Assembly (NCBI GenBank): GCA_021850625.1
Contig: JAJZLJ010000027.1
Span: 23,389 to 87,388 of the forward strand
Direction of reading: 5' to 3'
Length of the DNA stretch: 64,000 bases
DNA from: Candidatus Micrarchaeota archaeon
GTDB lineage: Archaea; Micrarchaeota; Micrarchaeia; Micrarchaeales; CABMGC01
Part shown: piece by piece, positions 1 to 64,000 of the stretch
Numbering within the stretch: the first letter of the stretch is position 1
Layout of the letters: each line of letters opens with the position of its first letter
Made by a program: the position numbers and the translations under genes
Notes under the pieces: model-generated
The model's database searches: none
Seen by the model: only the letters and a program-made list of their open reading frames with translations
What the model was told of the DNA's origin: nothing

Positions 1-213
1 TTCCTAATATACTTCACTTTGATCACAAACGCAAAGCTACAACTATACAGTATGGAGCTGTGAAAGGCTCTTTTCCAAGTAAATTAGCGTGAAATTTATA
101 TTGTAAGACATTTACTCATTCCTGTTAGTGCAACTTATTACAATTAGATTATAAACAATAAAGTTAATAAAGCTATACTACTAAAGGAGTATGTTTCTTG
201 AAAAGGTAATGTT

Positions 214-1389
214 ATGAGTAATTTGAAGAGTGAACTTGCCGAAAATGGACTGTTATTTCCTGATTTTAAAAATAGCAATATGGAAGTTTTCAATGAGTTT
301 GCTGCGGGAAACGGCAGAATGATAGGAAAACCTGAAAAAAGCATTATGTTACTTATTGATGGTTTAGGATTTGATTTGCTTAATGAAGTAATTGAAAAGG
401 ATAATCTACTCTCAAAGACCTTTAATGATGCAGATATAAGCAAGATAAACACAGTCTTTCCTTCTTATACTCCAACTGTTATAACCACACTTGAAAGTGG
501 TCTTTTTGTTGGAGAACATGGCATAGTAGGTAGTCCAATACCAGTAAGAGAGTATGGCGAAATGGTAAATGTATTTGAAAAGGGTTGGGGCATTACAGAA
601 CGTGAACTTTCAATGCCAGACACATACACTCTTTTTCCTCATATGAAAAATATAGAAAAACTTGGAAAAAATTCTAGTTTTGCTTATCTTCAAGACGAAG
701 TTGTTTTTAAAAAGAACAGCAGTATAATTGATTTTAAAAATCTTGGAGATAGATTCAAGGAGTATATCTCGCAAAGGGATTTTTTTATACAGTTAAGAAA
801 ACTAGTCAGAAACAAAAATTATAACTCAATATATGGTTATCTTGATAAGATAGATCATGCGCAGCATGTATACTCAAAAAGCTCGGCTGAAGCAAAGGAA
901 CTGATGAAGTACCTACTTGAGGATATAGCAACTCATCTGCTCCCTGAAATTAAGGAGCATGGATGGAGCCTTTTTATAACGGCTGACCATGGACATGTCT
1001 CATTTAAAAAAGAACATGTTTCAATGATATATGGAACTGATAAACTTGTTACATATATGAATACTGCACCATGGGGCTGCTCCAGAGCTGCATTTGTATC
1101 TATAATTCCCGAGATGGAGAATAAATTTAAGGACGAGTTAGAAAAAAGATTTAAAGAAAAATATATTTTATTAGACTCTAATGATGCAATAAAGGAGGGT
1201 CTTTTCGGAAGTAAAGGAGTTCCTGAAAAATTAAGGTATAGGTTTGGAAGCCATATCATAATACCTAAGGATAATAATTATTTTATTTACAAATATCCAT
1301 ATCAGAAAGAAAAAGACAGAGAGCTTTTCGGAAGTCATGGAGGCATGTCAAAGGAAGAGATGGAGATACCACTCATAAAATTTGCCTAA
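214..1389 (+). CDS. Alkaline-phosphatase-superfamily metalloenzyme (type I phosphodiesterase/nucleotide pyrophosphatase-like)
   Basis: The 391-aa ORF carries the superfamily motif series LLIDGLGFD, FPSYTPTV, DKIDHAQH, ITADHGH and GSHGG. Confidence 0.6.
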   Translation: MSNLKSELAENGLLFPDFKNSNMEVFNEFAAGNGRMIGKPEKSIMLLIDGLGFDLLNEVIEKDNLLSKTFNDADISKINTVFPSYTPTVITTLESGLFVGEHGIVGSPIPVREYGEMVNVFEKGWGITERELSMPDTYTLFPHMKNIEKLGKNSSFAYLQDEVVFKKNSSIIDFKNLGDRFKEYISQRDFFIQLRKLVRNKNYNSIYGYLDKIDHAQHVYSKSSAEAKELMKYLLEDIATHLLPEIKEHGWSLFITADHGHVSFKKEHVSMIYGTDKLVTYMNTAPWGCSRAAFVSIIPEMENKFKDELEKRFKEKYILLDSNDAIKEGLFGSKGVPEKLRYRFGSHIIIPKDNNYFIYKYPYQKEKDRELFGSHGGMSKEEMEIPLIKFA

Positions 1390-1462
1390 TAATGCACAGA
1401 TAGGCCAATTATATAAAGAAGGAATATATAGTTTTGCTGCTTAAAAATCCTTAGGCGATTGT

Positions 1463-1906
1463 CTGCATAGATACATTAAAGGAGCACGTAGTGAAAGAGA
1501 ATTATTAAATAGATTTTATGGTCTTGGATACTCTGTGCTTAGAAGTGCTGGCTCAGGAGTAAATGCTCTTGGACCAGATATTATAGCAATAAAGGACAAG
1601 ATCTGTTTATCGTTTGAGTGCAAGGCATGGGAGAAGAATAGGCTAAGTATAGATAATGATGCGTATAAGAAATTGTATGAGTGGGAGCAAAACACTAAAT
1701 TTCCAACATATATAGCATGGAGGATGAATGGAAAAGGTTGGTTTTTCATAAAACTAAATGAGCTAAAACACGGAGATAAAGACCATAGTATAACAAAAAT
1801 TAAAACATTGGAGATAAATAGGGTTTTTGATGATGTGCTTATAAAAAATGATGAAGATAAAATTGCATTTGTTGAAAGTCCAGCAATTGATGTTGTTCAG
1901 ACTTAA
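1463..1906 (+). CDS. hjc: Holliday junction resolvase Hjc; the start codon is non-canonical or uncertain
   Basis: KGARSERELL...GYSVLRSAGSG...PDIIA...LSFECKAW matches the archaeal Hjc pattern (KGxxxEREL, RSAGS, D..A, ExK). The conserved N-terminal part lies upstream of the first GTG (1535), in the same frame and after the stop at 1442-1444. Confidence 0.75.
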   Translation: MHRYIKGARSERELLNRFYGLGYSVLRSAGSGVNALGPDIIAIKDKICLSFECKAWEKNRLSIDNDAYKKLYEWEQNTKFPTYIAWRMNGKGWFFIKLNELKHGDKDHSITKIKTLEINRVFDDVLIKNDEDKIAFVESPAIDVVQT

Positions 1907-1916
1907 TAAAATGAAT

Positions 1917-4121
1917 TTAATCCAATAAAAGTATATTTTCTTTACCTCCAAAAACATTAAAGTTTCTTGAATCCTTCTTTTTTTCTGCACATAAAAGTAA
2001 AGTTGCTCTTTTTTTATTTAGTATAGAGGTGGTTATTATGCATCCGGATTCGTCAGTTATACCTTTAAAAATCTCTTCGCCGCAATATGAAATAATTATT
2101 TTTTTGCCAACTAAAGCAATAAATTCCTTATCAAGAAGCCTAATTTTTGTTGTAGGATTTAATTCCATATCTAATACTTCATCGATATGCTCATAATTTT
2201 GAGATGGTATAAATCTATTTGTTTTTACAAAAACCGAACCCACAGGCTGACGTGAATCTATATTACTTTTTATAGGAGTAATGGCGCAGACACCTTGCTC
2301 AAGAATCTTTAATTTATTTATTACGCTATCAAATTGTTCTGAATTAAAAAGAAGATCATTTGCTGCATATTTTGAGGTATCGGGACTTTGTCTAAAATAA
2401 AGTTTAAATTGACACAATCGTCTTATCTCTATTTTTATATCTGAAACGCTATGAGTTATAAGGAATAATCCTACTCCTTTTTTCCTGAAATCTTGTATTC
2501 TATTTAATATATCAGATGATGCAGTAGAGTCTTCCTCACCAAAAATTAACTGCGCTTCCTCTATGCAAAGAAGCATGCGTAGTTCTTTATCTCCAGTAGT
2601 ATCAAAAAGTTCTGTATGCATGTATATCTGATTTAGTAATAATGCGTAATAGAAAGGTTTCATTGAATTGCTTACCATTGAAAGATCAAAGATTACTCCT
2701 TCTTTAAGAAGATTTTCCATATTAACTCCATCGGAATAAGCAAACTGGCTTTTTTGAAGCATTAGACGCATAGGCTCCAACGCGGCCAGTATATTCTCGC
2801 CATGTTTTGAAAATTTTACTCCGGTGTTGGAACGCTTACCATGCTTTTCTACAATCTTTTCGAATATTGAATCATATACATCTTCTGGTTCAGGGGTATA
2901 AGTTTTTGAGTATATATTGTTAAATGCACTTAGCAAACATTTTTCCATTGCATTTTTATAAGGTCCAGCGTTTGATGCAGAGGAAATAAGCATTGCCAGA
3001 TTTTCATAAAATGATTCTTTATTTACTCGCTTATCACAATTAAAAAAAGATAGTTTAGGAACTTTAGAATATAACTTTATTACTAACATATTTGTGTATT
3101 TTGCAAAAAGATTCCATTCATTTGTAGGAGAGATGATTACAGTATAAGGTCGCTTACCTTCAAGCACCTGTTTAAGAATAAACATTGATGATGAAGTTTT
3201 TCCAGTTCCAGGTACACCAGTTACAAGAGTACCAAGATTTAAAGCATTTTTAGGTATTTGTATTTTATTTTTTCCCTCAGAAACAGCATCCTCTAAATAA
3301 TTTCCTATTAAAATTTCTCCTTCAATTTCTGTAAAAAATGTTTTTATTAAAGGTTTAATATGAATTATATCTGAAAATATCAATGCTGTAGCTGCTCTTT
3401 TCTCCGAAAAAGGTATAGCATCATATTTTTTAGCTATTGAAAAAGGACTGTGATCTAAATTCAATGATAATACATACTCATCTTGAAACAAAATCTTTGA
3501 TTTTAAATAAGAGATAGTATCTGAATCTTCTTTTTCAGTAAAAATTGAGATCATGTAAGATCTTCCATTAGATAAAATAATTTCATTGAGCATATCAAGT
3601 ATGGATAGTAATGTTTTTCTCTCTTCGGAATTATAAAAAAGTTCAGATTGAACTGATTCACTTGTTCCGCTAGAAATATTTCTAGAAGAGCTCTGTCTGT
3701 TTACACGAATCTCCATTGAACTAAGTCTTTCCTCCAGTTTTTCCTTTACTTCTTTTGCATGAAGTATATTTGAAGGTATAAAAAAGATAAAAAAAGAACT
3801 ATTCTTATTTCTTAATACGGAGTATACCTCTTTGAACTTTTGCTCTGGTTGATGTTTTTCATCAAAAGTTATATCAAAATATGGCACTATACGCAAAAAT
3901 TGCTTGGACTTTATGGCAAAGGTGCTTTTTTTAAGCTCTATTCCTGGCATGGAATTTAAAAATTTTTCTATTGAATCATTTTCTTCTAGAATAAGATAAG
4001 TCTTAGAGGTAGCAAAATCATGATAAAATCCGAAGGGTTTACCAAGAGCAGCTTTTATAAATAAATAATAATCAAGTTTTTCTGGAATTGAACTTAATAA
4101 AAATATTTGTGCGTTATCCAT
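1917..4121 (-). CDS. Large soluble P-loop ATPase of the HerA/VirB4/FtsK class (last gene of the translocon-like operon)
   Basis: The ORF is 734 aa. Walker A is LVTGVPGTGKTSS, Walker B is RMLLCIEEAQLIF, and a downstream KKGVGLFLITHSVSDI block follows. No TM segment is visible. The N-terminal domain (about 290 aa) and C-terminal domain (about 100 aa) are unassigned. Confidence 0.6.
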   Translation of the reverse strand: MDNAQIFLLSSIPEKLDYYLFIKAALGKPFGFYHDFATSKTYLILEENDSIEKFLNSMPGIELKKSTFAIKSKQFLRIVPYFDITFDEKHQPEQKFKEVYSVLRNKNSSFFIFFIPSNILHAKEVKEKLEERLSSMEIRVNRQSSSRNISSGTSESVQSELFYNSEERKTLLSILDMLNEIILSNGRSYMISIFTEKEDSDTISYLKSKILFQDEYVLSLNLDHSPFSIAKKYDAIPFSEKRAATALIFSDIIHIKPLIKTFFTEIEGEILIGNYLEDAVSEGKNKIQIPKNALNLGTLVTGVPGTGKTSSSMFILKQVLEGKRPYTVIISPTNEWNLFAKYTNMLVIKLYSKVPKLSFFNCDKRVNKESFYENLAMLISSASNAGPYKNAMEKCLLSAFNNIYSKTYTPEPEDVYDSIFEKIVEKHGKRSNTGVKFSKHGENILAALEPMRLMLQKSQFAYSDGVNMENLLKEGVIFDLSMVSNSMKPFYYALLLNQIYMHTELFDTTGDKELRMLLCIEEAQLIFGEEDSTASSDILNRIQDFRKKGVGLFLITHSVSDIKIEIRRLCQFKLYFRQSPDTSKYAANDLLFNSEQFDSVINKLKILEQGVCAITPIKSNIDSRQPVGSVFVKTNRFIPSQNYEHIDEVLDMELNPTTKIRLLDKEFIALVGKKIIISYCGEEIFKGITDESGCIITTSILNKKRATLLLCAEKKKDSRNFNVFGGKENILLLD

Positions 4122-4130
4122 AAATATAAC

Positions 4131-4397
4131 CTAAATAAGTAGTGAAAGTACAATAAGAAGAAATGACATTGAAAATAGGTATATGCCGATTTTCTTATCG
4201 AAAATAATTAATCTTTTAGTTTTTTTGAAGAATGTGTAAAGAATTATTACGTTAAATGAACAAAACAGTAATGAGAGGATTATTGGTTCGCTTAAAAATA
4301 TAAAGATAGAAAGTTCAAAGAAAAAAAGACTTATAAAAATAATAGAATTTAATATCGAACTGTTTTTTTTGTATGGTATTGAAAACATGTTGTTCAT
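4131..4397 (-). CDS. Small integral membrane protein (about 88 aa from the internal Met)
   Basis: It has three hydrophobic segments. The start overlaps the upstream stop by 4 nt when Met12 of the tracked ORF is used. Confidence 0.4.
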   Translation of the reverse strand: MNNMFSIPYKKNSSILNSIIFISLFFFELSIFIFLSEPIILSLLFCSFNVIILYTFFKKTKRLIIFDKKIGIYLFSMSFLLIVLSLLI

Positions 4398-4585
4398 AAA
4401 ATCAACAATATTAAAGCCGAAAGCACGCATAACAAAATAAAACCAAAAAGCTTTTCAATAAAAAAGAGATGTATGTGTTTATTTTTAGATAATAAAACTG
4501 AAAACGATGTGAAAATTCCTAAAATTCCTGAAAAAACACCTATTGCAATACTTATCAAAAGAAAAAAATTGTATTCTAACAACAA
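4394..4585 (-). CDS. Small integral membrane protein (63 aa, two hydrophobic helices)
   Basis: The sequence is hydrophobic and lies within the tightly packed operon. Confidence 0.4.
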   Translation of the reverse strand: MLLEYNFFLLISIAIGVFSGILGIFTSFSVLLSKNKHIHLFFIEKLFGFILLCVLSALILLIL

Positions 4586-4586
4586 A

Positions 4587-5147
4587 TCACCCTAATTTGA
4601 CATATTTTATTTCGGAGTATAGTATTTCCCATAGAAGAATGGATGCATCTTTATTAAACTCCAGACATTTGCTTTTCAGCTTATTAATATCGTTAAAAAA
4701 TATTATTTTTTGTGACCATTTTTTATTATTTTTATTTTCAGTAATACTTAAAAGATAGGGAATCGGTAAATGTTTATCGATTTTTATTTTTTCATTTTTA
4801 ATTATTGAAAAATCGGTTGAAAATCTATTTACTATAGCCTCTCGAATGTTTTTTTCTCCCGAATAAATATAGATGCCAAGACATTGTATCTTCTCTGAAA
4901 GTATTGCCAATAAAAATTCGTTTGCTTCTATATTGGTTTTATTTTTATTTATAACTTCTTCCAAAGTGTAGGCAGATTTGTCTGAGATTATTTTTAACGA
5001 GGAATTTTCATTAATTGGCAGATAATCCAATGATGTTAAAATATGTATTTTTTTGTTTGAGTAATTTATCATCCGCAATAAATACATAAAAAATATGCCA
5101 AAGCCCATTATTAAAAACTCCCAAAAGTATGCATATAACGCGTTCAT
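4587..5147 (-). CDS. N-terminally membrane-anchored protein, function unknown
   Basis: The 186-aa ORF has an N-terminal TM segment (FWEFLIMGFGIFFMYLL). Its start overlaps the upstream gene by 4 nt. Confidence 0.45.
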   Translation of the reverse strand: MNALYAYFWEFLIMGFGIFFMYLLRMINYSNKKIHILTSLDYLPINENSSLKIISDKSAYTLEEVINKNKTNIEANEFLLAILSEKIQCLGIYIYSGEKNIREAIVNRFSTDFSIIKNEKIKIDKHLPIPYLLSITENKNNKKWSQKIIFFNDINKLKSKCLEFNKDASILLWEILYSEIKYVKLG

Positions 5148-5830
5148 GTTTTCACCATCGTAAATTCATGTTTATTATTCCATATTATTGCGTACCCTAA
5201 AGACTTTGCTTTCTCTAGAATGTTTAGTAATAATTCTTCCTCTATTCCGAGATCTTTTGATGCTATTTTAAGATTTATTCTTCCTGAGTATTTTAATTGA
5301 AGATTCATCGTAACTAAACGCAGAATTGTAGATTTGGATATCGAAATTTCATTTTTTAATTCTTTGTTTTCCCTTAGCAATTGTATTATTCGTTTAGACA
5401 AAATAATGTCTTCGTTATATGTATTTTTATATCGGTTTTGATTATTTAGCTCGTCTACCTCAAAAGCTTCTTTTGATAAAATGTTTAAAATAAATGGATA
5501 AAGTTCTGAAAGTTCTATAGAGTAAGAAGATTTTATAAAAGAGAGTATTAATAGCAAACGGAGTATTGCTTCTTTTAAAAAGAGTATTGGAGATTGCATA
5601 GAATAGGTTATAATTGAGATATTTGTTTTTGAAATTTCTAATATAAAGTAATGTTGCTTGAATCCTGATTCATTTATTGAATATCTTAGGATATCTTTTG
5701 AATACATCAATGATAAACCTGGATGATCTAAAAGAAGAAGTTTTATATCCTCTAAACTTGAATGCGCCTTTCCTTGAATTGTTATTTTTGAAAAAAGATA
5801 GTTTTCTTTATTATTCGATTTCATATGCAC
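5144..5830 (-). CDS. Soluble protein of unknown function with a possible C-terminal winged-helix domain
   Basis: The 228-aa ORF ends in IASKDLGIEEELLLNILEKAKSLGYAIIW, which looks wHTH-like. It overlaps the upstream ATPase gene by 20 nt. Confidence 0.4.
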   Translation of the reverse strand: MHMKSNNKENYLFSKITIQGKAHSSLEDIKLLLLDHPGLSLMYSKDILRYSINESGFKQHYFILEISKTNISIITYSMQSPILFLKEAILRLLLILSFIKSSYSIELSELYPFILNILSKEAFEVDELNNQNRYKNTYNEDIILSKRIIQLLRENKELKNEISISKSTILRLVTMNLQLKYSGRINLKIASKDLGIEEELLLNILEKAKSLGYAIIWNNKHEFTMVKT

Positions 5831-6926
5831 TTACCTCTATAGCTGCAGAGTATGAATCTGCTATATCTCTTTCATTTATTCCAAGAGAACGCAGTTGTGA
5901 GATAATCTCAAGTCTATCTGCATCCAATTTTATGAGTTCGCATATCAAAAGATGCAATGTTGTTGATTTTTGAGAGCGAAGTTTAGATATTAAATCAGTC
6001 GAATCTTTTTTGGAAATCTTCTTTACCATGTTTTCAACAATTGATTGTTTTAATTCTACCATTTTATCACCAAATGTAACACTTATAAGTGGATCTATTT
6101 TTATTCCAGATATTTTTTTAATCTGAAATATGCTTCTTTTGCCAGTTTTGTATATTTGTATAGCTATACAACTTCCTACATCTAGATTTTTTATCTTTTC
6201 AAGATATTCTTTAGGAAATTCATAATTTATTGCAAGAGTTTCTATGTTCTCGCTATTTTGTGTGCGGAATACAAAAATCGAAGCAACATTGGAAAGAGCA
6301 TTTAGTTTTATGTCATCTAAAAGTTGAGAGGCTAGGATTATTCCAGTAGAGTACTTTCTTCCTTCTCGTATTATTGTCTCAATTCCTGAATTTGAGCCTA
6401 GAAGCTTCCATGCCTCATCGATTATTATGAATAGATGCGGTTTAGAATAGAGATCCCTACTACGCATAACTTCCACTAAACTTGATAAGACCTCCTTGCC
6501 TTTTACTAATTTATCTTTCTCGTGTAGATTCTCTAAAGAAAGATAGCATAATTTAGGAAGATTTTCATAATTTTTATTTATAAAAAACTCAGAGGTATAG
6601 CGTTCTGCTTTTACAAACTCTGCAAATTCATGATACTCTCCGGTGAAATCAATAAGAAACACAATAGCATCAATACAACCATAAAGCTTTAACATAAGAT
6701 TTTTTACAAGATAAGTTTTTCCACTTCCAGTCATTCCAACAACAAAAATATGCGGATTTACTAGAATGTCAAAGTTCAAGAAAAAGGGCTTTGACATTCC
6801 GCTTGACATTCCCATGAAAACGCCATTGCTTGCAGATGTCAGCATAGATAGATAATTTTGCTCTGATGTTTTAGGTATAAAGAACAGTTTTGATAAAGTT
6901 TCAGTACCTATTTTTTCGAGTTTCAT
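5811..6926 (-). CDS. VirB4/TrbE/CedB-like ATPase domain protein
   Basis: The ORF is 371 aa. Walker A is VVGMTGSGKTYLVKN. Walker B is the VirB4-type DEAW (LFIIIDEAWKLL). REGRKYSTGIILASQLLDDI follows. Confidence 0.65.
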   Translation of the reverse strand: MKLEKIGTETLSKLFFIPKTSEQNYLSMLTSASNGVFMGMSSGMSKPFFLNFDILVNPHIFVVGMTGSGKTYLVKNLMLKLYGCIDAIVFLIDFTGEYHEFAEFVKAERYTSEFFINKNYENLPKLCYLSLENLHEKDKLVKGKEVLSSLVEVMRSRDLYSKPHLFIIIDEAWKLLGSNSGIETIIREGRKYSTGIILASQLLDDIKLNALSNVASIFVFRTQNSENIETLAINYEFPKEYLEKIKNLDVGSCIAIQIYKTGKRSIFQIKKISGIKIDPLISVTFGDKMVELKQSIVENMVKKISKKDSTDLISKLRSQKSTTLHLLICELIKLDADRLEIISQLRSLGINERDIADSYSAAIEVSAYEIE

Positions 6927-6930
6927 AAAA

Positions 6931-7650
6931 TCAACTAAAAAATCCCAGTAGTTCCTCGCCTTTTATTATTTCGTAGTTTATCTTTAGTGCAGCGGAGAAG
7001 GCATCTGCTATGCGTTCAAGATTTTTATAAGATTGTGATGTAGCATCTACCTCATTGTCAGAGATATAGGTTGTTTTGAGAAATAATGATACGTCATAAG
7101 CTTTTCCAGAGGATTTTATGCTTTCTATCTCGCTGCCTAAAAGCTCTATCTCGCGTTTTATATTGTTTATCTTATCATATCGATCTGTTTTGATTTTAGT
7201 GAGCATTATTTCCTTCATTCTTCGCTTAGTCTCAAGCGGTTCAATTACCTTCTTTTTATCTATTTCAGACATTGATATGGAATATTCAAACGGTTCATGT
7301 ATGCTTTCTATGAGAGAACGGAATGAATCAGATGATAAATTTGGGGAGGCTTCAGGTTTTATAATAGCTATTGAAACGCTTTTAATATGCCTGCCTTCAC
7401 GTTTAAAAACACAAGATATGTTGCTGCTTAAAATATAATTATTTGATACCTCTATTATTCGTGAATGCTTGAGTAGTAGATTATTTATTATATGACCCGT
7501 ATGTAGGTATATTATAGATAGAAGAAGAAAAATGGAAGAAAGAAGGACTATGAAAAGATAACCTGACAGTATGCTTAATATTAAAATTAATATACAGGTT
7601 ACATAAATAATATAAAAATAAATCTTTTTTGTTAATTCACGTTCATCCAT
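6931..7650 (-). CDS. Membrane hairpin plus cytoplasmic domain protein (candidate VirB3 / VirB4 N-terminal-domain analogue)
   Basis: Two N-terminal TM helices are followed by a soluble region of about 170 aa. The gene sits 4 nt upstream of the DEAW ATPase. Met15 is used as the start because it removes the overlap with the upstream gene. Confidence 0.4.
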   Translation of the reverse strand: MDERELTKKIYFYIIYVTCILILILSILSGYLFIVLLSSIFLLLSIIYLHTGHIINNLLLKHSRIIEVSNNYILSSNISCVFKREGRHIKSVSIAIIKPEASPNLSSDSFRSLIESIHEPFEYSISMSEIDKKKVIEPLETKRRMKEIMLTKIKTDRYDKINNIKREIELLGSEIESIKSSGKAYDVSLFLKTTYISDNEVDATSQSYKNLERIADAFSAALKINYEIIKGEELLGFFS

Positions 7651-7654
7651 AATC

Positions 7655-8650
7655 TCACAAGATATTAAATTTACCAAAGAAAGCTTCTGCACCTAAAATC
7701 TGTGAAAGCTCGCGTATAGAGATTCCTGTTATTATAAGACTAAAGATAGGAAGAACAAAGGAATATACAATTAAATAAGCTACAAAGCCCAGTAAACCAT
7801 TTATAAGATTAGTTATAGCTGTAGAGATTCCTGTTATGCTGGAGGTTATAGTATTGAGTATGCTCGGAACATCAGTATAATTACTTTTTTGTGCCTGTTC
7901 CCCTGAATTGAGTAATGTTCCCTGAAGATTTGATGCAGATAAACTTATCTCAGATAATGAAGTTGCATTTACATTGATTGTGAATAATGACGCCAATGAA
8001 GCATTCATTACATATGAGAGTGGAAGCACCACATATAAGCCGATGGCCGTTGCCATTAAAAAACCACCCAGCTTTCTAGTAGGATAAAAACTTCTAAGTA
8101 TCATTCCAGAAGGAAGTATAATAGTTAATGAGGATACGGCTGCAAAGAGCAATACCGAAGATTGCACAACAGTGCTTATAGCTACCGTACTTAATATACG
8201 AACTATATATTGTATCTGGCTTATCAATGGGCTTACAACGTAGGATAAAGAAAATGTAACTATGAAAAAATCTATCTTTGCAGCTGCTATAAGTCCAAGG
8301 GCTGTATTAAGAGAGATTAAACCTACTATCATTGTACTTACAGTTGTAAGAACTGATGAATGAGTAATACCGCCAAACGTGTAGGAAGAACCCACAAGAT
8401 AATTATTTGCAAGGCAAATCGCAGGATTTTGAGCTAAAAATGCGCTGCAATTAATGGTTGTACCGTTTTGAAGAACGAGCTGATTTATTAAAATGCTTAT
8501 AGCTCCATTATTTGAAAATAATACAAATAAACTCCCGATTATTATACCATTAAATATTGACTCGAACAGTTCTTTTCTTCCAAAATCCTTAAGCTTTCTT
8601 TCACTTAAGGCATATCCTAATCCAAGAGATATGCCGCTTATTGCAAGCAT
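7655..8650 (-). CDS. Polytopic membrane protein (VirB6/TrbL/CedA-like by position and topology)
   Basis: The 331-aa ORF has about 7-8 hydrophobic segments, is Gly/Ser/Thr-rich, and has no soluble domain. Confidence 0.45.
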   Translation of the reverse strand: MLAISGISLGLGYALSERKLKDFGRKELFESIFNGIIIGSLFVLFSNNGAISILINQLVLQNGTTINCSAFLAQNPAICLANNYLVGSSYTFGGITHSSVLTTVSTMIVGLISLNTALGLIAAAKIDFFIVTFSLSYVVSPLISQIQYIVRILSTVAISTVVQSSVLLFAAVSSLTIILPSGMILRSFYPTRKLGGFLMATAIGLYVVLPLSYVMNASLASLFTINVNATSLSEISLSASNLQGTLLNSGEQAQKSNYTDVPSILNTITSSITGISTAITNLINGLLGFVAYLIVYSFVLPIFSLIITGISIRELSQILGAEAFFGKFNIL

Positions 8651-8707
8651 TATTGCTATTAAATAAATAGCTATAGTATAGCCGTAAAAATCAAGCAGAG
8701 ATTCACC

Positions 8708-9109
8708 TTACACAGTATTTGCAGTAACATTTGTCAAAACATTTGCAGTGGCATTGGTAAGCAAATGAGTAGATGCTACGGCAAGTCCAGTAGATGCTAC
8801 TGAGAGCACCGCCACTATTATGGCACCAACAATTATGTCTATAGAAGCACTGTGAAAAGTAGCTCGTTTATAGGTAGGAAATAATTGACCCACAGCATAA
8901 AATATTCCTGCAAGTATAAACAATACTGCACTTAGTATAGGACCTATTTGTGTAAGTATACCCTGTACAGAGTTTAGAGTAGATACAATATCAAACGAAA
9001 TCGAATACGCTCCTACTATCTTAATTGTTAGACCTAGCAGGAAAAACAAAAAAGGTATTTTTATATATTTTACAATATCTTTTCCACAATTACTATATCT
9101 TTTATTCAT
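8708..9109 (-). CDS. VirB2/TrbC-type pilin-like small membrane protein (first gene of the operon)
   Basis: The 133-aa ORF starts with a signal-like segment (IPFLFFLLGLTIKIVGAYS). Two hydrophobic helices follow, separated by a short basic loop (PTYKRATFHS). Confidence 0.45.
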   Translation of the reverse strand: MNKRYSNCGKDIVKYIKIPFLFFLLGLTIKIVGAYSISFDIVSTLNSVQGILTQIGPILSAVLFILAGIFYAVGQLFPTYKRATFHSASIDIIVGAIIVAVLSVASTGLAVASTHLLTNATANVLTNVTANTV

Positions 9110-9248
9110 ATACCCAACCTTATATTTAAGTATATGAATTATACTTGAATAAATATTTAAATCTTTTGGTTTGTAAGGCTTTGTAACTTAATTAGAATTT
9201 TAAAGTATTAAACTGTAAATTCAGTTTACCCATAAATCCTAAATATAA

Positions 9249-9881
9249 TCAGGTAATTATGGAAAGCATAACACTTAAAAATAAGTCAGAAGAATCTTCG
9301 CAGAAATCAAGCACATCATCAGATAGATACGCAAGATCTGTAAGGTGATAAAACAACTTAAAATCAATATCATTAGAATATGCGAAGTCTAACATAGAGT
9401 CTCTTAACGTATCACCTTCTTTTTCTATCAGCTTTATGCTAGATCTATAAGCCCTCATTTTGTTTATACTTTCAGTATCGTGCATTTTAGAAAGAAGTGT
9501 AATTGAGGTTTCTGCATAACCATTAAAGGATAATAAAGTTGTTTTAAGATAATTTGATGTTTTTTGATCTTTAATTTTATATCGCAAAAATTGCCGTGAA
9601 AGCTTAAATATCGAATCGAGAATACTTTCTTCTTTATTTAATATTTGTAACATGTCATCTATAAGATTTGGAGCTATTGCACCTGATGTTATAAGATGTG
9701 AAAACTTAAGATACTCGTTTGATGCTTTATTTTCTATTTTTTTGATATTTTCTATATTACTTTTGTTTTTTACTATTAATGAAAATTCTTGATTGGCCTT
9801 AAGCGCGAGCTTTGTTACATCTCTAGTTTGTAAGAATAAGTTTTGTTCGCCACTCATGAGTATTTTTTTGAAAATATCCAT
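9249..9881 (-). CDS. All-helical protein, possibly DUF47/PhoU-like
   Basis: The 210-aa size and N-terminal pattern resemble the DUF47 family. The call is weak. Confidence 0.3.
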   Translation of the reverse strand: MDIFKKILMSGEQNLFLQTRDVTKLALKANQEFSLIVKNKSNIENIKKIENKASNEYLKFSHLITSGAIAPNLIDDMLQILNKEESILDSIFKLSRQFLRYKIKDQKTSNYLKTTLLSFNGYAETSITLLSKMHDTESINKMRAYRSSIKLIEKEGDTLRDSMLDFAYSNDIDFKLFYHLTDLAYLSDDVLDFCEDSSDLFLSVMLSIIT

Positions 9882-10538
9882 TTATTTCACTATTTTTGTA
9901 TCATCCAAATTATTTAAAACCGAGTATATTCTATTGGCTTTTTTCTTTCCTATTTTCTCTATTTTTGCAAGTTCTTCTTGATTGGAATTTGAAACATTCT
10001 TTATAGAACCAAACTGCTGAAGAAGTTTTACTGCAATTTTTGTCCCAACTCCGGGAATTGAAGATAAAATAAGAAGCTGCCATTCATAATTGGTATGTGC
10101 TTTCTTTAATCCAATTAAACGTGGTTCCCTTTTTTCAGTTGTTTGTTCCTTCTCTGCAAAACTTGATAAAAGATAGGAGGTTTCAATTGGATTTAGAGAG
10201 TTTATCACTTGTATATTGTATTCACGATATAATTTTAGTATTGTCCCTAATATGACATTTCTACCTAATCTTGTTTCTGAAATCTCTCCTTCTAGTATAA
10301 GTATTGGTTTTTCAAAACTTCTACACAGCCTATCTGCTTGTTCAAAGAGTCTAGAATCGATTATGGAATTTTCAAAATCAGAGATTGTTTTACGTTCTAC
10401 ACACATCCGATCAGAAAGAATATAATCGCCTATTGGAAGTTGTTTAAAAGAAATGTGTATATTGTTTTGGACGAGATTTTCTAGAAGATCATTATTGCGT
10501 TCGCGATTATCTACTATTATCAAAAGTTCAGCCATCAT
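9882..10538 (-). CDS. xpf: Short archaeal XPF/ERCC4-family nuclease with a C-terminal (HhH)2 domain
   Basis: The ERCC4 core is IVDNRERN...GDYILSDRMCVERKTISDF. The HhH part is IPGVGTKIAVKLLQQFGS...IEKIGKKKANRI. Confidence 0.75.
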   Translation of the reverse strand: MMAELLIIVDNRERNNDLLENLVQNNIHISFKQLPIGDYILSDRMCVERKTISDFENSIIDSRLFEQADRLCRSFEKPILILEGEISETRLGRNVILGTILKLYREYNIQVINSLNPIETSYLLSSFAEKEQTTEKREPRLIGLKKAHTNYEWQLLILSSIPGVGTKIAVKLLQQFGSIKNVSNSNQEELAKIEKIGKKKANRIYSVLNNLDDTKIVK

Positions 10539-10680
10539 ATTTCCTCATCAAAACAATACAGTATTACATACTTTTTATATTTATATAAGTTGTGGTATTT
10601 TACAATTTATGCTATATAGTAAATAAGGAGGACTTTATCGACTTTGTATGTAGAATATAAAGTTGATAAATTTAATAAAT

Positions 10681-12375
10681 TTAATATGATAGTTCTTTTG
10701 AACGTTCTTTTATTTCTTTTTCTATATTATTTATAAATTCAGATAGCTCAACATTGAATTTTTGCTTGCCAGAACGTGAGCGCACAGTAATTTTAGAGGC
10801 TTCTTCCTCTTTTTTACCTAGAACTATAGTATATGGAAGTTTCATAGTTATTGCTTCTCTTACTTTGTACTCAAGCGTTTTATCAGAGATATCAAGTTCG
10901 GTTCTTATTCCATGAAGTTTGAGTTCTTTGTATATTTTATCTGCGTAGTCATTGGTTTGTTGAGATATAGATAGTACCCTGACTTGTATTGGAGAAAGCC
11001 ATGTAGGAAATTTGCCCTGATAATGTTCAACCATAACTGCAGTAAAACGCTCTATCGAACCGAGTATAGCTCGATGTATTATTATTGGAACCTGAGTGTG
11101 ACCATCTTCTGCAGTATACTCAAGATTAAATCGTAATGGAAGTTGATAATCTATTTGTATTGTTGCACATTGCCAACTTCTGCCCATAGAATCGATAACA
11201 TCGAAATCTATTTTAGGACCATAAAATGCACCATCCTTTTCCTTAATTCCATACGACATCGAATTAGCTTCCAAGGCACTTTTTAATGCATTTGTAGCCT
11301 TCTCCCATAACTTCTCGTCCCCCATATGTTCATCTGGCATTGTAGAAAGCTTAGCATTAAATTGCATGCCAAAAACATTATAGGTTTCTTTCACCATCTT
11401 TAACAACGTGATCATCTCATCTTTAAGTTGATCTTCTCTTACAAAGATATGCCCATCGTCTTGAGTAAGTTCTTGTACACGTAGAAGTCCGCTTACGACG
11501 CCAGACAATTCACGCCTATATATCTTATCGAATGTTGCTGTTCTAAATGGAAAATCTCTATAACTCCATTTTCTTGATTTGTAAATTAATATGGTTGATG
11601 GACAATTCATAGGCTTAAGACCATGATCACCCGATTCAGTTTCAAACATAAACATATTTTCTTTATAATGTTCTAGATGTCCGCTCACCTGCCATAATGC
11701 AATATTTGATACTACAGGTGTGCTTGTCTCTAGATAATCGTACCTAAACTCTTCATCACGCATTAGTTTTATTAGTTCACGATATATAGTATGACCATGT
11801 GGATGCCAATAGACCATTGCAGGGGATACTTCCTGAAAACTGTATAAATCTAGTCTTTCACCTATTGTTCTATGATCTGTTTCGGGAAGACCTGCCCATG
11901 AACTTTTTCTTACTATTGCCGTATTTTTGCTTATTGGTTTTACTTTGGTATAGGTTTTTGTCGTTGCATCTAATCCATAACTTCTAGACTGCTCTGCGAG
12001 AGGATGAGCTTTTATATCTAGAATAAGTTTTTTGTTCCAGCCAAATGGAGCTTTTACAACAGTTAATTCCTTTGGAACATTTTTATACATATATTCGAGA
12101 ATTTGCATTGCTTCTTTTGGTGAAGCAAGATTTCCACTTAAATGTGCAAAGGGATATATAACTAGAGAATTTCTATCCAATTTCTTCATGAACTCATAAG
12201 TATCAAACATGGCTTTTTCTGCCATTTCGTTTGTATCTCCAACTTCTACCGAAACTAAAATAACAAGCGTATCTTTAATTATAGTTCTTTCTTTTTTTAC
12301 ATCATCGTAAAGACTTGCTTCTGGACGTATAGGTTCAAATGTTATGCTATCTACGTCCATTTGAAGTATTTTCAT
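10681..12375 (-). CDS. thrS: Threonyl-tRNA synthetase, archaeal type
   Basis: The 564-aa ORF has an archaeal N-terminal editing-like domain. Class II core motifs are present (HRTIGERLDLYSF, MNCP, FRTATFDKIYRRE, RAILGSIERF), along with an anticodon-binding C-terminus. Confidence 0.9.
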   Translation of the reverse strand: MKILQMDVDSITFEPIRPEASLYDDVKKERTIIKDTLVILVSVEVGDTNEMAEKAMFDTYEFMKKLDRNSLVIYPFAHLSGNLASPKEAMQILEYMYKNVPKELTVVKAPFGWNKKLILDIKAHPLAEQSRSYGLDATTKTYTKVKPISKNTAIVRKSSWAGLPETDHRTIGERLDLYSFQEVSPAMVYWHPHGHTIYRELIKLMRDEEFRYDYLETSTPVVSNIALWQVSGHLEHYKENMFMFETESGDHGLKPMNCPSTILIYKSRKWSYRDFPFRTATFDKIYRRELSGVVSGLLRVQELTQDDGHIFVREDQLKDEMITLLKMVKETYNVFGMQFNAKLSTMPDEHMGDEKLWEKATNALKSALEANSMSYGIKEKDGAFYGPKIDFDVIDSMGRSWQCATIQIDYQLPLRFNLEYTAEDGHTQVPIIIHRAILGSIERFTAVMVEHYQGKFPTWLSPIQVRVLSISQQTNDYADKIYKELKLHGIRTELDISDKTLEYKVREAITMKLPYTIVLGKKEEEASKITVRSRSGKQKFNVELSEFINNIEKEIKERSKELSY

Positions 12376-12449
12376 AAAATGACCAAATATTTATATAATT
12401 TAATGAATTTAATCTTTTTGTTTATTTACCCATTAGAGTAGTATTCCAA

Positions 12450-12767
12450 TTATCTATACATATTGCTATCTGCAGTAAATTTTATCTCTGGTTTCTTTGG
12501 CATTGATTTGTCCAAAAGCTGCTTTTCCAGTGTTACTATATTCTCAGATAAAGCCTTAGCAAGAAGTTTTGCTGTATTTTTGCTTATTACAAATTCCCCT
12601 ATTGCCTGATGCTTTAACATGTCCATAAAAATCAATGTTATATTGCCTTCTTTTTCTATTTCTCCTTTCTCGCCCTTTATAGCCTTTATTTTAAGTGCCA
12701 ATGCGACTTCATCCGCAAATATTGGTTTTGTATCTGTAAAGTTTATGTTCATTTTTTCTTCTTCCAT
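12450..12767 (-). CDS. Small conserved protein, DUF3467-like
   Basis: FVISKNTAKLLAKALSENIVTLEKQL resembles the DUF3467 C-terminal signature. An internal Met is used as the start, because the upstream part of the tracked ORF looks non-coding. Confidence 0.35.
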   Translation of the reverse strand: MEEEKMNINFTDTKPIFADEVALALKIKAIKGEKGEIEKEGNITLIFMDMLKHQAIGEFVISKNTAKLLAKALSENIVTLEKQLLDKSMPKKPEIKFTADSNMYR

Positions 12768-12909
12768 AAAATCAACGATATAGATGGTCAGTAAGAATAT
12801 ATGAAGATGTTGTTTTGTAAATTCTTGCAGAATCAAATAGATAATTTTTTCAATTATGAAGATCAACTGTAAAACATACTTATTTATTTTTTAATTGTTA
12901 TTTCAGTAT

Positions 12910-13065
12910 ATGACAAGAGAAGAATTTTTCTGTAGCGTATGCGGTCTGCATTATGTAAGTAGAGATTTAGCGGATAAATGCCATGAGTGGTGTTCAAAGC
13001 ATGATAGTTGCAATTTAAATATAGCAAGACAGTCTTTAGAAGCTAAAAAAGCAAGAACGTCATAG
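12910..13065 (+). CDS. Unannotated 51-aa Cys/His-rich small protein
   Basis: Hand translation gives MTREEFFCSVCGLHYVSRDLADKCHEWCSKHDSCNLNIARQSLEAKKARTS. It has a CxxC pair plus C, H, C and C residues. It is below the ORF-track size cutoff. Confidence 0.35.
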   Translation: MTREEFFCSVCGLHYVSRDLADKCHEWCSKHDSCNLNIARQSLEAKKARTS

Positions 13066-13202
13066 CGTAGGCTAATGAGACATACTGCAAGCTTATAGCG
13101 TATAACACAACAGTCCTGATAAATTCGATGTATGAATTAAAGATAGAGTCGATGCTTAATTTATTCGTTTAAATTTACACAACCTTTAAAGTAGGATGTA
13201 TA

Positions 13203-13703
13203 TTAAATTTTTTTATAAGAAGATGTTCCACCTACTTCGTATCCAAGTTTATTATAAAAGTCAAGTGCTTTTTTATTTGATGTAAAGAACCCGACCATAA
13301 CAATATTACAACCATTTTCTTTTAACCATTTCTCCGCCTTTTCCATTAGTTTGCTACCGATATTACTGCCCCTATGATGAGATTCTACATATATTTCAGT
13401 TATAGTACCAAATTTCTTCAGTGGTTCTTTTAATCCTAATAAATCTACTTTAGATGGTGCCTCTGGTAGTTCAGCAATTACATAGCCTACAACTTTATCT
13501 TTCACTTCTGCTACATAGAATATCTTGTTTTTCTTTGAAACACCTTCGACTATCTCTTTTAAATATTCGACACCATATCCTTTCTTCTTATCATATTCAT
13601 CTAAGGTATCAAAAGCCATCATTGTATCTTTCATACCCTCAATTAATTGGATTGCCACCTTTTTATCGCTTTTTCTATATTCTCGTACCTCAGGATTTAT
13701 CAT
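13203..13703 (-). CDS. GNAT-family N-acetyltransferase
   Basis: The acetyl-CoA binding motif HHRGSNIGSKLMEKAEKWLKENG is present, and the size (166 aa) is typical. Confidence 0.75.
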   Translation of the reverse strand: MINPEVREYRKSDKKVAIQLIEGMKDTMMAFDTLDEYDKKKGYGVEYLKEIVEGVSKKNKIFYVAEVKDKVVGYVIAELPEAPSKVDLLGLKEPLKKFGTITEIYVESHHRGSNIGSKLMEKAEKWLKENGCNIVMVGFFTSNKKALDFYNKLGYEVGGTSSYKKI

Positions 13704-13842
13704 TTATATCATTTTAATATTCAAAAATTAAATATAAATATACTTCGTACCTCGATTCTCTTGTTTTTAATAGCCATAAAGTTCCGATAACATTTGCTTA
13801 CAAGATAATTTAAGAATAAACTGTTAAAACAATTGTTAGTCT

Positions 13843-13889
13843 CTGCTAATAAATTCCTTTTTGTGCTAATAAATGAGATTAATTAGCAG
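13843..13889. promoter_or_regulatory. Three TGCTAAT boxes (candidate operator)
   Basis: An 11-nt direct repeat TGCTAATAAAT occurs at 13844-13854 and 13864-13874, 20 nt apart. An inverted copy ATTAGCAG lies at 13882-13889 and pairs with CTGCTAAT at 13843-13850. Confidence 0.3.
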
Positions 13890-13918
13890 TATTTATTACA
13901 CAAAGCCTTATTTAAGAA

Positions 13919-13977
13919 ACATTTATATATCTTAATGTTATAACATTAAATTACATTATAATACATTTATATAAATG
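13919..13977. promoter_or_regulatory. Nested palindromes and a TATA-like tract at the RHH gene start
   Basis: ACATTTATATA (13919-13929) is inverted against TATATAAATGT near 13965-13976. A perfect 14-nt palindrome AATGTTATAACATT lies at 13934-13947. The palindrome CATTTATATAAATG (13964-13977) contains the ATG. Confidence 0.3.
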
Positions 13978-14217
13978 TGGATGAATAAAATGACGAATAA
14001 AAATATTGATAAAAAGGCAAGAAAGTATACGACAATAACAATACCACAGCCTCTATTTAATAAAATAAAAAAAAGCATAGAAAACACCGGCTTTTCTTCA
14101 GTTTCAGATTGGGTTACATTTGTCTTAAGAGAAACAATGATAGATATGGAAAAAAAGGATAGTAAGAATAAAAGCGCAGTTATGGAAAAACTTGAGGCGC
14201 TAGGTTATACTGGTTGA
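13975..14217 (+). CDS. Ribbon-helix-helix (CopG/Arc-like) DNA-binding protein with a CysD-type C-terminal tail
   Basis: KYTTITIPQPLFNKIKKSIENTGFSSVSDWVTFVLRE fits the RHH fold pattern. The C-terminus is KSAVMEKLEALGYTG. Confidence 0.6.
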   Translation: MWMNKMTNKNIDKKARKYTTITIPQPLFNKIKKSIENTGFSSVSDWVTFVLRETMIDMEKKDSKNKSAVMEKLEALGYTG

Positions 14218-14221
14218 TTTT

Positions 14222-14506
14222 ATGAATGATGACTTTAAAGAAGCTTCAGAGCTGCTTTGGAAAAAACAAAGCAAAGAAAATTGGGAAAATTTTAGTTCTG
14301 CGTTAAAATCTAGCACTGCCAAGTATTACAAAATAGTTTTTGAGAAAGGCAAAATAAACAAAGAACAGGATTTAAGGAAATCTTATGCTGAGATATATGA
14401 TGTAAAGGAAAAACTGTTGCTAAAGATACCTATTTTTATGAATGAAGGTAAAAAGGTCGTTGGAGCGACAATTTACCTAATAGGATTGCAGATACTTAAT
14501 AAGTGA
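14222..14506 (+). CDS. Hypothetical protein (94 aa)
   Basis: It is packed 4-5 nt from both neighbours in the operon. No motif was recognised. Confidence 0.4.
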   Translation: MNDDFKEASELLWKKQSKENWENFSSALKSSTAKYYKIVFEKGKINKEQDLRKSYAEIYDVKEKLLLKIPIFMNEGKKVVGATIYLIGLQILNK

Positions 14507-14510
14507 TTTT

Positions 14511-15299
14511 ATGATAATACAAGATATAAAAGAACTTGAGGAAAAAAGCATTTACATAATAAGAGAGGCAACAAACAACTTCAAAAATGTTGCTGCGCTT
14601 TGGAGCATGGGAAAGGACAGCACATCAATGCTTATGCTTGCTAGGAAGGCATTTCTTGGAAAAGTCCCATTTCCAGTTATACATATTGATAATGGAATAG
14701 ATTTCCCTGAAACATATAAATTCAGAGATGAACTTGCAAAGAAATGGAACCTTGATTTGATTGTAGCTAAAAGTGAAATAAAGCCAGAGATGTCCGGATT
14801 TGCATGTTGCGGTGCGAATAAGACAGTGGCATTAAAAAAACTTATGAAAGAAAAAGGATTTGATGCTTTGATTGTTTCTATAAGAAGAGATGAACACGGA
14901 ATAAGAGCGAAAGAGAGATATGTTAGCCCAAGAAATAAAGAATTTAAATGGAATTATAAAAACCAGCCCGCCGAGGTTTGGGGAAATTATCTTTCTGAGC
15001 TTGGAAAAGGAGGCCACGTAAGAGTACACCCGCTTCTTGACTGGAATGAAATAGATATATGGAACTATACAAAACAAGAAAAAATACCTATGAACCCCCT
15101 TTACTTTTCTAGAAACGGCTTCAGATATAGAAGTCTTGGATGTACGCACTGCACCGTTCCAATAAAATCAAATGCAAAAAACATCGATGATATAATTAAA
15201 GAGCTTGAAACTACAGAAGTAGAAGAGAGAGCTGGACGAGAACAGGATAAGGAAAAATCGTACGTTATGGAAAAGCTAAGAGCCTTAGGTTATATGTAG
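14511..15299 (+). CDS. cysD: PAPS-reductase-fold PP-loop enzyme, sulfate adenylyltransferase subunit 2 (CysD)-like
   Basis: The PP-loop is ALWSMGKDST. The CysD-like C-terminus is EERAGREQDKEKSYVMEKLRALGYM. A CysN-like GTPase gene lies immediately downstream. Confidence 0.65.
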   Translation: MIIQDIKELEEKSIYIIREATNNFKNVAALWSMGKDSTSMLMLARKAFLGKVPFPVIHIDNGIDFPETYKFRDELAKKWNLDLIVAKSEIKPEMSGFACCGANKTVALKKLMKEKGFDALIVSIRRDEHGIRAKERYVSPRNKEFKWNYKNQPAEVWGNYLSELGKGGHVRVHPLLDWNEIDIWNYTKQEKIPMNPLYFSRNGFRYRSLGCTHCTVPIKSNAKNIDDIIKELETTEVEERAGREQDKEKSYVMEKLRALGYM

Positions 15300-15306
15300 T
15301 GATTTA

Positions 15307-16530
15307 ATGATGATAAGAAGAGTCACATTACTAGGCCATAAAGACCATGGTAAATCTACACTCATTGGAAACCTTGCAATAATAACAGGTTCGGTGACTG
15401 AAGCTAGAATAAATGATGCTAAGAAAACAAGCAAAAAGCTAGGTTTACAATTTGAACCTGGATTTATACTAGATAGTTTTTATGAAGAACGAGAAGGAGG
15501 ACTTACTATAGACACAACACGTGCACAGATAAAATACAAGGATAGTGCATTTGAATTTATAGATGTTCCAGGGCATGAAGAGCTTACTAAAAATATGATA
15601 AGCGGAGCTTCGTATGCTGATGTTGCATTACTCATGGTATCAACTAAAAAAGATGAGGGTATAAAACCTCAGACAAAAAGGCACATATTCATAGCTAAGA
15701 TGCTTGGAATAACTAAATTAGTAGTTGCCATAAATAAAATGGATGCTGCTAAATATAGTGAAGAGATTTTTGAAGAGATTAAACATGATCTCTCCGAATA
15801 TCTCTCAAAAATAGGTTTTGATAGAAATAATGTTGCGTTTGTACCTATATCAGCGTATACAGGAGAAGGACTTATAAAAAACTCTAAAAACATGAGTTGG
15901 TATAAAGGAGCTACGTTAATAGAATTACTTAAAAAAATGTCTGAAAAGAAAGAGATATCTCGAATAGAACTTGCTGTTCTTTTGCAAGGTGAGATAGGAA
16001 GGGATAAAAAAATAGTCGCAGGAAAGGTAGTTTCTGGTGTTTTGAACAATCATTCACAGATAATGCTACTCCCTGGAAAAGAGCTATTTACAATAAATGA
16101 CATAGTAGTACGTGGAGGTAGTACAAATAATGCTGTATACGGAGAAAATGTTGCAATTGTACTGGACAAGGAACCAAAAAATGAGGTAAGAGGCAAGGTA
16201 CTTGTAGAAAAAGACATGAAGAAAAAAGCAGTTAGAGAGATAGTTGCTATGATTTTTTTTATTAGGAAGATCTCAGGCCATGTTTCCTTATTGATAAATG
16301 GCTCTAAGATTGATTGTATGAACATAGAGATTATAAAAACCATAGATATAGTTACGGGTAAAGAATCAGAATTAAAGATCATTAAGCCTCTAGGAGCAAT
16401 TCAAGCAAGAATAAGACTCAATAAAGAGGTATTTGTAGAAGATTTTCAAGAAATGCCAGAATTAGGTAGATTTGTGATATATGATAATGATAAATTTTCT
16501 GGTATAGGCGTAGTAGAGGTTAAAAAATGA
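15307..16530 (+). CDS. cysN: EF-1alpha/CysN-family translational-type GTPase (sulfate adenylyltransferase subunit 1-like)
   Basis: G1 is GHKDHGKST, G2 region is REGGLTID, G3 is DVPGHEE, G4 is NKMD and G5 is SAYTG. Beta-barrel domains follow. Confidence 0.6.
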   Translation: MMIRRVTLLGHKDHGKSTLIGNLAIITGSVTEARINDAKKTSKKLGLQFEPGFILDSFYEEREGGLTIDTTRAQIKYKDSAFEFIDVPGHEELTKNMISGASYADVALLMVSTKKDEGIKPQTKRHIFIAKMLGITKLVVAINKMDAAKYSEEIFEEIKHDLSEYLSKIGFDRNNVAFVPISAYTGEGLIKNSKNMSWYKGATLIELLKKMSEKKEISRIELAVLLQGEIGRDKKIVAGKVVSGVLNNHSQIMLLPGKELFTINDIVVRGGSTNNAVYGENVAIVLDKEPKNEVRGKVLVEKDMKKKAVREIVAMIFFIRKISGHVSLLINGSKIDCMNIEIIKTIDIVTGKESELKIIKPLGAIQARIRLNKEVFVEDFQEMPELGRFVIYDNDKFSGIGVVEVKK

Positions 16531-17651
16531 AGCATCTTTTAATAATGGAGTCTGGATCCTTTAAGACCTTTGGAGGGGCTGCTAATGCTACATATGACAT
16601 ATATATGCATTTAAAAGAATCTAAAGAGTATAAAGTAGATCTCTTTGCTGATTTTATTAAGATAGATCCTAATGCAAAATCAATAAAAATAGAGGATCTT
16701 TCTAAACGCAAATATGATTTAGTTATGCTTAATTCCATAAGAGATGTACCTTTTGTATTAAAGCATTTGATAAATAAAAAGAGCAAAAATGCCAAGTACA
16801 TTTATGTTGATAGAGGGAATGTGTTGCTTAATTTTAGAAATGCAGGAATTAAAAAAGCACTGCCTAAAATGATTGCAAGAGAATATTTAATGAATAAAAT
16901 GAAGAAATGGCTTGATTGCTATGTTGCTCTTTCTGCTGCACAGTATAGATTTGCTAAGAAATTCTTTTCTGATAAAACGCAGCTCACTTATTTGCCCATA
17001 ACACCTAATGAAAGTTTTAAGAGGGTGCTAGTTACAACAAAAGAACCTAATGCAATTTATGTAGGAAGACTTGATGAACGACAAAAAAAGGTCGGGTTGC
17101 TCATAAAAGGCGTTGAACGAGTAGTTACCTTGCATCAAGAACTAAGATCCAAACATCTTTTGACAATAGTTGGAAGCGGACCTGATTCTGAAAAATATAA
17201 AAAATACGTAGAGCAGATGCATCTTTACAAAAATATAAAATTTCATGGTTATGTTAAAGAAAAAGAGTTGGTTAATATTTATAATACATCAGGATTTTTT
17301 GTATCGTACTCTGAATGGGAGGGAATGAGCAGAACCTTTCTTGAGGCTATGGCTTGCGGTCTTCCTCTTCTCATCAATGAAAAAAACAATACATTAATAG
17401 GATATAAGCCACTGACATGGCTTGTTACCGAGTATTATAATGGTTTGATTTATAAATATGGAGACATAGATAATTTTGCCAAAAAATTTTATGAAATCTA
17501 CAAGGGAGAACGATTGAGAAAAGATCTTTCAAGAAATGCCTACGAGTTTTCAAAACAATTTAATAATAGGGAAAATCTTGATACATACAAGACAATAATA
17601 GACAGGCTTATCCTAGATAAATTAGTATCAAGCATAGTTTTTAAGCAATAA
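16527..17651 (+). CDS. GT4-family (GT-B) glycosyltransferase
   Basis: It carries the EX7E-type motif YSEWEGMSRTFLEAMACGLPLL. Its start overlaps the cysN-like stop (ATGA). Confidence 0.75.
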   Translation: MKHLLIMESGSFKTFGGAANATYDIYMHLKESKEYKVDLFADFIKIDPNAKSIKIEDLSKRKYDLVMLNSIRDVPFVLKHLINKKSKNAKYIYVDRGNVLLNFRNAGIKKALPKMIAREYLMNKMKKWLDCYVALSAAQYRFAKKFFSDKTQLTYLPITPNESFKRVLVTTKEPNAIYVGRLDERQKKVGLLIKGVERVVTLHQELRSKHLLTIVGSGPDSEKYKKYVEQMHLYKNIKFHGYVKEKELVNIYNTSGFFVSYSEWEGMSRTFLEAMACGLPLLINEKNNTLIGYKPLTWLVTEYYNGLIYKYGDIDNFAKKFYEIYKGERLRKDLSRNAYEFSKQFNNRENLDTYKTIIDRLILDKLVSSIVFKQ

Positions 17652-18593
17652 GTTTATTGTATACTCGATTGCTTGGGCCGAGGTCATAGTTGGTTTAAAG
17701 CCTATATCAAGTAATCTCTTATTGCTTATGAAGTTATCTACTACATCTCCTTTCCATCCTTCTTGTTGAGTTTGGTAAGAAATTTTTACAGTGCTTTTGC
17801 AGAGTTTTAAAGATAATTCTGCTATTTCCCTTACTGATATTTGATCACTAGAAGCAAGATTAAATATATTATTTTTATATTTTTCATTAGAATATACATG
17901 GAAGATTCCAGAAAGTATATCAGGTACTGCAATATAGTTTTTCTTCTGTGTGCCATTTCCAAGAACATTTAACTCAGTAGCATTGCTTTTTAATTTTTTA
18001 ACAAAGTCATATGCAACTCCATGAGTCATGTTTTTTCCTACCGCATTTGCTAATCTAAAAATATTATAATCTATACCATAAATTGAATTAAAAGCACAAA
18101 TTAACGCTTCCGAACCTAACTTCATTGAGGCATAGAGAGAAATTGGAAGCATAGGCCCATAGCTTTCTGGGGTTGGAAGAATAGTGGCATTTCCATAAAC
18201 ACTTCCTGAAGAAGGAAAGATTATATGATTTATGTTGGATAAACGCATAGCATCAAGAACATTGAACGTTGTTCTTAGTCCTTCATCAAAAACAGCGCCA
18301 GAATAACTTATTATGGGATTTGCAGCCATGTGGATTATACAGTTTGGATTATATTTTTTAAGAGAAGTTATAAGGAGTTCTTTATCAAGGGTTGATCCTT
18401 TTATGAAAGTCATGCCTTTATCTGAAAAATTTTTTATGAAATCATAATTTCCGCTTTGAAGATTATCGTATACAATTACTTCTGCTTTCTTATTAATAAG
18501 AAATTCGACTACATTGCTACCTATAAAACCAGCACCGCCTGTAACAAAAAAGGTCTTTTTTGAGATTTTATCTATTGGCATTCGTTCACTCAA
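17628..18593 (-). CDS. NAD-dependent sugar-nucleotide epimerase/dehydratase (SDR extended family)
   Basis: The Rossmann motif is VTGGAGFIGSNVV and the catalytic motif is YASMK (YxxxK). Confidence 0.8.
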   Translation of the reverse strand: MSERMPIDKISKKTFFVTGGAGFIGSNVVEFLINKKAEVIVYDNLQSGNYDFIKNFSDKGMTFIKGSTLDKELLITSLKKYNPNCIIHMAANPIISYSGAVFDEGLRTTFNVLDAMRLSNINHIIFPSSGSVYGNATILPTPESYGPMLPISLYASMKLGSEALICAFNSIYGIDYNIFRLANAVGKNMTHGVAYDFVKKLKSNATELNVLGNGTQKKNYIAVPDILSGIFHVYSNEKYKNNIFNLASSDQISVREIAELSLKLCKSTVKISYQTQQEGWKGDVVDNFISNKRLLDIGFKPTMTSAQAIEYTINLLLKNYA

Positions 18594-18597
18594 AATA

Positions 18598-20082
18598 TTA
18601 TATTGAAAAATACTTTGTAATTATTTTGTATATATCGTATATTTTAACATCTTTAAAAGCTGGTTTGCCATTTGGCACATATACACCAAAGATGCCCATT
18701 TGAGTATGATCTCCTCGTTTTGGTGGTTCTGGTTCCATAAAAAAATTAATATTTGAAAAATTAAAAATATCTATAGAATAACCTGGTTCAGCATCAACAA
18801 AAAGATCAGGAGCTATGAATTGGGTTTTGGTCTTATAATAATCCTTTGCATCGTATATATTTCTTATTACTAGTTTTCCTTCGCTATTTTTTATAGTAAG
18901 AAGTTTTTTTGATAATAAGGTTTTAAGCCCTTTTATCTCAGTATCCTTAACTATTCCATGTTCAAAACGCTTGTCGTTTATAAATATGGTAGCGACATTT
19001 ATGTTTGATATTCCGGCAAACGCGACTGTTTTTGACATGTCATAATCAAAAAGATGAAGTCTGGTATAACTGCCTGAAGATGCAGAAGAAAATACCGCTC
19101 CTATAGATTTGTGTACTGCTTTTTTGGCAGAATGTGGAAGTTTATCGTAAACCTTTCTTAGACCTGTTTTCATAGCTTTTTCACGTATAGTATATGACAT
19201 AGAAGCTGATTTTTTTTCAGTGTTATTATTCATATTCTTTAGTATTGTATTTTTTATAGATGCGAAGCCGTTCTTTACAAGCCAGCCGTTTATTAGAAAT
19301 TTTTGATTTATTGGCTGTGCACCATGGTCTGATACTACCATAACCATTGCATTTTCCTTTTCTGCAGCTTGGAGGCAGTAGGTTATAAAATTATCTATTG
19401 CACGATATATTGGAAGAGTATAATCATCTGCATTTTTCTTATTAAGAACAAAATGCTGCAGTCGATCCGTTTCGGTAAAACATACATATACAAAAGAATA
19501 TTTTTCCTTTTTAATCATTGATTGCGCTATTCTTGAGCGTGACTCTATACTTTTTACAAAGTGCACTACTGCTTCTTGTTCTGTCATTTTTCCAGCTTTC
19601 ATGTCTTTTTCTATATCTGGCTCTCCATAAAAATTTTCTTTTTTCATTAATTCTTCCAAATAAAGATTGTTTGTCTTTGCTTTTAATGGAAATCCTGTTA
19701 TCATATCTACATTTTTATAGTTAGGCAGGGTAGTGTTCATCGCAGGAGTAATTATAAGGCATTTTCCTGCTTTTTCTGCTATCTTCTTCCAAAAAGGCTC
19801 TGCTTTTTCTGGATTATAAAATGCCAATTCTGGAGTATAATCCTTTTTCATCTCAAAAAAATCAGGTACTCCATGTTCTGATGGATTTAAACCAGTGTAT
19901 ATGCTTGGCCATGCGGCACCAGTCATTGGAGGCATTGTGGATGCCATCTCAGAAAGCATTCCTTTTTCTATCAGCTTTTTAAAGCCTTTAAGGTCATGTT
20001 CATTAGATAGACGAGTTATTAACCATAAAGGCGCAGAATCTATACCTATAAGATAAAGTTTCTTCTTACTCTCAATTAACAA
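18598..20082 (-). CDS. Alkaline-phosphatase-superfamily enzyme (nucleotide pyrophosphatase/phosphodiesterase-like)
   Basis: Motifs are IGIDSAPLW, PPMTGAAWPSIYTGLNPSEHGV and VVSDHG. The ORF is 494 aa with a TTG start. Confidence 0.6.
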   Translation of the reverse strand: MLIESKKKLYLIGIDSAPLWLITRLSNEHDLKGFKKLIEKGMLSEMASTMPPMTGAAWPSIYTGLNPSEHGVPDFFEMKKDYTPELAFYNPEKAEPFWKKIAEKAGKCLIITPAMNTTLPNYKNVDMITGFPLKAKTNNLYLEELMKKENFYGEPDIEKDMKAGKMTEQEAVVHFVKSIESRSRIAQSMIKKEKYSFVYVCFTETDRLQHFVLNKKNADDYTLPIYRAIDNFITYCLQAAEKENAMVMVVSDHGAQPINQKFLINGWLVKNGFASIKNTILKNMNNNTEKKSASMSYTIREKAMKTGLRKVYDKLPHSAKKAVHKSIGAVFSSASSGSYTRLHLFDYDMSKTVAFAGISNINVATIFINDKRFEHGIVKDTEIKGLKTLLSKKLLTIKNSEGKLVIRNIYDAKDYYKTKTQFIAPDLFVDAEPGYSIDIFNFSNINFFMEPEPPKRGDHTQMGIFGVYVPNGKPAFKDVKIYDIYKIITKYFSI

Positions 20083-20113
20083 TTATAACACCAGCTACGA
20101 GCATATATTATTA

Positions 20114-20123
20114 TTTATATAAA
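20114..20123 (+). promoter_or_regulatory. TATA-like box upstream of nth
   Basis: TTTATATAAA is centred about 26 nt upstream of the ATG at 20144. This spacing fits a leaderless archaeal transcript. Confidence 0.35.
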
Positions 20124-20143
20124 AAGATATTTAAGCGGATTCG

Positions 20144-20785
20144 ATGGACCAAAAAATTGAAATTAAAGAAATATTAAAGCTGCTTAAGAAAAAATATGCA
20201 GATAAAATGCATACTGAACTTATACATAAAAATATGATGGAGCTTTTTGTAGCTGTTTTGTTATCTCCTCAATGTTCAGACACTCAAGTGAATAAGGTTA
20301 CAAAAAAATTGTTTATAGATTACAAAACATTCGATGATTTTGCAAAATCAGATATAAAAATACTTACACAAAAATTGAGTAGGCTAAATTACTATAAAAC
20401 AAAGGCTAAGTATTTGAAAACTTCTTCAAAAATAATAACTGAAAGATTTAATGGAGCTGTGCCTAAAAAAATTAATGAACTTCTTGAACTTCCTGGAGTG
20501 GGAAGAAAGGTAGCTAATGTAATATTGAATGAAGGTTATGGGCTCTCTGAGCAGGGAATAGCAATAGATACTCATTGCATAACTGTATCGCAAAGATTAG
20601 GTCTTACTAAAAACAAAACTGCAGATAAAATAGAGATAGATCTAATGAAAATAATACCAAAAAAAGATTGGAAAATAGCATCTAATCTTTTAATTGCATT
20701 GGGAAGAGATACGTGTACAGCAAGAAAGAAATTTTGTAGCGAATGTGTACTTAATAGAGTATGTCAGAGTAGCGAAGTAAGATGA
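20144..20785 (+). CDS. nth: Endonuclease III (HhH-GPD DNA glycosylase/AP lyase with a 4Fe-4S cluster)
   Basis: The HhH motif is LPGVGRKVANVIL. IDTH is present. The C-terminal Cys cluster is CTARKKFCSECVLNRVC. Confidence 0.85.
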   Translation: MDQKIEIKEILKLLKKKYADKMHTELIHKNMMELFVAVLLSPQCSDTQVNKVTKKLFIDYKTFDDFAKSDIKILTQKLSRLNYYKTKAKYLKTSSKIITERFNGAVPKKINELLELPGVGRKVANVILNEGYGLSEQGIAIDTHCITVSQRLGLTKNKTADKIEIDLMKIIPKKDWKIASNLLIALGRDTCTARKKFCSECVLNRVCQSSEVR

Positions 20786-20908
20786 ATATGTGTATTTAAT
20801 ACTAAGTCTATCTTGCTTTTTTACTGCTAATAAAAACTAAGTTAGGAAATTAGTTATATTGACGAAATTAATTACAACAAGCTAATGAGTATAGGCTGTG
20901 TTCTAGAA

Positions 20909-21214
20909 TTATGCAGCATCTATGCTATCTTCAGGGTATCCCAATGATAATAGGGCTTTCTTTACTGCTTCTTTATGCTCGCCCTGTAACTCTATTATTC
21001 CATTCTTTGAAGTACCGCCGCATGCAAGAATACGTTTAAGTTCTTTGGCTGTCTTATCCATTTCGTCACCAGACAAACCTGAAACTACAGTCATGTATTT
21101 TTTGAACTTCTTTCGCTCTGTATATACCTTTATCTTACGATTTGTTTCTTTGTTAAGAACATCGCATACGCAGATCTCCTTTGGAAGACCACACTTAGGA
21201 CAAATATCAGGCAT
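20909..21214 (-). CDS. Translation initiation factor aIF1 / SUI1
   Basis: An N-terminal zinc knuckle (CPKCGLPKEICVC) is followed by the SUI1 core (TVVSGL...LKRILACGGTSKNGIIELQGEH). Confidence 0.85.
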   Translation of the reverse strand: MPDICPKCGLPKEICVCDVLNKETNRKIKVYTERKKFKKYMTVVSGLSGDEMDKTAKELKRILACGGTSKNGIIELQGEHKEAVKKALLSLGYPEDSIDAA

Positions 21215-21411
21215 TAGGTTGCCGCACCTCTTTCATTAAGAAGAGTAAGTATCTGTGCTCTAGTTTTTTTCATCTCGCGAAGCTTAACCTGTTTGCTTGA
21301 TACTCCAGTAGAAACTATCTTTCTTTTTTCTATACTGGTATCTAGCTTAAGATCTACGAGTTTTGCATTTAAAGCCTCAGTAGAAAGTGCCCTTAATTCT
21401 TTTATTTTCAT
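21214..21411 (-). CDS. rpl29: 50S ribosomal protein L29 (uL29)
   Basis: MKIKELRALSTEALNAKLVDLK...KKTRAQILTLLNE is L29-like. The internal Met of the tracked 80-aa ORF is used as the start. Confidence 0.8.
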   Translation of the reverse strand: MKIKELRALSTEALNAKLVDLKLDTSIEKRKIVSTGVSSKQVKLREMKKTRAQILTLLNERGAAT

Positions 21412-21599
21412 AGTATTATTATGTGTAAAAAGATATTTAAACGTTCTTTTTAACATACCGATATTTAATAAAATATCGAAAATAAATTAAGCTTGGCTAT
21501 AAATTCTATATGTTGTCATGGCATACGTAGATAAGTTCTATAACTTCTATTCATTAACCAATTGTAAATTATTACCGATATTTACTAATATTCTGTAAT

Positions 21600-24482
21600 C
21601 TAGGAGGTTGCTATTGGTAATGGAGGGGTTGGAATTGCTGAAGAGTTTTGTTGCCAGGTTATAGTACATTGATTTTGTACATGAACAAAATATCCGCTTC
21701 CTTCGTTTGGTGTTTTTGGATTATAATAATTTTGAGTTGATGAGTTGTAAGAATATAATACAGGGGCACCAGCGTTAGTATAGCATGGACTTAATAACGT
21801 TGTAAATGACTCATTTGTAAGTATAGGTACGCCTATAAGATTCCATCCGGTTTGAAGTGTTTGTTTGAAAGTGCTGTTTTGTACAAATGTTGATGGGAAT
21901 GTAATAACATTTTGACAATTATACCCAGCATATACCCATGCACCGTAATTATCGTTGTAGAGCAAACTGAGAATAGATGTATTTAAAGTCGTATTATCAG
22001 AGTATGCATCAATATATGATTGTGTATAAGGATTATAAAAATATAATGCTTTTACAACGTTGTTACATGTGCCTGAGGAAGTCGCAAGATTTGCATCTTG
22101 AGGAAATGAAATTAGATTCCATCCTTTCGATATATTTAAAGTAATAGTTTTCAATGTTATTGGTGGGGTGGTTGTTGGTAATGTAATTGGTACTGTGGTT
22201 GGTCCTGTGGTTGGTGCCTGAATGATTAATGCAGTCTCTATGATGTTGCCGTTCATTGTTATTATAGAATTACTATTGCTTCCGGTGTAGCTACCTACGC
22301 CAGTACCATTCCAATATATGTAAGAGGTGCCAGCTATATTTGAATATGCAGATATACTTACATTTGTCCCAGCTGGATATAAATGTACTCCAGGAGATGG
22401 TGCTGTAGAGACATATGGAGATTTTGAAATTATGTCTAGGGCGTACTCATTTACAGCTGAGCTTAAAGCAGTCAGAGAAAACTGAGCCCATTTTTGATTT
22501 GCATAACCTGGGAATGTATTGTATAAAGTAAGATATAATTTATTGTTACCTTGTACAATAATTGCATTGCTGCCTGGAGCCACAGTTGTAATATTGGTAA
22601 GAACCCCATTGTAATAGAAACTAAAAGTTGCATCAGATATACTCTGTGCAGTTGGTATACTCAAATCATCTAGTACGACCTTCCATGGCCCAGATGTTGT
22701 GCTGTTCCCAGTATAGAGATCTATACCATTTACAATGTCATATCCTGCCCACTTCTGGTATGAATATAAACCTGGGAAGGTCTGAAGTACATTAATTGAA
22801 ATAGCATAACCATCATACTCGAACGAGGCTACGCCATTCACGTTTATTGTAGTTATGTTAACTAAATTATTATTATAATACACAGCAAATACTGCTGGAG
22901 ATGTGCCTGTTGAGTTAAACTGCCCGACATTTTGCAACACCACAGTCCATGGACCTGAAAAGACCTTCTGTCCAATAAATGAAATCTTTTTACTTGGTGT
23001 ACTATATGCGGCAATTGAGAACCTTGCCCACTTCTGGTATGAATACTCTCCAGGGAATGTCTGATACAGGTATAGGTATATGCCACTGGTCGCATTTCCA
23101 AACGAAGCTGCAGTGCCCGGAGTTACAATTGTATTGCCCACAAGATTGCCTTTATAGTATGCCGAGAATGTTGCAGTAGAAACGCCGCTTGCAGTAGGCG
23201 CACCCAAACTAACCAATACCACAGTCCATGGTCCAGAGGTTATGTTATGATTGACGTATATAATTGTTCCATTAGTAGTAGAGTTTGTGGTTGTTGGATA
23301 TATTGTTGAAGAGGTTGTTGTTGATGAAGTTGTTGAAGAGGTTGTTGTTGATGAAGTTGTTGAAGAGGTTGTTGTTGGTTGAATTACATCCAATGATGCA
23401 GCGCCAGATATTGCTGTGTCGCCACTGCTGTCGGTAACCTGAATTTCGAAGTGATATACACCTGGATTTGCATCTATTGCAATTCCATAATCTGGAGAGG
23501 TACCTTTTTGACCTGCTATTGGAGTATAAGTAGAACTGCCTGGTGCTTCTTCGAAAAGTTGATATGTATAACCACTGCTTCCGCCTGATGCGCCACTGTC
23601 TACAAGTTGCGCAGTTTGTCCTAAATTCATTGGATTGGTTGTTTGGAAGATTGGGGTTGGTATTGTAAGAGGAGATGGAGTTGAGATAGTTACAAGACTT
23701 GTTGGAGATGTAGAATATGTGCCAGAACCTTCACTTGAAATTACTATACAATAATATGTATTTGAGATTGGAGTTACAGTAGGGAATGTAAAACCGCCTG
23801 CAGAATCTTTAACGTTTACCGTTGCTGATATAAGTTCTGTTGCTGTTGAAGGAGTACATGTAGATGAAGATGATGAGTATAAACCTAACGCATATGGGAA
23901 GTTACTTCCGGACCACGTTGTTGAAAATGCAACGCTCTGACCTTTTGTTATTGTTGGATTTAAAGGAGAGATAGTTGGAGATATAGGAAGTGGATAAATA
24001 GATACCGAAGCGACATTTGAGTCTATTGATGCACCGCTACTATCTGTAGCCTGAAGTTGGAAGTAGTAGGTTCCAGGAGTAACTGATGAATTTATTTGAA
24101 ATATATATGATATTTCTATTACACCGTAAAGATTTGATATTTTTAAACCTGATACTTGAGTTGCGGTGCTCTGTGTAGAAAATCTTTTCCATAATTTATA
24201 AGAATATGGAGCAGTGCCGCCTGATGCTCCACCAACTGTAATAATAGTCATGTTTGTATTGCCGTTTGTGACTTGAGTAAAACCTGAAGAAGAACTATAT
24301 AAAGTACTTATTGACAATGGACTAGTTGATAATTGAAATGGAGCCGTAGAGTATGAAGATTGGTTTGATTGTATGTATAAAGGTGCCCCTTGATATAAAG
24401 GTGCAGGATAATATCCAAATGAAAATGAGAATGCCAAAAACCCAACAAATAATGCTATTAACGAGATTAATTTCTTATCCAT
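21600..24482 (-). CDS. 960-aa secreted surface protein/adhesin with Ig-like modules, a Thr/Ser linker and three tandem GPWTVVL...QKWA domains
   Basis: It has a Sec-type signal (LISLIALFVGFLAFSFSF). GG..PYSY/GYTY modules, a TTTSS linker, three repeats of about 90 aa, and C-terminal GWNLIS/GWNLIG motifs follow. Confidence 0.6.
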   Translation of the reverse strand: MDKKLISLIALFVGFLAFSFSFGYYPAPLYQGAPLYIQSNQSSYSTAPFQLSTSPLSISTLYSSSSGFTQVTNGNTNMTIITVGGASGGTAPYSYKLWKRFSTQSTATQVSGLKISNLYGVIEISYIFQINSSVTPGTYYFQLQATDSSGASIDSNVASVSIYPLPISPTISPLNPTITKGQSVAFSTTWSGSNFPYALGLYSSSSSTCTPSTATELISATVNVKDSAGGFTFPTVTPISNTYYCIVISSEGSGTYSTSPTSLVTISTPSPLTIPTPIFQTTNPMNLGQTAQLVDSGASGGSSGYTYQLFEEAPGSSTYTPIAGQKGTSPDYGIAIDANPGVYHFEIQVTDSSGDTAISGAASLDVIQPTTTSSTTSSTTTSSTTSSTTTSSTIYPTTTNSTTNGTIIYVNHNITSGPWTVVLVSLGAPTASGVSTATFSAYYKGNLVGNTIVTPGTAASFGNATSGIYLYLYQTFPGEYSYQKWARFSIAAYSTPSKKISFIGQKVFSGPWTVVLQNVGQFNSTGTSPAVFAVYYNNNLVNITTINVNGVASFEYDGYAISINVLQTFPGLYSYQKWAGYDIVNGIDLYTGNSTTSGPWKVVLDDLSIPTAQSISDATFSFYYNGVLTNITTVAPGSNAIIVQGNNKLYLTLYNTFPGYANQKWAQFSLTALSSAVNEYALDIISKSPYVSTAPSPGVHLYPAGTNVSISAYSNIAGTSYIYWNGTGVGSYTGSNSNSIITMNGNIIETALIIQAPTTGPTTVPITLPTTTPPITLKTITLNISKGWNLISFPQDANLATSSGTCNNVVKALYFYNPYTQSYIDAYSDNTTLNTSILSLLYNDNYGAWVYAGYNCQNVITFPSTFVQNSTFKQTLQTGWNLIGVPILTNESFTTLLSPCYTNAGAPVLYSYNSSTQNYYNPKTPNEGSGYFVHVQNQCTITWQQNSSAIPTPPLPIATS
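23305..23379. repeat. 27-nt tandem repeat (about 2.8 copies) encoding the TTTSSTTSS linker
   Basis: The unit gttgaagaggttgttgttgatgaagtt is repeated head to tail. Confidence 0.8.
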
Positions 24483-24667
24483 AAATATCCCAAGTGTTTC
24501 ATAACCTTATTTAATAAAAATATTTAATAATACCAAGATTAAAAGTGTATACCCATGTATATAAATAAAAATAGAGTTTTGAATATTTTGATATTTTATT
24601 TTTATTAATCAATTTTATTAAAGATTATCAAGGATAAAAATAAAAATAATATGCTGTAAACATATAT

Positions 24668-24718
24668 GTGATATCCTCACACCATGAATGGCGGGGATTT
24701 ACTGCTCACGTTGTTAAA
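24668..24718. repeat. Copy A of a recurring intergenic hairpin element of about 50 nt
   Basis: The sequence is GTGATATCCTCACACCATGAATGGCGGGGATTTACTGCTCACGTTGTTAAA. The outer stem is GUGA/UCAC and the inner stem is AUCCUC/GGGGAU. Confidence 0.5.
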
Positions 24719-24755
24719 TTCTTAAAATACAAAATAAAAATTAAAACTTAAAGAT

Positions 24756-25412
24756 TTAAAAATCTTTTTTCTTTTCAAAGCTTGCAGCTGCTATGTTCTT
24801 AGGTATTGCAACCTGCTTTACCTCTCTGTCAGGGAACTTTGTTCCTGGCTGAACTATACGCACCGTTACGCCTATAGCTCCATATTTAGGATAAGAAGCT
24901 ATTTGTGCAACGTCTACTAGCTTTGCTGAATTTCCAGATTTTGGAAGATAGCCAAGCCTTACCTTTAACTTCTTGGCTCTAGCCCCCTTAGCAGCTAATT
25001 TGCCTTTTGCTATTATCTCTGCTCCAAGCGCTCCATTTTGCATAATCTCTTTTATTGCTGTATGAATAAGTCTTCTAGGATTTATTCCTCTTTCAAGAGA
25101 GTTAGCTATTGATTTGGCAACAAGTCTTGGTTCAAGTTTTGGATTTCCAACCTCAGCAACACTTATCTGAGGATTTTCAAGCTTAAATCTTTTCTTCATC
25201 GTCTCGGTTAATGAATCTATTGTTTCTCCTCCGCGTCCAATTACTCTGCCTGGATTCATAACATAAGGAGTGATTCGTGTTATTATGGGTGTTTTCTGAA
25301 TCTCAACTCTTGAGAAGCCTGCTTTCGAAAGCCGCTCTTCCATATACTTTGAGATTCTCCTTTTTATTATAAGATCCGATATAAACTTTCTTTCTACTAC
25401 CACAAAATTCAC
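24756..25412 (-). CDS. rps3: 30S ribosomal protein S3 (uS3)
   Basis: The KH domain (GRVIGRGGETIDSLTE) and operon position support the call. Confidence 0.9.
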   Translation of the reverse strand: MNFVVVERKFISDLIIKRRISKYMEERLSKAGFSRVEIQKTPIITRITPYVMNPGRVIGRGGETIDSLTETMKKRFKLENPQISVAEVGNPKLEPRLVAKSIANSLERGINPRRLIHTAIKEIMQNGALGAEIIAKGKLAAKGARAKKLKVRLGYLPKSGNSAKLVDVAQIASYPKYGAIGVTVRIVQPGTKFPDREVKQVAIPKNIAAASFEKKKDF

Positions 25413-26239
25413 TCATTTACTGCTTTGTTTTTTTGAAGATCAACTGTATTATCTATATTTGATGAAACGCCTTGAGAGGTACTTGATTTGGCCTTTTCAT
25501 TTGCGTTGCTTTCTTTATTTGTTATTGTTTTTTTATTCTCCTGTGTTTTTGTGCCTTCATTCTTCGATGCCTTTTCAGACTTTGGAGAGTTTAATGCTTT
25601 GGTTTCTGATTTTATTGCAGTAGATTCTTTTTCCTTTTTATTATCTTTCTGCTGTTTTTTCTTTACAGGAGCAATACGTTCAATAGACTCGAATTTCTTA
25701 GATATGTTTGATTTTTTACCTATAAAATACTTCATGTTTTTTGTAATGCCTTTCTCATCAGAACTTCCAAGTATTATCTCTATTTTTGAGTACTCTATAT
25801 CACTGTGCATTAGCGCTGATCTGCCATACATTCCTCTGCCCCATGAAATTCCTCCTTTTGAAGGCTGTCTTCTGACTATATTTGTCTTATTTGCACATGC
25901 ATGTAAAACTATTAACTCCTCACCTGGAAGAGCTTTGTTGTTTGCATTTGCTATAGCATTTAAGAGAACAATTCTTACCTCCTTTGCTGCTTTTATTGGA
26001 TACTTTCCTTTTCTTCCGTGAAGTTCATGTCTTGCACCCATATGCTTATTGTGCCTTTTATATGGTATTGGCATCTCCATACGTGCTAATTTTTCAGTTA
26101 ATGCAACTGCGCTGCTCGCTTTTAAATATCTTACAGCATCGCATACCGCACCAAGATCCTTATAACTTACATTTAGCTCTTCTTTGTAAGCATATGCAAG
26201 ACCTTCATTATTTATTTTTACATTGAATGAATATTTCAT
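25409..26239 (-). CDS. rpl22: 50S ribosomal protein L22 (uL22) with a Lys/Ser/Glu-rich C-terminal extension of about 120 aa
   Basis: The uL22 core covers residues 1 to about 155 (VRYLK..., GRKGKYPIKAAKEV..., RRQPSKGG...). A low-complexity tail follows. Confidence 0.85.
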   Translation of the reverse strand: MKYSFNVKINNEGLAYAYKEELNVSYKDLGAVCDAVRYLKASSAVALTEKLARMEMPIPYKRHNKHMGARHELHGRKGKYPIKAAKEVRIVLLNAIANANNKALPGEELIVLHACANKTNIVRRQPSKGGISWGRGMYGRSALMHSDIEYSKIEIILGSSDEKGITKNMKYFIGKKSNISKKFESIERIAPVKKKQQKDNKKEKESTAIKSETKALNSPKSEKASKNEGTKTQENKKTITNKESNANEKAKSSTSQGVSSNIDNTVDLQKNKAVNE

Positions 26240-26631
26240 TACTTCACCTCTAAGAACTTACTTCCTCTTGTTGCCCTTATTCCAGGCGCAGAGTGCAAAA
26301 CTCTTTTTGTAGAGAAAGAGAACTCGCCAAGTCTGTGACCTAGCATTTCATCAGTGATTATTACATCCTTAAACTCCTTTCCGTTATATACTCCAAAGTG
26401 CAGACCAAGCCATGCAGGAAGTATTACTGCCTCTCGTATATGAGTCTTTATTATTTTATCAGGCTTTTCTTTTTTCTGTTCCTCAACCTTTGCTATTAGC
26501 TCTTTGTACTCATGACCCATTCTCTTCATTGCACGTCTTTGTCTTGAGGTAAGCATCTGCATAAATTGTTCATTGTTTAGCTTTTTTATTTCATCTGCAC
26601 TTTTGCCTCTAAATGTATATAATCTTGGCAT
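26239..26631 (-). CDS. rps19: 30S ribosomal protein S19 (uS19)
   Basis: HIREAVILPAWLGLHFGVYNGKEF and GHRLGEFSFSTK are S19-like. Confidence 0.9.
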   Translation of the reverse strand: MPRLYTFRGKSADEIKKLNNEQFMQMLTSRQRRAMKRMGHEYKELIAKVEEQKKEKPDKIIKTHIREAVILPAWLGLHFGVYNGKEFKDVIITDEMLGHRLGEFSFSTKRVLHSAPGIRATRGSKFLEVK

Positions 26632-26635
26632 AATA

Positions 26636-27352
26636 TCATCTCTTTCTTCTTCCTACTCTTCTTGCTGCAATGTGACCTACCTTTGCTCCTGGAGGTGCGT
26701 TTCTCGAGGTCATACTCGATGCTCCCTTGTGGTGCTGCTTTCCTCCAAAAGGATGATCAACTGGGTTTGACTTTACCCCTCTGTTGGTAGGCCAGGTCCT
26801 GTTAACTGCATGTTTAATATAAAAGTTCTTTCCTGCCTTCATTATTGGTTTTGCTTTTGCTCCGCCTCCTGCTACTGCACCTATCTCTGCACGGCAGTCT
26901 GGACTTAAATCTATGTTTTTCTTTGAAGGTAGTGAAACAGTAACTGAGTTTTGATTATGAGATGCAACAGTTGCAAAATTACCTGCTGCGCGTGTGAGTT
27001 TGCCTCCATCGCCTGGATGTGATTCTATGTTATAAATAGGCATTCCGTCTGGTATCTGACTTAGATTAAGTACGCTTCCAAGGGTTATACTTGCTCCTAT
27101 CCCTTCCTCTATTTTGTCCCCTATCTTTATGCCTTCAGGGGCTATTAATATTGATTCGGTATAATCATCATATCTTATTTTCATTAGAGGCGCGGTGTGT
27201 CCTGGATCATCTATAAACTCTACAACCTCCCCTGTTATCTTGTTGTTAATTGAACGTTTTGAAAATACTACGTCTGCCTTGAAGTGATGTGGCGGTTTTC
27301 TGTATACGTTACTGCCCTTTCCACGCCTTTGCTGTTTGAGTTTCTTTCCCAT
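26636..27352 (-). CDS. rpl2: 50S ribosomal protein L2 (uL2)
   Basis: NPVDHPFGGKQHHKG is present and the C-terminus is basic. Confidence 0.95.
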   Translation of the reverse strand: MGKKLKQQRRGKGSNVYRKPPHHFKADVVFSKRSINNKITGEVVEFIDDPGHTAPLMKIRYDDYTESILIAPEGIKIGDKIEEGIGASITLGSVLNLSQIPDGMPIYNIESHPGDGGKLTRAAGNFATVASHNQNSVTVSLPSKKNIDLSPDCRAEIGAVAGGGAKAKPIMKAGKNFYIKHAVNRTWPTNRGVKSNPVDHPFGGKQHHKGASSMTSRNAPPGAKVGHIAARRVGRRKR

Positions 27353-27357
27353 TTAAA

Positions 27358-27606
27358 TTACACCAATTTAAGCTTCTTTGCTATCTCAGAAGCCTGATAC
27401 TCTTTTTTTAATCGTATATATGCACGTTTAATATTATTAGGTTCTATTACTGTATTTACCTTTGCTACCTTTACCTTGAAGGTATCTTCAAACTCCTTTT
27501 TAATCGCTGCCTTTGTAGAATCGTAAGAAACAACATATATTATTATGTTCTCACGTTCTGTCATGTTAAGTGCTTTTTCTGTTGCTATTGGATATTGAAG
27601 AGTCAT
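27358..27606 (-). CDS. rpl23: 50S ribosomal protein L23 (uL23)
   Basis: The call rests on the 82-aa size, the position between L4 and L2, and the KVAKVNT pattern. Confidence 0.85.
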   Translation of the reverse strand: MTLQYPIATEKALNMTERENIIIYVVSYDSTKAAIKKEFEDTFKVKVAKVNTVIEPNNIKRAYIRLKKEYQASEIAKKLKLV

Positions 27607-28419
27607 TTAATCACTGTTTTTATTATCGTTTTTATTGAGCTCTGCCTCTACAGATTCAACTGCGCCTTTGCTCCATATTGCAAGGCGTGGAATTCCACCA
27701 GGAGCTAGTTTATTTACTGTGAGTGAGCTTATTGCACAGACATCAACTCCTGGAATATTTCTGCCTGCTTTTTCAAGCTTTAATGAATTTTTAGCTACTA
27801 TAAGTATTGATTTTCTGAAACGTCTTTTATTTGAGCTCCTTGAAAGGCCCTTTCTTAATTTAGGCTTATGCGAGCGCTCTATATCGCTTGAGAGACCTAG
27901 CTTTTTGATTATGTTAAGAAGCTCCTTTGTCTTTGAGATATTCTCTAAATTATTTTCAAGCACTAATGGATAGCTAAACTTTTTGCCCAATGGATGTCTT
28001 TTTTCTATTGATTCTGTCTTTGATGAGCCAGCAATTGCCGAGCTTATAGCTTTAATATACTCTTTCCTGTTTATTCTTTCCTCTATTATCTTCTCTATCT
28101 TATGGGGGTGTGCTCTTTTTCCCTTTACGCTGGATGGTATTTTTCTTACATCTCCCATAGCTCCAGCTCCTAACTTCTGTCTTGGTCTTATTGCTATACC
28201 CATATGTCTTCCACGCCTGTACCCGCTATACTTTCCTACGTATACTGCAGTTGTATTGAGCCCTGCCATGAGATAATGTCCCTGTGGTTGATACTCCTTA
28301 CTAAGCTCGCTTAGTATAGCTCTCTTAACCAGATCCTCCCTAAACTCCATGTTAAAAACTTCTGGAAGTTTTATCTTTCCAGAAAGCTCTCCGTTTATTG
28401 TGTAAATATCTGCATCCAT
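27607..28419 (-). CDS. rpl4: 50S ribosomal protein L4 (uL4)
   Basis: GRHMGIAIRPRQKLGAGAMGDVR and the operon position support the call. Confidence 0.85.
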   Translation of the reverse strand: MDADIYTINGELSGKIKLPEVFNMEFREDLVKRAILSELSKEYQPQGHYLMAGLNTTAVYVGKYSGYRRGRHMGIAIRPRQKLGAGAMGDVRKIPSSVKGKRAHPHKIEKIIEERINRKEYIKAISSAIAGSSKTESIEKRHPLGKKFSYPLVLENNLENISKTKELLNIIKKLGLSSDIERSHKPKLRKGLSRSSNKRRFRKSILIVAKNSLKLEKAGRNIPGVDVCAISSLTVNKLAPGGIPRLAIWSKGAVESVEAELNKNDNKNSD

Positions 28420-28423
28420 TCAA

Positions 28424-29380
28424 TCACTGTTTTGATTCCAACGAGGTATATACTACCTGTGGTTCCTTTACCTTTGTCGTATTTCTTACTGCCTTTCTTA
28501 ATCGTATAAGTCTTTTTGCTGAGCCAGGTATGCTTCCATCAATAACTATGAAGTCATTTGCTATAGGACCATAATTTGTAAAGCCTCCTTTTATATTTAT
28601 TGACTGTGCGTCCTTTTCTCCGCCTACTTTTATGACTCGTTTATTAATCTCTGTTCTATAATTGTATCCTTTATGACCTGAGTGCGGCACTGTGTATAGT
28701 ACCTTAGGTGGATGCCATGCTCCTAATGTTCCTACATGTCTTACCTTACCTGTAGCTTTTCTGTACTGTCTTGAAACACCAAATCTTTTTATTACTCCTG
28801 CCCATCCCTTACCTTTTGAGATGCTTGATATATCTATATACTCTCCATTCTTTATGAAATTATTAATCTTTACCTCTTTGCCTAAAAATCCTTCTATGAA
28901 TGATAGTTTTGATGCGCAATCTTTTCCGCCAACGGGAATCTCAAAACGCATTACTCTTTTGCTTCCGAAATTCAAAGCACCAGCATCAAGATATGCTAGT
29001 GCTGTTACATCAACCAAATCATTTATTTTTGATTTGAAATTTGATAAATCATTTTTCTTGATTGTTTTTATTCCTACAGAGATTGCAAGCTTTTGATCAT
29101 ATACCTCTCCTGCTATTTCTTTGTATATGTATCCTTTTTTATAAAATCTTATTCCGTATAGATACACTTTAGGTATCTCTAAAACAGTTACTGCTCGTGA
29201 AACCTCAGTTCCTTTCGCAGGAGATTCGCTGTCGTCTATCATTATCATATGGGTCATGCCGGCTTTGAAACCTACAAAGCCCAAAAAAGAAGTTTCTGTA
29301 GTATTTAATACGGTTCTTACTCTAGGCAATAACTTCTTTGCACGCCTGTGTGGCCAGTACTCTAATGAACCTTTCCTCAT
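28424..29380 (-). CDS. rpl3: 50S ribosomal protein L3 (uL3)
   Basis: FVGFKAGMTH, GKGWAGVIKRFG and TLGAWHP are L3-like. Confidence 0.9.
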   Translation of the reverse strand: MRKGSLEYWPHRRAKKLLPRVRTVLNTTETSFLGFVGFKAGMTHMIMIDDSESPAKGTEVSRAVTVLEIPKVYLYGIRFYKKGYIYKEIAGEVYDQKLAISVGIKTIKKNDLSNFKSKINDLVDVTALAYLDAGALNFGSKRVMRFEIPVGGKDCASKLSFIEGFLGKEVKINNFIKNGEYIDISSISKGKGWAGVIKRFGVSRQYRKATGKVRHVGTLGAWHPPKVLYTVPHSGHKGYNYRTEINKRVIKVGGEKDAQSINIKGGFTNYGPIANDFIVIDGSIPGSAKRLIRLRKAVRNTTKVKEPQVVYTSLESKQ

Positions 29381-29412
29381 TACATAACCTCATAAAACAT
29401 TAAATATAAATT

Positions 29413-29664
29413 TTAATTTTTTCTTTGATTTTGAGTTGAATCTGGAATAATGCCTGAAACCTCCTCGACTATTTTTAATTTTCTTACTATGCTGCCTATT
29501 GATGATAAAAGTGACTTTGCATCCTTCGAGTTTATCTTTATTGAAATGCCATTTGAAAGTTTTGATAGTGTTGTTGTTGAATCTTCATATTGCTCAACTG
29601 TACCTATAACAGATAGATATTGTGCAGAATTATTGAGTTCAATATTAAGCGTTGCGGTTGCCAT
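29413..29664 (-). CDS. Small protein, possibly the KEOPS subunit Pcc1
   Basis: The 83-aa ORF contains LNIELN...ISIKINSKDAKSLLSSIGSIVRKLKIVEEV, which resembles the Pcc1 pattern (A.D...LRas.NS.lr). Confidence 0.4.
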   Translation of the reverse strand: MATATLNIELNNSAQYLSVIGTVEQYEDSTTTLSKLSNGISIKINSKDAKSLLSSIGSIVRKLKIVEEVSGIIPDSTQNQRKN

Positions 29665-29668
29665 AAAA

Positions 29669-30244
29669 TCATATCCTTATTCCTCTCTGTGCAGATCTTA
29701 CACTTGGTCTTGAGATTATTGTTGTATTGCCCTTGTGCAACATTCCTCTATGTTTAATACCTGAACTTGTAAGTCCCCTAAAGGCTCTTCCTTTAGAATG
29801 TACTAGATTATTATATTGTGAATTAGATAGAACAGCGCCATTAGTCCTGTCTACAAGAATAACCTCGAAAAATTTAAATCTTCCGTCTTCTCCAACGTAA
29901 TAAGAATTAAGCACCTCCATATTCATATATTTTCTAGATGCTCTTTCTTCTGCCATTGATTGTAATGATTTTTTATATGAAAAAAATCTTCCGTTCTTCG
30001 ATGGTTTTCTGCCACCGCTTGGTTTTTCTCTTTTCCTCATTCCTTTTCGTATACAACTTCTCACTATTATTACTCCTTGCTTTGCTTTGTAACCAAGTTC
30101 GCGTGCCCTTGCTATGTTTGTAGGTGCCTCTAATCTCTGAAGAGATGCTCCTTTTCGCCATAATGAAACACGGTCTTTTAGCACCTGTTCTCGATTTTTA
30201 TACTCGTTTTGAAAACTCTCTTTGATATATTTATATGCGCCCAT
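29669..30244 (-). CDS. rpl15e: 50S ribosomal protein L15e (eL15)
   Basis: MGAYKYIKESF...LWRKG...RLEAPTNIARARELGYKAKQG is L15e-like. Confidence 0.85.
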   Translation of the reverse strand: MGAYKYIKESFQNEYKNREQVLKDRVSLWRKGASLQRLEAPTNIARARELGYKAKQGVIIVRSCIRKGMRKREKPSGGRKPSKNGRFFSYKKSLQSMAEERASRKYMNMEVLNSYYVGEDGRFKFFEVILVDRTNGAVLSNSQYNNLVHSKGRAFRGLTSSGIKHRGMLHKGNTTIISRPSVRSAQRGIRI

Positions 30245-30482
30245 TCATAGCACCATGTCTGTCCACATTCGTAAATCTACATATTGTATGTAGAACGTAT
30301 TGCCCTGCGTGTTTTCCATTAGGTAATTTAACATTACCTATAACTGTTGCAGAAGCACTGCAGAATACTCAATATTTATAGTCAAACGTATTTAAATATC
30401 TTTTGCATAAGCCCATGTAAGTATATGTAATGCCTTCCTCTATCTTGCAATTGCTTTCTTTATGGTAACAACCTCCTACGAC

Positions 30483-30534
30483 GTGACATCCCCCACCTGT
30501 AAACGGCATGGGATTTCCAGCTCACGTTGTTAAA
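30483..30534. repeat. Copy B of the recurring intergenic hairpin element
   Basis: The sequence is GTGACATCCCCCACCTGTAAACGGCATGGGATTTCCAGCTCACGTTGTTAAA. The outer stem can be extended to ACGACGUGA/UCACGUUGU (from 30478). Confidence 0.5.
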
Positions 30535-30725
30535 GCTATAAGCTTCCAATGATGCTTTTTGATTGGTCATTATAAAACACCGAAATGATTCCTCGTTCAA
30601 CAATTCTATAAAATTCGCGTAGAAATATAGAGCAGTGAAACTACAATTTGAAAATATCTACAATTGAATATATAAATAGGTAAATAAATAAAGAGATAGA
30701 TGTAAAAAATACAGAAAGCGTAAGA

Positions 30726-31973
30726 TTGATGTTCATGAAAGTTATAAATGAAACAAAGAGTTATGAAAAACCTCAGGTAAACGCAATAAAAAGTATAGCA
30801 AGAGCAACTGTAATGGCCTCTGCTTTTATTGGTGCACTTAGGGTCTCAACAACCACTTATGGCGCTACTAATTATTACGTTAACGGAGCAATGAGACAGG
30901 ATATTTTAAAACACGAAACCATAGAAAAACAAAAAGTCCCTATGTACTTTATACCAAAACACCTTTATAAAGGAACATGGCATTCTGGACTTGACCAACA
31001 AAATATGCCATTTAGCAGATATTATAAACTCGGGGTGGAAAATTACAAAGATGCAGGATCGCACCCTAACACAGAGTTAAATAGAATGAAACAGTTTGCA
31101 CTTCTTTTAATAAATATGGATAGAATTTCGCATGGAATCCCTCCGGTAAATAAGGTCAATATAGCTGCAGCACAACAACACGCGAACAGCATGTTTGTTA
31201 AAAATTACCTTTCTCACTGGGATACTCATGATCGATTGCCGTATATAAGAACTGCCCTTTCAGGAGATTTATATGGAACTAACGAAGATGTGGTCAAGAC
31301 AGGCAATAGGCATAACAATGAACGTAATGGAAACTTTGCAAAAAGTATAACTAATGATTTATGGCAGATGATGTTCCATGACGGAAACTCGCGTGAAGGA
31401 CATAGAAATGATATACTTAATCCATATCATACTGGAGTAGCTATTGGACTAGATGGAGGAGGACAGTTCAATATAGTTGCAATGGATCTTGAGTTTGTTA
31501 ATCAATATGTAAAGTGGAAGAAAAAACCTACATTTAAAAATGGGATTCTTAGTTTTGATGGAAAATTAATAGATCCGTCAGGGGTACTTAACAGATTTGG
31601 AGGTATTGCAATATGCTATAATAAACCTCTGCATTATGTCTCACCAGAAACACTTAATGCTGAAGTAGCAAATGGAAAAAAAGCCGCGTATTGGTTTATT
31701 AATAAAATCTCTGGTATTGATGCTACAGCGCATGTTCCATATACTCAATATAAAGAAGGACTACATACTAATTTAAGTGCGAAGATGCTTGAACAAAAAT
31801 TTACAAGAAATATTATAAAAGCCAAAATAGATATGAGCAATCCTATCAGCAAGTTAGGCAGTGGAGAGTACACAATGGTAATATGGATGCGTGGAGATGA
31901 AAGTGGCATCTATGCAGAAAATGTGCAGAACCTACCGTTGATAGCAGAGTATGTATTTATAGTAAAAAAGTAA
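30726..31973 (+). CDS. Secreted or membrane-anchored CAP/SCP (PR-1-like) domain protein
   Basis: An N-terminal hydrophobic segment is followed by INMDRISHGIPPV...AQQHANSM...LSHWD...GHRNDILNPYHTGVAIG. The start is ambiguous (TTG 30726, ATG 30729 or ATG 30735). Confidence 0.55.
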   Translation: MMFMKVINETKSYEKPQVNAIKSIARATVMASAFIGALRVSTTTYGATNYYVNGAMRQDILKHETIEKQKVPMYFIPKHLYKGTWHSGLDQQNMPFSRYYKLGVENYKDAGSHPNTELNRMKQFALLLINMDRISHGIPPVNKVNIAAAQQHANSMFVKNYLSHWDTHDRLPYIRTALSGDLYGTNEDVVKTGNRHNNERNGNFAKSITNDLWQMMFHDGNSREGHRNDILNPYHTGVAIGLDGGGQFNIVAMDLEFVNQYVKWKKKPTFKNGILSFDGKLIDPSGVLNRFGGIAICYNKPLHYVSPETLNAEVANGKKAAYWFINKISGIDATAHVPYTQYKEGLHTNLSAKMLEQKFTRNIIKAKIDMSNPISKLGSGEYTMVIWMRGDESGIYAENVQNLPLIAEYVFIVKK

Positions 31974-31978
31974 ATTGA

Positions 31979-34900
31979 TTATACCTTTGGATTGTTAATG
32001 CTTTCTGTCATGCTTCCGCCATAAATAGAACCAGGAAGAGTAGCTATCACAGATACTGCAGCTTTTCCATGTGTAATATCATACATCGAATATTCATAAT
32101 TAGATTGTCCACCTTTACCGTATAAAAATTTACCGTCAGACGTTTCAGGCATAGGGAAAACGAAATAAGTTAAGTCGGCAGTGAACGGATTTAGAGAATA
32201 TGAAGTAAGAGTATTTGTTATTAAATCATAACCGGCACCCGTTTGCGCCACAGTATTTTGTTGGTTATATTTATTAAAAAAGCCATACGTACACTCCAGA
32301 TAGAGATATGTATCATTAGGAGAAAGTCCAGCCATATTACAACCCTCTTGTGGTGATGTACTATTTAAAAATGAAGGAAATGGAAGTTTTGTTACGACTG
32401 CATTGTTTAAAGATATTTTATATAGTTCGGATGGGTATAGAGCTGGCGGTGGCCCAGCAATAGCATAAGCATATCCTCCATTAGGATCTACAATAAATGC
32501 TGTTGGATTTATACTATCATTAAAAAGATTTAATTTTTGGAGTGAAGAAATTGAACCGCTCGGAGCTATTGTTATCTGATAATATCCAGACAAACCAGTG
32601 TTATTATTATCAGTATAAAGCGTAGCATCTTTTTGTAAAGCTGGTAATACGCTAAGGAGATCATTTTGAATATTCTCACAGGAACTAGAAGAATAATAGT
32701 GTTGTACACACATCCCACCATCAGAGCCATTTATTATTGTTGTTGCGTGAGCTACAGCATTATAGTATGTTTGTGCAGAGAAGTATCCAGGATAGAAATC
32801 TAAATATGCATATAGATATGTATTATTATTTGCACTTCCTGCAGAAATTAAACTATAAGATAGATTAGCAACAGGATTCATAATTCCAAAATTATTTTCT
32901 ACATATGACCATATAGAACTAGTTACATTGGTTAAAACATGTATAGTATTTAGATTTTTGCTTGATTCCAATATATAATATCCTGAAAAATTTTGTTCGA
33001 ATACATCTAGTGAAGGGGAATATGTAAAGATTGTTGAAAAAATATCGGATGAATTTGCTCGGTTATACCAAGCGCTGGAAAACGGATATTTTGGACTGTC
33101 ATTATTAGGATCTGCACTTTTTACGTATGCGAAGCCCGTAGATACAGTACTATTAAGAAGGTACCCTTTGAAAGAAGAAAAGGATATAGAATTCCATCCA
33201 ATAAAATATCCATTATTTTTATTAGAAAGAGTGGTAGCGCTTAGAGGATATATAACATGGTAGGCATAAGGGCTGTGTAATGAAGCAGTGTATATCGGCT
33301 CTGAATAAGTGAAATTTGGTCGGAGAAGATAATTTGCATTAATTCCCGATGTATTTATAGATGCAGGGAATACTGAAGTGCGTGAAGTGTTTTCTATTAA
33401 AGGAAAGAAGGTTCCGCTATAAGAATATTGCGATGAACCGGACAAAAATGAAATGCCCCAATTGAGAGATCCTTGACTTCCCTGAATTTTAGAGATTGTT
33501 ATAGGATAGTTATATGCTGTTTCGTAGACAGAATAATTATAAGAATCTGCCCATGGGCTGCTAAAAGAAAAAGAAGCATTATAATCTGGTCCTATAAAAT
33601 AAGAATTGGTAATGTTGCTGCATACGGGTATTGCTGCTGGTGGAGGGTGTATAGACATTGAAAAAAAGTCTAAAGAAGTTAAATTAACATAGCCTGATTC
33701 AGAATAAAGATATTTATTGTCTGGTGTTAAAGATAATTTTCCATATACTTTAAAGGAACTAGAATTAAGAGTTAGTTGTGTGACATTATCGGTTAAAAGA
33801 TTAGCACGAAATAAGGCTCCACTAGCATCGTCAGTATATGCATATGTTCCATTTCCTGTTATTGCTATTCCTGTAAGATTATATGAGGTTGGTACCTGAA
33901 TAATATTTGTTATTGTTTCAGATTGCGATGGTATAGTGCTGAAACCTACTAAAAAGTTAGACGCGGTTATATATGCGGAGTCATTATTCGGATATAACGC
34001 AATTGCTCCATTTGGCTGTTCATTTGCAACAGTTACTATGTTATAAACCGAGGGAGTAGCTCCAGTAAAGTTTACAATGTAAAGAGTTCCTGTTGAGTTA
34101 GCAGCAGTAGCGTTTGAACCTGAAAGTATATATAAATATTTTCCATATTTTTCATCTAGTGCAGCGTCGGCAACAAAACCTACTTTTCCGGCATTACTCT
34201 GATTTAATATTACATATGTATAATCACTGTTTTGAAGATTGTAATCGTTACCTGTTGAGATTACTGATTGTGCAACTTGAGGAGATATTGCAGACGCTAT
34301 TATAGTGCTCGGAATTTCAGAAGAAACTGGTCCAGTGAAATTTTCATAAATGACATACATAGTACCGCTATTTCCTATAGCGAGATATACGGGAATGTAT
34401 GAACTGACATCAAATAAAGAAGGTTTGTTTAATATTGTTCCGACAAGACCATAATTACTTTCATTGATTATAGAAATTCCTGTTGTTCCATTCTTTGCAT
34501 ATTGTAATGTATAGATATATCCATTATGTGACGCAGAGTACATACCAAGCAAGCCTTGTGAAGTCATAGCACTTTGTAAAGCTAAATATGAACTACTGAG
34601 ATAATAACCATCAAACACTGGTGAAGCATTAAAAGTAAAATTATAATCTGTAATCAATTGTTGTGATTGGGCAAAAGTTGGTATCATTGAATGCATTTCA
34701 TCATAAACATTTAATACGGCAGCTGGGGCATCTGTAAATGATGTGGTGGTAACGCTTGGAACATACATGTACGTATTATTTACTGTACACCACGGAGTAT
34801 ATGATAAAGGACCGGTGGTTGATGTTGAAAGAGAGGTTGATGTTGAGGTGGAGGAAGAACTAGAAAATATTGATGATGAGGATGAAGAAGAAGAGGAAAA

Positions 34901-35614
34901 AAATGTTGAGGAGGATGAAGAACTTGAAGATGAAGAAGAGGATGGGGAGGAAGATGAAGAGAAAAATGTTGAGGAGGATGAAGAACTTGAAGATGAAGAA
35001 GAGGATAATGAAGAAGGTGGACTGCCGCCGCTAGGACCAGGATTAGAGATTATTGGTGTTCCGCCAGGTGGTATATTAATTATGCCATCTTGCAAAAGTG
35101 TACTTACTGGATATGCATAACTTACTGAAGACCCAGTAGTTGAAAAGGAGTCTAAATTAGATGGATTATTGCAATTTGTCGAAAGGCATTCTTTATAATT
35201 TAAAAAAAACTGTGGTTCTAATTGTGTTCCTGTTTTAGGGATGTAACCAGTAATTATTGCAACACATGTTATAGTAGTTCCTTCAGATGCAGTTGAAGGA
35301 TTGCAGGAACCTATTGTGTATGATGAGGTAGGAGTAAGTTTTACCGAAAATTGCGATGAAGAGGTAAAAAATATTGGCTTTCCAAGATTATTTGTAAATG
35401 CAAGTATTACAGTTGAACCTAAAGAGTTTGTGCTGATTATAAGCTGATAACATTGAAATCCTGTAGAAATATAACAATATGAAGGACTATATGTTGTTGT
35501 AGGCGCGTTAAAAAAAACCATGTATAAAATAACCACTGCGGCTATGAGTATTATCAATGCCCAAGAATATGAAGTTAAATACTCAAATGCAGATTGAAGC
35601 TTTGATTCTTTCAT
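31979..35614 (-). CDS. 1211-aa surface protein with a class III (type IV pilin-like) signal peptide, a poly-Ser linker and beta-propeller-type repeats
   Basis: The N-terminus is MKESKLQSAFEYLTSYSWALIILIAAVVILYMVF (a Q..EYL pilin-type motif plus a hydrophobic helix). A Ser-rich tract of about 60 aa follows. It has recurring LY/YAY/YLY motifs that resemble YVTN repeats. Confidence 0.6.
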   Translation of the reverse strand: MKESKLQSAFEYLTSYSWALIILIAAVVILYMVFFNAPTTTYSPSYCYISTGFQCYQLIISTNSLGSTVILAFTNNLGKPIFFTSSSQFSVKLTPTSSYTIGSCNPSTASEGTTITCVAIITGYIPKTGTQLEPQFFLNYKECLSTNCNNPSNLDSFSTTGSSVSYAYPVSTLLQDGIINIPPGGTPIISNPGPSGGSPPSSLSSSSSSSSSSSSTFFSSSSSPSSSSSSSSSSSSTFFSSSSSSSSSIFSSSSSTSTSTSLSTSTTGPLSYTPWCTVNNTYMYVPSVTTTSFTDAPAAVLNVYDEMHSMIPTFAQSQQLITDYNFTFNASPVFDGYYLSSSYLALQSAMTSQGLLGMYSASHNGYIYTLQYAKNGTTGISIINESNYGLVGTILNKPSLFDVSSYIPVYLAIGNSGTMYVIYENFTGPVSSEIPSTIIASAISPQVAQSVISTGNDYNLQNSDYTYVILNQSNAGKVGFVADAALDEKYGKYLYILSGSNATAANSTGTLYIVNFTGATPSVYNIVTVANEQPNGAIALYPNNDSAYITASNFLVGFSTIPSQSETITNIIQVPTSYNLTGIAITGNGTYAYTDDASGALFRANLLTDNVTQLTLNSSSFKVYGKLSLTPDNKYLYSESGYVNLTSLDFFSMSIHPPPAAIPVCSNITNSYFIGPDYNASFSFSSPWADSYNYSVYETAYNYPITISKIQGSQGSLNWGISFLSGSSQYSYSGTFFPLIENTSRTSVFPASINTSGINANYLLRPNFTYSEPIYTASLHSPYAYHVIYPLSATTLSNKNNGYFIGWNSISFSSFKGYLLNSTVSTGFAYVKSADPNNDSPKYPFSSAWYNRANSSDIFSTIFTYSPSLDVFEQNFSGYYILESSKNLNTIHVLTNVTSSIWSYVENNFGIMNPVANLSYSLISAGSANNNTYLYAYLDFYPGYFSAQTYYNAVAHATTIINGSDGGMCVQHYYSSSSCENIQNDLLSVLPALQKDATLYTDNNNTGLSGYYQITIAPSGSISSLQKLNLFNDSINPTAFIVDPNGGYAYAIAGPPPALYPSELYKISLNNAVVTKLPFPSFLNSTSPQEGCNMAGLSPNDTYLYLECTYGFFNKYNQQNTVAQTGAGYDLITNTLTSYSLNPFTADLTYFVFPMPETSDGKFLYGKGGQSNYEYSMYDITHGKAAVSVIATLPGSIYGGSMTESINNPKV
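34899..35006. repeat. Tandem duplication inside the poly-Ser coding tract
   Basis: An identical 45-mer (aaaaatgttgaggaggatgaagaacttgaagatgaagaagaggat) occurs at 34899-34943 and 34962-35006, giving a 63-nt period. Confidence 0.85.
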
Positions 35615-35680
35615 TAAAACAATATTAATAAAATATATAAATTTAAATATACTTTGTTTTGAATATATTTTTGTAGTTAT

Positions 35681-35730
35681 ACGACATTATCACACCTGTA
35701 AACGATGTTGGCTTCCTGTGCATAATTTGA
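35681..35730. repeat. Copy C (more divergent) of the recurring intergenic hairpin element
   Basis: The sequence is ACGACATTATCACACCTGTAAACGATGTTGGCTTCCTGTGCATAATTTGA. It shares ACGAC, CACACCTGTAAACG and TTCC with copy B. The stem is AUUAUCACA/UGUGCAUAAU. Confidence 0.4.
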
Positions 35731-35759
35731 TTATTTTATAAATATAAAAAGGCTGTTGT

Positions 35760-36932
35760 CTAAACAATAATCTTCGCATTGCCTTTTAGGAAAAGATATA
35801 CGCTAACACCAGTAGGAAGTTCGACTATTTGATTTTTATAAGGACCATAAATTTCTCCGTTCATAGTTAAGGTAGTTGGTAGTTCTGCAAGAACCTTTAA
35901 ATTTCCTTTCTTAAAAGCTATTGTATCAGACATGGGATCAAAATTTGACAGTTCAGAAAATTTTATTTTCTTTGAAATAAGGCCTGTTTCTCCATGTATT
36001 GTATTTGGAAGACGTACCATATGTGAAGGATCATTTGTAACATTTTTATCTATTTTATCACTTTGTGAAATTGCCTGATTGAGTATTACCTTCTTCCAGA
36101 ACTCCTCCTTGTTTTTTATGTATACTATATCCCAATTTCCATTATTTATGCCCATTTCTATAAGAGATCTTTTTTTGTAAAGATTTCTTGCTATTTTTTT
36201 ATCTATGCCTATTAATTCTAAACTTTCAGGACCTTTTCCTAGTTCTTTTATAAAATTTCGTGCTATTTTTCCTTTCCAGCCCTTATCTGAAATTTTAGGT
36301 CCAATGAGTTTCTTTCCAGTTCTTCCGCTCTCACGTTTAAACTCCTCCATTGTAAAGAAATCCTCAAATGCCATACCTGCTCCTGAAATATAATTGCTTA
36401 TCTCCTTTCTTGCATTTCCATCAAGAGATAACGTACTTTCTTTTTTAATATGAATATGGTATCCTCTATTACCACTAAAATTTATCTCTAGTTCATTTAA
36501 AGAAAAACCAAAGTCTGGAATCAAAAACTCTTCTACAAGTTTGATTACTTCTTTCTTTACTGCTGAAAGACACTCAGTGCATACAAAGGAGGTACCATGC
36601 ACCAATTGACAACTTAATTTCATGTCTGTTGCATCAAGATCGAAGACAAGTTCCGAACCTAGCCATTGTTTATTCTCCATTGGACGATAAGTAGGATATT
36701 TGTAAAATGCAGTAGAACAAGATACGAAAGGTGGTGTTTTCTTAATTAAATACTCTTTAAACTCGTTATTACTTAAAAATGAAAGATGTCTAAATCTGAT
36801 CTTTGTTTCATAATCTCCTACGCCGAATTCTCGTTGTGATATGCGTTCGGGATAAAAACCCTCTGCATTAGAATAATACTCGCTTATAAGTTTTGAGACA
36901 AGCTCATAACCATGTGATCTTTCAATTTCCAA
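35760..36932 (-). CDS. priS: DNA primase small (catalytic) subunit PriS
   Basis: The AEP motifs ELVFDLDATD and FSGNRGYHIH are present. The start is TTG. Confidence 0.85.
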   Translation of the reverse strand: MEIERSHGYELVSKLISEYYSNAEGFYPERISQREFGVGDYETKIRFRHLSFLSNNEFKEYLIKKTPPFVSCSTAFYKYPTYRPMENKQWLGSELVFDLDATDMKLSCQLVHGTSFVCTECLSAVKKEVIKLVEEFLIPDFGFSLNELEINFSGNRGYHIHIKKESTLSLDGNARKEISNYISGAGMAFEDFFTMEEFKRESGRTGKKLIGPKISDKGWKGKIARNFIKELGKGPESLELIGIDKKIARNLYKKRSLIEMGINNGNWDIVYIKNKEEFWKKVILNQAISQSDKIDKNVTNDPSHMVRLPNTIHGETGLISKKIKFSELSNFDPMSDTIAFKKGNLKVLAELPTTLTMNGEIYGPYKNQIVELPTGVSVYLFLKGNAKIIV

Positions 36933-37066
36933 TTTATCACGTAATTATTACATAGAAAAAAACTATAAGTCTTAACGGTTTGTACCACTATTTGAGCGTA
37001 CAGCAAATAATTCTCTGGAATATCTATGGATATTAATTAATAGATAATTTTGTTTTATACGATAAC

Positions 37067-38425
37067 TTAACCAGAACATTCTAAAAATAGGTTACTAGCC
37101 TCTAACTGTAATAAATTGCAAGAAGTAGTTATGCCAGATAAAGGATTTATACCAGTATTAGTAGTTGTTATGGTTGCTTGACCAGCTGCGTTTATTGTTG
37201 ATACTAAATTACTAGTGCTTTCTGCAGTAACTCCGAAGGTCCAATAAGAAGGAAAATTCACCATATTTTCATTACCATTACTATCATATTTTAAACCCAG
37301 TTGTGCATTGAAACTACTAAAAGCAGTTATTTGAGAATAAGTAGCTCCGCCAATCTCAAGTTCTGCAGAATATGGAAAATTTAGGCTAGATGGTACTATT
37401 TCAGATGGTAGTTCTGGTGAAATAACAATAGCTGCATTAGTAGAACCCGGAGGAAGAAGAACCGTGTCGTATATAACATCTTTTTGATTATTAAGATTAT
37501 TACAGTTGTTTCCTAACAAAAGGCAGTCTACAGGATCAATATTTCCATTTTTGTTTATTGCATATTGAAAAATTATCCCAGTTGTTGCGCTACTCCCAGT
37601 ACCTATAGAATCTATCTTTATTCCTAAAACACCATTAAAAGGCAGGTTATAATAGGCAGGTTGGAGACATTTATAATAGAACATTACACCATCATAAGAA
37701 CCTAAATTACCATTATCACCTGAAAAAATTCCTGTTACGGGATTAAGGTTAATATTTGCAGTATTAGAATCAGTATTCCATATATTATTACAAACGAAAA
37801 ACTTATTAGTGGTTGTAGAAAAAGTTACTGTATTTTGAAGCCAGTAAGAATGTGGATTCCCACCATAATCAAAAACTAATCGAGCATTAAGTTGCATACC
37901 TGAATCCCAATAAGGATTTGAGATTACATTGCCTTGTGCCGTTTCTACAGAACTTACTTGCATTGAGGTTATATCAAAATTACCATTAACCTGATCGGTA
38001 TTAATAATATAGCCAACCGGATTATTATTAATAATATTATTTATGCCAAAACTGGATATACCGACCGATATTACATTTTTATTAAACAGACCAGATAAAA
38101 AATAAAAGGCATTTTCTATAGGACCAGTGTAAGATGTTGGAGTGCTGAAAGGTGTTGGAATGTTAAAATTTGTGATGCTGCTATTGTTTGTATTTTTAAT
38201 TAATGAAGTGTTTGTTTTGTTTAATACTGAATAATTAGGCGTATTTTTCACAGGAGTATTGTTGAAAGTATTAGTAGTGTTAGTAAAAATAAAGTTATGA
38301 GAAAAAGTTATTTGTTGTGAAGATGAAATTGCTAGTGCAATTATAAATAAACTTATGACAAAAATAGAGAAGAATATTACCGGAATTCGTAATGTTATTA
38401 ACATCGATTTTAAGTTAGTCGCCAT
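37067..38425 (-). CDS. Secreted protein, tentatively thermopsin-like (peptidase A5 family)
   Basis: A signal anchor is followed by GISSFGINN...MQLNARLVF...HSYWLQNTVTF...NNIWN. This resembles my recollection of thermopsin-family signatures. Confidence 0.4.
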   Translation of the reverse strand: MATNLKSMLITLRIPVIFFSIFVISLFIIALAISSSQQITFSHNFIFTNTTNTFNNTPVKNTPNYSVLNKTNTSLIKNTNNSSITNFNIPTPFSTPTSYTGPIENAFYFLSGLFNKNVISVGISSFGINNIINNNPVGYIINTDQVNGNFDITSMQVSSVETAQGNVISNPYWDSGMQLNARLVFDYGGNPHSYWLQNTVTFSTTTNKFFVCNNIWNTDSNTANINLNPVTGIFSGDNGNLGSYDGVMFYYKCLQPAYYNLPFNGVLGIKIDSIGTGSSATTGIIFQYAINKNGNIDPVDCLLLGNNCNNLNNQKDVIYDTVLLPPGSTNAAIVISPELPSEIVPSSLNFPYSAELEIGGATYSQITAFSSFNAQLGLKYDSNGNENMVNFPSYWTFGVTAESTSNLVSTINAAGQATITTTNTGINPLSGITTSCNLLQLEASNLFLECSG

Positions 38426-38527
38426 TTTAACAATATTATATATTTAATTAAATTTAAAAGGATATTGGTAATTATAGATTTGCCTAATAAAGAAAGATAT
38501 TAATTGGTTTACAGTTAATATTTATCC

Positions 38528-39052
38528 ATGCACAAAAATAAGACACATAACAAGCAATTACAAACAAGTCATAATTATGAAGGATATGATTCCTTTGGTG
38601 CTGTTTTTAGAAAAACCACAGATATAATTGTAAATGGAATAGCCTTGCCAGTAGGTATAGCTGGAAGTTGCCTTGATGTTTATGCAAGAGTTGCACAGGG
38701 AGTTAAAGGATTTACTTACTTTGATGCTTTGACTATTGGTTTTCTTAGTATTCCGATGGTTAAAAAAACCTTTGATATTTCAATAGATAATCTTAAGGAA
38801 AGTATTACATTTAAAGATAAAACACTTAGAAAAGTTTCTTATGCAGGGATATATTCTAGTACTACGTACGCAATTTTTACTGGAATTGCAGCGTATAGTG
38901 TTCTAAGTCAAAAAATAAGTGTAGATGTATTTAGTAAAATGCCTTCTGATAGTAGAACGCTTTTCATTTTGGGAATTGGAGCTGCATGCGTAGGATTTGG
39001 AGCAGCAATTAGAGGAAAAACAAAGAAAATTGAAGGTTATAAGCGTATTTAA
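38528..39052 (+). CDS. Membrane protein, unknown function
   Basis: The 174-aa ORF has about 4 hydrophobic segments. Confidence 0.4.
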   Translation: MHKNKTHNKQLQTSHNYEGYDSFGAVFRKTTDIIVNGIALPVGIAGSCLDVYARVAQGVKGFTYFDALTIGFLSIPMVKKTFDISIDNLKESITFKDKTLRKVSYAGIYSSTTYAIFTGIAAYSVLSQKISVDVFSKMPSDSRTLFILGIGAACVGFGAAIRGKTKKIEGYKRI

Positions 39053-39115
39053 TAATATATTTCAATGATAGATAATATGTATTAGTATATAATAATTAAC
39101 AATTAAGGTAATTTT

Positions 39116-39508
39116 TTGGATATTAAGAATTTATCAGTGAATGATATTATAAAAAAACTCTATGAATCTGTGAAAAGTTTTGCTAAAGGAATGGAAAGTG
39201 TAGTTGGAATGAATGATAAGGTAGGTAGAGGTGAGATTAATGAACTCAAGAGCCATCTTACTGAAAAACTCAATAAAGGAGATGAAGTAACAGATAATTC
39301 AAAGCTCATACAACTACTTGATATACTTTCAAAGGATCAGAGTATAATGCATGTAATAAAAGATGATGCAGAGGACTGGCTTGAGATGCTTGAAGCGATT
39401 GAGAATAATATTAAAAATAAAGGAGAGTTAAATATGCAGGAAAAGAAAGAGGTTAAACAGATAAATAAGATGACCTCTTCAATAAAGGACTTTTTAAGAA
39501 AGGATTAA
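39116..39508 (+). CDS. Hypothetical helical acidic protein
   Basis: The 130-aa ORF has a TTG start and no recognised motif. Confidence 0.35.
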   Translation: MDIKNLSVNDIIKKLYESVKSFAKGMESVVGMNDKVGRGEINELKSHLTEKLNKGDEVTDNSKLIQLLDILSKDQSIMHVIKDDAEDWLEMLEAIENNIKNKGELNMQEKKEVKQINKMTSSIKDFLRKD

Positions 39509-39528
39509 ACATTTGTAATTGATGCGTT

Positions 39529-39885
39529 ATGGAAGAGATAAAACAGGCGATATTAGTAAGAAAGGATATAGATATGGGTAAAGGAAAGACAGCTGCACAG
39601 GTAGCGCATGCCTCGCTTATGTCATATCTTAATGCTGAAAAGAAAGATAAAAAGATAGCAGAAGAATGGCTAAAAACAGGTGAAAAAAAGATAGTTCTCA
39701 AAGTTGACGATGATAAGGTACTTAAAAAACTCTTTGAAGCGTTTAAATACAAGGAAATTCCATGTGCACTGGTTAGTGATGCGGGTTTTACTCAACTCCC
39801 TCCAGGAACAGTTACTGCGTTAGGAGTAGGACCGTGGAAAGGCAAAGATATAGATAATTTTACTTCAGGATTTAAACTTTTGTAA
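39529..39885 (+). CDS. pth2: Peptidyl-tRNA hydrolase, archaeal type (Pth2)
   Basis: LVRKDIDMGKGKTAAQVAHAS...KIVLKV...DAGFTQLPPGTVTALGVGP is Pth2-like. Confidence 0.85.
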   Translation: MEEIKQAILVRKDIDMGKGKTAAQVAHASLMSYLNAEKKDKKIAEEWLKTGEKKIVLKVDDDKVLKKLFEAFKYKEIPCALVSDAGFTQLPPGTVTALGVGPWKGKDIDNFTSGFKLL

Positions 39886-39960
39886 AATAGAATATTCTTG
39901 AAGTTTATGCTCATCTAAGAGAATTATATTTTTATTTATAAACCACACTAACAGAGATTA

Positions 39961-40236
39961 TTAACGTCTGATGCAGTGGAAGTCATCCCTATCGTAGCAA
40001 CGTGGCTGTATGTAAACATGTGGAGGATACAAAAGATAAACTGGCGGAGATACGAAGCGTGGAGAAGGCACTGGCTGTACAATAATTGGTGATGGCGAGA
40101 CATTTGCACTACAACCGCTTAATGCACCAATACCAACTACTAAACTAGCAGCTGCTGTTTTTCTAAAAAGTTTTATAAATGATGAACTTTTTTGCGAATC
40201 TGATTTTTGTATTTGTTTTTCCATTTTTATCCCCAA
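39961..40236 (-). CDS. Small Pro-rich putative lipoprotein
   Basis: A signal with the lipobox-like sequence GALSGCS is followed by a Pro/Val-rich segment with two Cys. Confidence 0.4.
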   Translation of the reverse strand: MGIKMEKQIQKSDSQKSSSFIKLFRKTAAASLVVGIGALSGCSANVSPSPIIVQPVPSPRFVSPPVYLLYPPHVYIQPRCYDRDDFHCIRR

Positions 40237-40295
40237 ACTTTGTATAACGTGTATATTTTTACATTTATATATTTATCTTTTTAATGTACTTCATG

Positions 40296-40350
40296 TACAC
40301 ACCATTTCATCGTTTACACCTATGGAAGTTCTAGCGCAGGTTGTTAAAAA
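40296..40350. repeat. Copy D (partly rearranged) of the recurring intergenic element
   Basis: The sequence is ACTTCATGTACACACCATTTCATCGTTTACACCTATGGAAGTTCTAGCGCAGGTTGTTAAAAA. It shares CACACCAT and GTTGTTAAA with copies A and B. The TGTAAACGATG core is inverted relative to copy C. Confidence 0.4.
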
Positions 40351-40423
40351 GTTATTTGTAGAAAAAGCATCGTGTTTTATAATAGATGTTATATAATTAT
40401 ATGTAAATATTTTGAGTGATGTA

Positions 40424-40786
40424 ATGGCAACACAAAACCCAGCGGATATAGAAAACGTTGAAAAGCTGCTTAAGGATTATCAGATCATGCAAGAACAGCT
40501 AAGAAACGTAGCCATGCAACTTGAACAGATGCAGGCTCAGAAAATAGAGATGGAACGTGCTAAGGAAGAGCTTGAAAAGGCTAACGGAAAGGTCTATAGA
40601 AGTGTAGGCAATGTCATAATTGAAAGCTCTAAAGAAAAAGCGCTTTTAGATGTGACTGACAAACACTCGCTTACAAGCGCAAGAATTCAGTCCCTAAACA
40701 AGCAGTTTAATGATATGAAGACTAAGGAGAAACAACTAAACGAAAAGCTTACCCAGATATATAAAGGTGGGCAGGGACAACAGTGA
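40424..40786 (+). CDS. pfdB: Prefoldin beta subunit
   Basis: Two coiled coils flank the hairpin VYRSVGNVIIESSKE. ATG 40424 is preferred over TTG 40412. Confidence 0.8.
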   Translation: MATQNPADIENVEKLLKDYQIMQEQLRNVAMQLEQMQAQKIEMERAKEELEKANGKVYRSVGNVIIESSKEKALLDVTDKHSLTSARIQSLNKQFNDMKTKEKQLNEKLTQIYKGGQGQQ

Positions 40787-41775
40787 GAAAGTTCTCGGAT
40801 ATAAACGAGGCAATTTCTTTTGTAAAAAGTAGAATAAATAAACGAACATGGATTATATTTCATAGCATAGGGGATAGAGATTGTGTTGGCTCAGCTATAG
40901 CAATGAAAAATCTCTTCGTAGAAGCGCAGATAAGCACGCCTGATTTTATAACTAATAACTCACGCAAGATGCTTGAACATATAGGGATTGAAAAAGAGAT
41001 AAAAACAAGTATTATGAATAATCCAGAACTAGTGATTGTAGTAGATGCGAATAGATTTGAGCTTTTAGGTAGATTTGGGGATAAGATAAAAAATATGGAT
41101 TGTGAGCTTTTGTTTATAGATCACCATGAATTTCCATCAAAGCCCAAGTATACAAAAAATACATATATATTAAATGATGAGCAGTATAACTCTGCCTCAA
41201 GTATAGTTTATGATATAATTAAAGGAGTAGAGGGTACCTTAAAAAAGAACACTGCACTTGTTCTTATTAATGGAATAGTCGCAGACAGCGCTAATTTCCA
41301 GAATGCAGATTCTAGAACCTTTATGCAAATATCAGAGTTGCTTGAGATCTCTAAAACAGATTACCATGACACAATAAGCATGCATCAAAGCGCTTCTACA
41401 ACAACTAGAAAAAATATAATAGAGGATATTTTTAAAGCAGATATTAAACAGGTAGGACAGTATATTATTATTTCAGGTTTAGCCCAATATCACGCAAATC
41501 TTGACGCAGAGGCTGCATTAGATTTAGGAGCAGATGCAGCCGTGTTTTGGTCTGTACGCGATAATGAAGCTTCCATCTCTGCACGATTAAGAACTCCTCT
41601 TGATAAGAAGTTAAATATGCATTTAGGTAAAATTATGGATGTTGCTGGAGAAATGCTTGATGGAACTGGAGGAGGACATCCGTGCGCTGCTGGAGCGTAT
41701 GGTAGAAAAAAATCAGCTATAAAAGAAACTGCAGAGTATGTTATTAATAATATTGCAGATTTTTTCAGTAGCTAA
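40783..41775 (+). CDS. DHH/DHHA1 phosphoesterase (NrnA-like or RecJ-like)
   Basis: DHH-family motifs are DRDCVGSA, VVDAN, IDHHE and ADSANF. The DHHA1 motif GGGHPCAAG is also present. Confidence 0.75.
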   Translation: MRKFSDINEAISFVKSRINKRTWIIFHSIGDRDCVGSAIAMKNLFVEAQISTPDFITNNSRKMLEHIGIEKEIKTSIMNNPELVIVVDANRFELLGRFGDKIKNMDCELLFIDHHEFPSKPKYTKNTYILNDEQYNSASSIVYDIIKGVEGTLKKNTALVLINGIVADSANFQNADSRTFMQISELLEISKTDYHDTISMHQSASTTTRKNIIEDIFKADIKQVGQYIIISGLAQYHANLDAEAALDLGADAAVFWSVRDNEASISARLRTPLDKKLNMHLGKIMDVAGEMLDGTGGGHPCAAGAYGRKKSAIKETAEYVINNIADFFSS

Positions 41776-41824
41776 TTTTATACAAGTATTTTTATTTGTT
41801 AATGAATATATATTAGGCACATAA

Positions 41825-41899
41825 GGGTCCGTAACTCAGCATGGCTAGAGTGGAAGGCTTTTAACCTTTAAGTCGTGGGTTCAAATCCCACCGGGCCCG
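41825..41899 (+). tRNA. tRNA-Lys (UUU)
   Basis: A hand-folded cloverleaf is canonical. The acceptor is GGGUCCG/CGGGCCC, the D stem ACUC/GAGU, the anticodon loop CUUUUAA and the T arm GUGGG-UUCAAAU-CCCAC. Confidence 0.9.
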
Positions 41900-42135
41900 A
41901 ATATTTATATTGATTACCTATCACTCCGATGTTAATTATTAGATATTTTCTCAGATTATGATAGTAAGATGCAAAATTAGCTTTTTGTGTATAACTCCAA
42001 AATCCAATCCAGATTATTGTATCTACAGATTATCTTATCTACAATATTACTTCTCTATCTAAAATAAGTTTCTTTGTAGTTTGGCTTATTTGTATATATT
42101 GTAAGGACTTAGGGTTATTTTGCTTGTTATTATAA

Positions 42136-44268
42136 TTACTTCTCGGTATCCTGCAATAATTTTATAGTGTCGTTTTTTAAGGTTTCCAAAGAAGTAGAGT
42201 TATTTTTATTGCTATGGAGAGAAATTGTTGTAAAGTAAACACCATAAGGTCCAAAAACATTAACGACTGAATTACCGGATAATGTTTGATTATTTGATAT
42301 GGTATAGGCATAATCAGTATTAAGTGCACCAAAACTGGTTATTTGATGTGTCAGATAATATCTTGTAGTAGAACTGTAATAGGAATTAGCAACGTTAGAG
42401 TTGTTCATAGTATTTATAATTACAGAGACATTATATCCCAAATTAGAGGTATAATTCTCCATTACAGCATTTATTATTCCATTATTTGTTTTACTTATGT
42501 TTGTTTGAGAAAGTGAATTCCATGCTCCTCCGAATAATCCTTCAAGCTCCTGTGTTGTCGGATATACTGGCTTGTTGGTTTTGTTAATAATCATTGAGGA
42601 AGTAATATTTTTGTATACATATTCTAAAACAGATTTTAATGGTATTTGATAAGAATATAATGCATTTGTATTATTAGAACTTGAATTTTTGGACAACGAA
42701 AGCTCTATTAGATAATTACCTACCGGACTTATATATCCAAGGAAATTTTTAGATGCTAATGTAATAGTAGTTACGCTTAAATTTGAGTATGCAGAGCCAT
42801 TGTAAAGTGCTCCTACACTTATATTTAGAGGATTTGCTCCAAACAATACGTTTGCGCCGACATTATATGAGTTGCTTGTTGCTGTGAAATTATCTTGCTT
42901 TGCTATCTCCAAAACTAAACTTTGATTTTGTGAATTACTGAAATTTTCGATTATAATCCACTTTGAAGTAAGAGGTATATTATAGGTTAAATTATAAGTA
43001 TTTAAAAATTTCCAGTTATTTCCCAATGTAGTATTTAAAGTGTTTGTGGTTAAGAATAATTGCTTGTTTAGATTTACAGGAGGTTTTGTCAAATTGTAAA
43101 GTTTAGATTGATTTGCAAGCGTTGTGGTGCTGTTAAGTGTAAGTGATTGTGCGTTTTCCATATTATTTAAAAGATTTATTAAGCCTGGAGATACTATATT
43201 TTGATTAATTAAAGTATTGCTATTGAGAGATATTTTTTCTTCTAAAATATAATTTCCAAATACGCTTTCTGCCAATATTATTGGCTTGTTATTATTTCCG
43301 TATAATTTACCACTAGCAAGTAAAACAATATGGCCATTTGAAAGTACACCGTTGATGACGTTAATTCCTGTTATAGTCGTAAGAGAATTTAATGCATTAT
43401 TGAATGTATTTGTAGCATTTATTGGAGATTTGAATAACTCTGAGATAAAGGATAATGAATAATTTGATGGGCCGGTGAAATTTTCTATATTTATGGCAGT
43501 GTTATTTATTATATTCGAAGATGAAGAAGAGGAATTGGCTATTGTCCAATTTCCACCGAATATATTTTTTACCTTATTAATAGTAATATGTGATGGAGTA
43601 AGTGTTGTAAGATTTTTTGGCATGTATTCCATATTGTTTAACATTTCTATAAGTTTAGACTTTGAGGTTTTTAATGAGGTAGAGGAAGAACTAGCCGAGT
43701 ATAACTGAAGACTTATTATATATTTGGAGTACTGGCCTAGTCCCAAGGTCAATGTTTCAGGAGTTGTAGAACCTATAGTTCCACCGAAAATTCCATAAGC
43801 ATACTGCGAATTAGATGCACCAAATGAAGCAGAAATGTTTGGTGTTAATCTTATAGAAGACATCTCTGAATCGAAGGTATTGCTTGAATTTTCAGTATTA
43901 TTGAATGAAACTATAAATACTGCAAGGTTATAGCCCGTTTTATTAGTAAAATTGTAAATAGTAACTTTATTAATCCCATTCGAAAAATTAGAGGAGGCTA
44001 TATTTTGATTTAAAAATGACCAATTGCCGCCAAGAAGATTGTCTAGATATGATGTGCCCAATATTGTTATGTTGGTGCCTTCTATAGTAGTATTTTTAAA
44101 GTTATAATTTCCTGCGTTGTAATTAACTGTTGTAAACAAAGAGTTTGACAATACAGAGGTGGGGGAGGAATTTTGAGTTGTATTTGGAGGGTATATAATT
44201 AATATTCCAGCTACAATGATGCCAATTATTATTATTCCAATTAACAGTATAATTTTATTAGATAACAT
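42136..44268 (-). CDS. 710-aa N-anchored, Asn-rich surface protein built of four modules of about 170 aa
   Basis: An N-terminal TM segment is followed by four recurrences of GG(N/A)W...N...I(I/M)ENFT/ENYT...N(Y)(S/N)L. N-x-S/T sequons are very dense. Confidence 0.55.
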   Translation of the reverse strand: MLSNKIILLIGIIIIGIIVAGILIIYPPNTTQNSSPTSVLSNSLFTTVNYNAGNYNFKNTTIEGTNITILGTSYLDNLLGGNWSFLNQNIASSNFSNGINKVTIYNFTNKTGYNLAVFIVSFNNTENSSNTFDSEMSSIRLTPNISASFGASNSQYAYGIFGGTIGSTTPETLTLGLGQYSKYIISLQLYSASSSSTSLKTSKSKLIEMLNNMEYMPKNLTTLTPSHITINKVKNIFGGNWTIANSSSSSSNIINNTAINIENFTGPSNYSLSFISELFKSPINATNTFNNALNSLTTITGINVINGVLSNGHIVLLASGKLYGNNNKPIILAESVFGNYILEEKISLNSNTLINQNIVSPGLINLLNNMENAQSLTLNSTTTLANQSKLYNLTKPPVNLNKQLFLTTNTLNTTLGNNWKFLNTYNLTYNIPLTSKWIIIENFSNSQNQSLVLEIAKQDNFTATSNSYNVGANVLFGANPLNISVGALYNGSAYSNLSVTTITLASKNFLGYISPVGNYLIELSLSKNSSSNNTNALYSYQIPLKSVLEYVYKNITSSMIINKTNKPVYPTTQELEGLFGGAWNSLSQTNISKTNNGIINAVMENYTSNLGYNVSVIINTMNNSNVANSYYSSTTRYYLTHQITSFGALNTDYAYTISNNQTLSGNSVVNVFGPYGVYFTTISLHSNKNNSTSLETLKNDTIKLLQDTEK

Positions 44269-44376
44269 AGATAGGTTTACTTTAGAAAAATTATTAAAGA
44301 TTTCTATACGATTCGTTTGCGAATAATATTATTTACAAAAGATAATAGTAGAAAAAGCTTAAATCTATTGAGTTGA

Positions 44377-44385
44377 ATATATATA
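44377..44385 (+). promoter_or_regulatory. TATA-like box upstream of lysS
   Basis: ATATATATA lies 17-25 nt upstream of the ATG at 44402. Confidence 0.3.
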
Positions 44386-44401
44386 GAATTATGTTGGTGT
44401 T

Positions 44402-45844
44402 ATGGTAGATGAATTTAAGAAAGAAAAACTTAAGAAATTTTTAGAAATGAAGATTAATCCTTATCCATATACATATAAAAAAAATAATACCTCTGCGCAG
44501 ATAATAAAAAGCTTCGACACGTTTAATGGAAAGATGACTAGTGTTGCAGGGAGAATTATTAATATAAGAAAAATGGGAGGCATATACTTCATAGATCTTC
44601 AAGACTATGATGGAAAAATACAAATTGTAGTTAAAAAAGATACAATCTCTGAAAATACGCGAGAAGTTGTAGAGCTTTGCGATATTGCCGACATAATTGG
44701 AGTGGAAGGAAAAGTAATAAAGACTTCTAGAGGAGAGATAAGCATAGCCCTTGAAAATATAGAGATGCTTTCAAAATCCCTTAGGACACTTCCAGAAAAG
44801 TTTCATGGATTAAAAGATGTAGAACAGAGATACAGAAAAAGACATCTTGATTTTATAGTAAATCCCGAGATAAAAAGAAATTTCATAATAAGAGCAAAAG
44901 TTTTGAAGTACGTAAGAGATTTCTTAGATAACAGAGGATATATTGAGTTTGAAACGCCTGTTTTACAAGAGGTATATGGCGGGGCTAATGCAAAGCCATT
45001 TATTACAAAGCATAATGCTCTTGATGAACAGAGGTTTTTAAGAATCTCTGATGAATTGTATCTGAAAAGACTTGTTATAGGAGGTTTTGAAAAGGTTTAT
45101 GAGGTCTCTAAAGATTTTAGAAATGAGGATATAGATTCTACACATAATCCAGAGTTTACACAGATTGAGTGCTACGAAGCTTATAAGGATTATGAAGAGT
45201 ATATGAAAATGACTGAGGAGCTTCTTAGTGGCATGGTAAAGATGCTTTTTGATACGTATAAGATAAAATATCAAGATAAAGAGATAGACTTTACGCCGCC
45301 TTTTAAGAGAGTATATTGGGTTGATGAAATAAAGCAAAAAACAGGAATAGATATAGCTACGCTTACTGATAAAGAGGCAGAAAAAATAGCGGAAAAAGAA
45401 AAATTAGATATAAGCATAAAAAACAGTTTTCATGTTGCAGATGCGTTATTTGACAAGTATATAAAACAGGAGTTGAACAATCCATCCTTTGTAGTTGATT
45501 TCCCTGCATATATGTGCCCGCTTACAAAAGATAAAAGGGGTAATTCGCTTTTGAGCGAAAGATTTGAGCTTTATCTGGCACGCATGGAAATAGCAAACTG
45601 CTACTCCGAACTAACAGATCCAATTGAGCAAAGAAAGAAATTTGAGGAGCAGGAGCTAGAAAGAAAAAAAGGGGATGATGAGGCTCCTCCATCTGACGAA
45701 GAGTTTCTTCAGGCAATAGAGTATGGAATGCCGCCTACAGCAGGGCTTGGAATATCTATAGATAGAACAACTATGGTACTTACAGATAATATCTCAATAA
45801 AGGAGGTACTGGCTTTTCCAGCCATGAGAAAGGAAAATAAATGA
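44402..45844 (+). CDS. lysS: Lysyl-tRNA synthetase, class II
   Basis: An OB anticodon-binding domain is present. Class II motifs are FRNEDIDSTHNPEFTQIECYEAY and GLGISIDRTTMVL. Confidence 0.9.
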   Translation: MVDEFKKEKLKKFLEMKINPYPYTYKKNNTSAQIIKSFDTFNGKMTSVAGRIINIRKMGGIYFIDLQDYDGKIQIVVKKDTISENTREVVELCDIADIIGVEGKVIKTSRGEISIALENIEMLSKSLRTLPEKFHGLKDVEQRYRKRHLDFIVNPEIKRNFIIRAKVLKYVRDFLDNRGYIEFETPVLQEVYGGANAKPFITKHNALDEQRFLRISDELYLKRLVIGGFEKVYEVSKDFRNEDIDSTHNPEFTQIECYEAYKDYEEYMKMTEELLSGMVKMLFDTYKIKYQDKEIDFTPPFKRVYWVDEIKQKTGIDIATLTDKEAEKIAEKEKLDISIKNSFHVADALFDKYIKQELNNPSFVVDFPAYMCPLTKDKRGNSLLSERFELYLARMEIANCYSELTDPIEQRKKFEEQELERKKGDDEAPPSDEEFLQAIEYGMPPTAGLGISIDRTTMVLTDNISIKEVLAFPAMRKENK

Positions 45845-46042
45845 ATATGTAAAAACCAGGGGAAGATAGTTTATAGCATCTTTTTTACTGAAAGTTTACT
45901 TAAAGAATAGGTAGTTAGTTTTAGTTGTATATATTTGATGTGTTATTAAATATGCGGGTTAAAAAGCAAGTTTTAAATACTAATATGGATAAAGTATTAG
46001 CTAATAAGTTTTAAGCTTTACTGTATATATTATAAGGAAAAT

Positions 46043-46175
46043 GCCAGGGTGGCAGAATCCGGTAACGCGTACGCCTGGAAATTGAACCTGTCAGCGTATG
46101 GCTCTCGAGCCATCTGGGTTCAAAATAAAGCTTTTTGATTAATCAAAAGGCGTTATGGAAATCCCAGCCCTGGCG
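46043..46175 (+). tRNA. tRNA-Ser (GGA) with two introns (46081-46092 at position 37/38; 46125-46161 at 59/60 in the T loop)
   Basis: The acceptor is GCCAGGG/CCCUGGC. After splicing, the D loop is GAAUCCGGUAA and the anticodon arm is UACGC-CUGGAAA-GCGUA. The long variable arm is UGGCUCUCGAGCCAU and the T arm is CUGGG-UUCAAAU-CCCAG. Both introns sit in BHB motifs. A T5 tract follows the gene. Confidence 0.75.
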
Positions 46176-46223
46176 TTTTTAAGCTTAATAGATGTATATT
46201 TATATAATATAACTGGTGCATAA

Positions 46224-46775
46224 ATGGATCCAAAGGAGCAAAAAAGCAAAGAACCAAAAGGTAAGGAAAAGGTAGAGGCAAGCATAATAAGAATGGCAGG
46301 CAGAGACATAAACGGCAGATATAACGTAGTAAGAGGGCTTATGCAGATTAAGGGAATCGGACACAATATGGCTAATGCTATGGCAAAAAGCTACAAAGAC
46401 AAATACGGAATTGAGCCTACAGTAGAGATAGGAACGCTTAGCGATCAGCAGCTTGCACAACTTGAAGGAATAATAAAAGATCCATTGGCATACAATATTC
46501 CTAGCTTCATAATTAATAGAAATAAAGACTGGGAGACCGGAAATAATATGCATGTAGTAGGAACTGATTTAATAGTAAAAACAAGATATGATATTGATAG
46601 AGGAATTAAACTGCAGACCTGGATAGGCGCAAGGCATCAGTATGGACAAAAAGCAAGAGGACAAAGGACAAGATCCACAGGAAGAACAGGAGCAACTATA
46701 GGAGTCATGAAGAAATCAGCAATGCCAGCATCAACAGGAGCCGGGGCAGCTAAAAAAGAGGAAGAAAAGAAGTGA
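46224..46775 (+). CDS. rps13: 30S ribosomal protein S13 (uS13)
   Basis: IIRMAGRDINGRYNVVRGLMQIKGIGHNMANAM is S13-like, and the C-terminus is basic. Confidence 0.85.
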   Translation: MDPKEQKSKEPKGKEKVEASIIRMAGRDINGRYNVVRGLMQIKGIGHNMANAMAKSYKDKYGIEPTVEIGTLSDQQLAQLEGIIKDPLAYNIPSFIINRNKDWETGNNMHVVGTDLIVKTRYDIDRGIKLQTWIGARHQYGQKARGQRTRSTGRTGATIGVMKKSAMPASTGAGAAKKEEEKK

Positions 46776-46779
46776 TTAA

Positions 46780-47346
46780 ATGGGAGCACCAAAAAGAAAT
46801 AAAAAGAAGTATGATAGACCTTCATCAATGTGGGACAAAAAGAGAATAGAGGAGGAACATAAGATAAGGGAAGAATACGGTCTTAAAAAATTAGGCGAGT
46901 TGTGGAAAGCAACAAGCGAGATAAGAAGAGTTAGAAGAAATATAAGAGAGGTGCTTTCAGGAAATGCTACGGAGAGCGTTGGAAAGGATATAATAACAAG
47001 GCTTGCCAAGTACAATATAGTAAGCGAGAATGCAATTCCTGATGATATTTTGGTTATAAAACCACAGGCATTGCTTGAACGAAGATTGCAGACCGTAGTT
47101 TACAGAAAAGGAATGGCAAAGACACTTAATCAATCAAGACAATTAATATCACATGGATTTATCTCAATAAACGGAAGGAGAATAAAATCACCAAGTTATC
47201 TTGTAAAGAAAAATGAGGAGTCAGGCATTGGATATTATAAAAAAATATCAATAGAGAATGCAACCCCACAGGCACCTATGCCAGAAGTGCAAAGTACAAC
47301 AGCTGCAGTGGCATCAGAGAATAATTCATCAGATAAAGGCGAGTAA
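46780..47346 (+). CDS. rps4: 30S ribosomal protein S4 (uS4)
   Basis: The N-terminus PKRNKKKYDRPSSMWDKKRIEEE...YGLKK and the S4 domain (LERRLQTVVYRKGMAKTLNQSRQLISHGFISING) are present. Confidence 0.9.
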   Translation: MGAPKRNKKKYDRPSSMWDKKRIEEEHKIREEYGLKKLGELWKATSEIRRVRRNIREVLSGNATESVGKDIITRLAKYNIVSENAIPDDILVIKPQALLERRLQTVVYRKGMAKTLNQSRQLISHGFISINGRRIKSPSYLVKKNEESGIGYYKKISIENATPQAPMPEVQSTTAAVASENNSSDKGE

Positions 47347-47871
47347 ATGGCAAAAGCAAAAACAGCAGTGGTAAAAGGAGCAGGAAAAAAGACTGAGAAG
47401 AAAGAACAACAACAAAACGCAACAAAGAAAGGAGATATTTCATATGAAAATGAGGTAGCTGTTGCACAAGAAAAATACAAACAGAAAGGAACAAGATGGG
47501 GCGTTGCACACATACTTTCTTCAAAGAACAATACAATAATAACACTTACAGATCTTTCAGGTGCAGAGACAATAGCAGTAGGAAGCGGAGGTATGGTAGT
47601 AGATACAGATCATGAAGAAGGCTCACCATATGCTGCTACACAAGCTGCATATAAAGTATCGACAATTGCTATAGAAAAAGGAGTAACACACATAAACATA
47701 AAGATACGTGCACCTGGAGGCCATAACTCTAAAACGCCTGGGCAGGGAGCACAGGCAGTAGTAAGAGCCCTTGCTAGAAGCGGTTTTAAGATAGGGAGCA
47801 TAGAGGAGGTAACTCCAATACCAACAGACACAACCAAAAGACCTGGCGGCAGAAGAGGAAGAAGAGTATAA
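47347..47871 (+). CDS. rps11: 30S ribosomal protein S11 (uS11) with an extended Lys-rich N-terminus
   Basis: [20 protein letters not shown] and [28 protein letters not shown]-type motifs are present. Confidence 0.9.
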
Positions 47872-47896
47872 TCTACAATACTAGAGTGGTATTTCA

Positions 47897-48376
47897 TTGA
47901 AAAGAAAGAATTCTATTCTTGTTATTTTTATTTTTCTTTTATTTATATCTATTTCTTTTTATATTTTCATGTATCAAAATGGAAACCTTCCGTTGAGTTT
48001 TTATTTTCAACAAAAAGGAATACTTTTGAAAACATGCAGCACGTGCAATGTAATTAATAAAACAATATACATAGCCACATCAGAGTATCAATTAACAAGA
48101 GGCATGATGTTTCAGAGCAACTTTCAAGGAGCATATGGCATGCTCTTTGTAATGAATAGCAGTCAGCAGATATGTATGTGGATGAAAAATACACAGATTC
48201 CTCTCGAGCGGATATGGATAAGTAGTTCTGGAAATATAACCTATATAAAAAATTCAATGCCATATGATATGAATATAACCTGTGCTGAAGGAAAGTATGT
48301 TCTAGAAACGATACCAGGAAATATCAAATATGGAGGAGTATTTTATCCACAGTATTTGAAAAATCTTACAGATTAA
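47897..48376 (+). CDS. DUF192-family protein with an N-terminal membrane anchor
   Basis: TRGMMFQS...GMLFVMNSSQQICMWMKNTQIPLERIWISSSGNI fits the DUF192 pattern. The start is TTG. Confidence 0.55.
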   Translation: MKRKNSILVIFIFLLFISISFYIFMYQNGNLPLSFYFQQKGILLKTCSTCNVINKTIYIATSEYQLTRGMMFQSNFQGAYGMLFVMNSSQQICMWMKNTQIPLERIWISSSGNITYIKNSMPYDMNITCAEGKYVLETIPGNIKYGGVFYPQYLKNLTD

Positions 48377-48475
48377 AAGCCTTGCAACTATATTACTACT
48401 ATCTATAAATTTAGAGAATAATATTATTTACTCTAGTGAGTTATTTATTATTCATTTACAACTTCTTATTTCTTG

Positions 48476-49369
48476 TCATACTCCAAAAAGCTTTGAGATG
48501 ATAAATATTCCAAACGGAACATCAAAGTTATCATCAAGAGATATAGGAAGGCTTTCTATAATTGCACCGACTAAAGCAATTATTATTGCATAGGAGCCTA
48601 TAAAAAAATATGAAACGATAAATGCGGCTAGAGCATACGATAGTGTTCCAAGAATACTTTTTTTCTTGTTGTAAGGTAGCTTTACACTGCCATATCGCAT
48701 GCCAATTATTGGAGATACTGAATCGGCTATAAAGATTAAACCTATTGTAGCTAAAGCAAGTGGATCTTTAAGATAAGATAACGCAAAACAGGTTCCTATA
48801 CCAAGCCAGATTGCACCATGACCAAGTCTAAAATTATCGCGTTCAAGACCGTATAGAAATCTTGATACTGCTCCATTACGCTCTAATAACGAGTTGTTTA
48901 ATAGAATAATTCCAGCAATGAATACAAAAGTTATGATAAGATACTGATTTGTTATTGAAAGGGCAATAAGCATAAGTATAAGTAAAATTATTCCGCCAAG
49001 CATTGTAAAGATATTTCTTCTAAGTTCTTTTTTATAGGTGGTTTTCTTTACTCCATGCTTTTTTCCGGGATATATGTTATAGGAACTTATTCCACCAAGA
49101 AATATAGAGCTAGGAACTAAAAGAAGATTGCTGTAGTAAGCTATAATAACAAAGTAGAGCCCTGCAAGTATAAAAAGTTCCATTTTCTTTGTGCCGTATG
49201 ATGAAATGATGGCGTTGAAAATCACATATCCTGAAAGGAGATCTAAAAGATTGAGATTCTGATATTGAGCCAGATATATAGTTGCAATAAAAAATATTAC
49301 AAAGAGAAAAAGCTCTCTTGTATTTTTGGAGGAAAAGGTTTTGTATATTGCAATACCCATTGCAAGCAC
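48476..49369 (-). CDS. Polytopic membrane protein, dolichol/polyprenol kinase-like (CTP-transferase-1 superfamily)
   Basis: The C-terminal sequence ADSVSPIIGMRYGSVKLPYNKKKSILGTL fits D..a...G...G...K(S/T).(E/L)G. It lies near uppS. Confidence 0.45.
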   Translation of the reverse strand: MLAMGIAIYKTFSSKNTRELFLFVIFFIATIYLAQYQNLNLLDLLSGYVIFNAIISSYGTKKMELFILAGLYFVIIAYYSNLLLVPSSIFLGGISSYNIYPGKKHGVKKTTYKKELRRNIFTMLGGIILLILMLIALSITNQYLIITFVFIAGIILLNNSLLERNGAVSRFLYGLERDNFRLGHGAIWLGIGTCFALSYLKDPLALATIGLIFIADSVSPIIGMRYGSVKLPYNKKKSILGTLSYALAAFIVSYFFIGSYAIIIALVGAIIESLPISLDDNFDVPFGIFIISKLFGV

Positions 49370-49522
49370 ATATAGAATTATGCCAAAAAGATCAACTTCG
49401 ATTATTTAAACACCAAATTCAGTTTATATTTAATTTAATATCCCGGGATATTTGCCATTTTTAGCCATTTTTATAATAGTTAGTATTTCAGAGTTATTTA
49501 TTATTTAACTTTATTAGAATAT

Positions 49523-51361
49523 TTATACAAGATATATTGCCCATGCAGCAATTATAAAGAAGCCAACAATAATAAATGGCACTGTCTTCTTTCCGGTTTT
49601 TATTACATCTCTACTTACCTTCATTATTGCATCTTCCGATCCTTTGCCCCATACTCTGAAGTTCTTTAATTTTATTTTAGAATAATAGTAAGTTACCTGC
49701 TCCATATCTTTCTTTGCGGCATCTATTGAGTTATCAAGAAACGGAATCAACTCGTTTATAGTTGTAAATCTTCCAAGAACATTGCTCGCTGAAAGTGCAA
49801 GTGTATTAACGGCATGTGTATCGGTAGTATAAATCTCTGCATCAAATCCATATTTTTTATTTATATGCGAGATAAGCTCGGTGCGCAGGCTTGGCATGAT
49901 ATTATTTGAATCGAAGTAAACCATACAGAAATTGGTATTTTTTATTTTGAAGATACCTATACTCATATATCCTGGGCCTATGTCATTTTTATGTATCTGG
50001 TTTTTAAGTAGAAGGCATGATGAACCAAAAAGAAGCTTGTCTTGAGCCTTGCTTGTTAACGATTCAAGAACCTTGTTTATTGAATTTGAATACATATTCA
50101 CATATTTGCTTCCTTTATAGATACCCTTTAGTTCATCTTTTTCTGCAGACTCAAAACGTGAGTTGTGTGCATCAATTAGAATACTTTCTAAACCATATTT
50201 TTTGGAGATTGATTCGAAGCTTGAGCCTATGTCATTATCTATATCCTCAGTTACAAGAGGCGCCTTGGTAAGACTTAGTAGTGATAAATTATCGATACGT
50301 ATACCTATCGCTTTACAGCCATTTGTTGAAAAGCTTGAAAAACTAGCAGCACAATGCTTAAATGAGTTAAGATTTTTTGATGGAATTGCTTTTTCTACAA
50401 CCCTCCATATTTCTGATATTTGAGAAGAGCTTACTGGATTGTCCTCAAGGTTTACAGCGCCGTGTAATATAAATGGAGCTGCATTATATTGCTTTACTAT
50501 TTTCTTCCCGAGATGCTCAGTAGTTATGCTTCCACCTATTCCGTTTATAGGGCCATAGTGTATCTCGGGCTTTACAAAAACCGCTTTAATTTGAGTTTTG
50601 CCTTTAAGTGCAAGTATAGAGATAGGCAACTCTCTTTTTATTCCCATGCCACTTAATGCATTATTGTCTTTTTTGATGTTATAAAGCCATTGATTTATCA
50701 TTACGGTCATTAACTCTACACCGCTAAAATTAAATTGTTTTTTTGATGGTCTATCCATTATATAAAGTATTGAATAACCACACAACATAAATGCAAACAT
50801 CCCTATCCATAATTTTATAAGCACATAGTCATATGAGATATTGACAGCAAATAAGGAGTAACTTACAGGTATGAATATCAAGGCATTAAGTAGAGGTTGT
50901 ATTGCTGCAGTAATTATCTGTCCTTTTCTTTGATTGAGTATTATTCTGTTGATTATAAACCAATAACCGTATATTCCGGCATCACTGAGCAGCATTGGCA
51001 AATACGCAATAGCATAACTTCCAGTTAATTTATAAGTAAAGATGCTTATTAAGAAAAAAGCAGCGTAAGTGAATGTTATTACTATAACTACTATTAAAGC
51101 ATGTTTTAACTTAAAATTTCTTTTAATAACTTTTAATAGCAATGCAGTGAGTATGGCTGGAAAAGTAATTACCGTGACGCCTATACTAGATCCGTATATT
51201 AGTAAATAAACCAAGGACAATCCAGTAGATAGTATAAACTCTGCCAGTATTCCAGATATTATCCCAAATAATAAAAGAATAAGAATAAGTACATTCTCGC
51301 TAGGGAGCTTCATTCCAAAGTACTTGGTAAATTTAGTAACATCTCTTTTTTCATCAGGCAT
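49523..51361 (-). CDS. Large archaeal membrane protein (DUF2070-like architecture)
   Basis: The 612-aa ORF has an N-terminal half with about 7 TM segments, a soluble C-terminal half and a final TM segment. The family assignment is from memory only. Confidence 0.35.
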   Translation of the reverse strand: MPDEKRDVTKFTKYFGMKLPSENVLILILLLFGIISGILAEFILSTGLSLVYLLIYGSSIGVTVITFPAILTALLLKVIKRNFKLKHALIVVIVITFTYAAFFLISIFTYKLTGSYAIAYLPMLLSDAGIYGYWFIINRIILNQRKGQIITAAIQPLLNALIFIPVSYSLFAVNISYDYVLIKLWIGMFAFMLCGYSILYIMDRPSKKQFNFSGVELMTVMINQWLYNIKKDNNALSGMGIKRELPISILALKGKTQIKAVFVKPEIHYGPINGIGGSITTEHLGKKIVKQYNAAPFILHGAVNLEDNPVSSSQISEIWRVVEKAIPSKNLNSFKHCAASFSSFSTNGCKAIGIRIDNLSLLSLTKAPLVTEDIDNDIGSSFESISKKYGLESILIDAHNSRFESAEKDELKGIYKGSKYVNMYSNSINKVLESLTSKAQDKLLFGSSCLLLKNQIHKNDIGPGYMSIGIFKIKNTNFCMVYFDSNNIMPSLRTELISHINKKYGFDAEIYTTDTHAVNTLALSASNVLGRFTTINELIPFLDNSIDAAKKDMEQVTYYYSKIKLKNFRVWGKGSEDAIMKVSRDVIKTGKKTVPFIIVGFFIIAAWAIYLV

Positions 51362-51370
51362 TTGAACACA

Positions 51371-52069
51371 TTACCTTCCGAATCTTCGCTGCCTCTTGTT
51401 ATACTCAAGAAGTGCACTGTTAAGATCACGTTTAGTGAAGTCAGGCCATAATTTATTTGAGAAATAAAGCTCAGAATAAGTAGTTTGCCATGGCATAAAC
51501 CCGGAAAGCCTTTTCTCTCCGGAGGTTCTTATTATGAGATCTATCTCTGGTACGGTATTTGACAGTAGATATTTGGTTACTAATGCATCATTTATCTCAG
51601 TCATATTTTTAACATGCGACGCTACATTTTTTACAGCATGCAATATATCATCCTTTCCTCCATAGGCTATAAGCATGTTTATGATTCTGTCTTTGTATTT
51701 CGAGGTTTCCACCTCTACCTTTTTAAGTGCGTCGTTGAGATCTTTTGGAAGCAGTTTTCTATTTCCTATTAGCCTTAGACTTGTTTTGTTTTTATGAAGA
51801 CGTGCTAGTATTTTTTTATCGTTAGCTACCTTTTTATATATTGCAAATAATGTCGATACTTCTTTATCGCTCCTTGAAAAGTTCTCTGTAGAGAAGGCCC
51901 ATACCGCTATGTTATTTATGCCGTAAGAAACGCACCACTCGCTAAACTCTATAAATTTTTTGACTCCGAGATCATATCCATTCATTATAGATAATGCATG
52001 TAAAGATGCCCATCGTCTATTGCCATCAGGTATTATAGCTATTGTTTTAGGAAGATTTTTAATAGTCAT
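51371..52069 (-). CDS. uppS: cis-Prenyltransferase (undecaprenyl/dehydrodolichyl diphosphate synthase)
   Basis: IIPDGNRRWA, LIIRTSGEKRLSGFMPWQTTYSE and a C-terminal RRFG are present. Confidence 0.85.
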   Translation of the reverse strand: MTIKNLPKTIAIIPDGNRRWASLHALSIMNGYDLGVKKFIEFSEWCVSYGINNIAVWAFSTENFSRSDKEVSTLFAIYKKVANDKKILARLHKNKTSLRLIGNRKLLPKDLNDALKKVEVETSKYKDRIINMLIAYGGKDDILHAVKNVASHVKNMTEINDALVTKYLLSNTVPEIDLIIRTSGEKRLSGFMPWQTTYSELYFSNKLWPDFTKRDLNSALLEYNKRQRRFGR

Positions 52070-52161
52070 TCAATCAAAAACTCTATTATATGTAGTTAAA
52101 CAGGTATTTTATTACTTAGTAAATATATAAATATATTAATATATGGTATTATCAGGGTTGT

Positions 52162-52698
52162 ATGGAAATTATTAGCAGCAATATAGAAAAAATACAAAGC
52201 AGTATACGAGATATACCAGATTATCCTAAGAAGGGCATACTCTTTAAGGATATTACGCCTGTTTTGAAGGATAAAGAACTATTTAGGCTTTGTATAGATG
52301 AATTTTGTAAGAGATTGGAAGAGATTGATTTTGATTATGTTGTTGGAATAGAGTCTAGAGGTTTTATTCTAGGATCAGCTATAGCATATAAAATGAAAAA
52401 AGGTTTTGTTCCTGTAAGAAAAAAAGGCAAACTGCCGTATAAAACTATAAAAAAAGAGTATGAACTTGAATATGGTTCTGCGATTCTCGAGATGCATATA
52501 GACGCAATCGAAAAAAATTCGAAAGTAGTAATAGTAGATGATCTTCTAGCTACAGGGGGCACTGCCGATGCAACAATAAAACTTGTAGAACAGCTTGGAG
52601 GCATAGTCTGTGCAGTAGTTTTTCTAGTTGAATTGGAATTTCTCAATGGAAAAAATAAATTAGGCAATAACAATGTACTCTCATTAATAAAGTATTGA
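52162..52698 (+). CDS. apt: Adenine phosphoribosyltransferase
   Basis: The PRPP loop is VVIVDDLLATGGTA, and GIESRGFILG is present. Confidence 0.85.
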   Translation: MEIISSNIEKIQSSIRDIPDYPKKGILFKDITPVLKDKELFRLCIDEFCKRLEEIDFDYVVGIESRGFILGSAIAYKMKKGFVPVRKKGKLPYKTIKKEYELEYGSAILEMHIDAIEKNSKVVIVDDLLATGGTADATIKLVEQLGGIVCAVVFLVELEFLNGKNKLGNNNVLSLIKY

Positions 52699-52737
52699 TC
52701 TATTTATAAGAACAGATAATTATTTGTAAAATATGAT

Positions 52738-52842
52738 TGCAGGGGGTGAGATTTGAACTCACGAAGGCGCTAAGCCACAGGATCTTAAGTCCTGCGCGTT
52801 TTTCCGTGGCTTGTGAGCCAGACCAGACTCTGCCACCCCTGC
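52738..52842 (-). tRNA. tRNA-Leu (UAA) with a 21-nt intron in the D loop (52801-52821)
   Basis: The acceptor is GCAGGGG/CCCCUGC. The anticodon arm is CAGGA-CUUAAGA-UCCUG, the long variable arm is UGGCUUAGCGCCUUC and the T arm is GUGAG-UUCAAAU-CUCAC. The spliced D loop GAGUCUGGUAA parallels that of tRNA-Ser. Confidence 0.75.
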
Positions 52843-52849
52843 ATAAAAA

Positions 52850-53575
52850 TTAAGCGTACATTGAAGGACCTTGATCTGAAATAGAATCGCTTGATGCATA
52901 TGTATCATGTGTGTCCTTTACCTTTTTAAGCATCTCCTTTATCTTTGTTTCTACCTCTTTTGCTTCTTTATCTAACTCGCTTAAATCTATATCTATATCT
53001 AAAATCTTGTTAAGACCACTTATAGCTATCTCAGCATATATTGGATCTGTTAGATTAGGATTTACTTCTACTAGAACATTTATTGCTGGAATTTTATATT
53101 GAGGTGCTTTTATAAGTATTCCTGCGCTTACGCCGGCTACAACTCCTTCGCTAATAGGCTTTATTCCTGTTCTTGTTGCCTTTTTAAGAATATCTTTATC
53201 ACATGAAGTTATGTATATTGTATTTCCAGGTTTTTGTGCAGGCATGCCTCCTACAGATATTATCTGCAATATTGAATATTTTCTTGCAAACGCAAGAAGT
53301 TCGTCTGAAAGCTGATGCACTAGTACTGGCGGAATAGTAAATTCTGAAATAAAAAGAAGAAGTTTGTATTTATCTGATTTATATATTCTTGCAGGAAACA
53401 TTGGTGTACTATTGTGTATTGCAGCTATTGGAGGGAATAACTCGCTCTCTATTCTGCCTATATACTCCATGTTTAATTTTTCTATCATATAACTTCCAGC
53501 CATAGGGCCTACTAGTCCTATTCCAGGAAATGCTTCTATTATAGTATAACCATTAAGATGCTGATCCTTGTTCAT
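52850..53575 (-). CDS. PAC2-family (proteasome assembly chaperone-like) protein
   Basis: IIEAFPGIGLVGPMAGSYMIEKL is the family's N-terminal signature. An internal Met is used as the start. Confidence 0.6.
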   Translation of the reverse strand: MNKDQHLNGYTIIEAFPGIGLVGPMAGSYMIEKLNMEYIGRIESELFPPIAAIHNSTPMFPARIYKSDKYKLLLFISEFTIPPVLVHQLSDELLAFARKYSILQIISVGGMPAQKPGNTIYITSCDKDILKKATRTGIKPISEGVVAGVSAGILIKAPQYKIPAINVLVEVNPNLTDPIYAEIAISGLNKILDIDIDLSELDKEAKEVETKIKEMLKKVKDTHDTYASSDSISDQGPSMYA

Positions 53576-53708
53576 TGTTATTTCTATCATGAAAATCAAT
53601 ACTATAATCGCAGATAACATTTAAAAAAGGCATAGGAAAAAGAGGTTATAGTTTGATGACGCAAATACGACGATATATATAAAAACATATATGCTTTATT
53701 AAGTATAG

Positions 53709-53960
53709 GTGAAATTAATGAATGAAAAGATGTCGAAGGAAAAAGTAGAAAGAGAAGATGGATACCTATACTTTGTAGGAAAGGACGGGTATGCATGGAG
53801 AACTCCGATGAAGAACAACCCAAGAGGTAAAAAGGCAAAGGTTGGTTCTGAAAAGGTATCGAGAGTTGATGGATATCTATATTTCGTCGACAAAAATGGA
53901 TACATTGCAAGAACAAAGATGAATAGAAGGGGAAGAATAAGCAGAAAAAGAAGAAGATAA
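53709..53960 (+). CDS. Small basic protein with two DGYLYFV.K.GY.(W/A)RT.M repeats
   Basis: REDGYLYFVGKDGYAWRTPMK and RVDGYLYFVDKNGYIARTKMN are present, followed by an Arg/Lys-rich tail. Confidence 0.4.
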   Translation: MKLMNEKMSKEKVEREDGYLYFVGKDGYAWRTPMKNNPRGKKAKVGSEKVSRVDGYLYFVDKNGYIARTKMNRRGRISRKRRR

Positions 53961-54086
53961 ATCTAATTTTTAATTTTTTCTTTTCTATTTTTATTTTTTT
54001 TAATTTTTATTTAATTTTTAATTTCTTATTTTATTATTTAGCGACGTAGACTATTTAATCAATCGATTAAATATTTTAACTAGAAA

Positions 54087-55364
54087 TTAAAAGGTCTCGA
54101 ATTTAGGCCATTCTATTCCTTCAGTAGCTTCTGAGATGCTTGCACTGCCTATGTTAGACATCTTCCCTACAGCAATTAATGATATAGAAAGTACATACAA
54201 CACGAATGTATATAGTAAATAATAGACATTACTGTCTAGATAATTATAACTTACAGCCATAGTCATTACAACTAACAGTAATACTGAGAGTATTGTAGCT
54301 TTGTTATTTCTAAAGAAAAGTAATAGTCCGCTAATTATACCAAATAAAACAAGAAATGAATTTTGTAGAGTATAAAGATACGAAAGATTTATAGTTTTTA
54401 TAAATGAAACTACCCCTATACTTTTTACTGTATTTATTATGTTAAATAAGGAGTAATGCACTTGAGGATAAGTATTGTATAGTATTATTCCTACACTCAT
54501 GAAAAGAACAAGCCCTGCGAGATAGTTGTATATTTGATGCTTATTTGTTTTTGTCGTTGGAATTCTTATTACTTCATCTATATCTTCTAAACAATAATAC
54601 TTTCCTTCATTTTTAGTTAAATCCGCAAAACAAAATGGCCTATGACAATATTCGCAAAAAGCAAATGCTTTTCTCCATGGATGATTTACACAATAGAAAT
54701 CAGCTACATTTTCCTTTTCTCGTTTTTCTTTCTTTTTGTTGTTTGTTGATTCTAAGTTAGGAGTTGTTATCATCTCCTCTTCAGTAAATAAAGATTTTGC
54801 AAGATCTATTTTAGTCTTATCTTTCTGTGGATTAAATAGCAACGCCTCTTGGCTTATCTGATGCTCTATTGTCTTATCTATATTTTTTCCATGCAGAAAT
54901 AATCCACGCCCACCACCTTTATGTTGTGTTTGTTTAGAATTATTTTTTTGAGCCTTTGTAGTTAGTGCAGATACAGAATTAGGCATTGACTTTGTTATGT
55001 CGGTTTGTTGCGTTGAAGAAATTGATTGAGTAGACGAAGTAGATTGTGAAGGAACGGTATAAGGTTTTGTTATTGCCTTTTTAAATAAAAAACCTTTTGT
55101 TTTTACTTTCTCGGTAGGTTTGACGCTTTGAGGTTTTGTAGGAATAATTGTTTGCGTAGGCGGTGAGATCGCTTTTTGAGCTTTCGTTTGAGGAATAGAG
55201 GTCTTTGATACTAAAAGTTCTGGCTTAAGCGGAACAGAACTTTGCTTTGGCGGTACTGTTTGTTGAACGGGTTCGTTTTGAGGTTTTTTTTCGTTGCCAG
55301 ATTCTTCTTTGACGTTTTCTTTTCGTTTCTTGAAAATTAAAAGATCATCAGGATCTATCGGCAA
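54087..55364 (-). CDS. Membrane protein with a low-complexity Pro/Gln/Ser/Thr N-terminal half and a B-box-like zinc finger
   Basis: The zinc finger is CVNHPWRKAFAFCEYCHRPFCFADL...YYCLEDI. About 4 C-terminal TM helices follow. The start is TTG. Confidence 0.45.
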   Translation of the reverse strand: MPIDPDDLLIFKKRKENVKEESGNEKKPQNEPVQQTVPPKQSSVPLKPELLVSKTSIPQTKAQKAISPPTQTIIPTKPQSVKPTEKVKTKGFLFKKAITKPYTVPSQSTSSTQSISSTQQTDITKSMPNSVSALTTKAQKNNSKQTQHKGGGRGLFLHGKNIDKTIEHQISQEALLFNPQKDKTKIDLAKSLFTEEEMITTPNLESTNNKKKEKREKENVADFYCVNHPWRKAFAFCEYCHRPFCFADLTKNEGKYYCLEDIDEVIRIPTTKTNKHQIYNYLAGLVLFMSVGIILYNTYPQVHYSLFNIINTVKSIGVVSFIKTINLSYLYTLQNSFLVLFGIISGLLLFFRNNKATILSVLLLVVMTMAVSYNYLDSNVYYLLYTFVLYVLSISLIAVGKMSNIGSASISEATEGIEWPKFETF

Positions 55365-55374
55365 CTAAAAACAC

Positions 55375-55611
55375 CTAAAGATTGCGTTTTTCTGCAGCTC
55401 TTTCTGCAGCCTCTTTCTTACGCTCAAATATTCCTCTGTGCTTTGCACAACTTATACAGTAGTAAACCTTTCTAGTTGACATAAACTTTGCAGTTATCTG
55501 TGTTGATGGGTCTCCACCAAAACGTATGACTTTTTCGAATACTACGCCTTTATTCCTTGGCATCTTTCTACTGCAACTGTCGCAGGTTACAAGTGGTTCC
55601 TTTCCTCTCAA
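55375..55611 (-). CDS. rps26e: Probable 30S ribosomal protein S26e (eS26)
   Basis: VTCDSCSRKMPRNKGV...YYCISCAKHRGI resembles the eS26 zinc-binding pattern (C..C...P.DKA...YC.SCAIH). Confidence 0.5.
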   Translation of the reverse strand: MRGKEPLVTCDSCSRKMPRNKGVVFEKVIRFGGDPSTQITAKFMSTRKVYYCISCAKHRGIFERKKEAAERAAEKRNL

Positions 55612-55710
55612 ATAAACACCATTTATGATATATAATTGTTATAACAAGATTAATATATATATGTTGATATATCTTGAAGTAAGAATTGCAATGACAGGAT
55701 ATTTCCTGAA

Positions 55711-56256
55711 ATGTGTGATAAGATGAAAATACTTATTTTAGGGGAAAATGAGGATGATGTAGAAAATTTAGTCGATATGCTAAATGGACTTAATCAGAGT
55801 TTGATGGGAAGGGTAATAAATGGGGAAGGAAATGATGCAACAGTTAAGGGAATTCAGGAGGGCTTGAATAAGGGATATGATTTAGTAATAGTGAAGATTG
55901 ATAATAATATAGGAACTGCTATGTTGTTAAATAAAGATAAAAGAATAAATGCAGCACCATGCAGTACTGTATATGATATAAAACTTGCAAAAAGCAATAA
56001 TGCCAATGTAATATTATTGAGTAAAAATAATGAATTGGATAAAGATGCATTTAAAATCTTTAAACTTGCTCAGAATAGTACAAGCAGTACTCAACAACAA
56101 AACGTAAGTAATGAAAGGCCCATAAAAGTGCGCCAGCAAATAGTAACAAAGGAGCAACCAAAAAACATTGAACCGGTAGTGAATCAAAATACTGAACAGA
56201 AAAGCAAGGGATTCTTTAAAAATATAAAAGAGTCATTAGGAATTACAGAGGAGTAA
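55711..56256 (+). CDS. Hypothetical protein
   Basis: The 181-aa ORF has no recognised motif. Confidence 0.35.
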   Translation: MCDKMKILILGENEDDVENLVDMLNGLNQSLMGRVINGEGNDATVKGIQEGLNKGYDLVIVKIDNNIGTAMLLNKDKRINAAPCSTVYDIKLAKSNNANVILLSKNNELDKDAFKIFKLAQNSTSSTQQQNVSNERPIKVRQQIVTKEQPKNIEPVVNQNTEQKSKGFFKNIKESLGITEE

Positions 56257-56257
56257 T

Positions 56258-56596
56258 ATGGATCAGGAATGTATTATAATAACAAAATCAATACTGCCAG
56301 CAGTAAGGGCATCTATAGCGCGTATAATGAAGGATAAATACGGCTGGAGTCAGGAACGCATAGCGGAAAAATTAGGAGTTGTACAGGTTGCTGTTAGCAA
56401 GTATATTAATAAAAAGTATTCAAAAGAGGTAGCGGCTATAAGCAGATATATAGATGAAAAGGGCATCGGAAAGGAACTAGTTGCTCAGATAATTCAAGGA
56501 AAAAGCAAAACAAGCATTAATAATGAGATAGATAATATCTGTGCAGAAATAATGATTACTGGTGTTATAAATGGTAGAAGAACTGGATCCGTTTAA
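56258..56596 (+). CDS. HTH-domain putative transcriptional regulator
   Basis: The HTH motif is SQERIAEKLGVVQVAVSKYINKK. Confidence 0.55.
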   Translation: MDQECIIITKSILPAVRASIARIMKDKYGWSQERIAEKLGVVQVAVSKYINKKYSKEVAAISRYIDEKGIGKELVAQIIQGKSKTSINNEIDNICAEIMITGVINGRRTGSV

Positions 56597-57836
56597 AATA
56601 AGTCAAGAGCAGCTAGATAAAGCTGCCGGGATTATGAAGCTTGATAAAGAGGCACACATGATACTAAGAGAGCCTATGCGAACATTAACAGTAAATATAC
56701 CGGTAAAAATGAGGGATGGAAAAACTCAGATGTTCAAGGGCTTTAGAGTTCAGTACAACACCGCTAGAGGTCCTGGAAAGGGAGGAATACGCTATCATCC
56801 TAAAGAAACAATAGAAACTGTAAAGGCCCTTTCTGCATGGATGACATGGAAGTGTTCTCTTGCCAATATACCATATGGTGGAGCGAAGGGCGGAGTTATA
56901 TGCGATACTAAAACAATGAATGATATGGAACTTGAAAATCTTTCTCGTGGATATATACGTGCCTTGAAGGATTTTATAGGACCAAAAATTGACATACCTG
57001 CACCTGATGTGTACACCAATGCACAGACAATGGCATGGATGATGGATGAGTATAGCAATATAGTCGGACATAATGAGTTTGGAGTTATAACTGGAAAACC
57101 TTTAGAGATAGGAGGCTCTGAAGGAAGATTTGATTCTACTGCCATGGGAGGAATGTATGTTTTAAGGGAAGCTGCTAAACTCAAAAAGATAAATTTAAGC
57201 AAAGCCAGAATAGCAATACAAGGCTTTGGAAATGCAGGAAACTTTGCCTTTGATCTTTCTAAAAAATTATTTGGCTCTAAGATAGTAGCTATAAGCGACT
57301 CTGAAGGCGGAATATATTCTGAAAAGGGATTGGATTACGAAAAATTAAAGGAAGCTAAGCAAAAAACAGGAAGCGTAGATGGATATAAAGGTGCTGAAAA
57401 AATAACCAATAAAGAGCTTCTTGAGCTAGATGTTGATGTACTAATACCTTCGGCAATTGAAAACCAGATAACACAAAATAATGCAGATAAAGTAAATACT
57501 AAGATTCTTCTTGAACTGGCAAACGGACCTGTAACGCCAGCCGCAGATGAGATACTTTTCAATAATGATGTTTTGGATCTGCCCGATTTTCTCGTAAACT
57601 CTGGAGGAGTAATAGTTTCTTATTTTGAATGGGTTCAAAACCTACAAAGCTTTTATTGGACAGAGGAAGACGTTTATCGCAGATTAGATACAATAATAAC
57701 AAAATCATTTAATGATGTAATAAAAACACAAAAAGAATACAAATCAAATGGAAGAAGCATAAGTCCACGTATGGCAGCGTATATAATTGCAGTAGGACGA
57801 GTAGCCGCAGCAATGAAAATACGCGGATGGTATTAA
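56571..57836 (+). CDS. gdhA: Glutamate dehydrogenase
   Basis: ARGPGKGGIRYHP, PYGGAKGG and the Rossmann motif QGFGNAGN are present. Confidence 0.9.
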   Translation: MVEELDPFKISQEQLDKAAGIMKLDKEAHMILREPMRTLTVNIPVKMRDGKTQMFKGFRVQYNTARGPGKGGIRYHPKETIETVKALSAWMTWKCSLANIPYGGAKGGVICDTKTMNDMELENLSRGYIRALKDFIGPKIDIPAPDVYTNAQTMAWMMDEYSNIVGHNEFGVITGKPLEIGGSEGRFDSTAMGGMYVLREAAKLKKINLSKARIAIQGFGNAGNFAFDLSKKLFGSKIVAISDSEGGIYSEKGLDYEKLKEAKQKTGSVDGYKGAEKITNKELLELDVDVLIPSAIENQITQNNADKVNTKILLELANGPVTPAADEILFNNDVLDLPDFLVNSGGVIVSYFEWVQNLQSFYWTEEDVYRRLDTIITKSFNDVIKTQKEYKSNGRSISPRMAAYIIAVGRVAAAMKIRGWY

Positions 57837-57972
57837 AGATAGGATATTTTTCTATAACCTAAGTCTTTAGTAAAATATAAATATCTAATTAGACAAACAA
57901 TAGAGCGGCAATTTACCTAATTATTACACACATAATTTAGTGATAAGCATCAGCATTAGCCATAAATAAGGT

Positions 57973-58848
57973 ATGTATATGAGTAATCAACAAAAACATC
58001 TTGAACATAAGAAGAAAGAGTTAGAGATACAGAAAACCATTAGAAATATTTGGTCTGTTCTTCAAAGAAAGGATAACGCTTCACCTGTTGAAGAGGACGG
58101 AGATATTTATAATCAGCTTAAGAATGCAAGTGCAGCGCTAGTTAGCCATTTTAAAACAGTTAGCGAAGAAATTAGAAGGGATAGATATGGAACAGCTAGA
58201 GATGCAATACCAATAGATAAAAAACTTCTTGGAGCCGTAATAAGCGGCGATATTGCACTTGCAAAAAAAAGTATTGAGGAAGGCGCTGATATTAATGCTC
58301 TTTGTGAAAAAGAGGACATAGGATCTAAGAAAATTGAACCTATGATTTTTATAGCTTTAGAAAATTATAAAAAAAGAAATAAAAAAATAGGATTTGGGCT
58401 TTTTGAGATGTTAGTCGAGAATGGTCTTAATACAAATGTAACGGATGAACAAGGATCTCCATTAATAAATAACGTTATACATGAGCAATATGAAACCGCA
58501 TTTGTGAAGCTTATTGTGGAAAAAGGCAATGCAAGAATTGATGTTTCAGATGAATTTGGTCAGACACCGTTGATAATTGCAAGTTATAAAGCAAGTAAGA
58601 ATACCGTTATTTATTTGATTGATAGTGGAGCCGATCTTAATACGAGAGATTATTATGAAATGACAGCAGTTCTACATGCCGTAGAGAATAACAATATAGA
58701 TATTATTAAGTATCTTGCTTCTGTTGGAGCAGAACTTGATGATGAAGAAAAATTTAATGAATTTTTGATACCTATGCTAACAGTTCATGATGAGACCATA
58801 GAACAGTATTTAGAGTTATTAACAGATAAAAACAAAAAAAATAAATAA
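57973..58848 (+). CDS. Ankyrin-repeat protein
   Basis: There are at least 4 ANK-like repeats (GADINAL, GLNTNVTDEQGSPLIN, DEFGQTPLIIAS, GADLNTRDYYEMTAVLHAVENNNIDIIKYLASVGAEL). Confidence 0.75.
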   Translation: MYMSNQQKHLEHKKKELEIQKTIRNIWSVLQRKDNASPVEEDGDIYNQLKNASAALVSHFKTVSEEIRRDRYGTARDAIPIDKKLLGAVISGDIALAKKSIEEGADINALCEKEDIGSKKIEPMIFIALENYKKRNKKIGFGLFEMLVENGLNTNVTDEQGSPLINNVIHEQYETAFVKLIVEKGNARIDVSDEFGQTPLIIASYKASKNTVIYLIDSGADLNTRDYYEMTAVLHAVENNNIDIIKYLASVGAELDDEEKFNEFLIPMLTVHDETIEQYLELLTDKNKKNK

Positions 58849-58906
58849 TAGTAAAGGTATAACATTATTGAACTTGGGATAAGTTAAATAGTAATATTGG
58901 GAGGAT

Positions 58907-59425
58907 ATGCAAAAACAAAGTATAGTTTTACGTAGTATTAACAATGTAAAGGAAGATAAAAAGGTGGATAAAGAGTTAGAAAGTAGAGTAAATAAACTCC
59001 TTAAAGAAATAGGAATGCGTTCTTATGCAATTTATTTACTGACTGAAGAATCTAAAACCCCTATCTTATTCGAAGCAATACAAAAAAAATTTAAAGAAAC
59101 AGAGGTAGTTTTGCTAAAAGCATTTGTTGCTGCAGACACTGATTTTCCTAATGAATGGAAATCTGAAGAAGAATCATTTTCGTTTAAAAAATTAGAACGT
59201 GGCAATGAAAATAGGATAAATATTGAAGATAGAATGCGATCTGAGTATCTACCGTATATAGATGTATCTGAAAATATATTAAAAGATGGGAGAGAAATAT
59301 TAAAAGTTATAGAAAGAATTAAGAACAAAAAAGTTTTAAGAGGATTGTCAGGTGACATATTTAAAATTGCATTTAACATGAAGACTTTTTCAGATAATTT
59401 AAAAATTGAAGAAGAAACAGAGTAG
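58907..59425 (+). CDS. Hypothetical protein
   Basis: The 172-aa ORF has no recognised motif. Confidence 0.35.
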   Translation: MQKQSIVLRSINNVKEDKKVDKELESRVNKLLKEIGMRSYAIYLLTEESKTPILFEAIQKKFKETEVVLLKAFVAADTDFPNEWKSEEESFSFKKLERGNENRINIEDRMRSEYLPYIDVSENILKDGREILKVIERIKNKKVLRGLSGDIFKIAFNMKTFSDNLKIEEETE

Positions 59426-59469
59426 ATAAAGTAATAATAATGAATAGAGTATACTATATGTTTAACTTT

Positions 59470-59544
59470 GGGCATGTGGCGTAACTTAGATAGCTCATCT
59501 TGCTTCGGACCAGAGGGTTACTGATTCAAATCCCGTCATGCTCG
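59470..59544 (+). tRNA. tRNA-like element (degenerate or atypical tRNA-Arg UCG?)
   Basis: The acceptor (GGGCAUG/CAUGCUC) and T loop (UUCAAAU) are good, and the anticodon loop is CUUCGGA. Several features are atypical: the D arm lacks GG and a regular stem, there are 2 extra nt at the position-26 junction, the anticodon stem has one mismatch and the T stem has two. Confidence 0.35.
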
Positions 59545-59656
59545 CTATTATAAAATAATATTTGTAAAAATATAGATTCTACATTTAGGAAAAAATTAAC
59601 TTCTAAAGTACCTCAAATTTAATTTAGGAAAAATAAATAACCTCAAAAATACTAAA

Positions 59657-61096
59657 TTATATACAGCAACTTGTATCTTTGATATTTCTAAAGAAAGACT
59701 GAGCAACTATTTTTAATGACTCTGACATAGTTGGGAATACGTGTACTGTATCTATTACGTCCTCTATTGTATATTTATTTTTTAATATCATTACGGCCTC
59801 ATTTATAATTTCTGCTGCCATTGGAGAAAGTATCTGCACACCAAGAATAATATGGGTTTTGGGATGTGCAACCATCTTTATCATACCTCTTGTATTGCCC
59901 ATTATAATAGCTTTCGGCACATCTGTAAATTTAATCACTCTACACGTACAAACATTAAACTTTTCAATTACCTCTTTTTCTGTTATGCCAACACTTGCAA
60001 ACTGAGGATCCGTAAATATAGCTTTTGGTATAATATCCTTATTTATTTTTTTATGGAAGCCCAAAAGTGCATTCTCTGCGGCATATGTGCCCTCCCTAGC
60101 TGCTAAAGATTCTAGCATAGGCTCTCCAGTTACATCACCTGCAGCAAATATATTTGGATTATTTGTTTTCATTTCAGAATTAGTTATTATCTCTCCCTTA
60201 GCGCCAAGTTTAATTTTAGCATTTTCGATATTTAATGAATTTGTATTTGGAGTTCTTCCTGTAGCAAATAGAATTGATGTTGCTTGAAACACAGTGGGTT
60301 TACCATTAACCTCAGCATTTACAATAACTTGATTGTTTTTAGCATTTTTTTCAAAGCTTTTAAGGGCAACATTTGTATGTATTATTATCCCATCTTCTTC
60401 TAGATAAGATTTAAGAGCATTTGACATTTCCGGTTCAGCTTCTGGGATAAGTAATGGATTTCTTTGTAAAAGAGTTATTTTAGTTCCAAATCTATTATAG
60501 ATCTGTGCAAATTCTAAACCCAGAGCACGACCACCAATAACTATAAGTGATTCTGGAATCTCTTTTTGCTCAAGTCCTTCTATATTTGTCCAGTAGTTTA
60601 TATCTTCTACTCCTTGTATTTTAGGTATTGATGGGCTAGCGCCAGTTGCAATAATAAATTTTTTACCTAAAATAACAGTTTTACTTTTATTATTATGTTT
60701 AACTTTTATCTCTTTTTCAGAGATAAAGCTAGCCATTCCCTCATACAACTCTACGTTTTTCAGCTTGCTTAAAACATTTTCATATTTTTCATACCTTAGA
60801 TTTTCTACAAGCTTCTTTTTATGCTCCATTATCTTAGAGAAATTGAATTTTTCGTCATGTTGCACTACAGTATTTTTTCCTAAATTATGATTTCTTGTAT
60901 TTCTTATAATTTCTCCGCTAACAAGAAGCCTTTTACTTGGAACACAGCCAACATTAACACATGTTCCGCCTATAGTACCTCCTTTTATTATAGCGGTTTT
61001 CTTACCGAGTTCATCTGCCGTTATAGCTGCAGCAAAAGCTGCTGCTCCATTACCTAATATAACCAATTCATATTCTGTATTTTTTCTTTTTGGCAT
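59657..61096 (-). CDS. merA: Mercuric reductase (MerA core, no NmerA domain)
   Basis: It has the class I pyridine-nucleotide disulfide oxidoreductase fold with GGTCVNVGCVPSK. The C-terminus ends in the MerA-type vicinal Cys pair (KDTSCCI). Confidence 0.7.
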   Translation of the reverse strand: MPKRKNTEYELVILGNGAAAFAAAITADELGKKTAIIKGGTIGGTCVNVGCVPSKRLLVSGEIIRNTRNHNLGKNTVVQHDEKFNFSKIMEHKKKLVENLRYEKYENVLSKLKNVELYEGMASFISEKEIKVKHNNKSKTVILGKKFIIATGASPSIPKIQGVEDINYWTNIEGLEQKEIPESLIVIGGRALGLEFAQIYNRFGTKITLLQRNPLLIPEAEPEMSNALKSYLEEDGIIIHTNVALKSFEKNAKNNQVIVNAEVNGKPTVFQATSILFATGRTPNTNSLNIENAKIKLGAKGEIITNSEMKTNNPNIFAAGDVTGEPMLESLAAREGTYAAENALLGFHKKINKDIIPKAIFTDPQFASVGITEKEVIEKFNVCTCRVIKFTDVPKAIIMGNTRGMIKMVAHPKTHIILGVQILSPMAAEIINEAVMILKNKYTIEDVIDTVHVFPTMSESLKIVAQSFFRNIKDTSCCI

Positions 61097-61202
61097 TATA
61101 TCAACATTTACATAATATTATTTAAGTAATTTTAAACTGTCTTTAGATTAAAATCAATTTTTCAAATTTTTCATAAATTCCAATAATAGTATGTGACAGA
61201 AA

Positions 61203-61212
61203 TATATATAAA
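61203..61212 (+). promoter_or_regulatory. TATA-like box upstream of the arsR-type gene
   Basis: TATATATAAA lies 24-33 nt upstream of the ATG at 61236. Confidence 0.3.
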
Positions 61213-61216
61213 TCTT

Positions 61217-61238
61217 CATATGTAAATATTAACATATG
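61217..61238. promoter_or_regulatory. Inverted repeat overlapping the regulator start codon (candidate operator)
   Basis: CATATGT-AAATATTA-ACATATG has perfect 7-bp arms. The right arm contains the ATG. Confidence 0.3.
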
Positions 61239-61580
61239 AACAGTTCAGATAATGTGCTTGTTTTCAAGGCACTTGCAAACTCCGTGAGACTTAAAATTAT
61301 CGATACATTATTAGATGGACCGAAAAATGTCGAATCAATTTGTATTAAAGTAGGTGAAACACAATCAAGAGTATCGCATGAGCTTTTCTGTTTGAGAAAC
61401 TGCGGTTTTGTAAAACCGAATAGGAATGGAAAGATGATAATATACGAATTAAATAAGGCTTCTGTCATACCACTTTTAGACGCTGCAGAAAAACATTCGT
61501 TGATATTTTGCAAAGAGTTAAAGAATTGCAACATTCTTTCAGAGATAAAGGAAAATGTTCAAAGCATTTATAATAAATAA
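61236..61580 (+). CDS. ArsR/SmtB-family metalloregulator
   Basis: The wHTH is FKALANSVRLKIIDTLLDGPKNVESICIKVGETQSRVSHELFCLRNCGFV. It has Cys residues at CLRNC and two further Cys residues (CKELKNC) near the C-terminus. Confidence 0.75.
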   Translation: MNSSDNVLVFKALANSVRLKIIDTLLDGPKNVESICIKVGETQSRVSHELFCLRNCGFVKPNRNGKMIIYELNKASVIPLLDAAEKHSLIFCKELKNCNILSEIKENVQSIYNK

Positions 61581-61589
61581 GGCAATTAT

Positions 61590-62312
61590 ATGTCGAGTAA
61601 ATGTAAATTTTGTAATAAAAAAATGGAGTCAGATTCCGGACTTCTAATGCATTTTAATGAAAAGCATAAATCAGAAAAAGGTAATTTAAATATCAATGAA
61701 ATAAAGAAATCCAGCATAAGTTCACGAACCTTGTTAATAATAATAAGTATTATGGCATGTTGTGGTGTTCCTCTTATAATAATAACCTTGAGCAGTATTG
61801 GTATTTTTGGTTTCTTGGGATCACAAACAACCGGTTTTCAATCAACATATAAAATAACAAATGTTACGGTAGGTGAAGTAGCTCCCAACATTCCTATAAC
61901 ACTAACAAATGGTACTAGTATAACTCTTGATAACCTTAGAGGGCGTCCGGTAGTGTTGTGGTTTATAACTACGTGGTGCCCATCATGTCAAGATAGTGAA
62001 AGTATTTTAGCGTATGATGGATACCTCAAGCAGTTATATGCAAAGGGAGCAGTTCTTGTAACTGTAGAACTTTATAACGATTTAGGTAATAATGGGCCAT
62101 CTATCTCTAATTTTGCATCTCAATATGGTGGAAACTTAGTACAGAACAAAAGTTGGCTGTTATATGGAACATCAAGTCTCAATGCAACCTATTCATATGA
62201 TCCAAAGGAGTACTTAGAAATATACTATGTAATAAACTCTAATGGAATTATAACAAACACTTCATACACCGGACTTGTAAATAACATAAATAGTGTTTTA
62301 CAAGAAGTATAG
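61590..62312 (+). CDS. C2H2 zinc finger, vicinal-Cys TM helix and thioredoxin-like (CxxC) ectodomain protein
   Basis: The zinc finger is CKFCNKKMESDSGLLMHFNEKH. The TM helix is IISIMACCGVPLIII. The TlpA/ResA-like motif is RGRPVVLWFITTWCPSCQ. Confidence 0.55.
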   Translation: MSSKCKFCNKKMESDSGLLMHFNEKHKSEKGNLNINEIKKSSISSRTLLIIISIMACCGVPLIIITLSSIGIFGFLGSQTTGFQSTYKITNVTVGEVAPNIPITLTNGTSITLDNLRGRPVVLWFITTWCPSCQDSESILAYDGYLKQLYAKGAVLVTVELYNDLGNNGPSISNFASQYGGNLVQNKSWLLYGTSSLNATYSYDPKEYLEIYYVINSNGIITNTSYTGLVNNINSVLQEV

Positions 62313-62354
62313 ATACATTAATTTGAATATTTTTAGCTTAAAAAATTTGATATT

Positions 62355-62867
62355 ATGTCTTTATTGAAATATGAACGTATTGTAATGCAGACATTACTTA
62401 AAAATAGACATTATACTTTCCTGTTAGTTGTATTATCGGCAATATTTACTGTAATTTACCTTGTTCTTCTTCCATCCCTTCCAAATGGAACTATAAATCC
62501 AATATTTATAGAATTTATTACACCACTACAAATAATCTTCTCATTTGTATTTGGAATTATGATAAGTATAATGATAACAATTAATTTATACGCTAGAAAA
62601 TTAAAAATACACACATCAAAAAGCGGGACTGTTGCAGGAGTACTTGTTGGTACATTAGTTAACGCTTTATGCTGTACTCCGATAATACCGTCTATTTTAG
62701 CAGTTTTAGGTGCATCTACACCTGTTTTATTTGCATATTCGCCACATATACAGGCTTTCTTCGAACAACGCTATCCTTACTTTTATCTTCTATCTTTTTT
62801 TATTTTCCTTGCTGCTTTCCATTATACCGCTAAAAATATCTCCTGTTGTAAAAAGGTTAAAACATGA
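62355..62867 (+). CDS. Four-TM membrane protein with two vicinal Cys pairs (candidate metal-ion transporter)
   Basis: One CC pair lies in a TM helix (LVNALCCTPIIPSILAVLG). A second CC pair lies in the C-terminal tail (NISCCKKVKT). Confidence 0.5.
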   Translation: MSLLKYERIVMQTLLKNRHYTFLLVVLSAIFTVIYLVLLPSLPNGTINPIFIEFITPLQIIFSFVFGIMISIMITINLYARKLKIHTSKSGTVAGVLVGTLVNALCCTPIIPSILAVLGASTPVLFAYSPHIQAFFEQRYPYFYLLSFFIFLAAFHYTAKNISCCKKVKT

Positions 62868-63399
62868 AGAAAATGTTGCTATTTTTGTAGCTATTCTTAT
62901 AATACTCGCATTTGTATTATTTGACAAAACAACGCTTCAGATACATCAGAATAATCTAGGGACTAATATTGGCCAAGTTGCACCTAATATACCTATAAAA
63001 CTAGTAAATGGCACCAATGTTACTTTAAACGAATTTCGTGGTAGACCTGTGGTTCTTTGGTTTATAACAACCGGATGTTCATCTTGTTCACAGAGTTCAC
63101 AATTATTAAAATCACAGTATTATAATCAGATACATTCCAAAGGTGCCGTCATACTTACAGTAAATCTTTATGATAATTTAGGGACTGATGGTTTTTCTTT
63201 GAAATTTTTTGCTAATAGTTATGGTTATGGTTTAAACAAAACAGGTTGGATATATGGGACAACGACTCAGAATGCAAGCTACGAGTATGATCCAAATGCA
63301 TATTTAGATATCTATTATGTTATAAATTCAAATGGAACCATAATCAATGAAGGTAGTCCGTTATCAACTAATCTTAATAGTGTAGTTTCTTCGTTATAG
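62710..63399 (+). CDS. Membrane-anchored thioredoxin-like protein (paralogue of the 61590 ectodomain); start uncertain
   Basis: RGRPVVLWFITTGCSSCSQ is present, and the ectodomain aligns with the 61590 product over its whole length. The only ATG (62710) overlaps the upstream gene by 158 nt. TTG 62809 is an alternative start. Confidence 0.5.
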   Translation: MHLHLFYLHIRHIYRLSSNNAILTFIFYLFLFSLLLSIIPLKISPVVKRLKHEENVAIFVAILIILAFVLFDKTTLQIHQNNLGTNIGQVAPNIPIKLVNGTNVTLNEFRGRPVVLWFITTGCSSCSQSSQLLKSQYYNQIHSKGAVILTVNLYDNLGTDGFSLKFFANSYGYGLNKTGWIYGTTTQNASYEYDPNAYLDIYYVINSNGTIINEGSPLSTNLNSVVSSL

Positions 63400-63714
63400 T
63401 TACTTTCTATAAATTTTTTATTAAGTATGGATTAAATGAAGTCTGATTAAAATAAGTAGACGGTAAGTTATTTTGATTTTTTAAATAAATCTTCAAGCTC
63501 TGTCGCTATTTTAAATATGTGCTTTCCTTTTTTGTTGTCTTATAGCCTATTATTCTCTTAACCTAGATTCACAGAGGTTGGTTTATTATGGACTAATATT
63601 AAAAGTACATAACAAGGAATAATTAATATTTGTTCATATCTAAAATTTAGTTGGGCGTTTTGGAGTATTAGTGGGGTGCAAAATGTCCGTCCTATATACA
63701 ACCAGTTAAAAACT

Positions 63715-63787
63715 TGGGGAGTCCGAGATTTGAACTCGGGTCGTCAGGTCCCAAACCTGAAAGCCTACCAAGCTAGCCTAACTCCCC
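63715..63787 (-). tRNA. tRNA-Pro (UGG)
   Basis: The acceptor is GGGGAGU/ACUCCCC. The anticodon arm is UCAGG-UUUGGGA-CCUGA and the T arm is CCGAG-UUCAAAU-CUCGG. The D stem has two G-U pairs. Confidence 0.85.
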
Positions 63788-63851
63788 GAAATAAAAAAAT
63801 AAATAATAAATAAACAAATAAAAACCAAAAAACAAATATAAATAAAATAAA

Positions 63852-64000
63852 TTATTCTTTTGGTTTCCTTCCTCTTGGCTTAGGCACCTTTAAGGAAGGG
63901 TATATTTTTGAAAGCATCTCTTGATTCACATCAAAATCGAGGTTTAAAAGTTGTGCTATTTTTCTGAATAAATAAGTTTTTGCTATACTTTCATGTTCTA
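63852..64000 (-). CDS. 3' end of an unidentified CDS that runs off the window
   Basis: Hand translation gives ...EHESIAKTYLFRKIAQLLNLDFDVNQEMLSKIYPSLKVPKPRGRKPKE-stop. The tail is basic and AT-hook-like. Confidence 0.3.
   Translation of the reverse strand, partial: EHESIAKTYLFRKIAQLLNLDFDVNQEMLSKIYPSLKVPKPRGRKPKE

Follow-up and report, generated by a model that had tools for sequence, protein, structure and literature searches.

A core mercuric reductase gene and a putative mercury-relay module of membrane proteins in a Micrarchaeota locus

The window, i.e. the whole 64-kb stretch of Micrarchaeota (DPANN) DNA that was analysed, carries five linked genes: merA, arsR, and three genes designated here P3, P4 and P5. 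All five open reading frames listed in a preliminary description of this DNA were present in the sequence. The source organism is a tiny acid-mine archaeon. The following features were assigned.

59657..61096, minus strand: merA, core mercuric reductase, 479 aa (TIGR02053; PDB 4YWO)
61097..61133, minus strand: merA promoter region, TATA-like TTAAATAA and operator-like 18-mer TATGTAAATGTTGATATA, read from the sequence
61200..61238, plus strand: arsR-operon promoter, BRE/TATA element AAATATATATAAAT and palindromic operator-like CATATGTAAATATTAACATATG, read from the sequence
61236..61580, plus strand: arsR, ArsR/SmtB-family metalloregulator, 114 aa (NF033788)
61590..62312, plus strand: P3, W-type partner, 240 aa (Pfam AhpC-TSA and Redoxin; hydropathy)
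62355..62867, plus strand: P4, 170 aa, four transmembrane helices (hydropathy; AF2 model)
62809..63399, plus strand: P5, G-type partner, signal-anchored thioredoxin fold (redoxin domain), start uncertain

The merA product scored 559.9 bits on TIGR02053 (MerA; cut-off 454.45), and its top PDB match was the MerA of Metallosphaera sedula (4YWO, E 7e-110). The signature residues were aligned with 4YWO: the redox disulfide CVNVGC, the archaeal Phe in HVFPT and the C-terminal SCCI. By these matches the protein is classed as a bona fide core MerA, as had been proposed from its CVNVGC and SCCI motifs, and the question whether it groups with non-MerA disulfide reductases was answered in favour of MerA. 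An NmerA domain was not found on the 479-aa protein, and neither an HMA motif nor a MerT sequence-profile match was found in the whole 64 kb. According to published surveys (PMC3466566), known transporters are absent from archaeal mer operons.

On the opposite strand, arsR encodes the ArsR-family regulator that had been recognized as divergent from merA; it scored 69 bits with NF033788 (cut-off 55), with CmtR as the second-best family. Its cysteines form a C52-x3-C56 motif in the region of the recognition helix plus C98 close to the C-terminus, and all three were invariant in 30 of 30 module-linked ArsRs. Residues 9-75 matched residues 14-80 of CmtR (2JSC), C52 and C56 falling on residues 57 and 61. 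C52, C56 and C98 are accordingly read as a CmtR-type alpha4C triad, i.e. a predicted CmtR-like three-Cys site. CmtR (Rv1994c, an alpha4C Cd/Pb sensor) likewise has a CxxxC in the alpha4 region and a C-terminal Cys at matching spacing, its site being formed by residues 57, 61 and 102 versus 52, 56 and 98 here; the present ArsR scored 46 bits, far short of the CmtR equivalog cut-off of 150. The expected effector is Hg(II), since the regulated genes at this locus are mer genes.

The palindrome with 7-bp arms reported across the arsR ATG, CATATGTAAATATTAACATATG (CATATGT-N8-ACATATG), was located exactly at 61217-61238. By itself it is within chance, since 116 inverted pairs occur in 4.6 kb of this AT-rich DNA. 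About 40 nt holding the palindrome are nearly identical in loci L004 and L009; elsewhere the spacer sequences have drifted apart beyond alignment. A near-copy of the palindrome abuts the merA ATG, where the operator-like 18-mer TATGTAAATGTTGATATA (61097-61114) directly adjoins the start codon and the TATA-like TTAAATAA lies about 26 nt upstream of it. Exact matches of the 18-mer occur at only two places in the window, and the 18-mer forms inverted repeat I1 together with the arsR promoter. The position of this element directly at the start codon suggests a leaderless merA mRNA.

P4 has a Cys pair, C106C107, in TM3 (nt 62670-62675, motif NALCCTPIIP) and a second one, C164C165, in its basic C-terminal tail (nt 62844-62849). 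The sequence and the AF2 model (pLDDT 85) bore out the four helices and both Cys pairs described previously. Both termini and the tail pair are predicted to be cytoplasmic, and the thioredoxin domains of P3 and P5 to lie outside. No Pfam or NCBIfam model matched P4, and the PDB gave neither a sequence nor a fold match. The P4 superfamily comprises 181 clusters at 50% identity, in which the intramembrane Cys-Cys of TM3 represents the only invariant residues; the cytoplasmic C-terminal Cys pair is found in 60 of 62 loci. Members of the family are rare and occur mainly in metal-rich acidic habitats.

The parallel to MerF and MerT drawn in the preliminary description gained support from profile comparison, from gene fusions and from this near-universal tail pair. 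With hhalign, P4 residues 87-170 matched MerT 6-84 at 80.5% probability (E 1.3e-5); the TM3 pair aligned with C24C25 and the tail cysteines with C76/C82, and 200 column shuffles all scored lower than the real alignment. Comparisons of transmembrane helices are prone to composition bias, and the similarity is modest and vanishes when the actinobacterial subgroup profile is used alone. Three family members weakly matched Pfam MerT. Natural fusions of a MerF-like protein with P4 exist, and MerF-like ORFs are also found directly upstream of P4.

P3 begins with a C2H2 finger (C5-x2-C8-x12-H21-x4-H26, residues 5-26, nt 61602-61667), predicted to be cytoplasmic. A signal-anchor helix (residues 47-65) carrying C57C58 (nt 61758-61763) follows, and then a TlpA/ResA-like thioredoxin fold, predicted to be extracytoplasmic, with W129-C-P-S-C133 (nt 61974-61988). 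The topology was derived from hydropathy and K+R counts. The fold scored 34.4 bits on AhpC-TSA (cut-off 26) and 32.2 bits on Redoxin (cut-off 26.6), and its ResA-like match stayed under the cut-off. Finger, membrane Cys pair and WCPSC fold are thus all present as first described; the membrane pair is a feature of the Micrarchaeota clade only and not of the family. In an orthology test P3 was orthologous to the W-type partners of other P4 loci.

P5 contains a redoxin domain with GCSSC (nt 63073-63087), in agreement with the preliminary description; the start proposed there, at 62710, is doubtful. Start candidates are TTG 62809, which was the choice of the gene caller, and GTG 62710, both of which overlap P4. 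The conserved ATG 62864, which overlaps the P4 stop in an ATGA, is the ancestral start; a 10-nt deletion relative to locus L010 has shifted it out of frame, leaving P5 with a damaged start in this strain. The orthology test placed P5 with the bacterial GC[AS]SC (G-type) partners. P5 as a local duplicate (paralogue) of P3 was ruled out, as it is the orthologue of the conserved G-type partner.

Among about 100 archaeal and bacterial loci, P4 almost always adjoins one or two redoxin-type proteins, and does so in practically all loci for which flanking sequence is available. A true MerA with C-terminal CC is encoded within 6 kb in 45 of 62 informative non-redundant loci, so that the co-occurrence with merA looked for in other archaea was found there and beyond. 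These loci span Micrarchaeota, Thaumarchaeota, Thermoprotei, haloarchaea, Actinomycetota, Dormibacterota, Sulfobacillus, Chloroflexi and Proteobacteria. The module is commonly in one operon with merA, often with 4-nt gene overlaps, and such operons are controlled by metal sensors of the ArsR or MerR type and in some cases include merB. Plasmids of Acidiphilium, Acidithiobacillus and Halobacterium carry P4 annotated as 'hypothetical protein'; the gene order on the annotated plasmids is merA, redoxin, P4, and two are under a MerR-family regulator. P3, P4 and P5 represent a set of proteins, so far without a name, that widely accompanies mercury reductase in archaea and bacteria.

The reading to which we incline, at somewhat better than even, is that the locus confers mercury resistance built on an undescribed mer accessory module that would relay Hg(II) by thiol exchange to MerA; P3, P4 and P5 most likely hand mercury across the membrane. 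We infer every transfer step, the metal specificity and the repression from sequence and context. In the absence of Hg(II), the CmtR-like ArsR repressor would occupy the near-identical operators of two divergent leaderless promoters, which lie between TATA box and start codon and drive merA and arsR-P3-P4-P5, respectively. Binding of Hg(II) to the C52/C56/C98 thiolates would release the repressor. At the outer face P3 (WCPSC) and P5 (GCSSC) would capture Hg(II) on their CxxC dithiols, taking MerP's part; through ligand exchange the metal would then move to the invariant vicinal Cys pair of P4, midway along TM3. The C-terminal two-helix unit of P4, which resembles the MerT/MerF core, would transfer Hg(II) to the Cys pair in the cytoplasmic tail, and from there it would reach the C-terminal Cys pair of core MerA and be reduced to volatile Hg(0). 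In the Micrarchaeota clade, the CC of the P3 anchor helix and the cytoplasmic CxxC finger may join the relay.

The main competing explanation, which we consider unlikely though deserving of serious weight, takes P4 as a CcdA/DsbD-like transmembrane reductant relay that protects the envelope, with no import of Hg(II). Cytoplasmic electrons, possibly from the C-terminal dithiol of MerA or from thioredoxin, would pass via the Cys pairs of P4 to the external redoxins, which under Hg stress would maintain thiols at the cell surface in the reduced state or remove Hg bound to them. TlpA/ResA-type redoxins, to which the obligate partners of P4 are similar, are in the classical view reductases that receive electrons from a carrier in the membrane, not metal chaperones. 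The pairing of an in-helix-Cys membrane protein with an anchored thioredoxin fold follows CcdA-ResA logic; CcdA/DsbD, too, is a polytopic in-helix-Cys protein encoded beside an anchored TlpA/ResA-like CxxC protein (ResA/TlpA/CcmG). MerA is lacking within 6 kb in 17 of the 62 informative loci, and one variant without tail Cys and without MerA adjoins genes for a thioredoxin-reductase-like protein, a membrane thioredoxin and a CMD protein; this minority keeps a redox-relay role in play. Certain bacteria have the module alongside real MerF/MerT, which means that the module is not necessarily the transporter itself. The earlier wording that the module stands 'instead of merT/merP' applies to this window and the archaeal loci and not to those bacteria in which it accompanies, or is fused to, MerF/MerT. 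Against the reductant relay, nothing in the sequence or fold of P4 resembles DsbD/CcdA, DsbB or VKOR, and DsbD_2 was matched by one of 78 members (E 0.045). DsbD-type carriers have two separated Cys in different helices, one in each, whereas the pairs of P4 are vicinal, and vicinal helix and tail pairs are a hallmark of Hg(II) carriers. Furthermore, CcdA/DsbD are without linkage to merA or metal sensors, whereas the present module is fused to MerF-like transporters, is under metal sensors and is tightly linked to MerA.

It is improbable that the module serves Cd, Pb, Cu(I), As(III) or a broad soft-metal stress and adjoins merA by co-location in metal-resistance islands. The ArsR triad does match that of the Cd/Pb sensor CmtR, one locus adjoins a Cu P-type ATPase gene, and plasmid loci have ars and RND genes in their vicinity. 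MerA, however, is specific for Hg(II), and the module mostly shares its operon; merB adjoins the module on the Halobacterium plasmid, and proteobacterial versions are, together with merA, under one MerR-like regulator. That generic Dsb or cytochrome-maturation genes lie beside merA by chance, as the weak ResA/DsbE-like matches of P3 and P5 might suggest, is strongly disfavoured and very improbable, with every ResA and DsbE score far under cut-off, MerA synteny recurring in two domains and on mobile plasmids, a P4 family as rare and as restricted in habitat as described above, and an operator common to merA and the arsR-P3-P4-P5 operon.

The proposed Hg(II) relay can be compared with known systems. 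As in the MerT/MerP pair of Tn501/Tn21-type mer operons, an external CxxC protein is combined with a membrane protein that has an in-helix vicinal Cys pair, the genes being in operons with merA under metal-sensor control; in MerT a second, cytoplasmic Cys pair feeds MerA, and the P4 tail would have the equivalent role. MerT differs in having three transmembrane helices with CC in TM1, versus four with CC in TM3 in P4, which is not recognized by the Pfam/NCBIfam MerT models. MerP has a ferredoxin-like HMA fold, whereas the P4 partner is a membrane-anchored TlpA/ResA-like thioredoxin fold, and P4 usually has two external partners, W-type and G-type. MerF, a two-helix Hg(II) transporter (PDB 2M67/2LJ2), shares the LCCxxP in a transmembrane helix and the vicinal CC in a basic C-terminal tail; P4 95-122 matched MerF 11-38 (TM1) locally in hhalign, in line with the adjoining or fused MerF-like ORFs. 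P4 is twice the size of MerF and has two additional helices at the N-terminus, containing conserved LLPSLP and FITPxQ; it has an obligate redoxin partner and gave no MerF HMM match. MerH (Mycobacterium marinum pMM23) and MerC are likewise small multi-TM Cys-containing Hg(II) carriers beside merA, and MerH with 171 aa is close to P4 in size. The CC of MerH lies in TM1, and the protein weakly resembles MerC; hhalign detected no similarity between MerH and P4 (probability 0.5%). For MerC, P4 gave no significant match, the lone one coming from family member P0079 (E 0.17). The mer locus of Sulfolobus (Saccharolobus) solfataricus consists of an ArsR-type MerR, a TRASH-domain protein and MerA (PMC3466566). 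It shares with the Micrarchaeota locus a core MerA under an ArsR-family repressor with a promoter-proximal operator, and a small Cys-rich cytoplasmic metal-binding module that accompanies MerA (PMC3466566). The S. solfataricus locus is without membrane or redoxin components, and its TRASH protein has no counterpart at the Micrarchaeota locus, where a C2H2-type finger, fused to the anchor of the redoxin, forms the Cys-rich cytoplasmic element.

All five open reading frames (ORFs) of the preliminary description were present in the sequence. The putative mercuric reductase scored 559.9 bits on the TIGRFAM equivalog TIGR02053 (cut-off 454.45), the check that had been proposed for it, and aligned end to end with the crystallised MerA of Metallosphaera sedula (4YWO), with matching positions for CVNVGC, for the archaeal Phe in HVFPT and for the terminal SCC(I). 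The earlier reading of the gene as a MerA core with CVNVGC and a C-terminal SCCI thus holds, and the protein has no NmerA. Published work on MerA sequences (PMC8261052) required a redox-active CxxxxC together with two vicinal Cys at the C-terminus and either Tyr or Phe at position 605. By equivalog score and these signature residues, the reductase is classed as MerA. The divergently transcribed regulator was confirmed as a member of the ArsR family by NF033788 (69 bits, cut-off 55) and by the winged-helix domain Pfam HTH_5 (37.5 bits, cut-off 22). Neither a MerT sequence profile nor the HMA motif of the MerP type (GMTCxxC) found a match in any ORF of the 64-kb window, in line with the statement that no MerT or MerP was recognised. 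The genes downstream of the regulator are referred to as follows:

61590-62312, plus strand, P3, with a C2H2 finger, a TM helix and a thioredoxin fold with WCPSC
62355-62867, plus strand, P4, a membrane protein with four TM helices
ending at 63399, plus strand, P5, an anchored thioredoxin fold with GCSSC

The G+C content of the window is 30-35%, and the closest relatives of the mer locus are Micrarchaeota bins of acid-mine-type metagenomes. Identities of 80-83% to the threonyl-tRNA synthetase of the window were found in Candidatus Micrarchaeota MAGs only. One of the collected loci (L002) is the same contig in public assemblies, with 100% identity over 11.5 kb. Six large ORFs of the window (452-1211 aa) gave no NCBIfam match at E<=1e-10, as is typical of DPANN genomes:

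1917-4121, large ORF
21600-24482, large ORF
31979-35614, large ORF
37067-38425, large ORF
42136-44268, large ORF
49523-51361, large ORF

The ArsR protein scored below the cut-off of the CmtR equivalog NF047906 (46.4 against 150 bits). Its Cys triad C52, C56 and C98 was invariant in 30 of 30 module-linked ArsR proteins of archaea and bacteria. Equal-length CmtR matches (offset 5) placed C52/C56 on CmtR residues 57/61 and C98 near residue 102; in CmtR these residues form the Cd/Pb alpha4C site. The window ArsR shows the CmtR-type arrangement, with CxxxC in alpha4 and one more Cys near the C-terminus. The palindrome over the regulator start was located where it had been described (61217-61238, 22 nt). 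The 18-mer TATGTAAATNTTNAYATA matched exactly at two places of the window only, each abutting a start codon:

61097-61114, minus strand, 18-mer at the merA start, exact match
61219-61236, 18-mer at the arsR start, exact match

The exactness of these matches follows by construction, because the pattern was derived from the two sites; independent support for an operator comes from a phylogenetic footprint in two related loci (L004 and L009). A TATA-like box lies upstream of each 18-mer, about 26 nt from the ATG. As read from the sequence, such spacing would be expected of archaeal transcripts without a leader and of a repressor blocking assembly of the pre-initiation complex. Repression by the ArsR-type MerR of S. 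solfataricus is established, according to work cited in PMC3466566.

Hydropathy and charge counts predicted four helices for P4 with both termini inside, and the helices of AF2 models agreed. C106C107 is predicted in the middle of TM3, and the tail that carries C164C165 is basic and predicted to be cytoplasmic; the earlier picture of a four-TM protein with one Cys pair in a helix and one in the tail was borne out. Neither Pfam nor NCBIfam assigned a family to P4 or to sets of 24 and 78 relatives. A PDB sequence search with the profiles A1 and A2 returned nothing relevant, and when two AF2 models (pLDDT 73 and 85) were compared with PDB folds by Foldseek, no match reached E<=0.001. A word-indexed search found 31 clusters only, all 'hypothetical', in which LLPSLP, FITPxQ and NxLCCTP are invariant and the ISCC tail is near-invariant. 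By exhaustive profile search, 181 superfamily representatives at 50% identity were obtained, uniformly named 'hypothetical protein' in the databases. The 78 full-length members share 18-48% identity with the window protein, and their only invariant columns are the two TM3 Cys in the motif LP(S/N)xLCC(T/S)PxxPxLL. A cytoplasmic C-terminal Cys pair was found in 60 of 62 loci (CC, CxC, or CLxxDGC in Actinomycetota), and both loci lacking it also lack MerA. Association of the pair with MerA proximity is a trend short of significance (Fisher p=0.07), and the rule that the pair occurs only with MerA nearby was dropped.

For comparison with known Hg(II) carriers, the sequences of Tn501 MerT and of MerF were verified against databases. 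P4 was recognised by none of the MerT, MerC, MerF and MerE models suggested in the preliminary description: the MerT HMM (PF02411) gave no match at E<=10, no significant match to MerC was found in NCBIfam or Pfam, and scans of both yielded no MerE match. Pfam MerT was matched weakly by 3 of the 78 superfamily members, with E values of at least 0.0047. Comparison of the superfamily with the MerT profile by hhalign gave a probability of 80.5% (E 1.3e-5, 79 columns), pairing P4 87-170 with MerT 6-84, the TM3 Cys pair with C24C25, TM4 with MerT TM2 and the tail Cys with C76/C82. In a re-run (78.6%) the real score was 34.1, against 11.5 +/- 2.1 (maximum 20.2) for 200 column shuffles and 22.3 for the reversed profile. 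The actinobacterial subgroup alone (A3) gave nothing, and the MerT-profile signal is not robust, as it is lost with this subgroup profile. The match between MerF and P4 was local only, 28-34 residues at MerF TM1. The parallel in Cys layout drawn earlier with MerT and MerF was upheld: behind the predicted TM3 pair come one more helix and the tail pair, and the profile-profile alignment sets both in register with Cys residues of MerT. MerH of pMM23 is unrelated to P4 (hhalign probability 0.5%) and was rejected as its counterpart.

N-terminally fused or extended P4 members were found in the superfamily search (P0066, P0075, P0162, P0084, P0169, P0175). The first three carry a MerF-like two-helix unit (LCCxGP) fused to the P4 N-terminus; other superfamily members have N-terminal cytoplasmic extensions with one more pair of vicinal Cys, SCC(A/G)P. 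In several actinobacterial loci the ORF immediately upstream of P4 is MerF-like, and two loci from gammaproteobacteria contain a true MerF or a MerT-like gene. The fusions support a relation to MerF/MerT independently of the profile match. Because of the similarity, the fusions and the neighbouring genes, P4 is treated here as working like a MerT/MerF core. Judged by sequence, it is possibly a distant member of the MerT/MerF superfamily and is not filed as MerT.

Both partners of P4 matched Pfam AhpC-TSA/Redoxin above the cut-offs of 26 and 26.6 bits (P3, 34.4 and 32.2 bits; P5, 33.8 and 28.1 bits), which agrees with the thioredoxin folds assigned to their WCPSC and GCSSC motifs. From hydropathy and charge counts, their basic N-termini are predicted inside and the thioredoxin folds outside. 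The bacterial partners of the WCxxC type (W-type) scored better with P3 than with P5 in 52 of 54 cases, and those of the GC(A/S)SC type (G-type) better with P5 than with P3 in 34 of 36. On these scores a recent local duplication of P3 was rejected as the origin of P5, and the trio of the window is accordingly the complete ancestral set. P5 had been described as a second thioredoxin-like paralogue: the fold stands, and the gene is an orthologue of the G-type and not a local copy.

The redoxin ORF placed at 62710 likewise exists, with a doubtful start, as the ancestral ATG at 62864 is out of frame. The window keeps this start, ATGAAGAAAATGT, as an ATGA overlap with the P4 stop, and 62864-62890 reads MKKMLLFL followed by a stop; the homologue in a related locus (L010) begins MKKMWILF. 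A 10-nt deletion relative to L010 shifts the P5 frame, and the lost part encodes a TM CxxC (FGACGVC) in L010. The deletion is real and not a sequencing error, since it is common to three independent Illumina assemblies. The frame of the thioredoxin domain is open further upstream, and the gene caller chose TTG 62809. The G-type partner is likewise decayed, in fragments, in L005, L006 and L007.

P3 of Micrarchaeota has an extra CC in the anchor helix, where the L010 partner has CxxC, and cytoplasmic fingers of the C2H2 type, one or two per protein, are found in many partners from archaea. Speculatively, the anchor-helix CC and the fingers may be extra stations or docking elements. Replacement of NmerA by the zinc finger is retained as speculation at most: there is no clean correlation, and many core-MerA loci have no finger. 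The redoxin partner also varies in other ways. DUF3105 is fused C-terminally in haloarchaea and in L036 (668-1648), a DUF929 protein takes the redoxin's place in L037 (1407-2165), a long C-terminal extension with a second motif, FCPYC, is found in Marsarchaeota (L025, 2463-3905), and in L100 (4626-5951) the partner is extended or replaced by a domain of unknown function.

About 100 P4 loci were collected and scored with our own ORF, BLAST and HMM scripts; ORF calls in high-G+C loci over-extend N-termini. A redoxin-type ORF abuts P4 in essentially every flanked locus, usually with a gene overlap of 4 nt, and most bacterial loci have two partners, one of each type. MerA with a C-terminal CC was found within 6 kb of P4 in 45 of 62 informative non-redundant loci, a count in which the 6-kb flank limit understates linkage and the loci are phylogenetically non-independent; the co-occurrence with merA elsewhere, proposed earlier as a check, was thereby seen. 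The usual gene orders are arsR-merA-P4-trx and merA-trx-P4. Annotated plasmids from cultured hosts also have the module: on pACMV1 of Acidiphilium multivorum and on a plasmid of Acidithiobacillus ferrooxidans, a MerR-family gene is divergent from merA, a 'redoxin' and a 'hypothetical'. On a Halobacterium zhouii plasmid, merB and merA are divergent from arsR, a small ORF, a finger-TM-Trx protein and then P4; the partner there combines two C2H2 fingers and a TM helix with Trx (WCPSC) and DUF3105.

Between the MerR-family gene and merA of pACMV1 (L098, 3181-3693) lies an unannotated 170-aa Cys-rich ORF (MAACC..., ...LPCAVTCALGLCALGLC...) with no Pfam or NCBIfam match, which may be another mer membrane component. 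In two MAGs labelled Micrarchaeota/Marsarchaeota, merA and arsR are separated by an inserted ORF of 359-371 aa that begins with a TM helix (L005, 3748-4827, minus strand; L006, 2166-3281, minus strand). In L004 (3394-4638) merA looks damaged, being in two out-of-frame pieces. It also looks damaged in L008 (3445-4684), where MerA is reduced to residues 282-479, which run directly into P3 at its residue 22, and arsR is deleted.

The mer cassette occurs in a second genomic context at 97-98.5% nucleotide identity:

59429-63842 of the window, shared cassette segment
7076-11488 of L001, the same segment
1186-5597 of L003, the same segment

The left flank of L001 and L003 contains DNA polymerase B and other genes, and the window instead has GDH and ankyrin genes. 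The segment begins just before a tRNA-Arg and extends past a convergent tRNA-Pro; window position 63842 is the end of all three metagenome contigs. The window has a decayed tRNA-Arg(TCG) copy (59470-59544, plus strand) with mismatches in the anticodon and T stems, which scored 28.8 bits in Rfam (gathering score 29) and was not called by ARAGORN; the intact counterpart is at 7119-7194 in L001 and 1229-1304 in L003. The cassette, with its tRNA-Arg/tRNA-Pro flanks, may be a tRNA-integrated element, although neither an att-like direct repeat nor an integrase was found. MerA is 92.9% (L003) and 97.7% (L001) identical to the window protein, and ArsR, P3, P4 and P5 are 100% identical; these mosaic identities suggest recombination inside the cassette.

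On these sequence features, the most likely mechanism starts with Hg(II) relieving repression of the mer genes and continues as an exchange of thiol ligands through the module. The external CxxC of P3 and P5 would be the first thiol ligands of Hg(II). From there it would be exchanged to the TM3 pair of P4, to the P4 tail pair and to the C-terminal pair of MerA, which would hand it to the active site for release of Hg(0).

The main rival is a CcdA-like relay of reductant that keeps the outer redoxins reduced. The redoxin nature of the partners favours it, as does a module variant that lacks both MerA and the tail Cys of P4 (L032/L033, 1409-6178). This variant runs from a membrane thioredoxin (TM_HPP + Thioredoxin) through a thioredoxin-reductase-like gene (330 aa) and a small zf-C2H2 protein to a redoxin, P4 and a CMD/PA26 protein, and its role may be redox chemistry alone. 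Against a reductant relay count the vicinal Cys-pair chemistry, the MerF fusions, the metal-sensor control and the missing similarity of P4 to DsbD, DsbB or VKOR. A CcdA/DsbD protein would show a DsbD or DsbD_2 domain and two TM helices with a single Cys each; P4 matched neither domain, and 1 of 78 superfamily members did at E 0.045. For DsbB/VKOR, a 4-TM oxidase fold with CxxC, there was no Pfam match to P4 and no Foldseek match at E<=0.001 with either AF2 model. Generic Dsb or cytochrome-maturation components, an alternative raised in the preliminary description, are strongly disfavoured; the partners scored far below the equivalogs of ResA (35-43 against 170 bits), StoA (22-25 against 210) and DsbE (18-20 against 123-359). 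Hg(II) relay and reductant relay are mutually compatible, since a dithiol that binds Hg on the outside has to be maintained in its reduced form.

With the Hg(II) relay as the preferred reading, a wider one can be put forward tentatively, as less likely than not. P4 and the W- and G-type partners would form a third, so far unrecognised architecture for Hg(II) entry, a transmembrane 'thiol wire'. The archaeal single-pass partner would offer a CxxC outside, a mid-membrane CC in Micrarchaeota and a cytoplasmic finger-like CxxC in place of the missing NmerA. The whole would be the arm for transport that has long been missed in mer operons of archaea, an ancient component common to them and acidophilic bacteria.

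Archaeal mer operons have been described as containing MerA and sometimes a regulator, with no known transporter except the merP of Ferroplasma (PMC3466566), and surveys of mer systems scored named genes only (PMC8261052). No description of a merA-redoxin-membrane protein module was found in the openly accessible full-text literature. A nameless conserved membrane protein and one or two anchored redoxins accompany MerA from DPANN archaea to Actinomycetota, and acidophiles have them on conjugative plasmids as well. If MerA receives Hg(II) through the module, the transport gap of archaeal and many acid-mine mer systems would be filled, and annotators would gain three new mer gene families. If it is a reductant relay instead, it would represent a new class of transmembrane thiol-disulfide carrier. 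The module is directly testable in cultured hosts, namely Acidiphilium multivorum AIU301, Acidithiobacillus ferrooxidans YQ-N3, Sulfobacillus thermotolerans Kr1, Conexibacter and Halobacterium zhouii.

What we rate as new is an uptake or accessory module; the mer system itself is of a known kind and not categorically new. Like MerT, P4 has a vicinal Cys pair in a TM helix, then a helix and then a cytoplasmic Cys pair. MerP has an HMA fold, whereas P3 and P5 have thioredoxin folds, and the Hg thiol-relay paradigm would, if the proposal is true, be extended by a new fold pairing, a thioredoxin fold with a MerT-like core.
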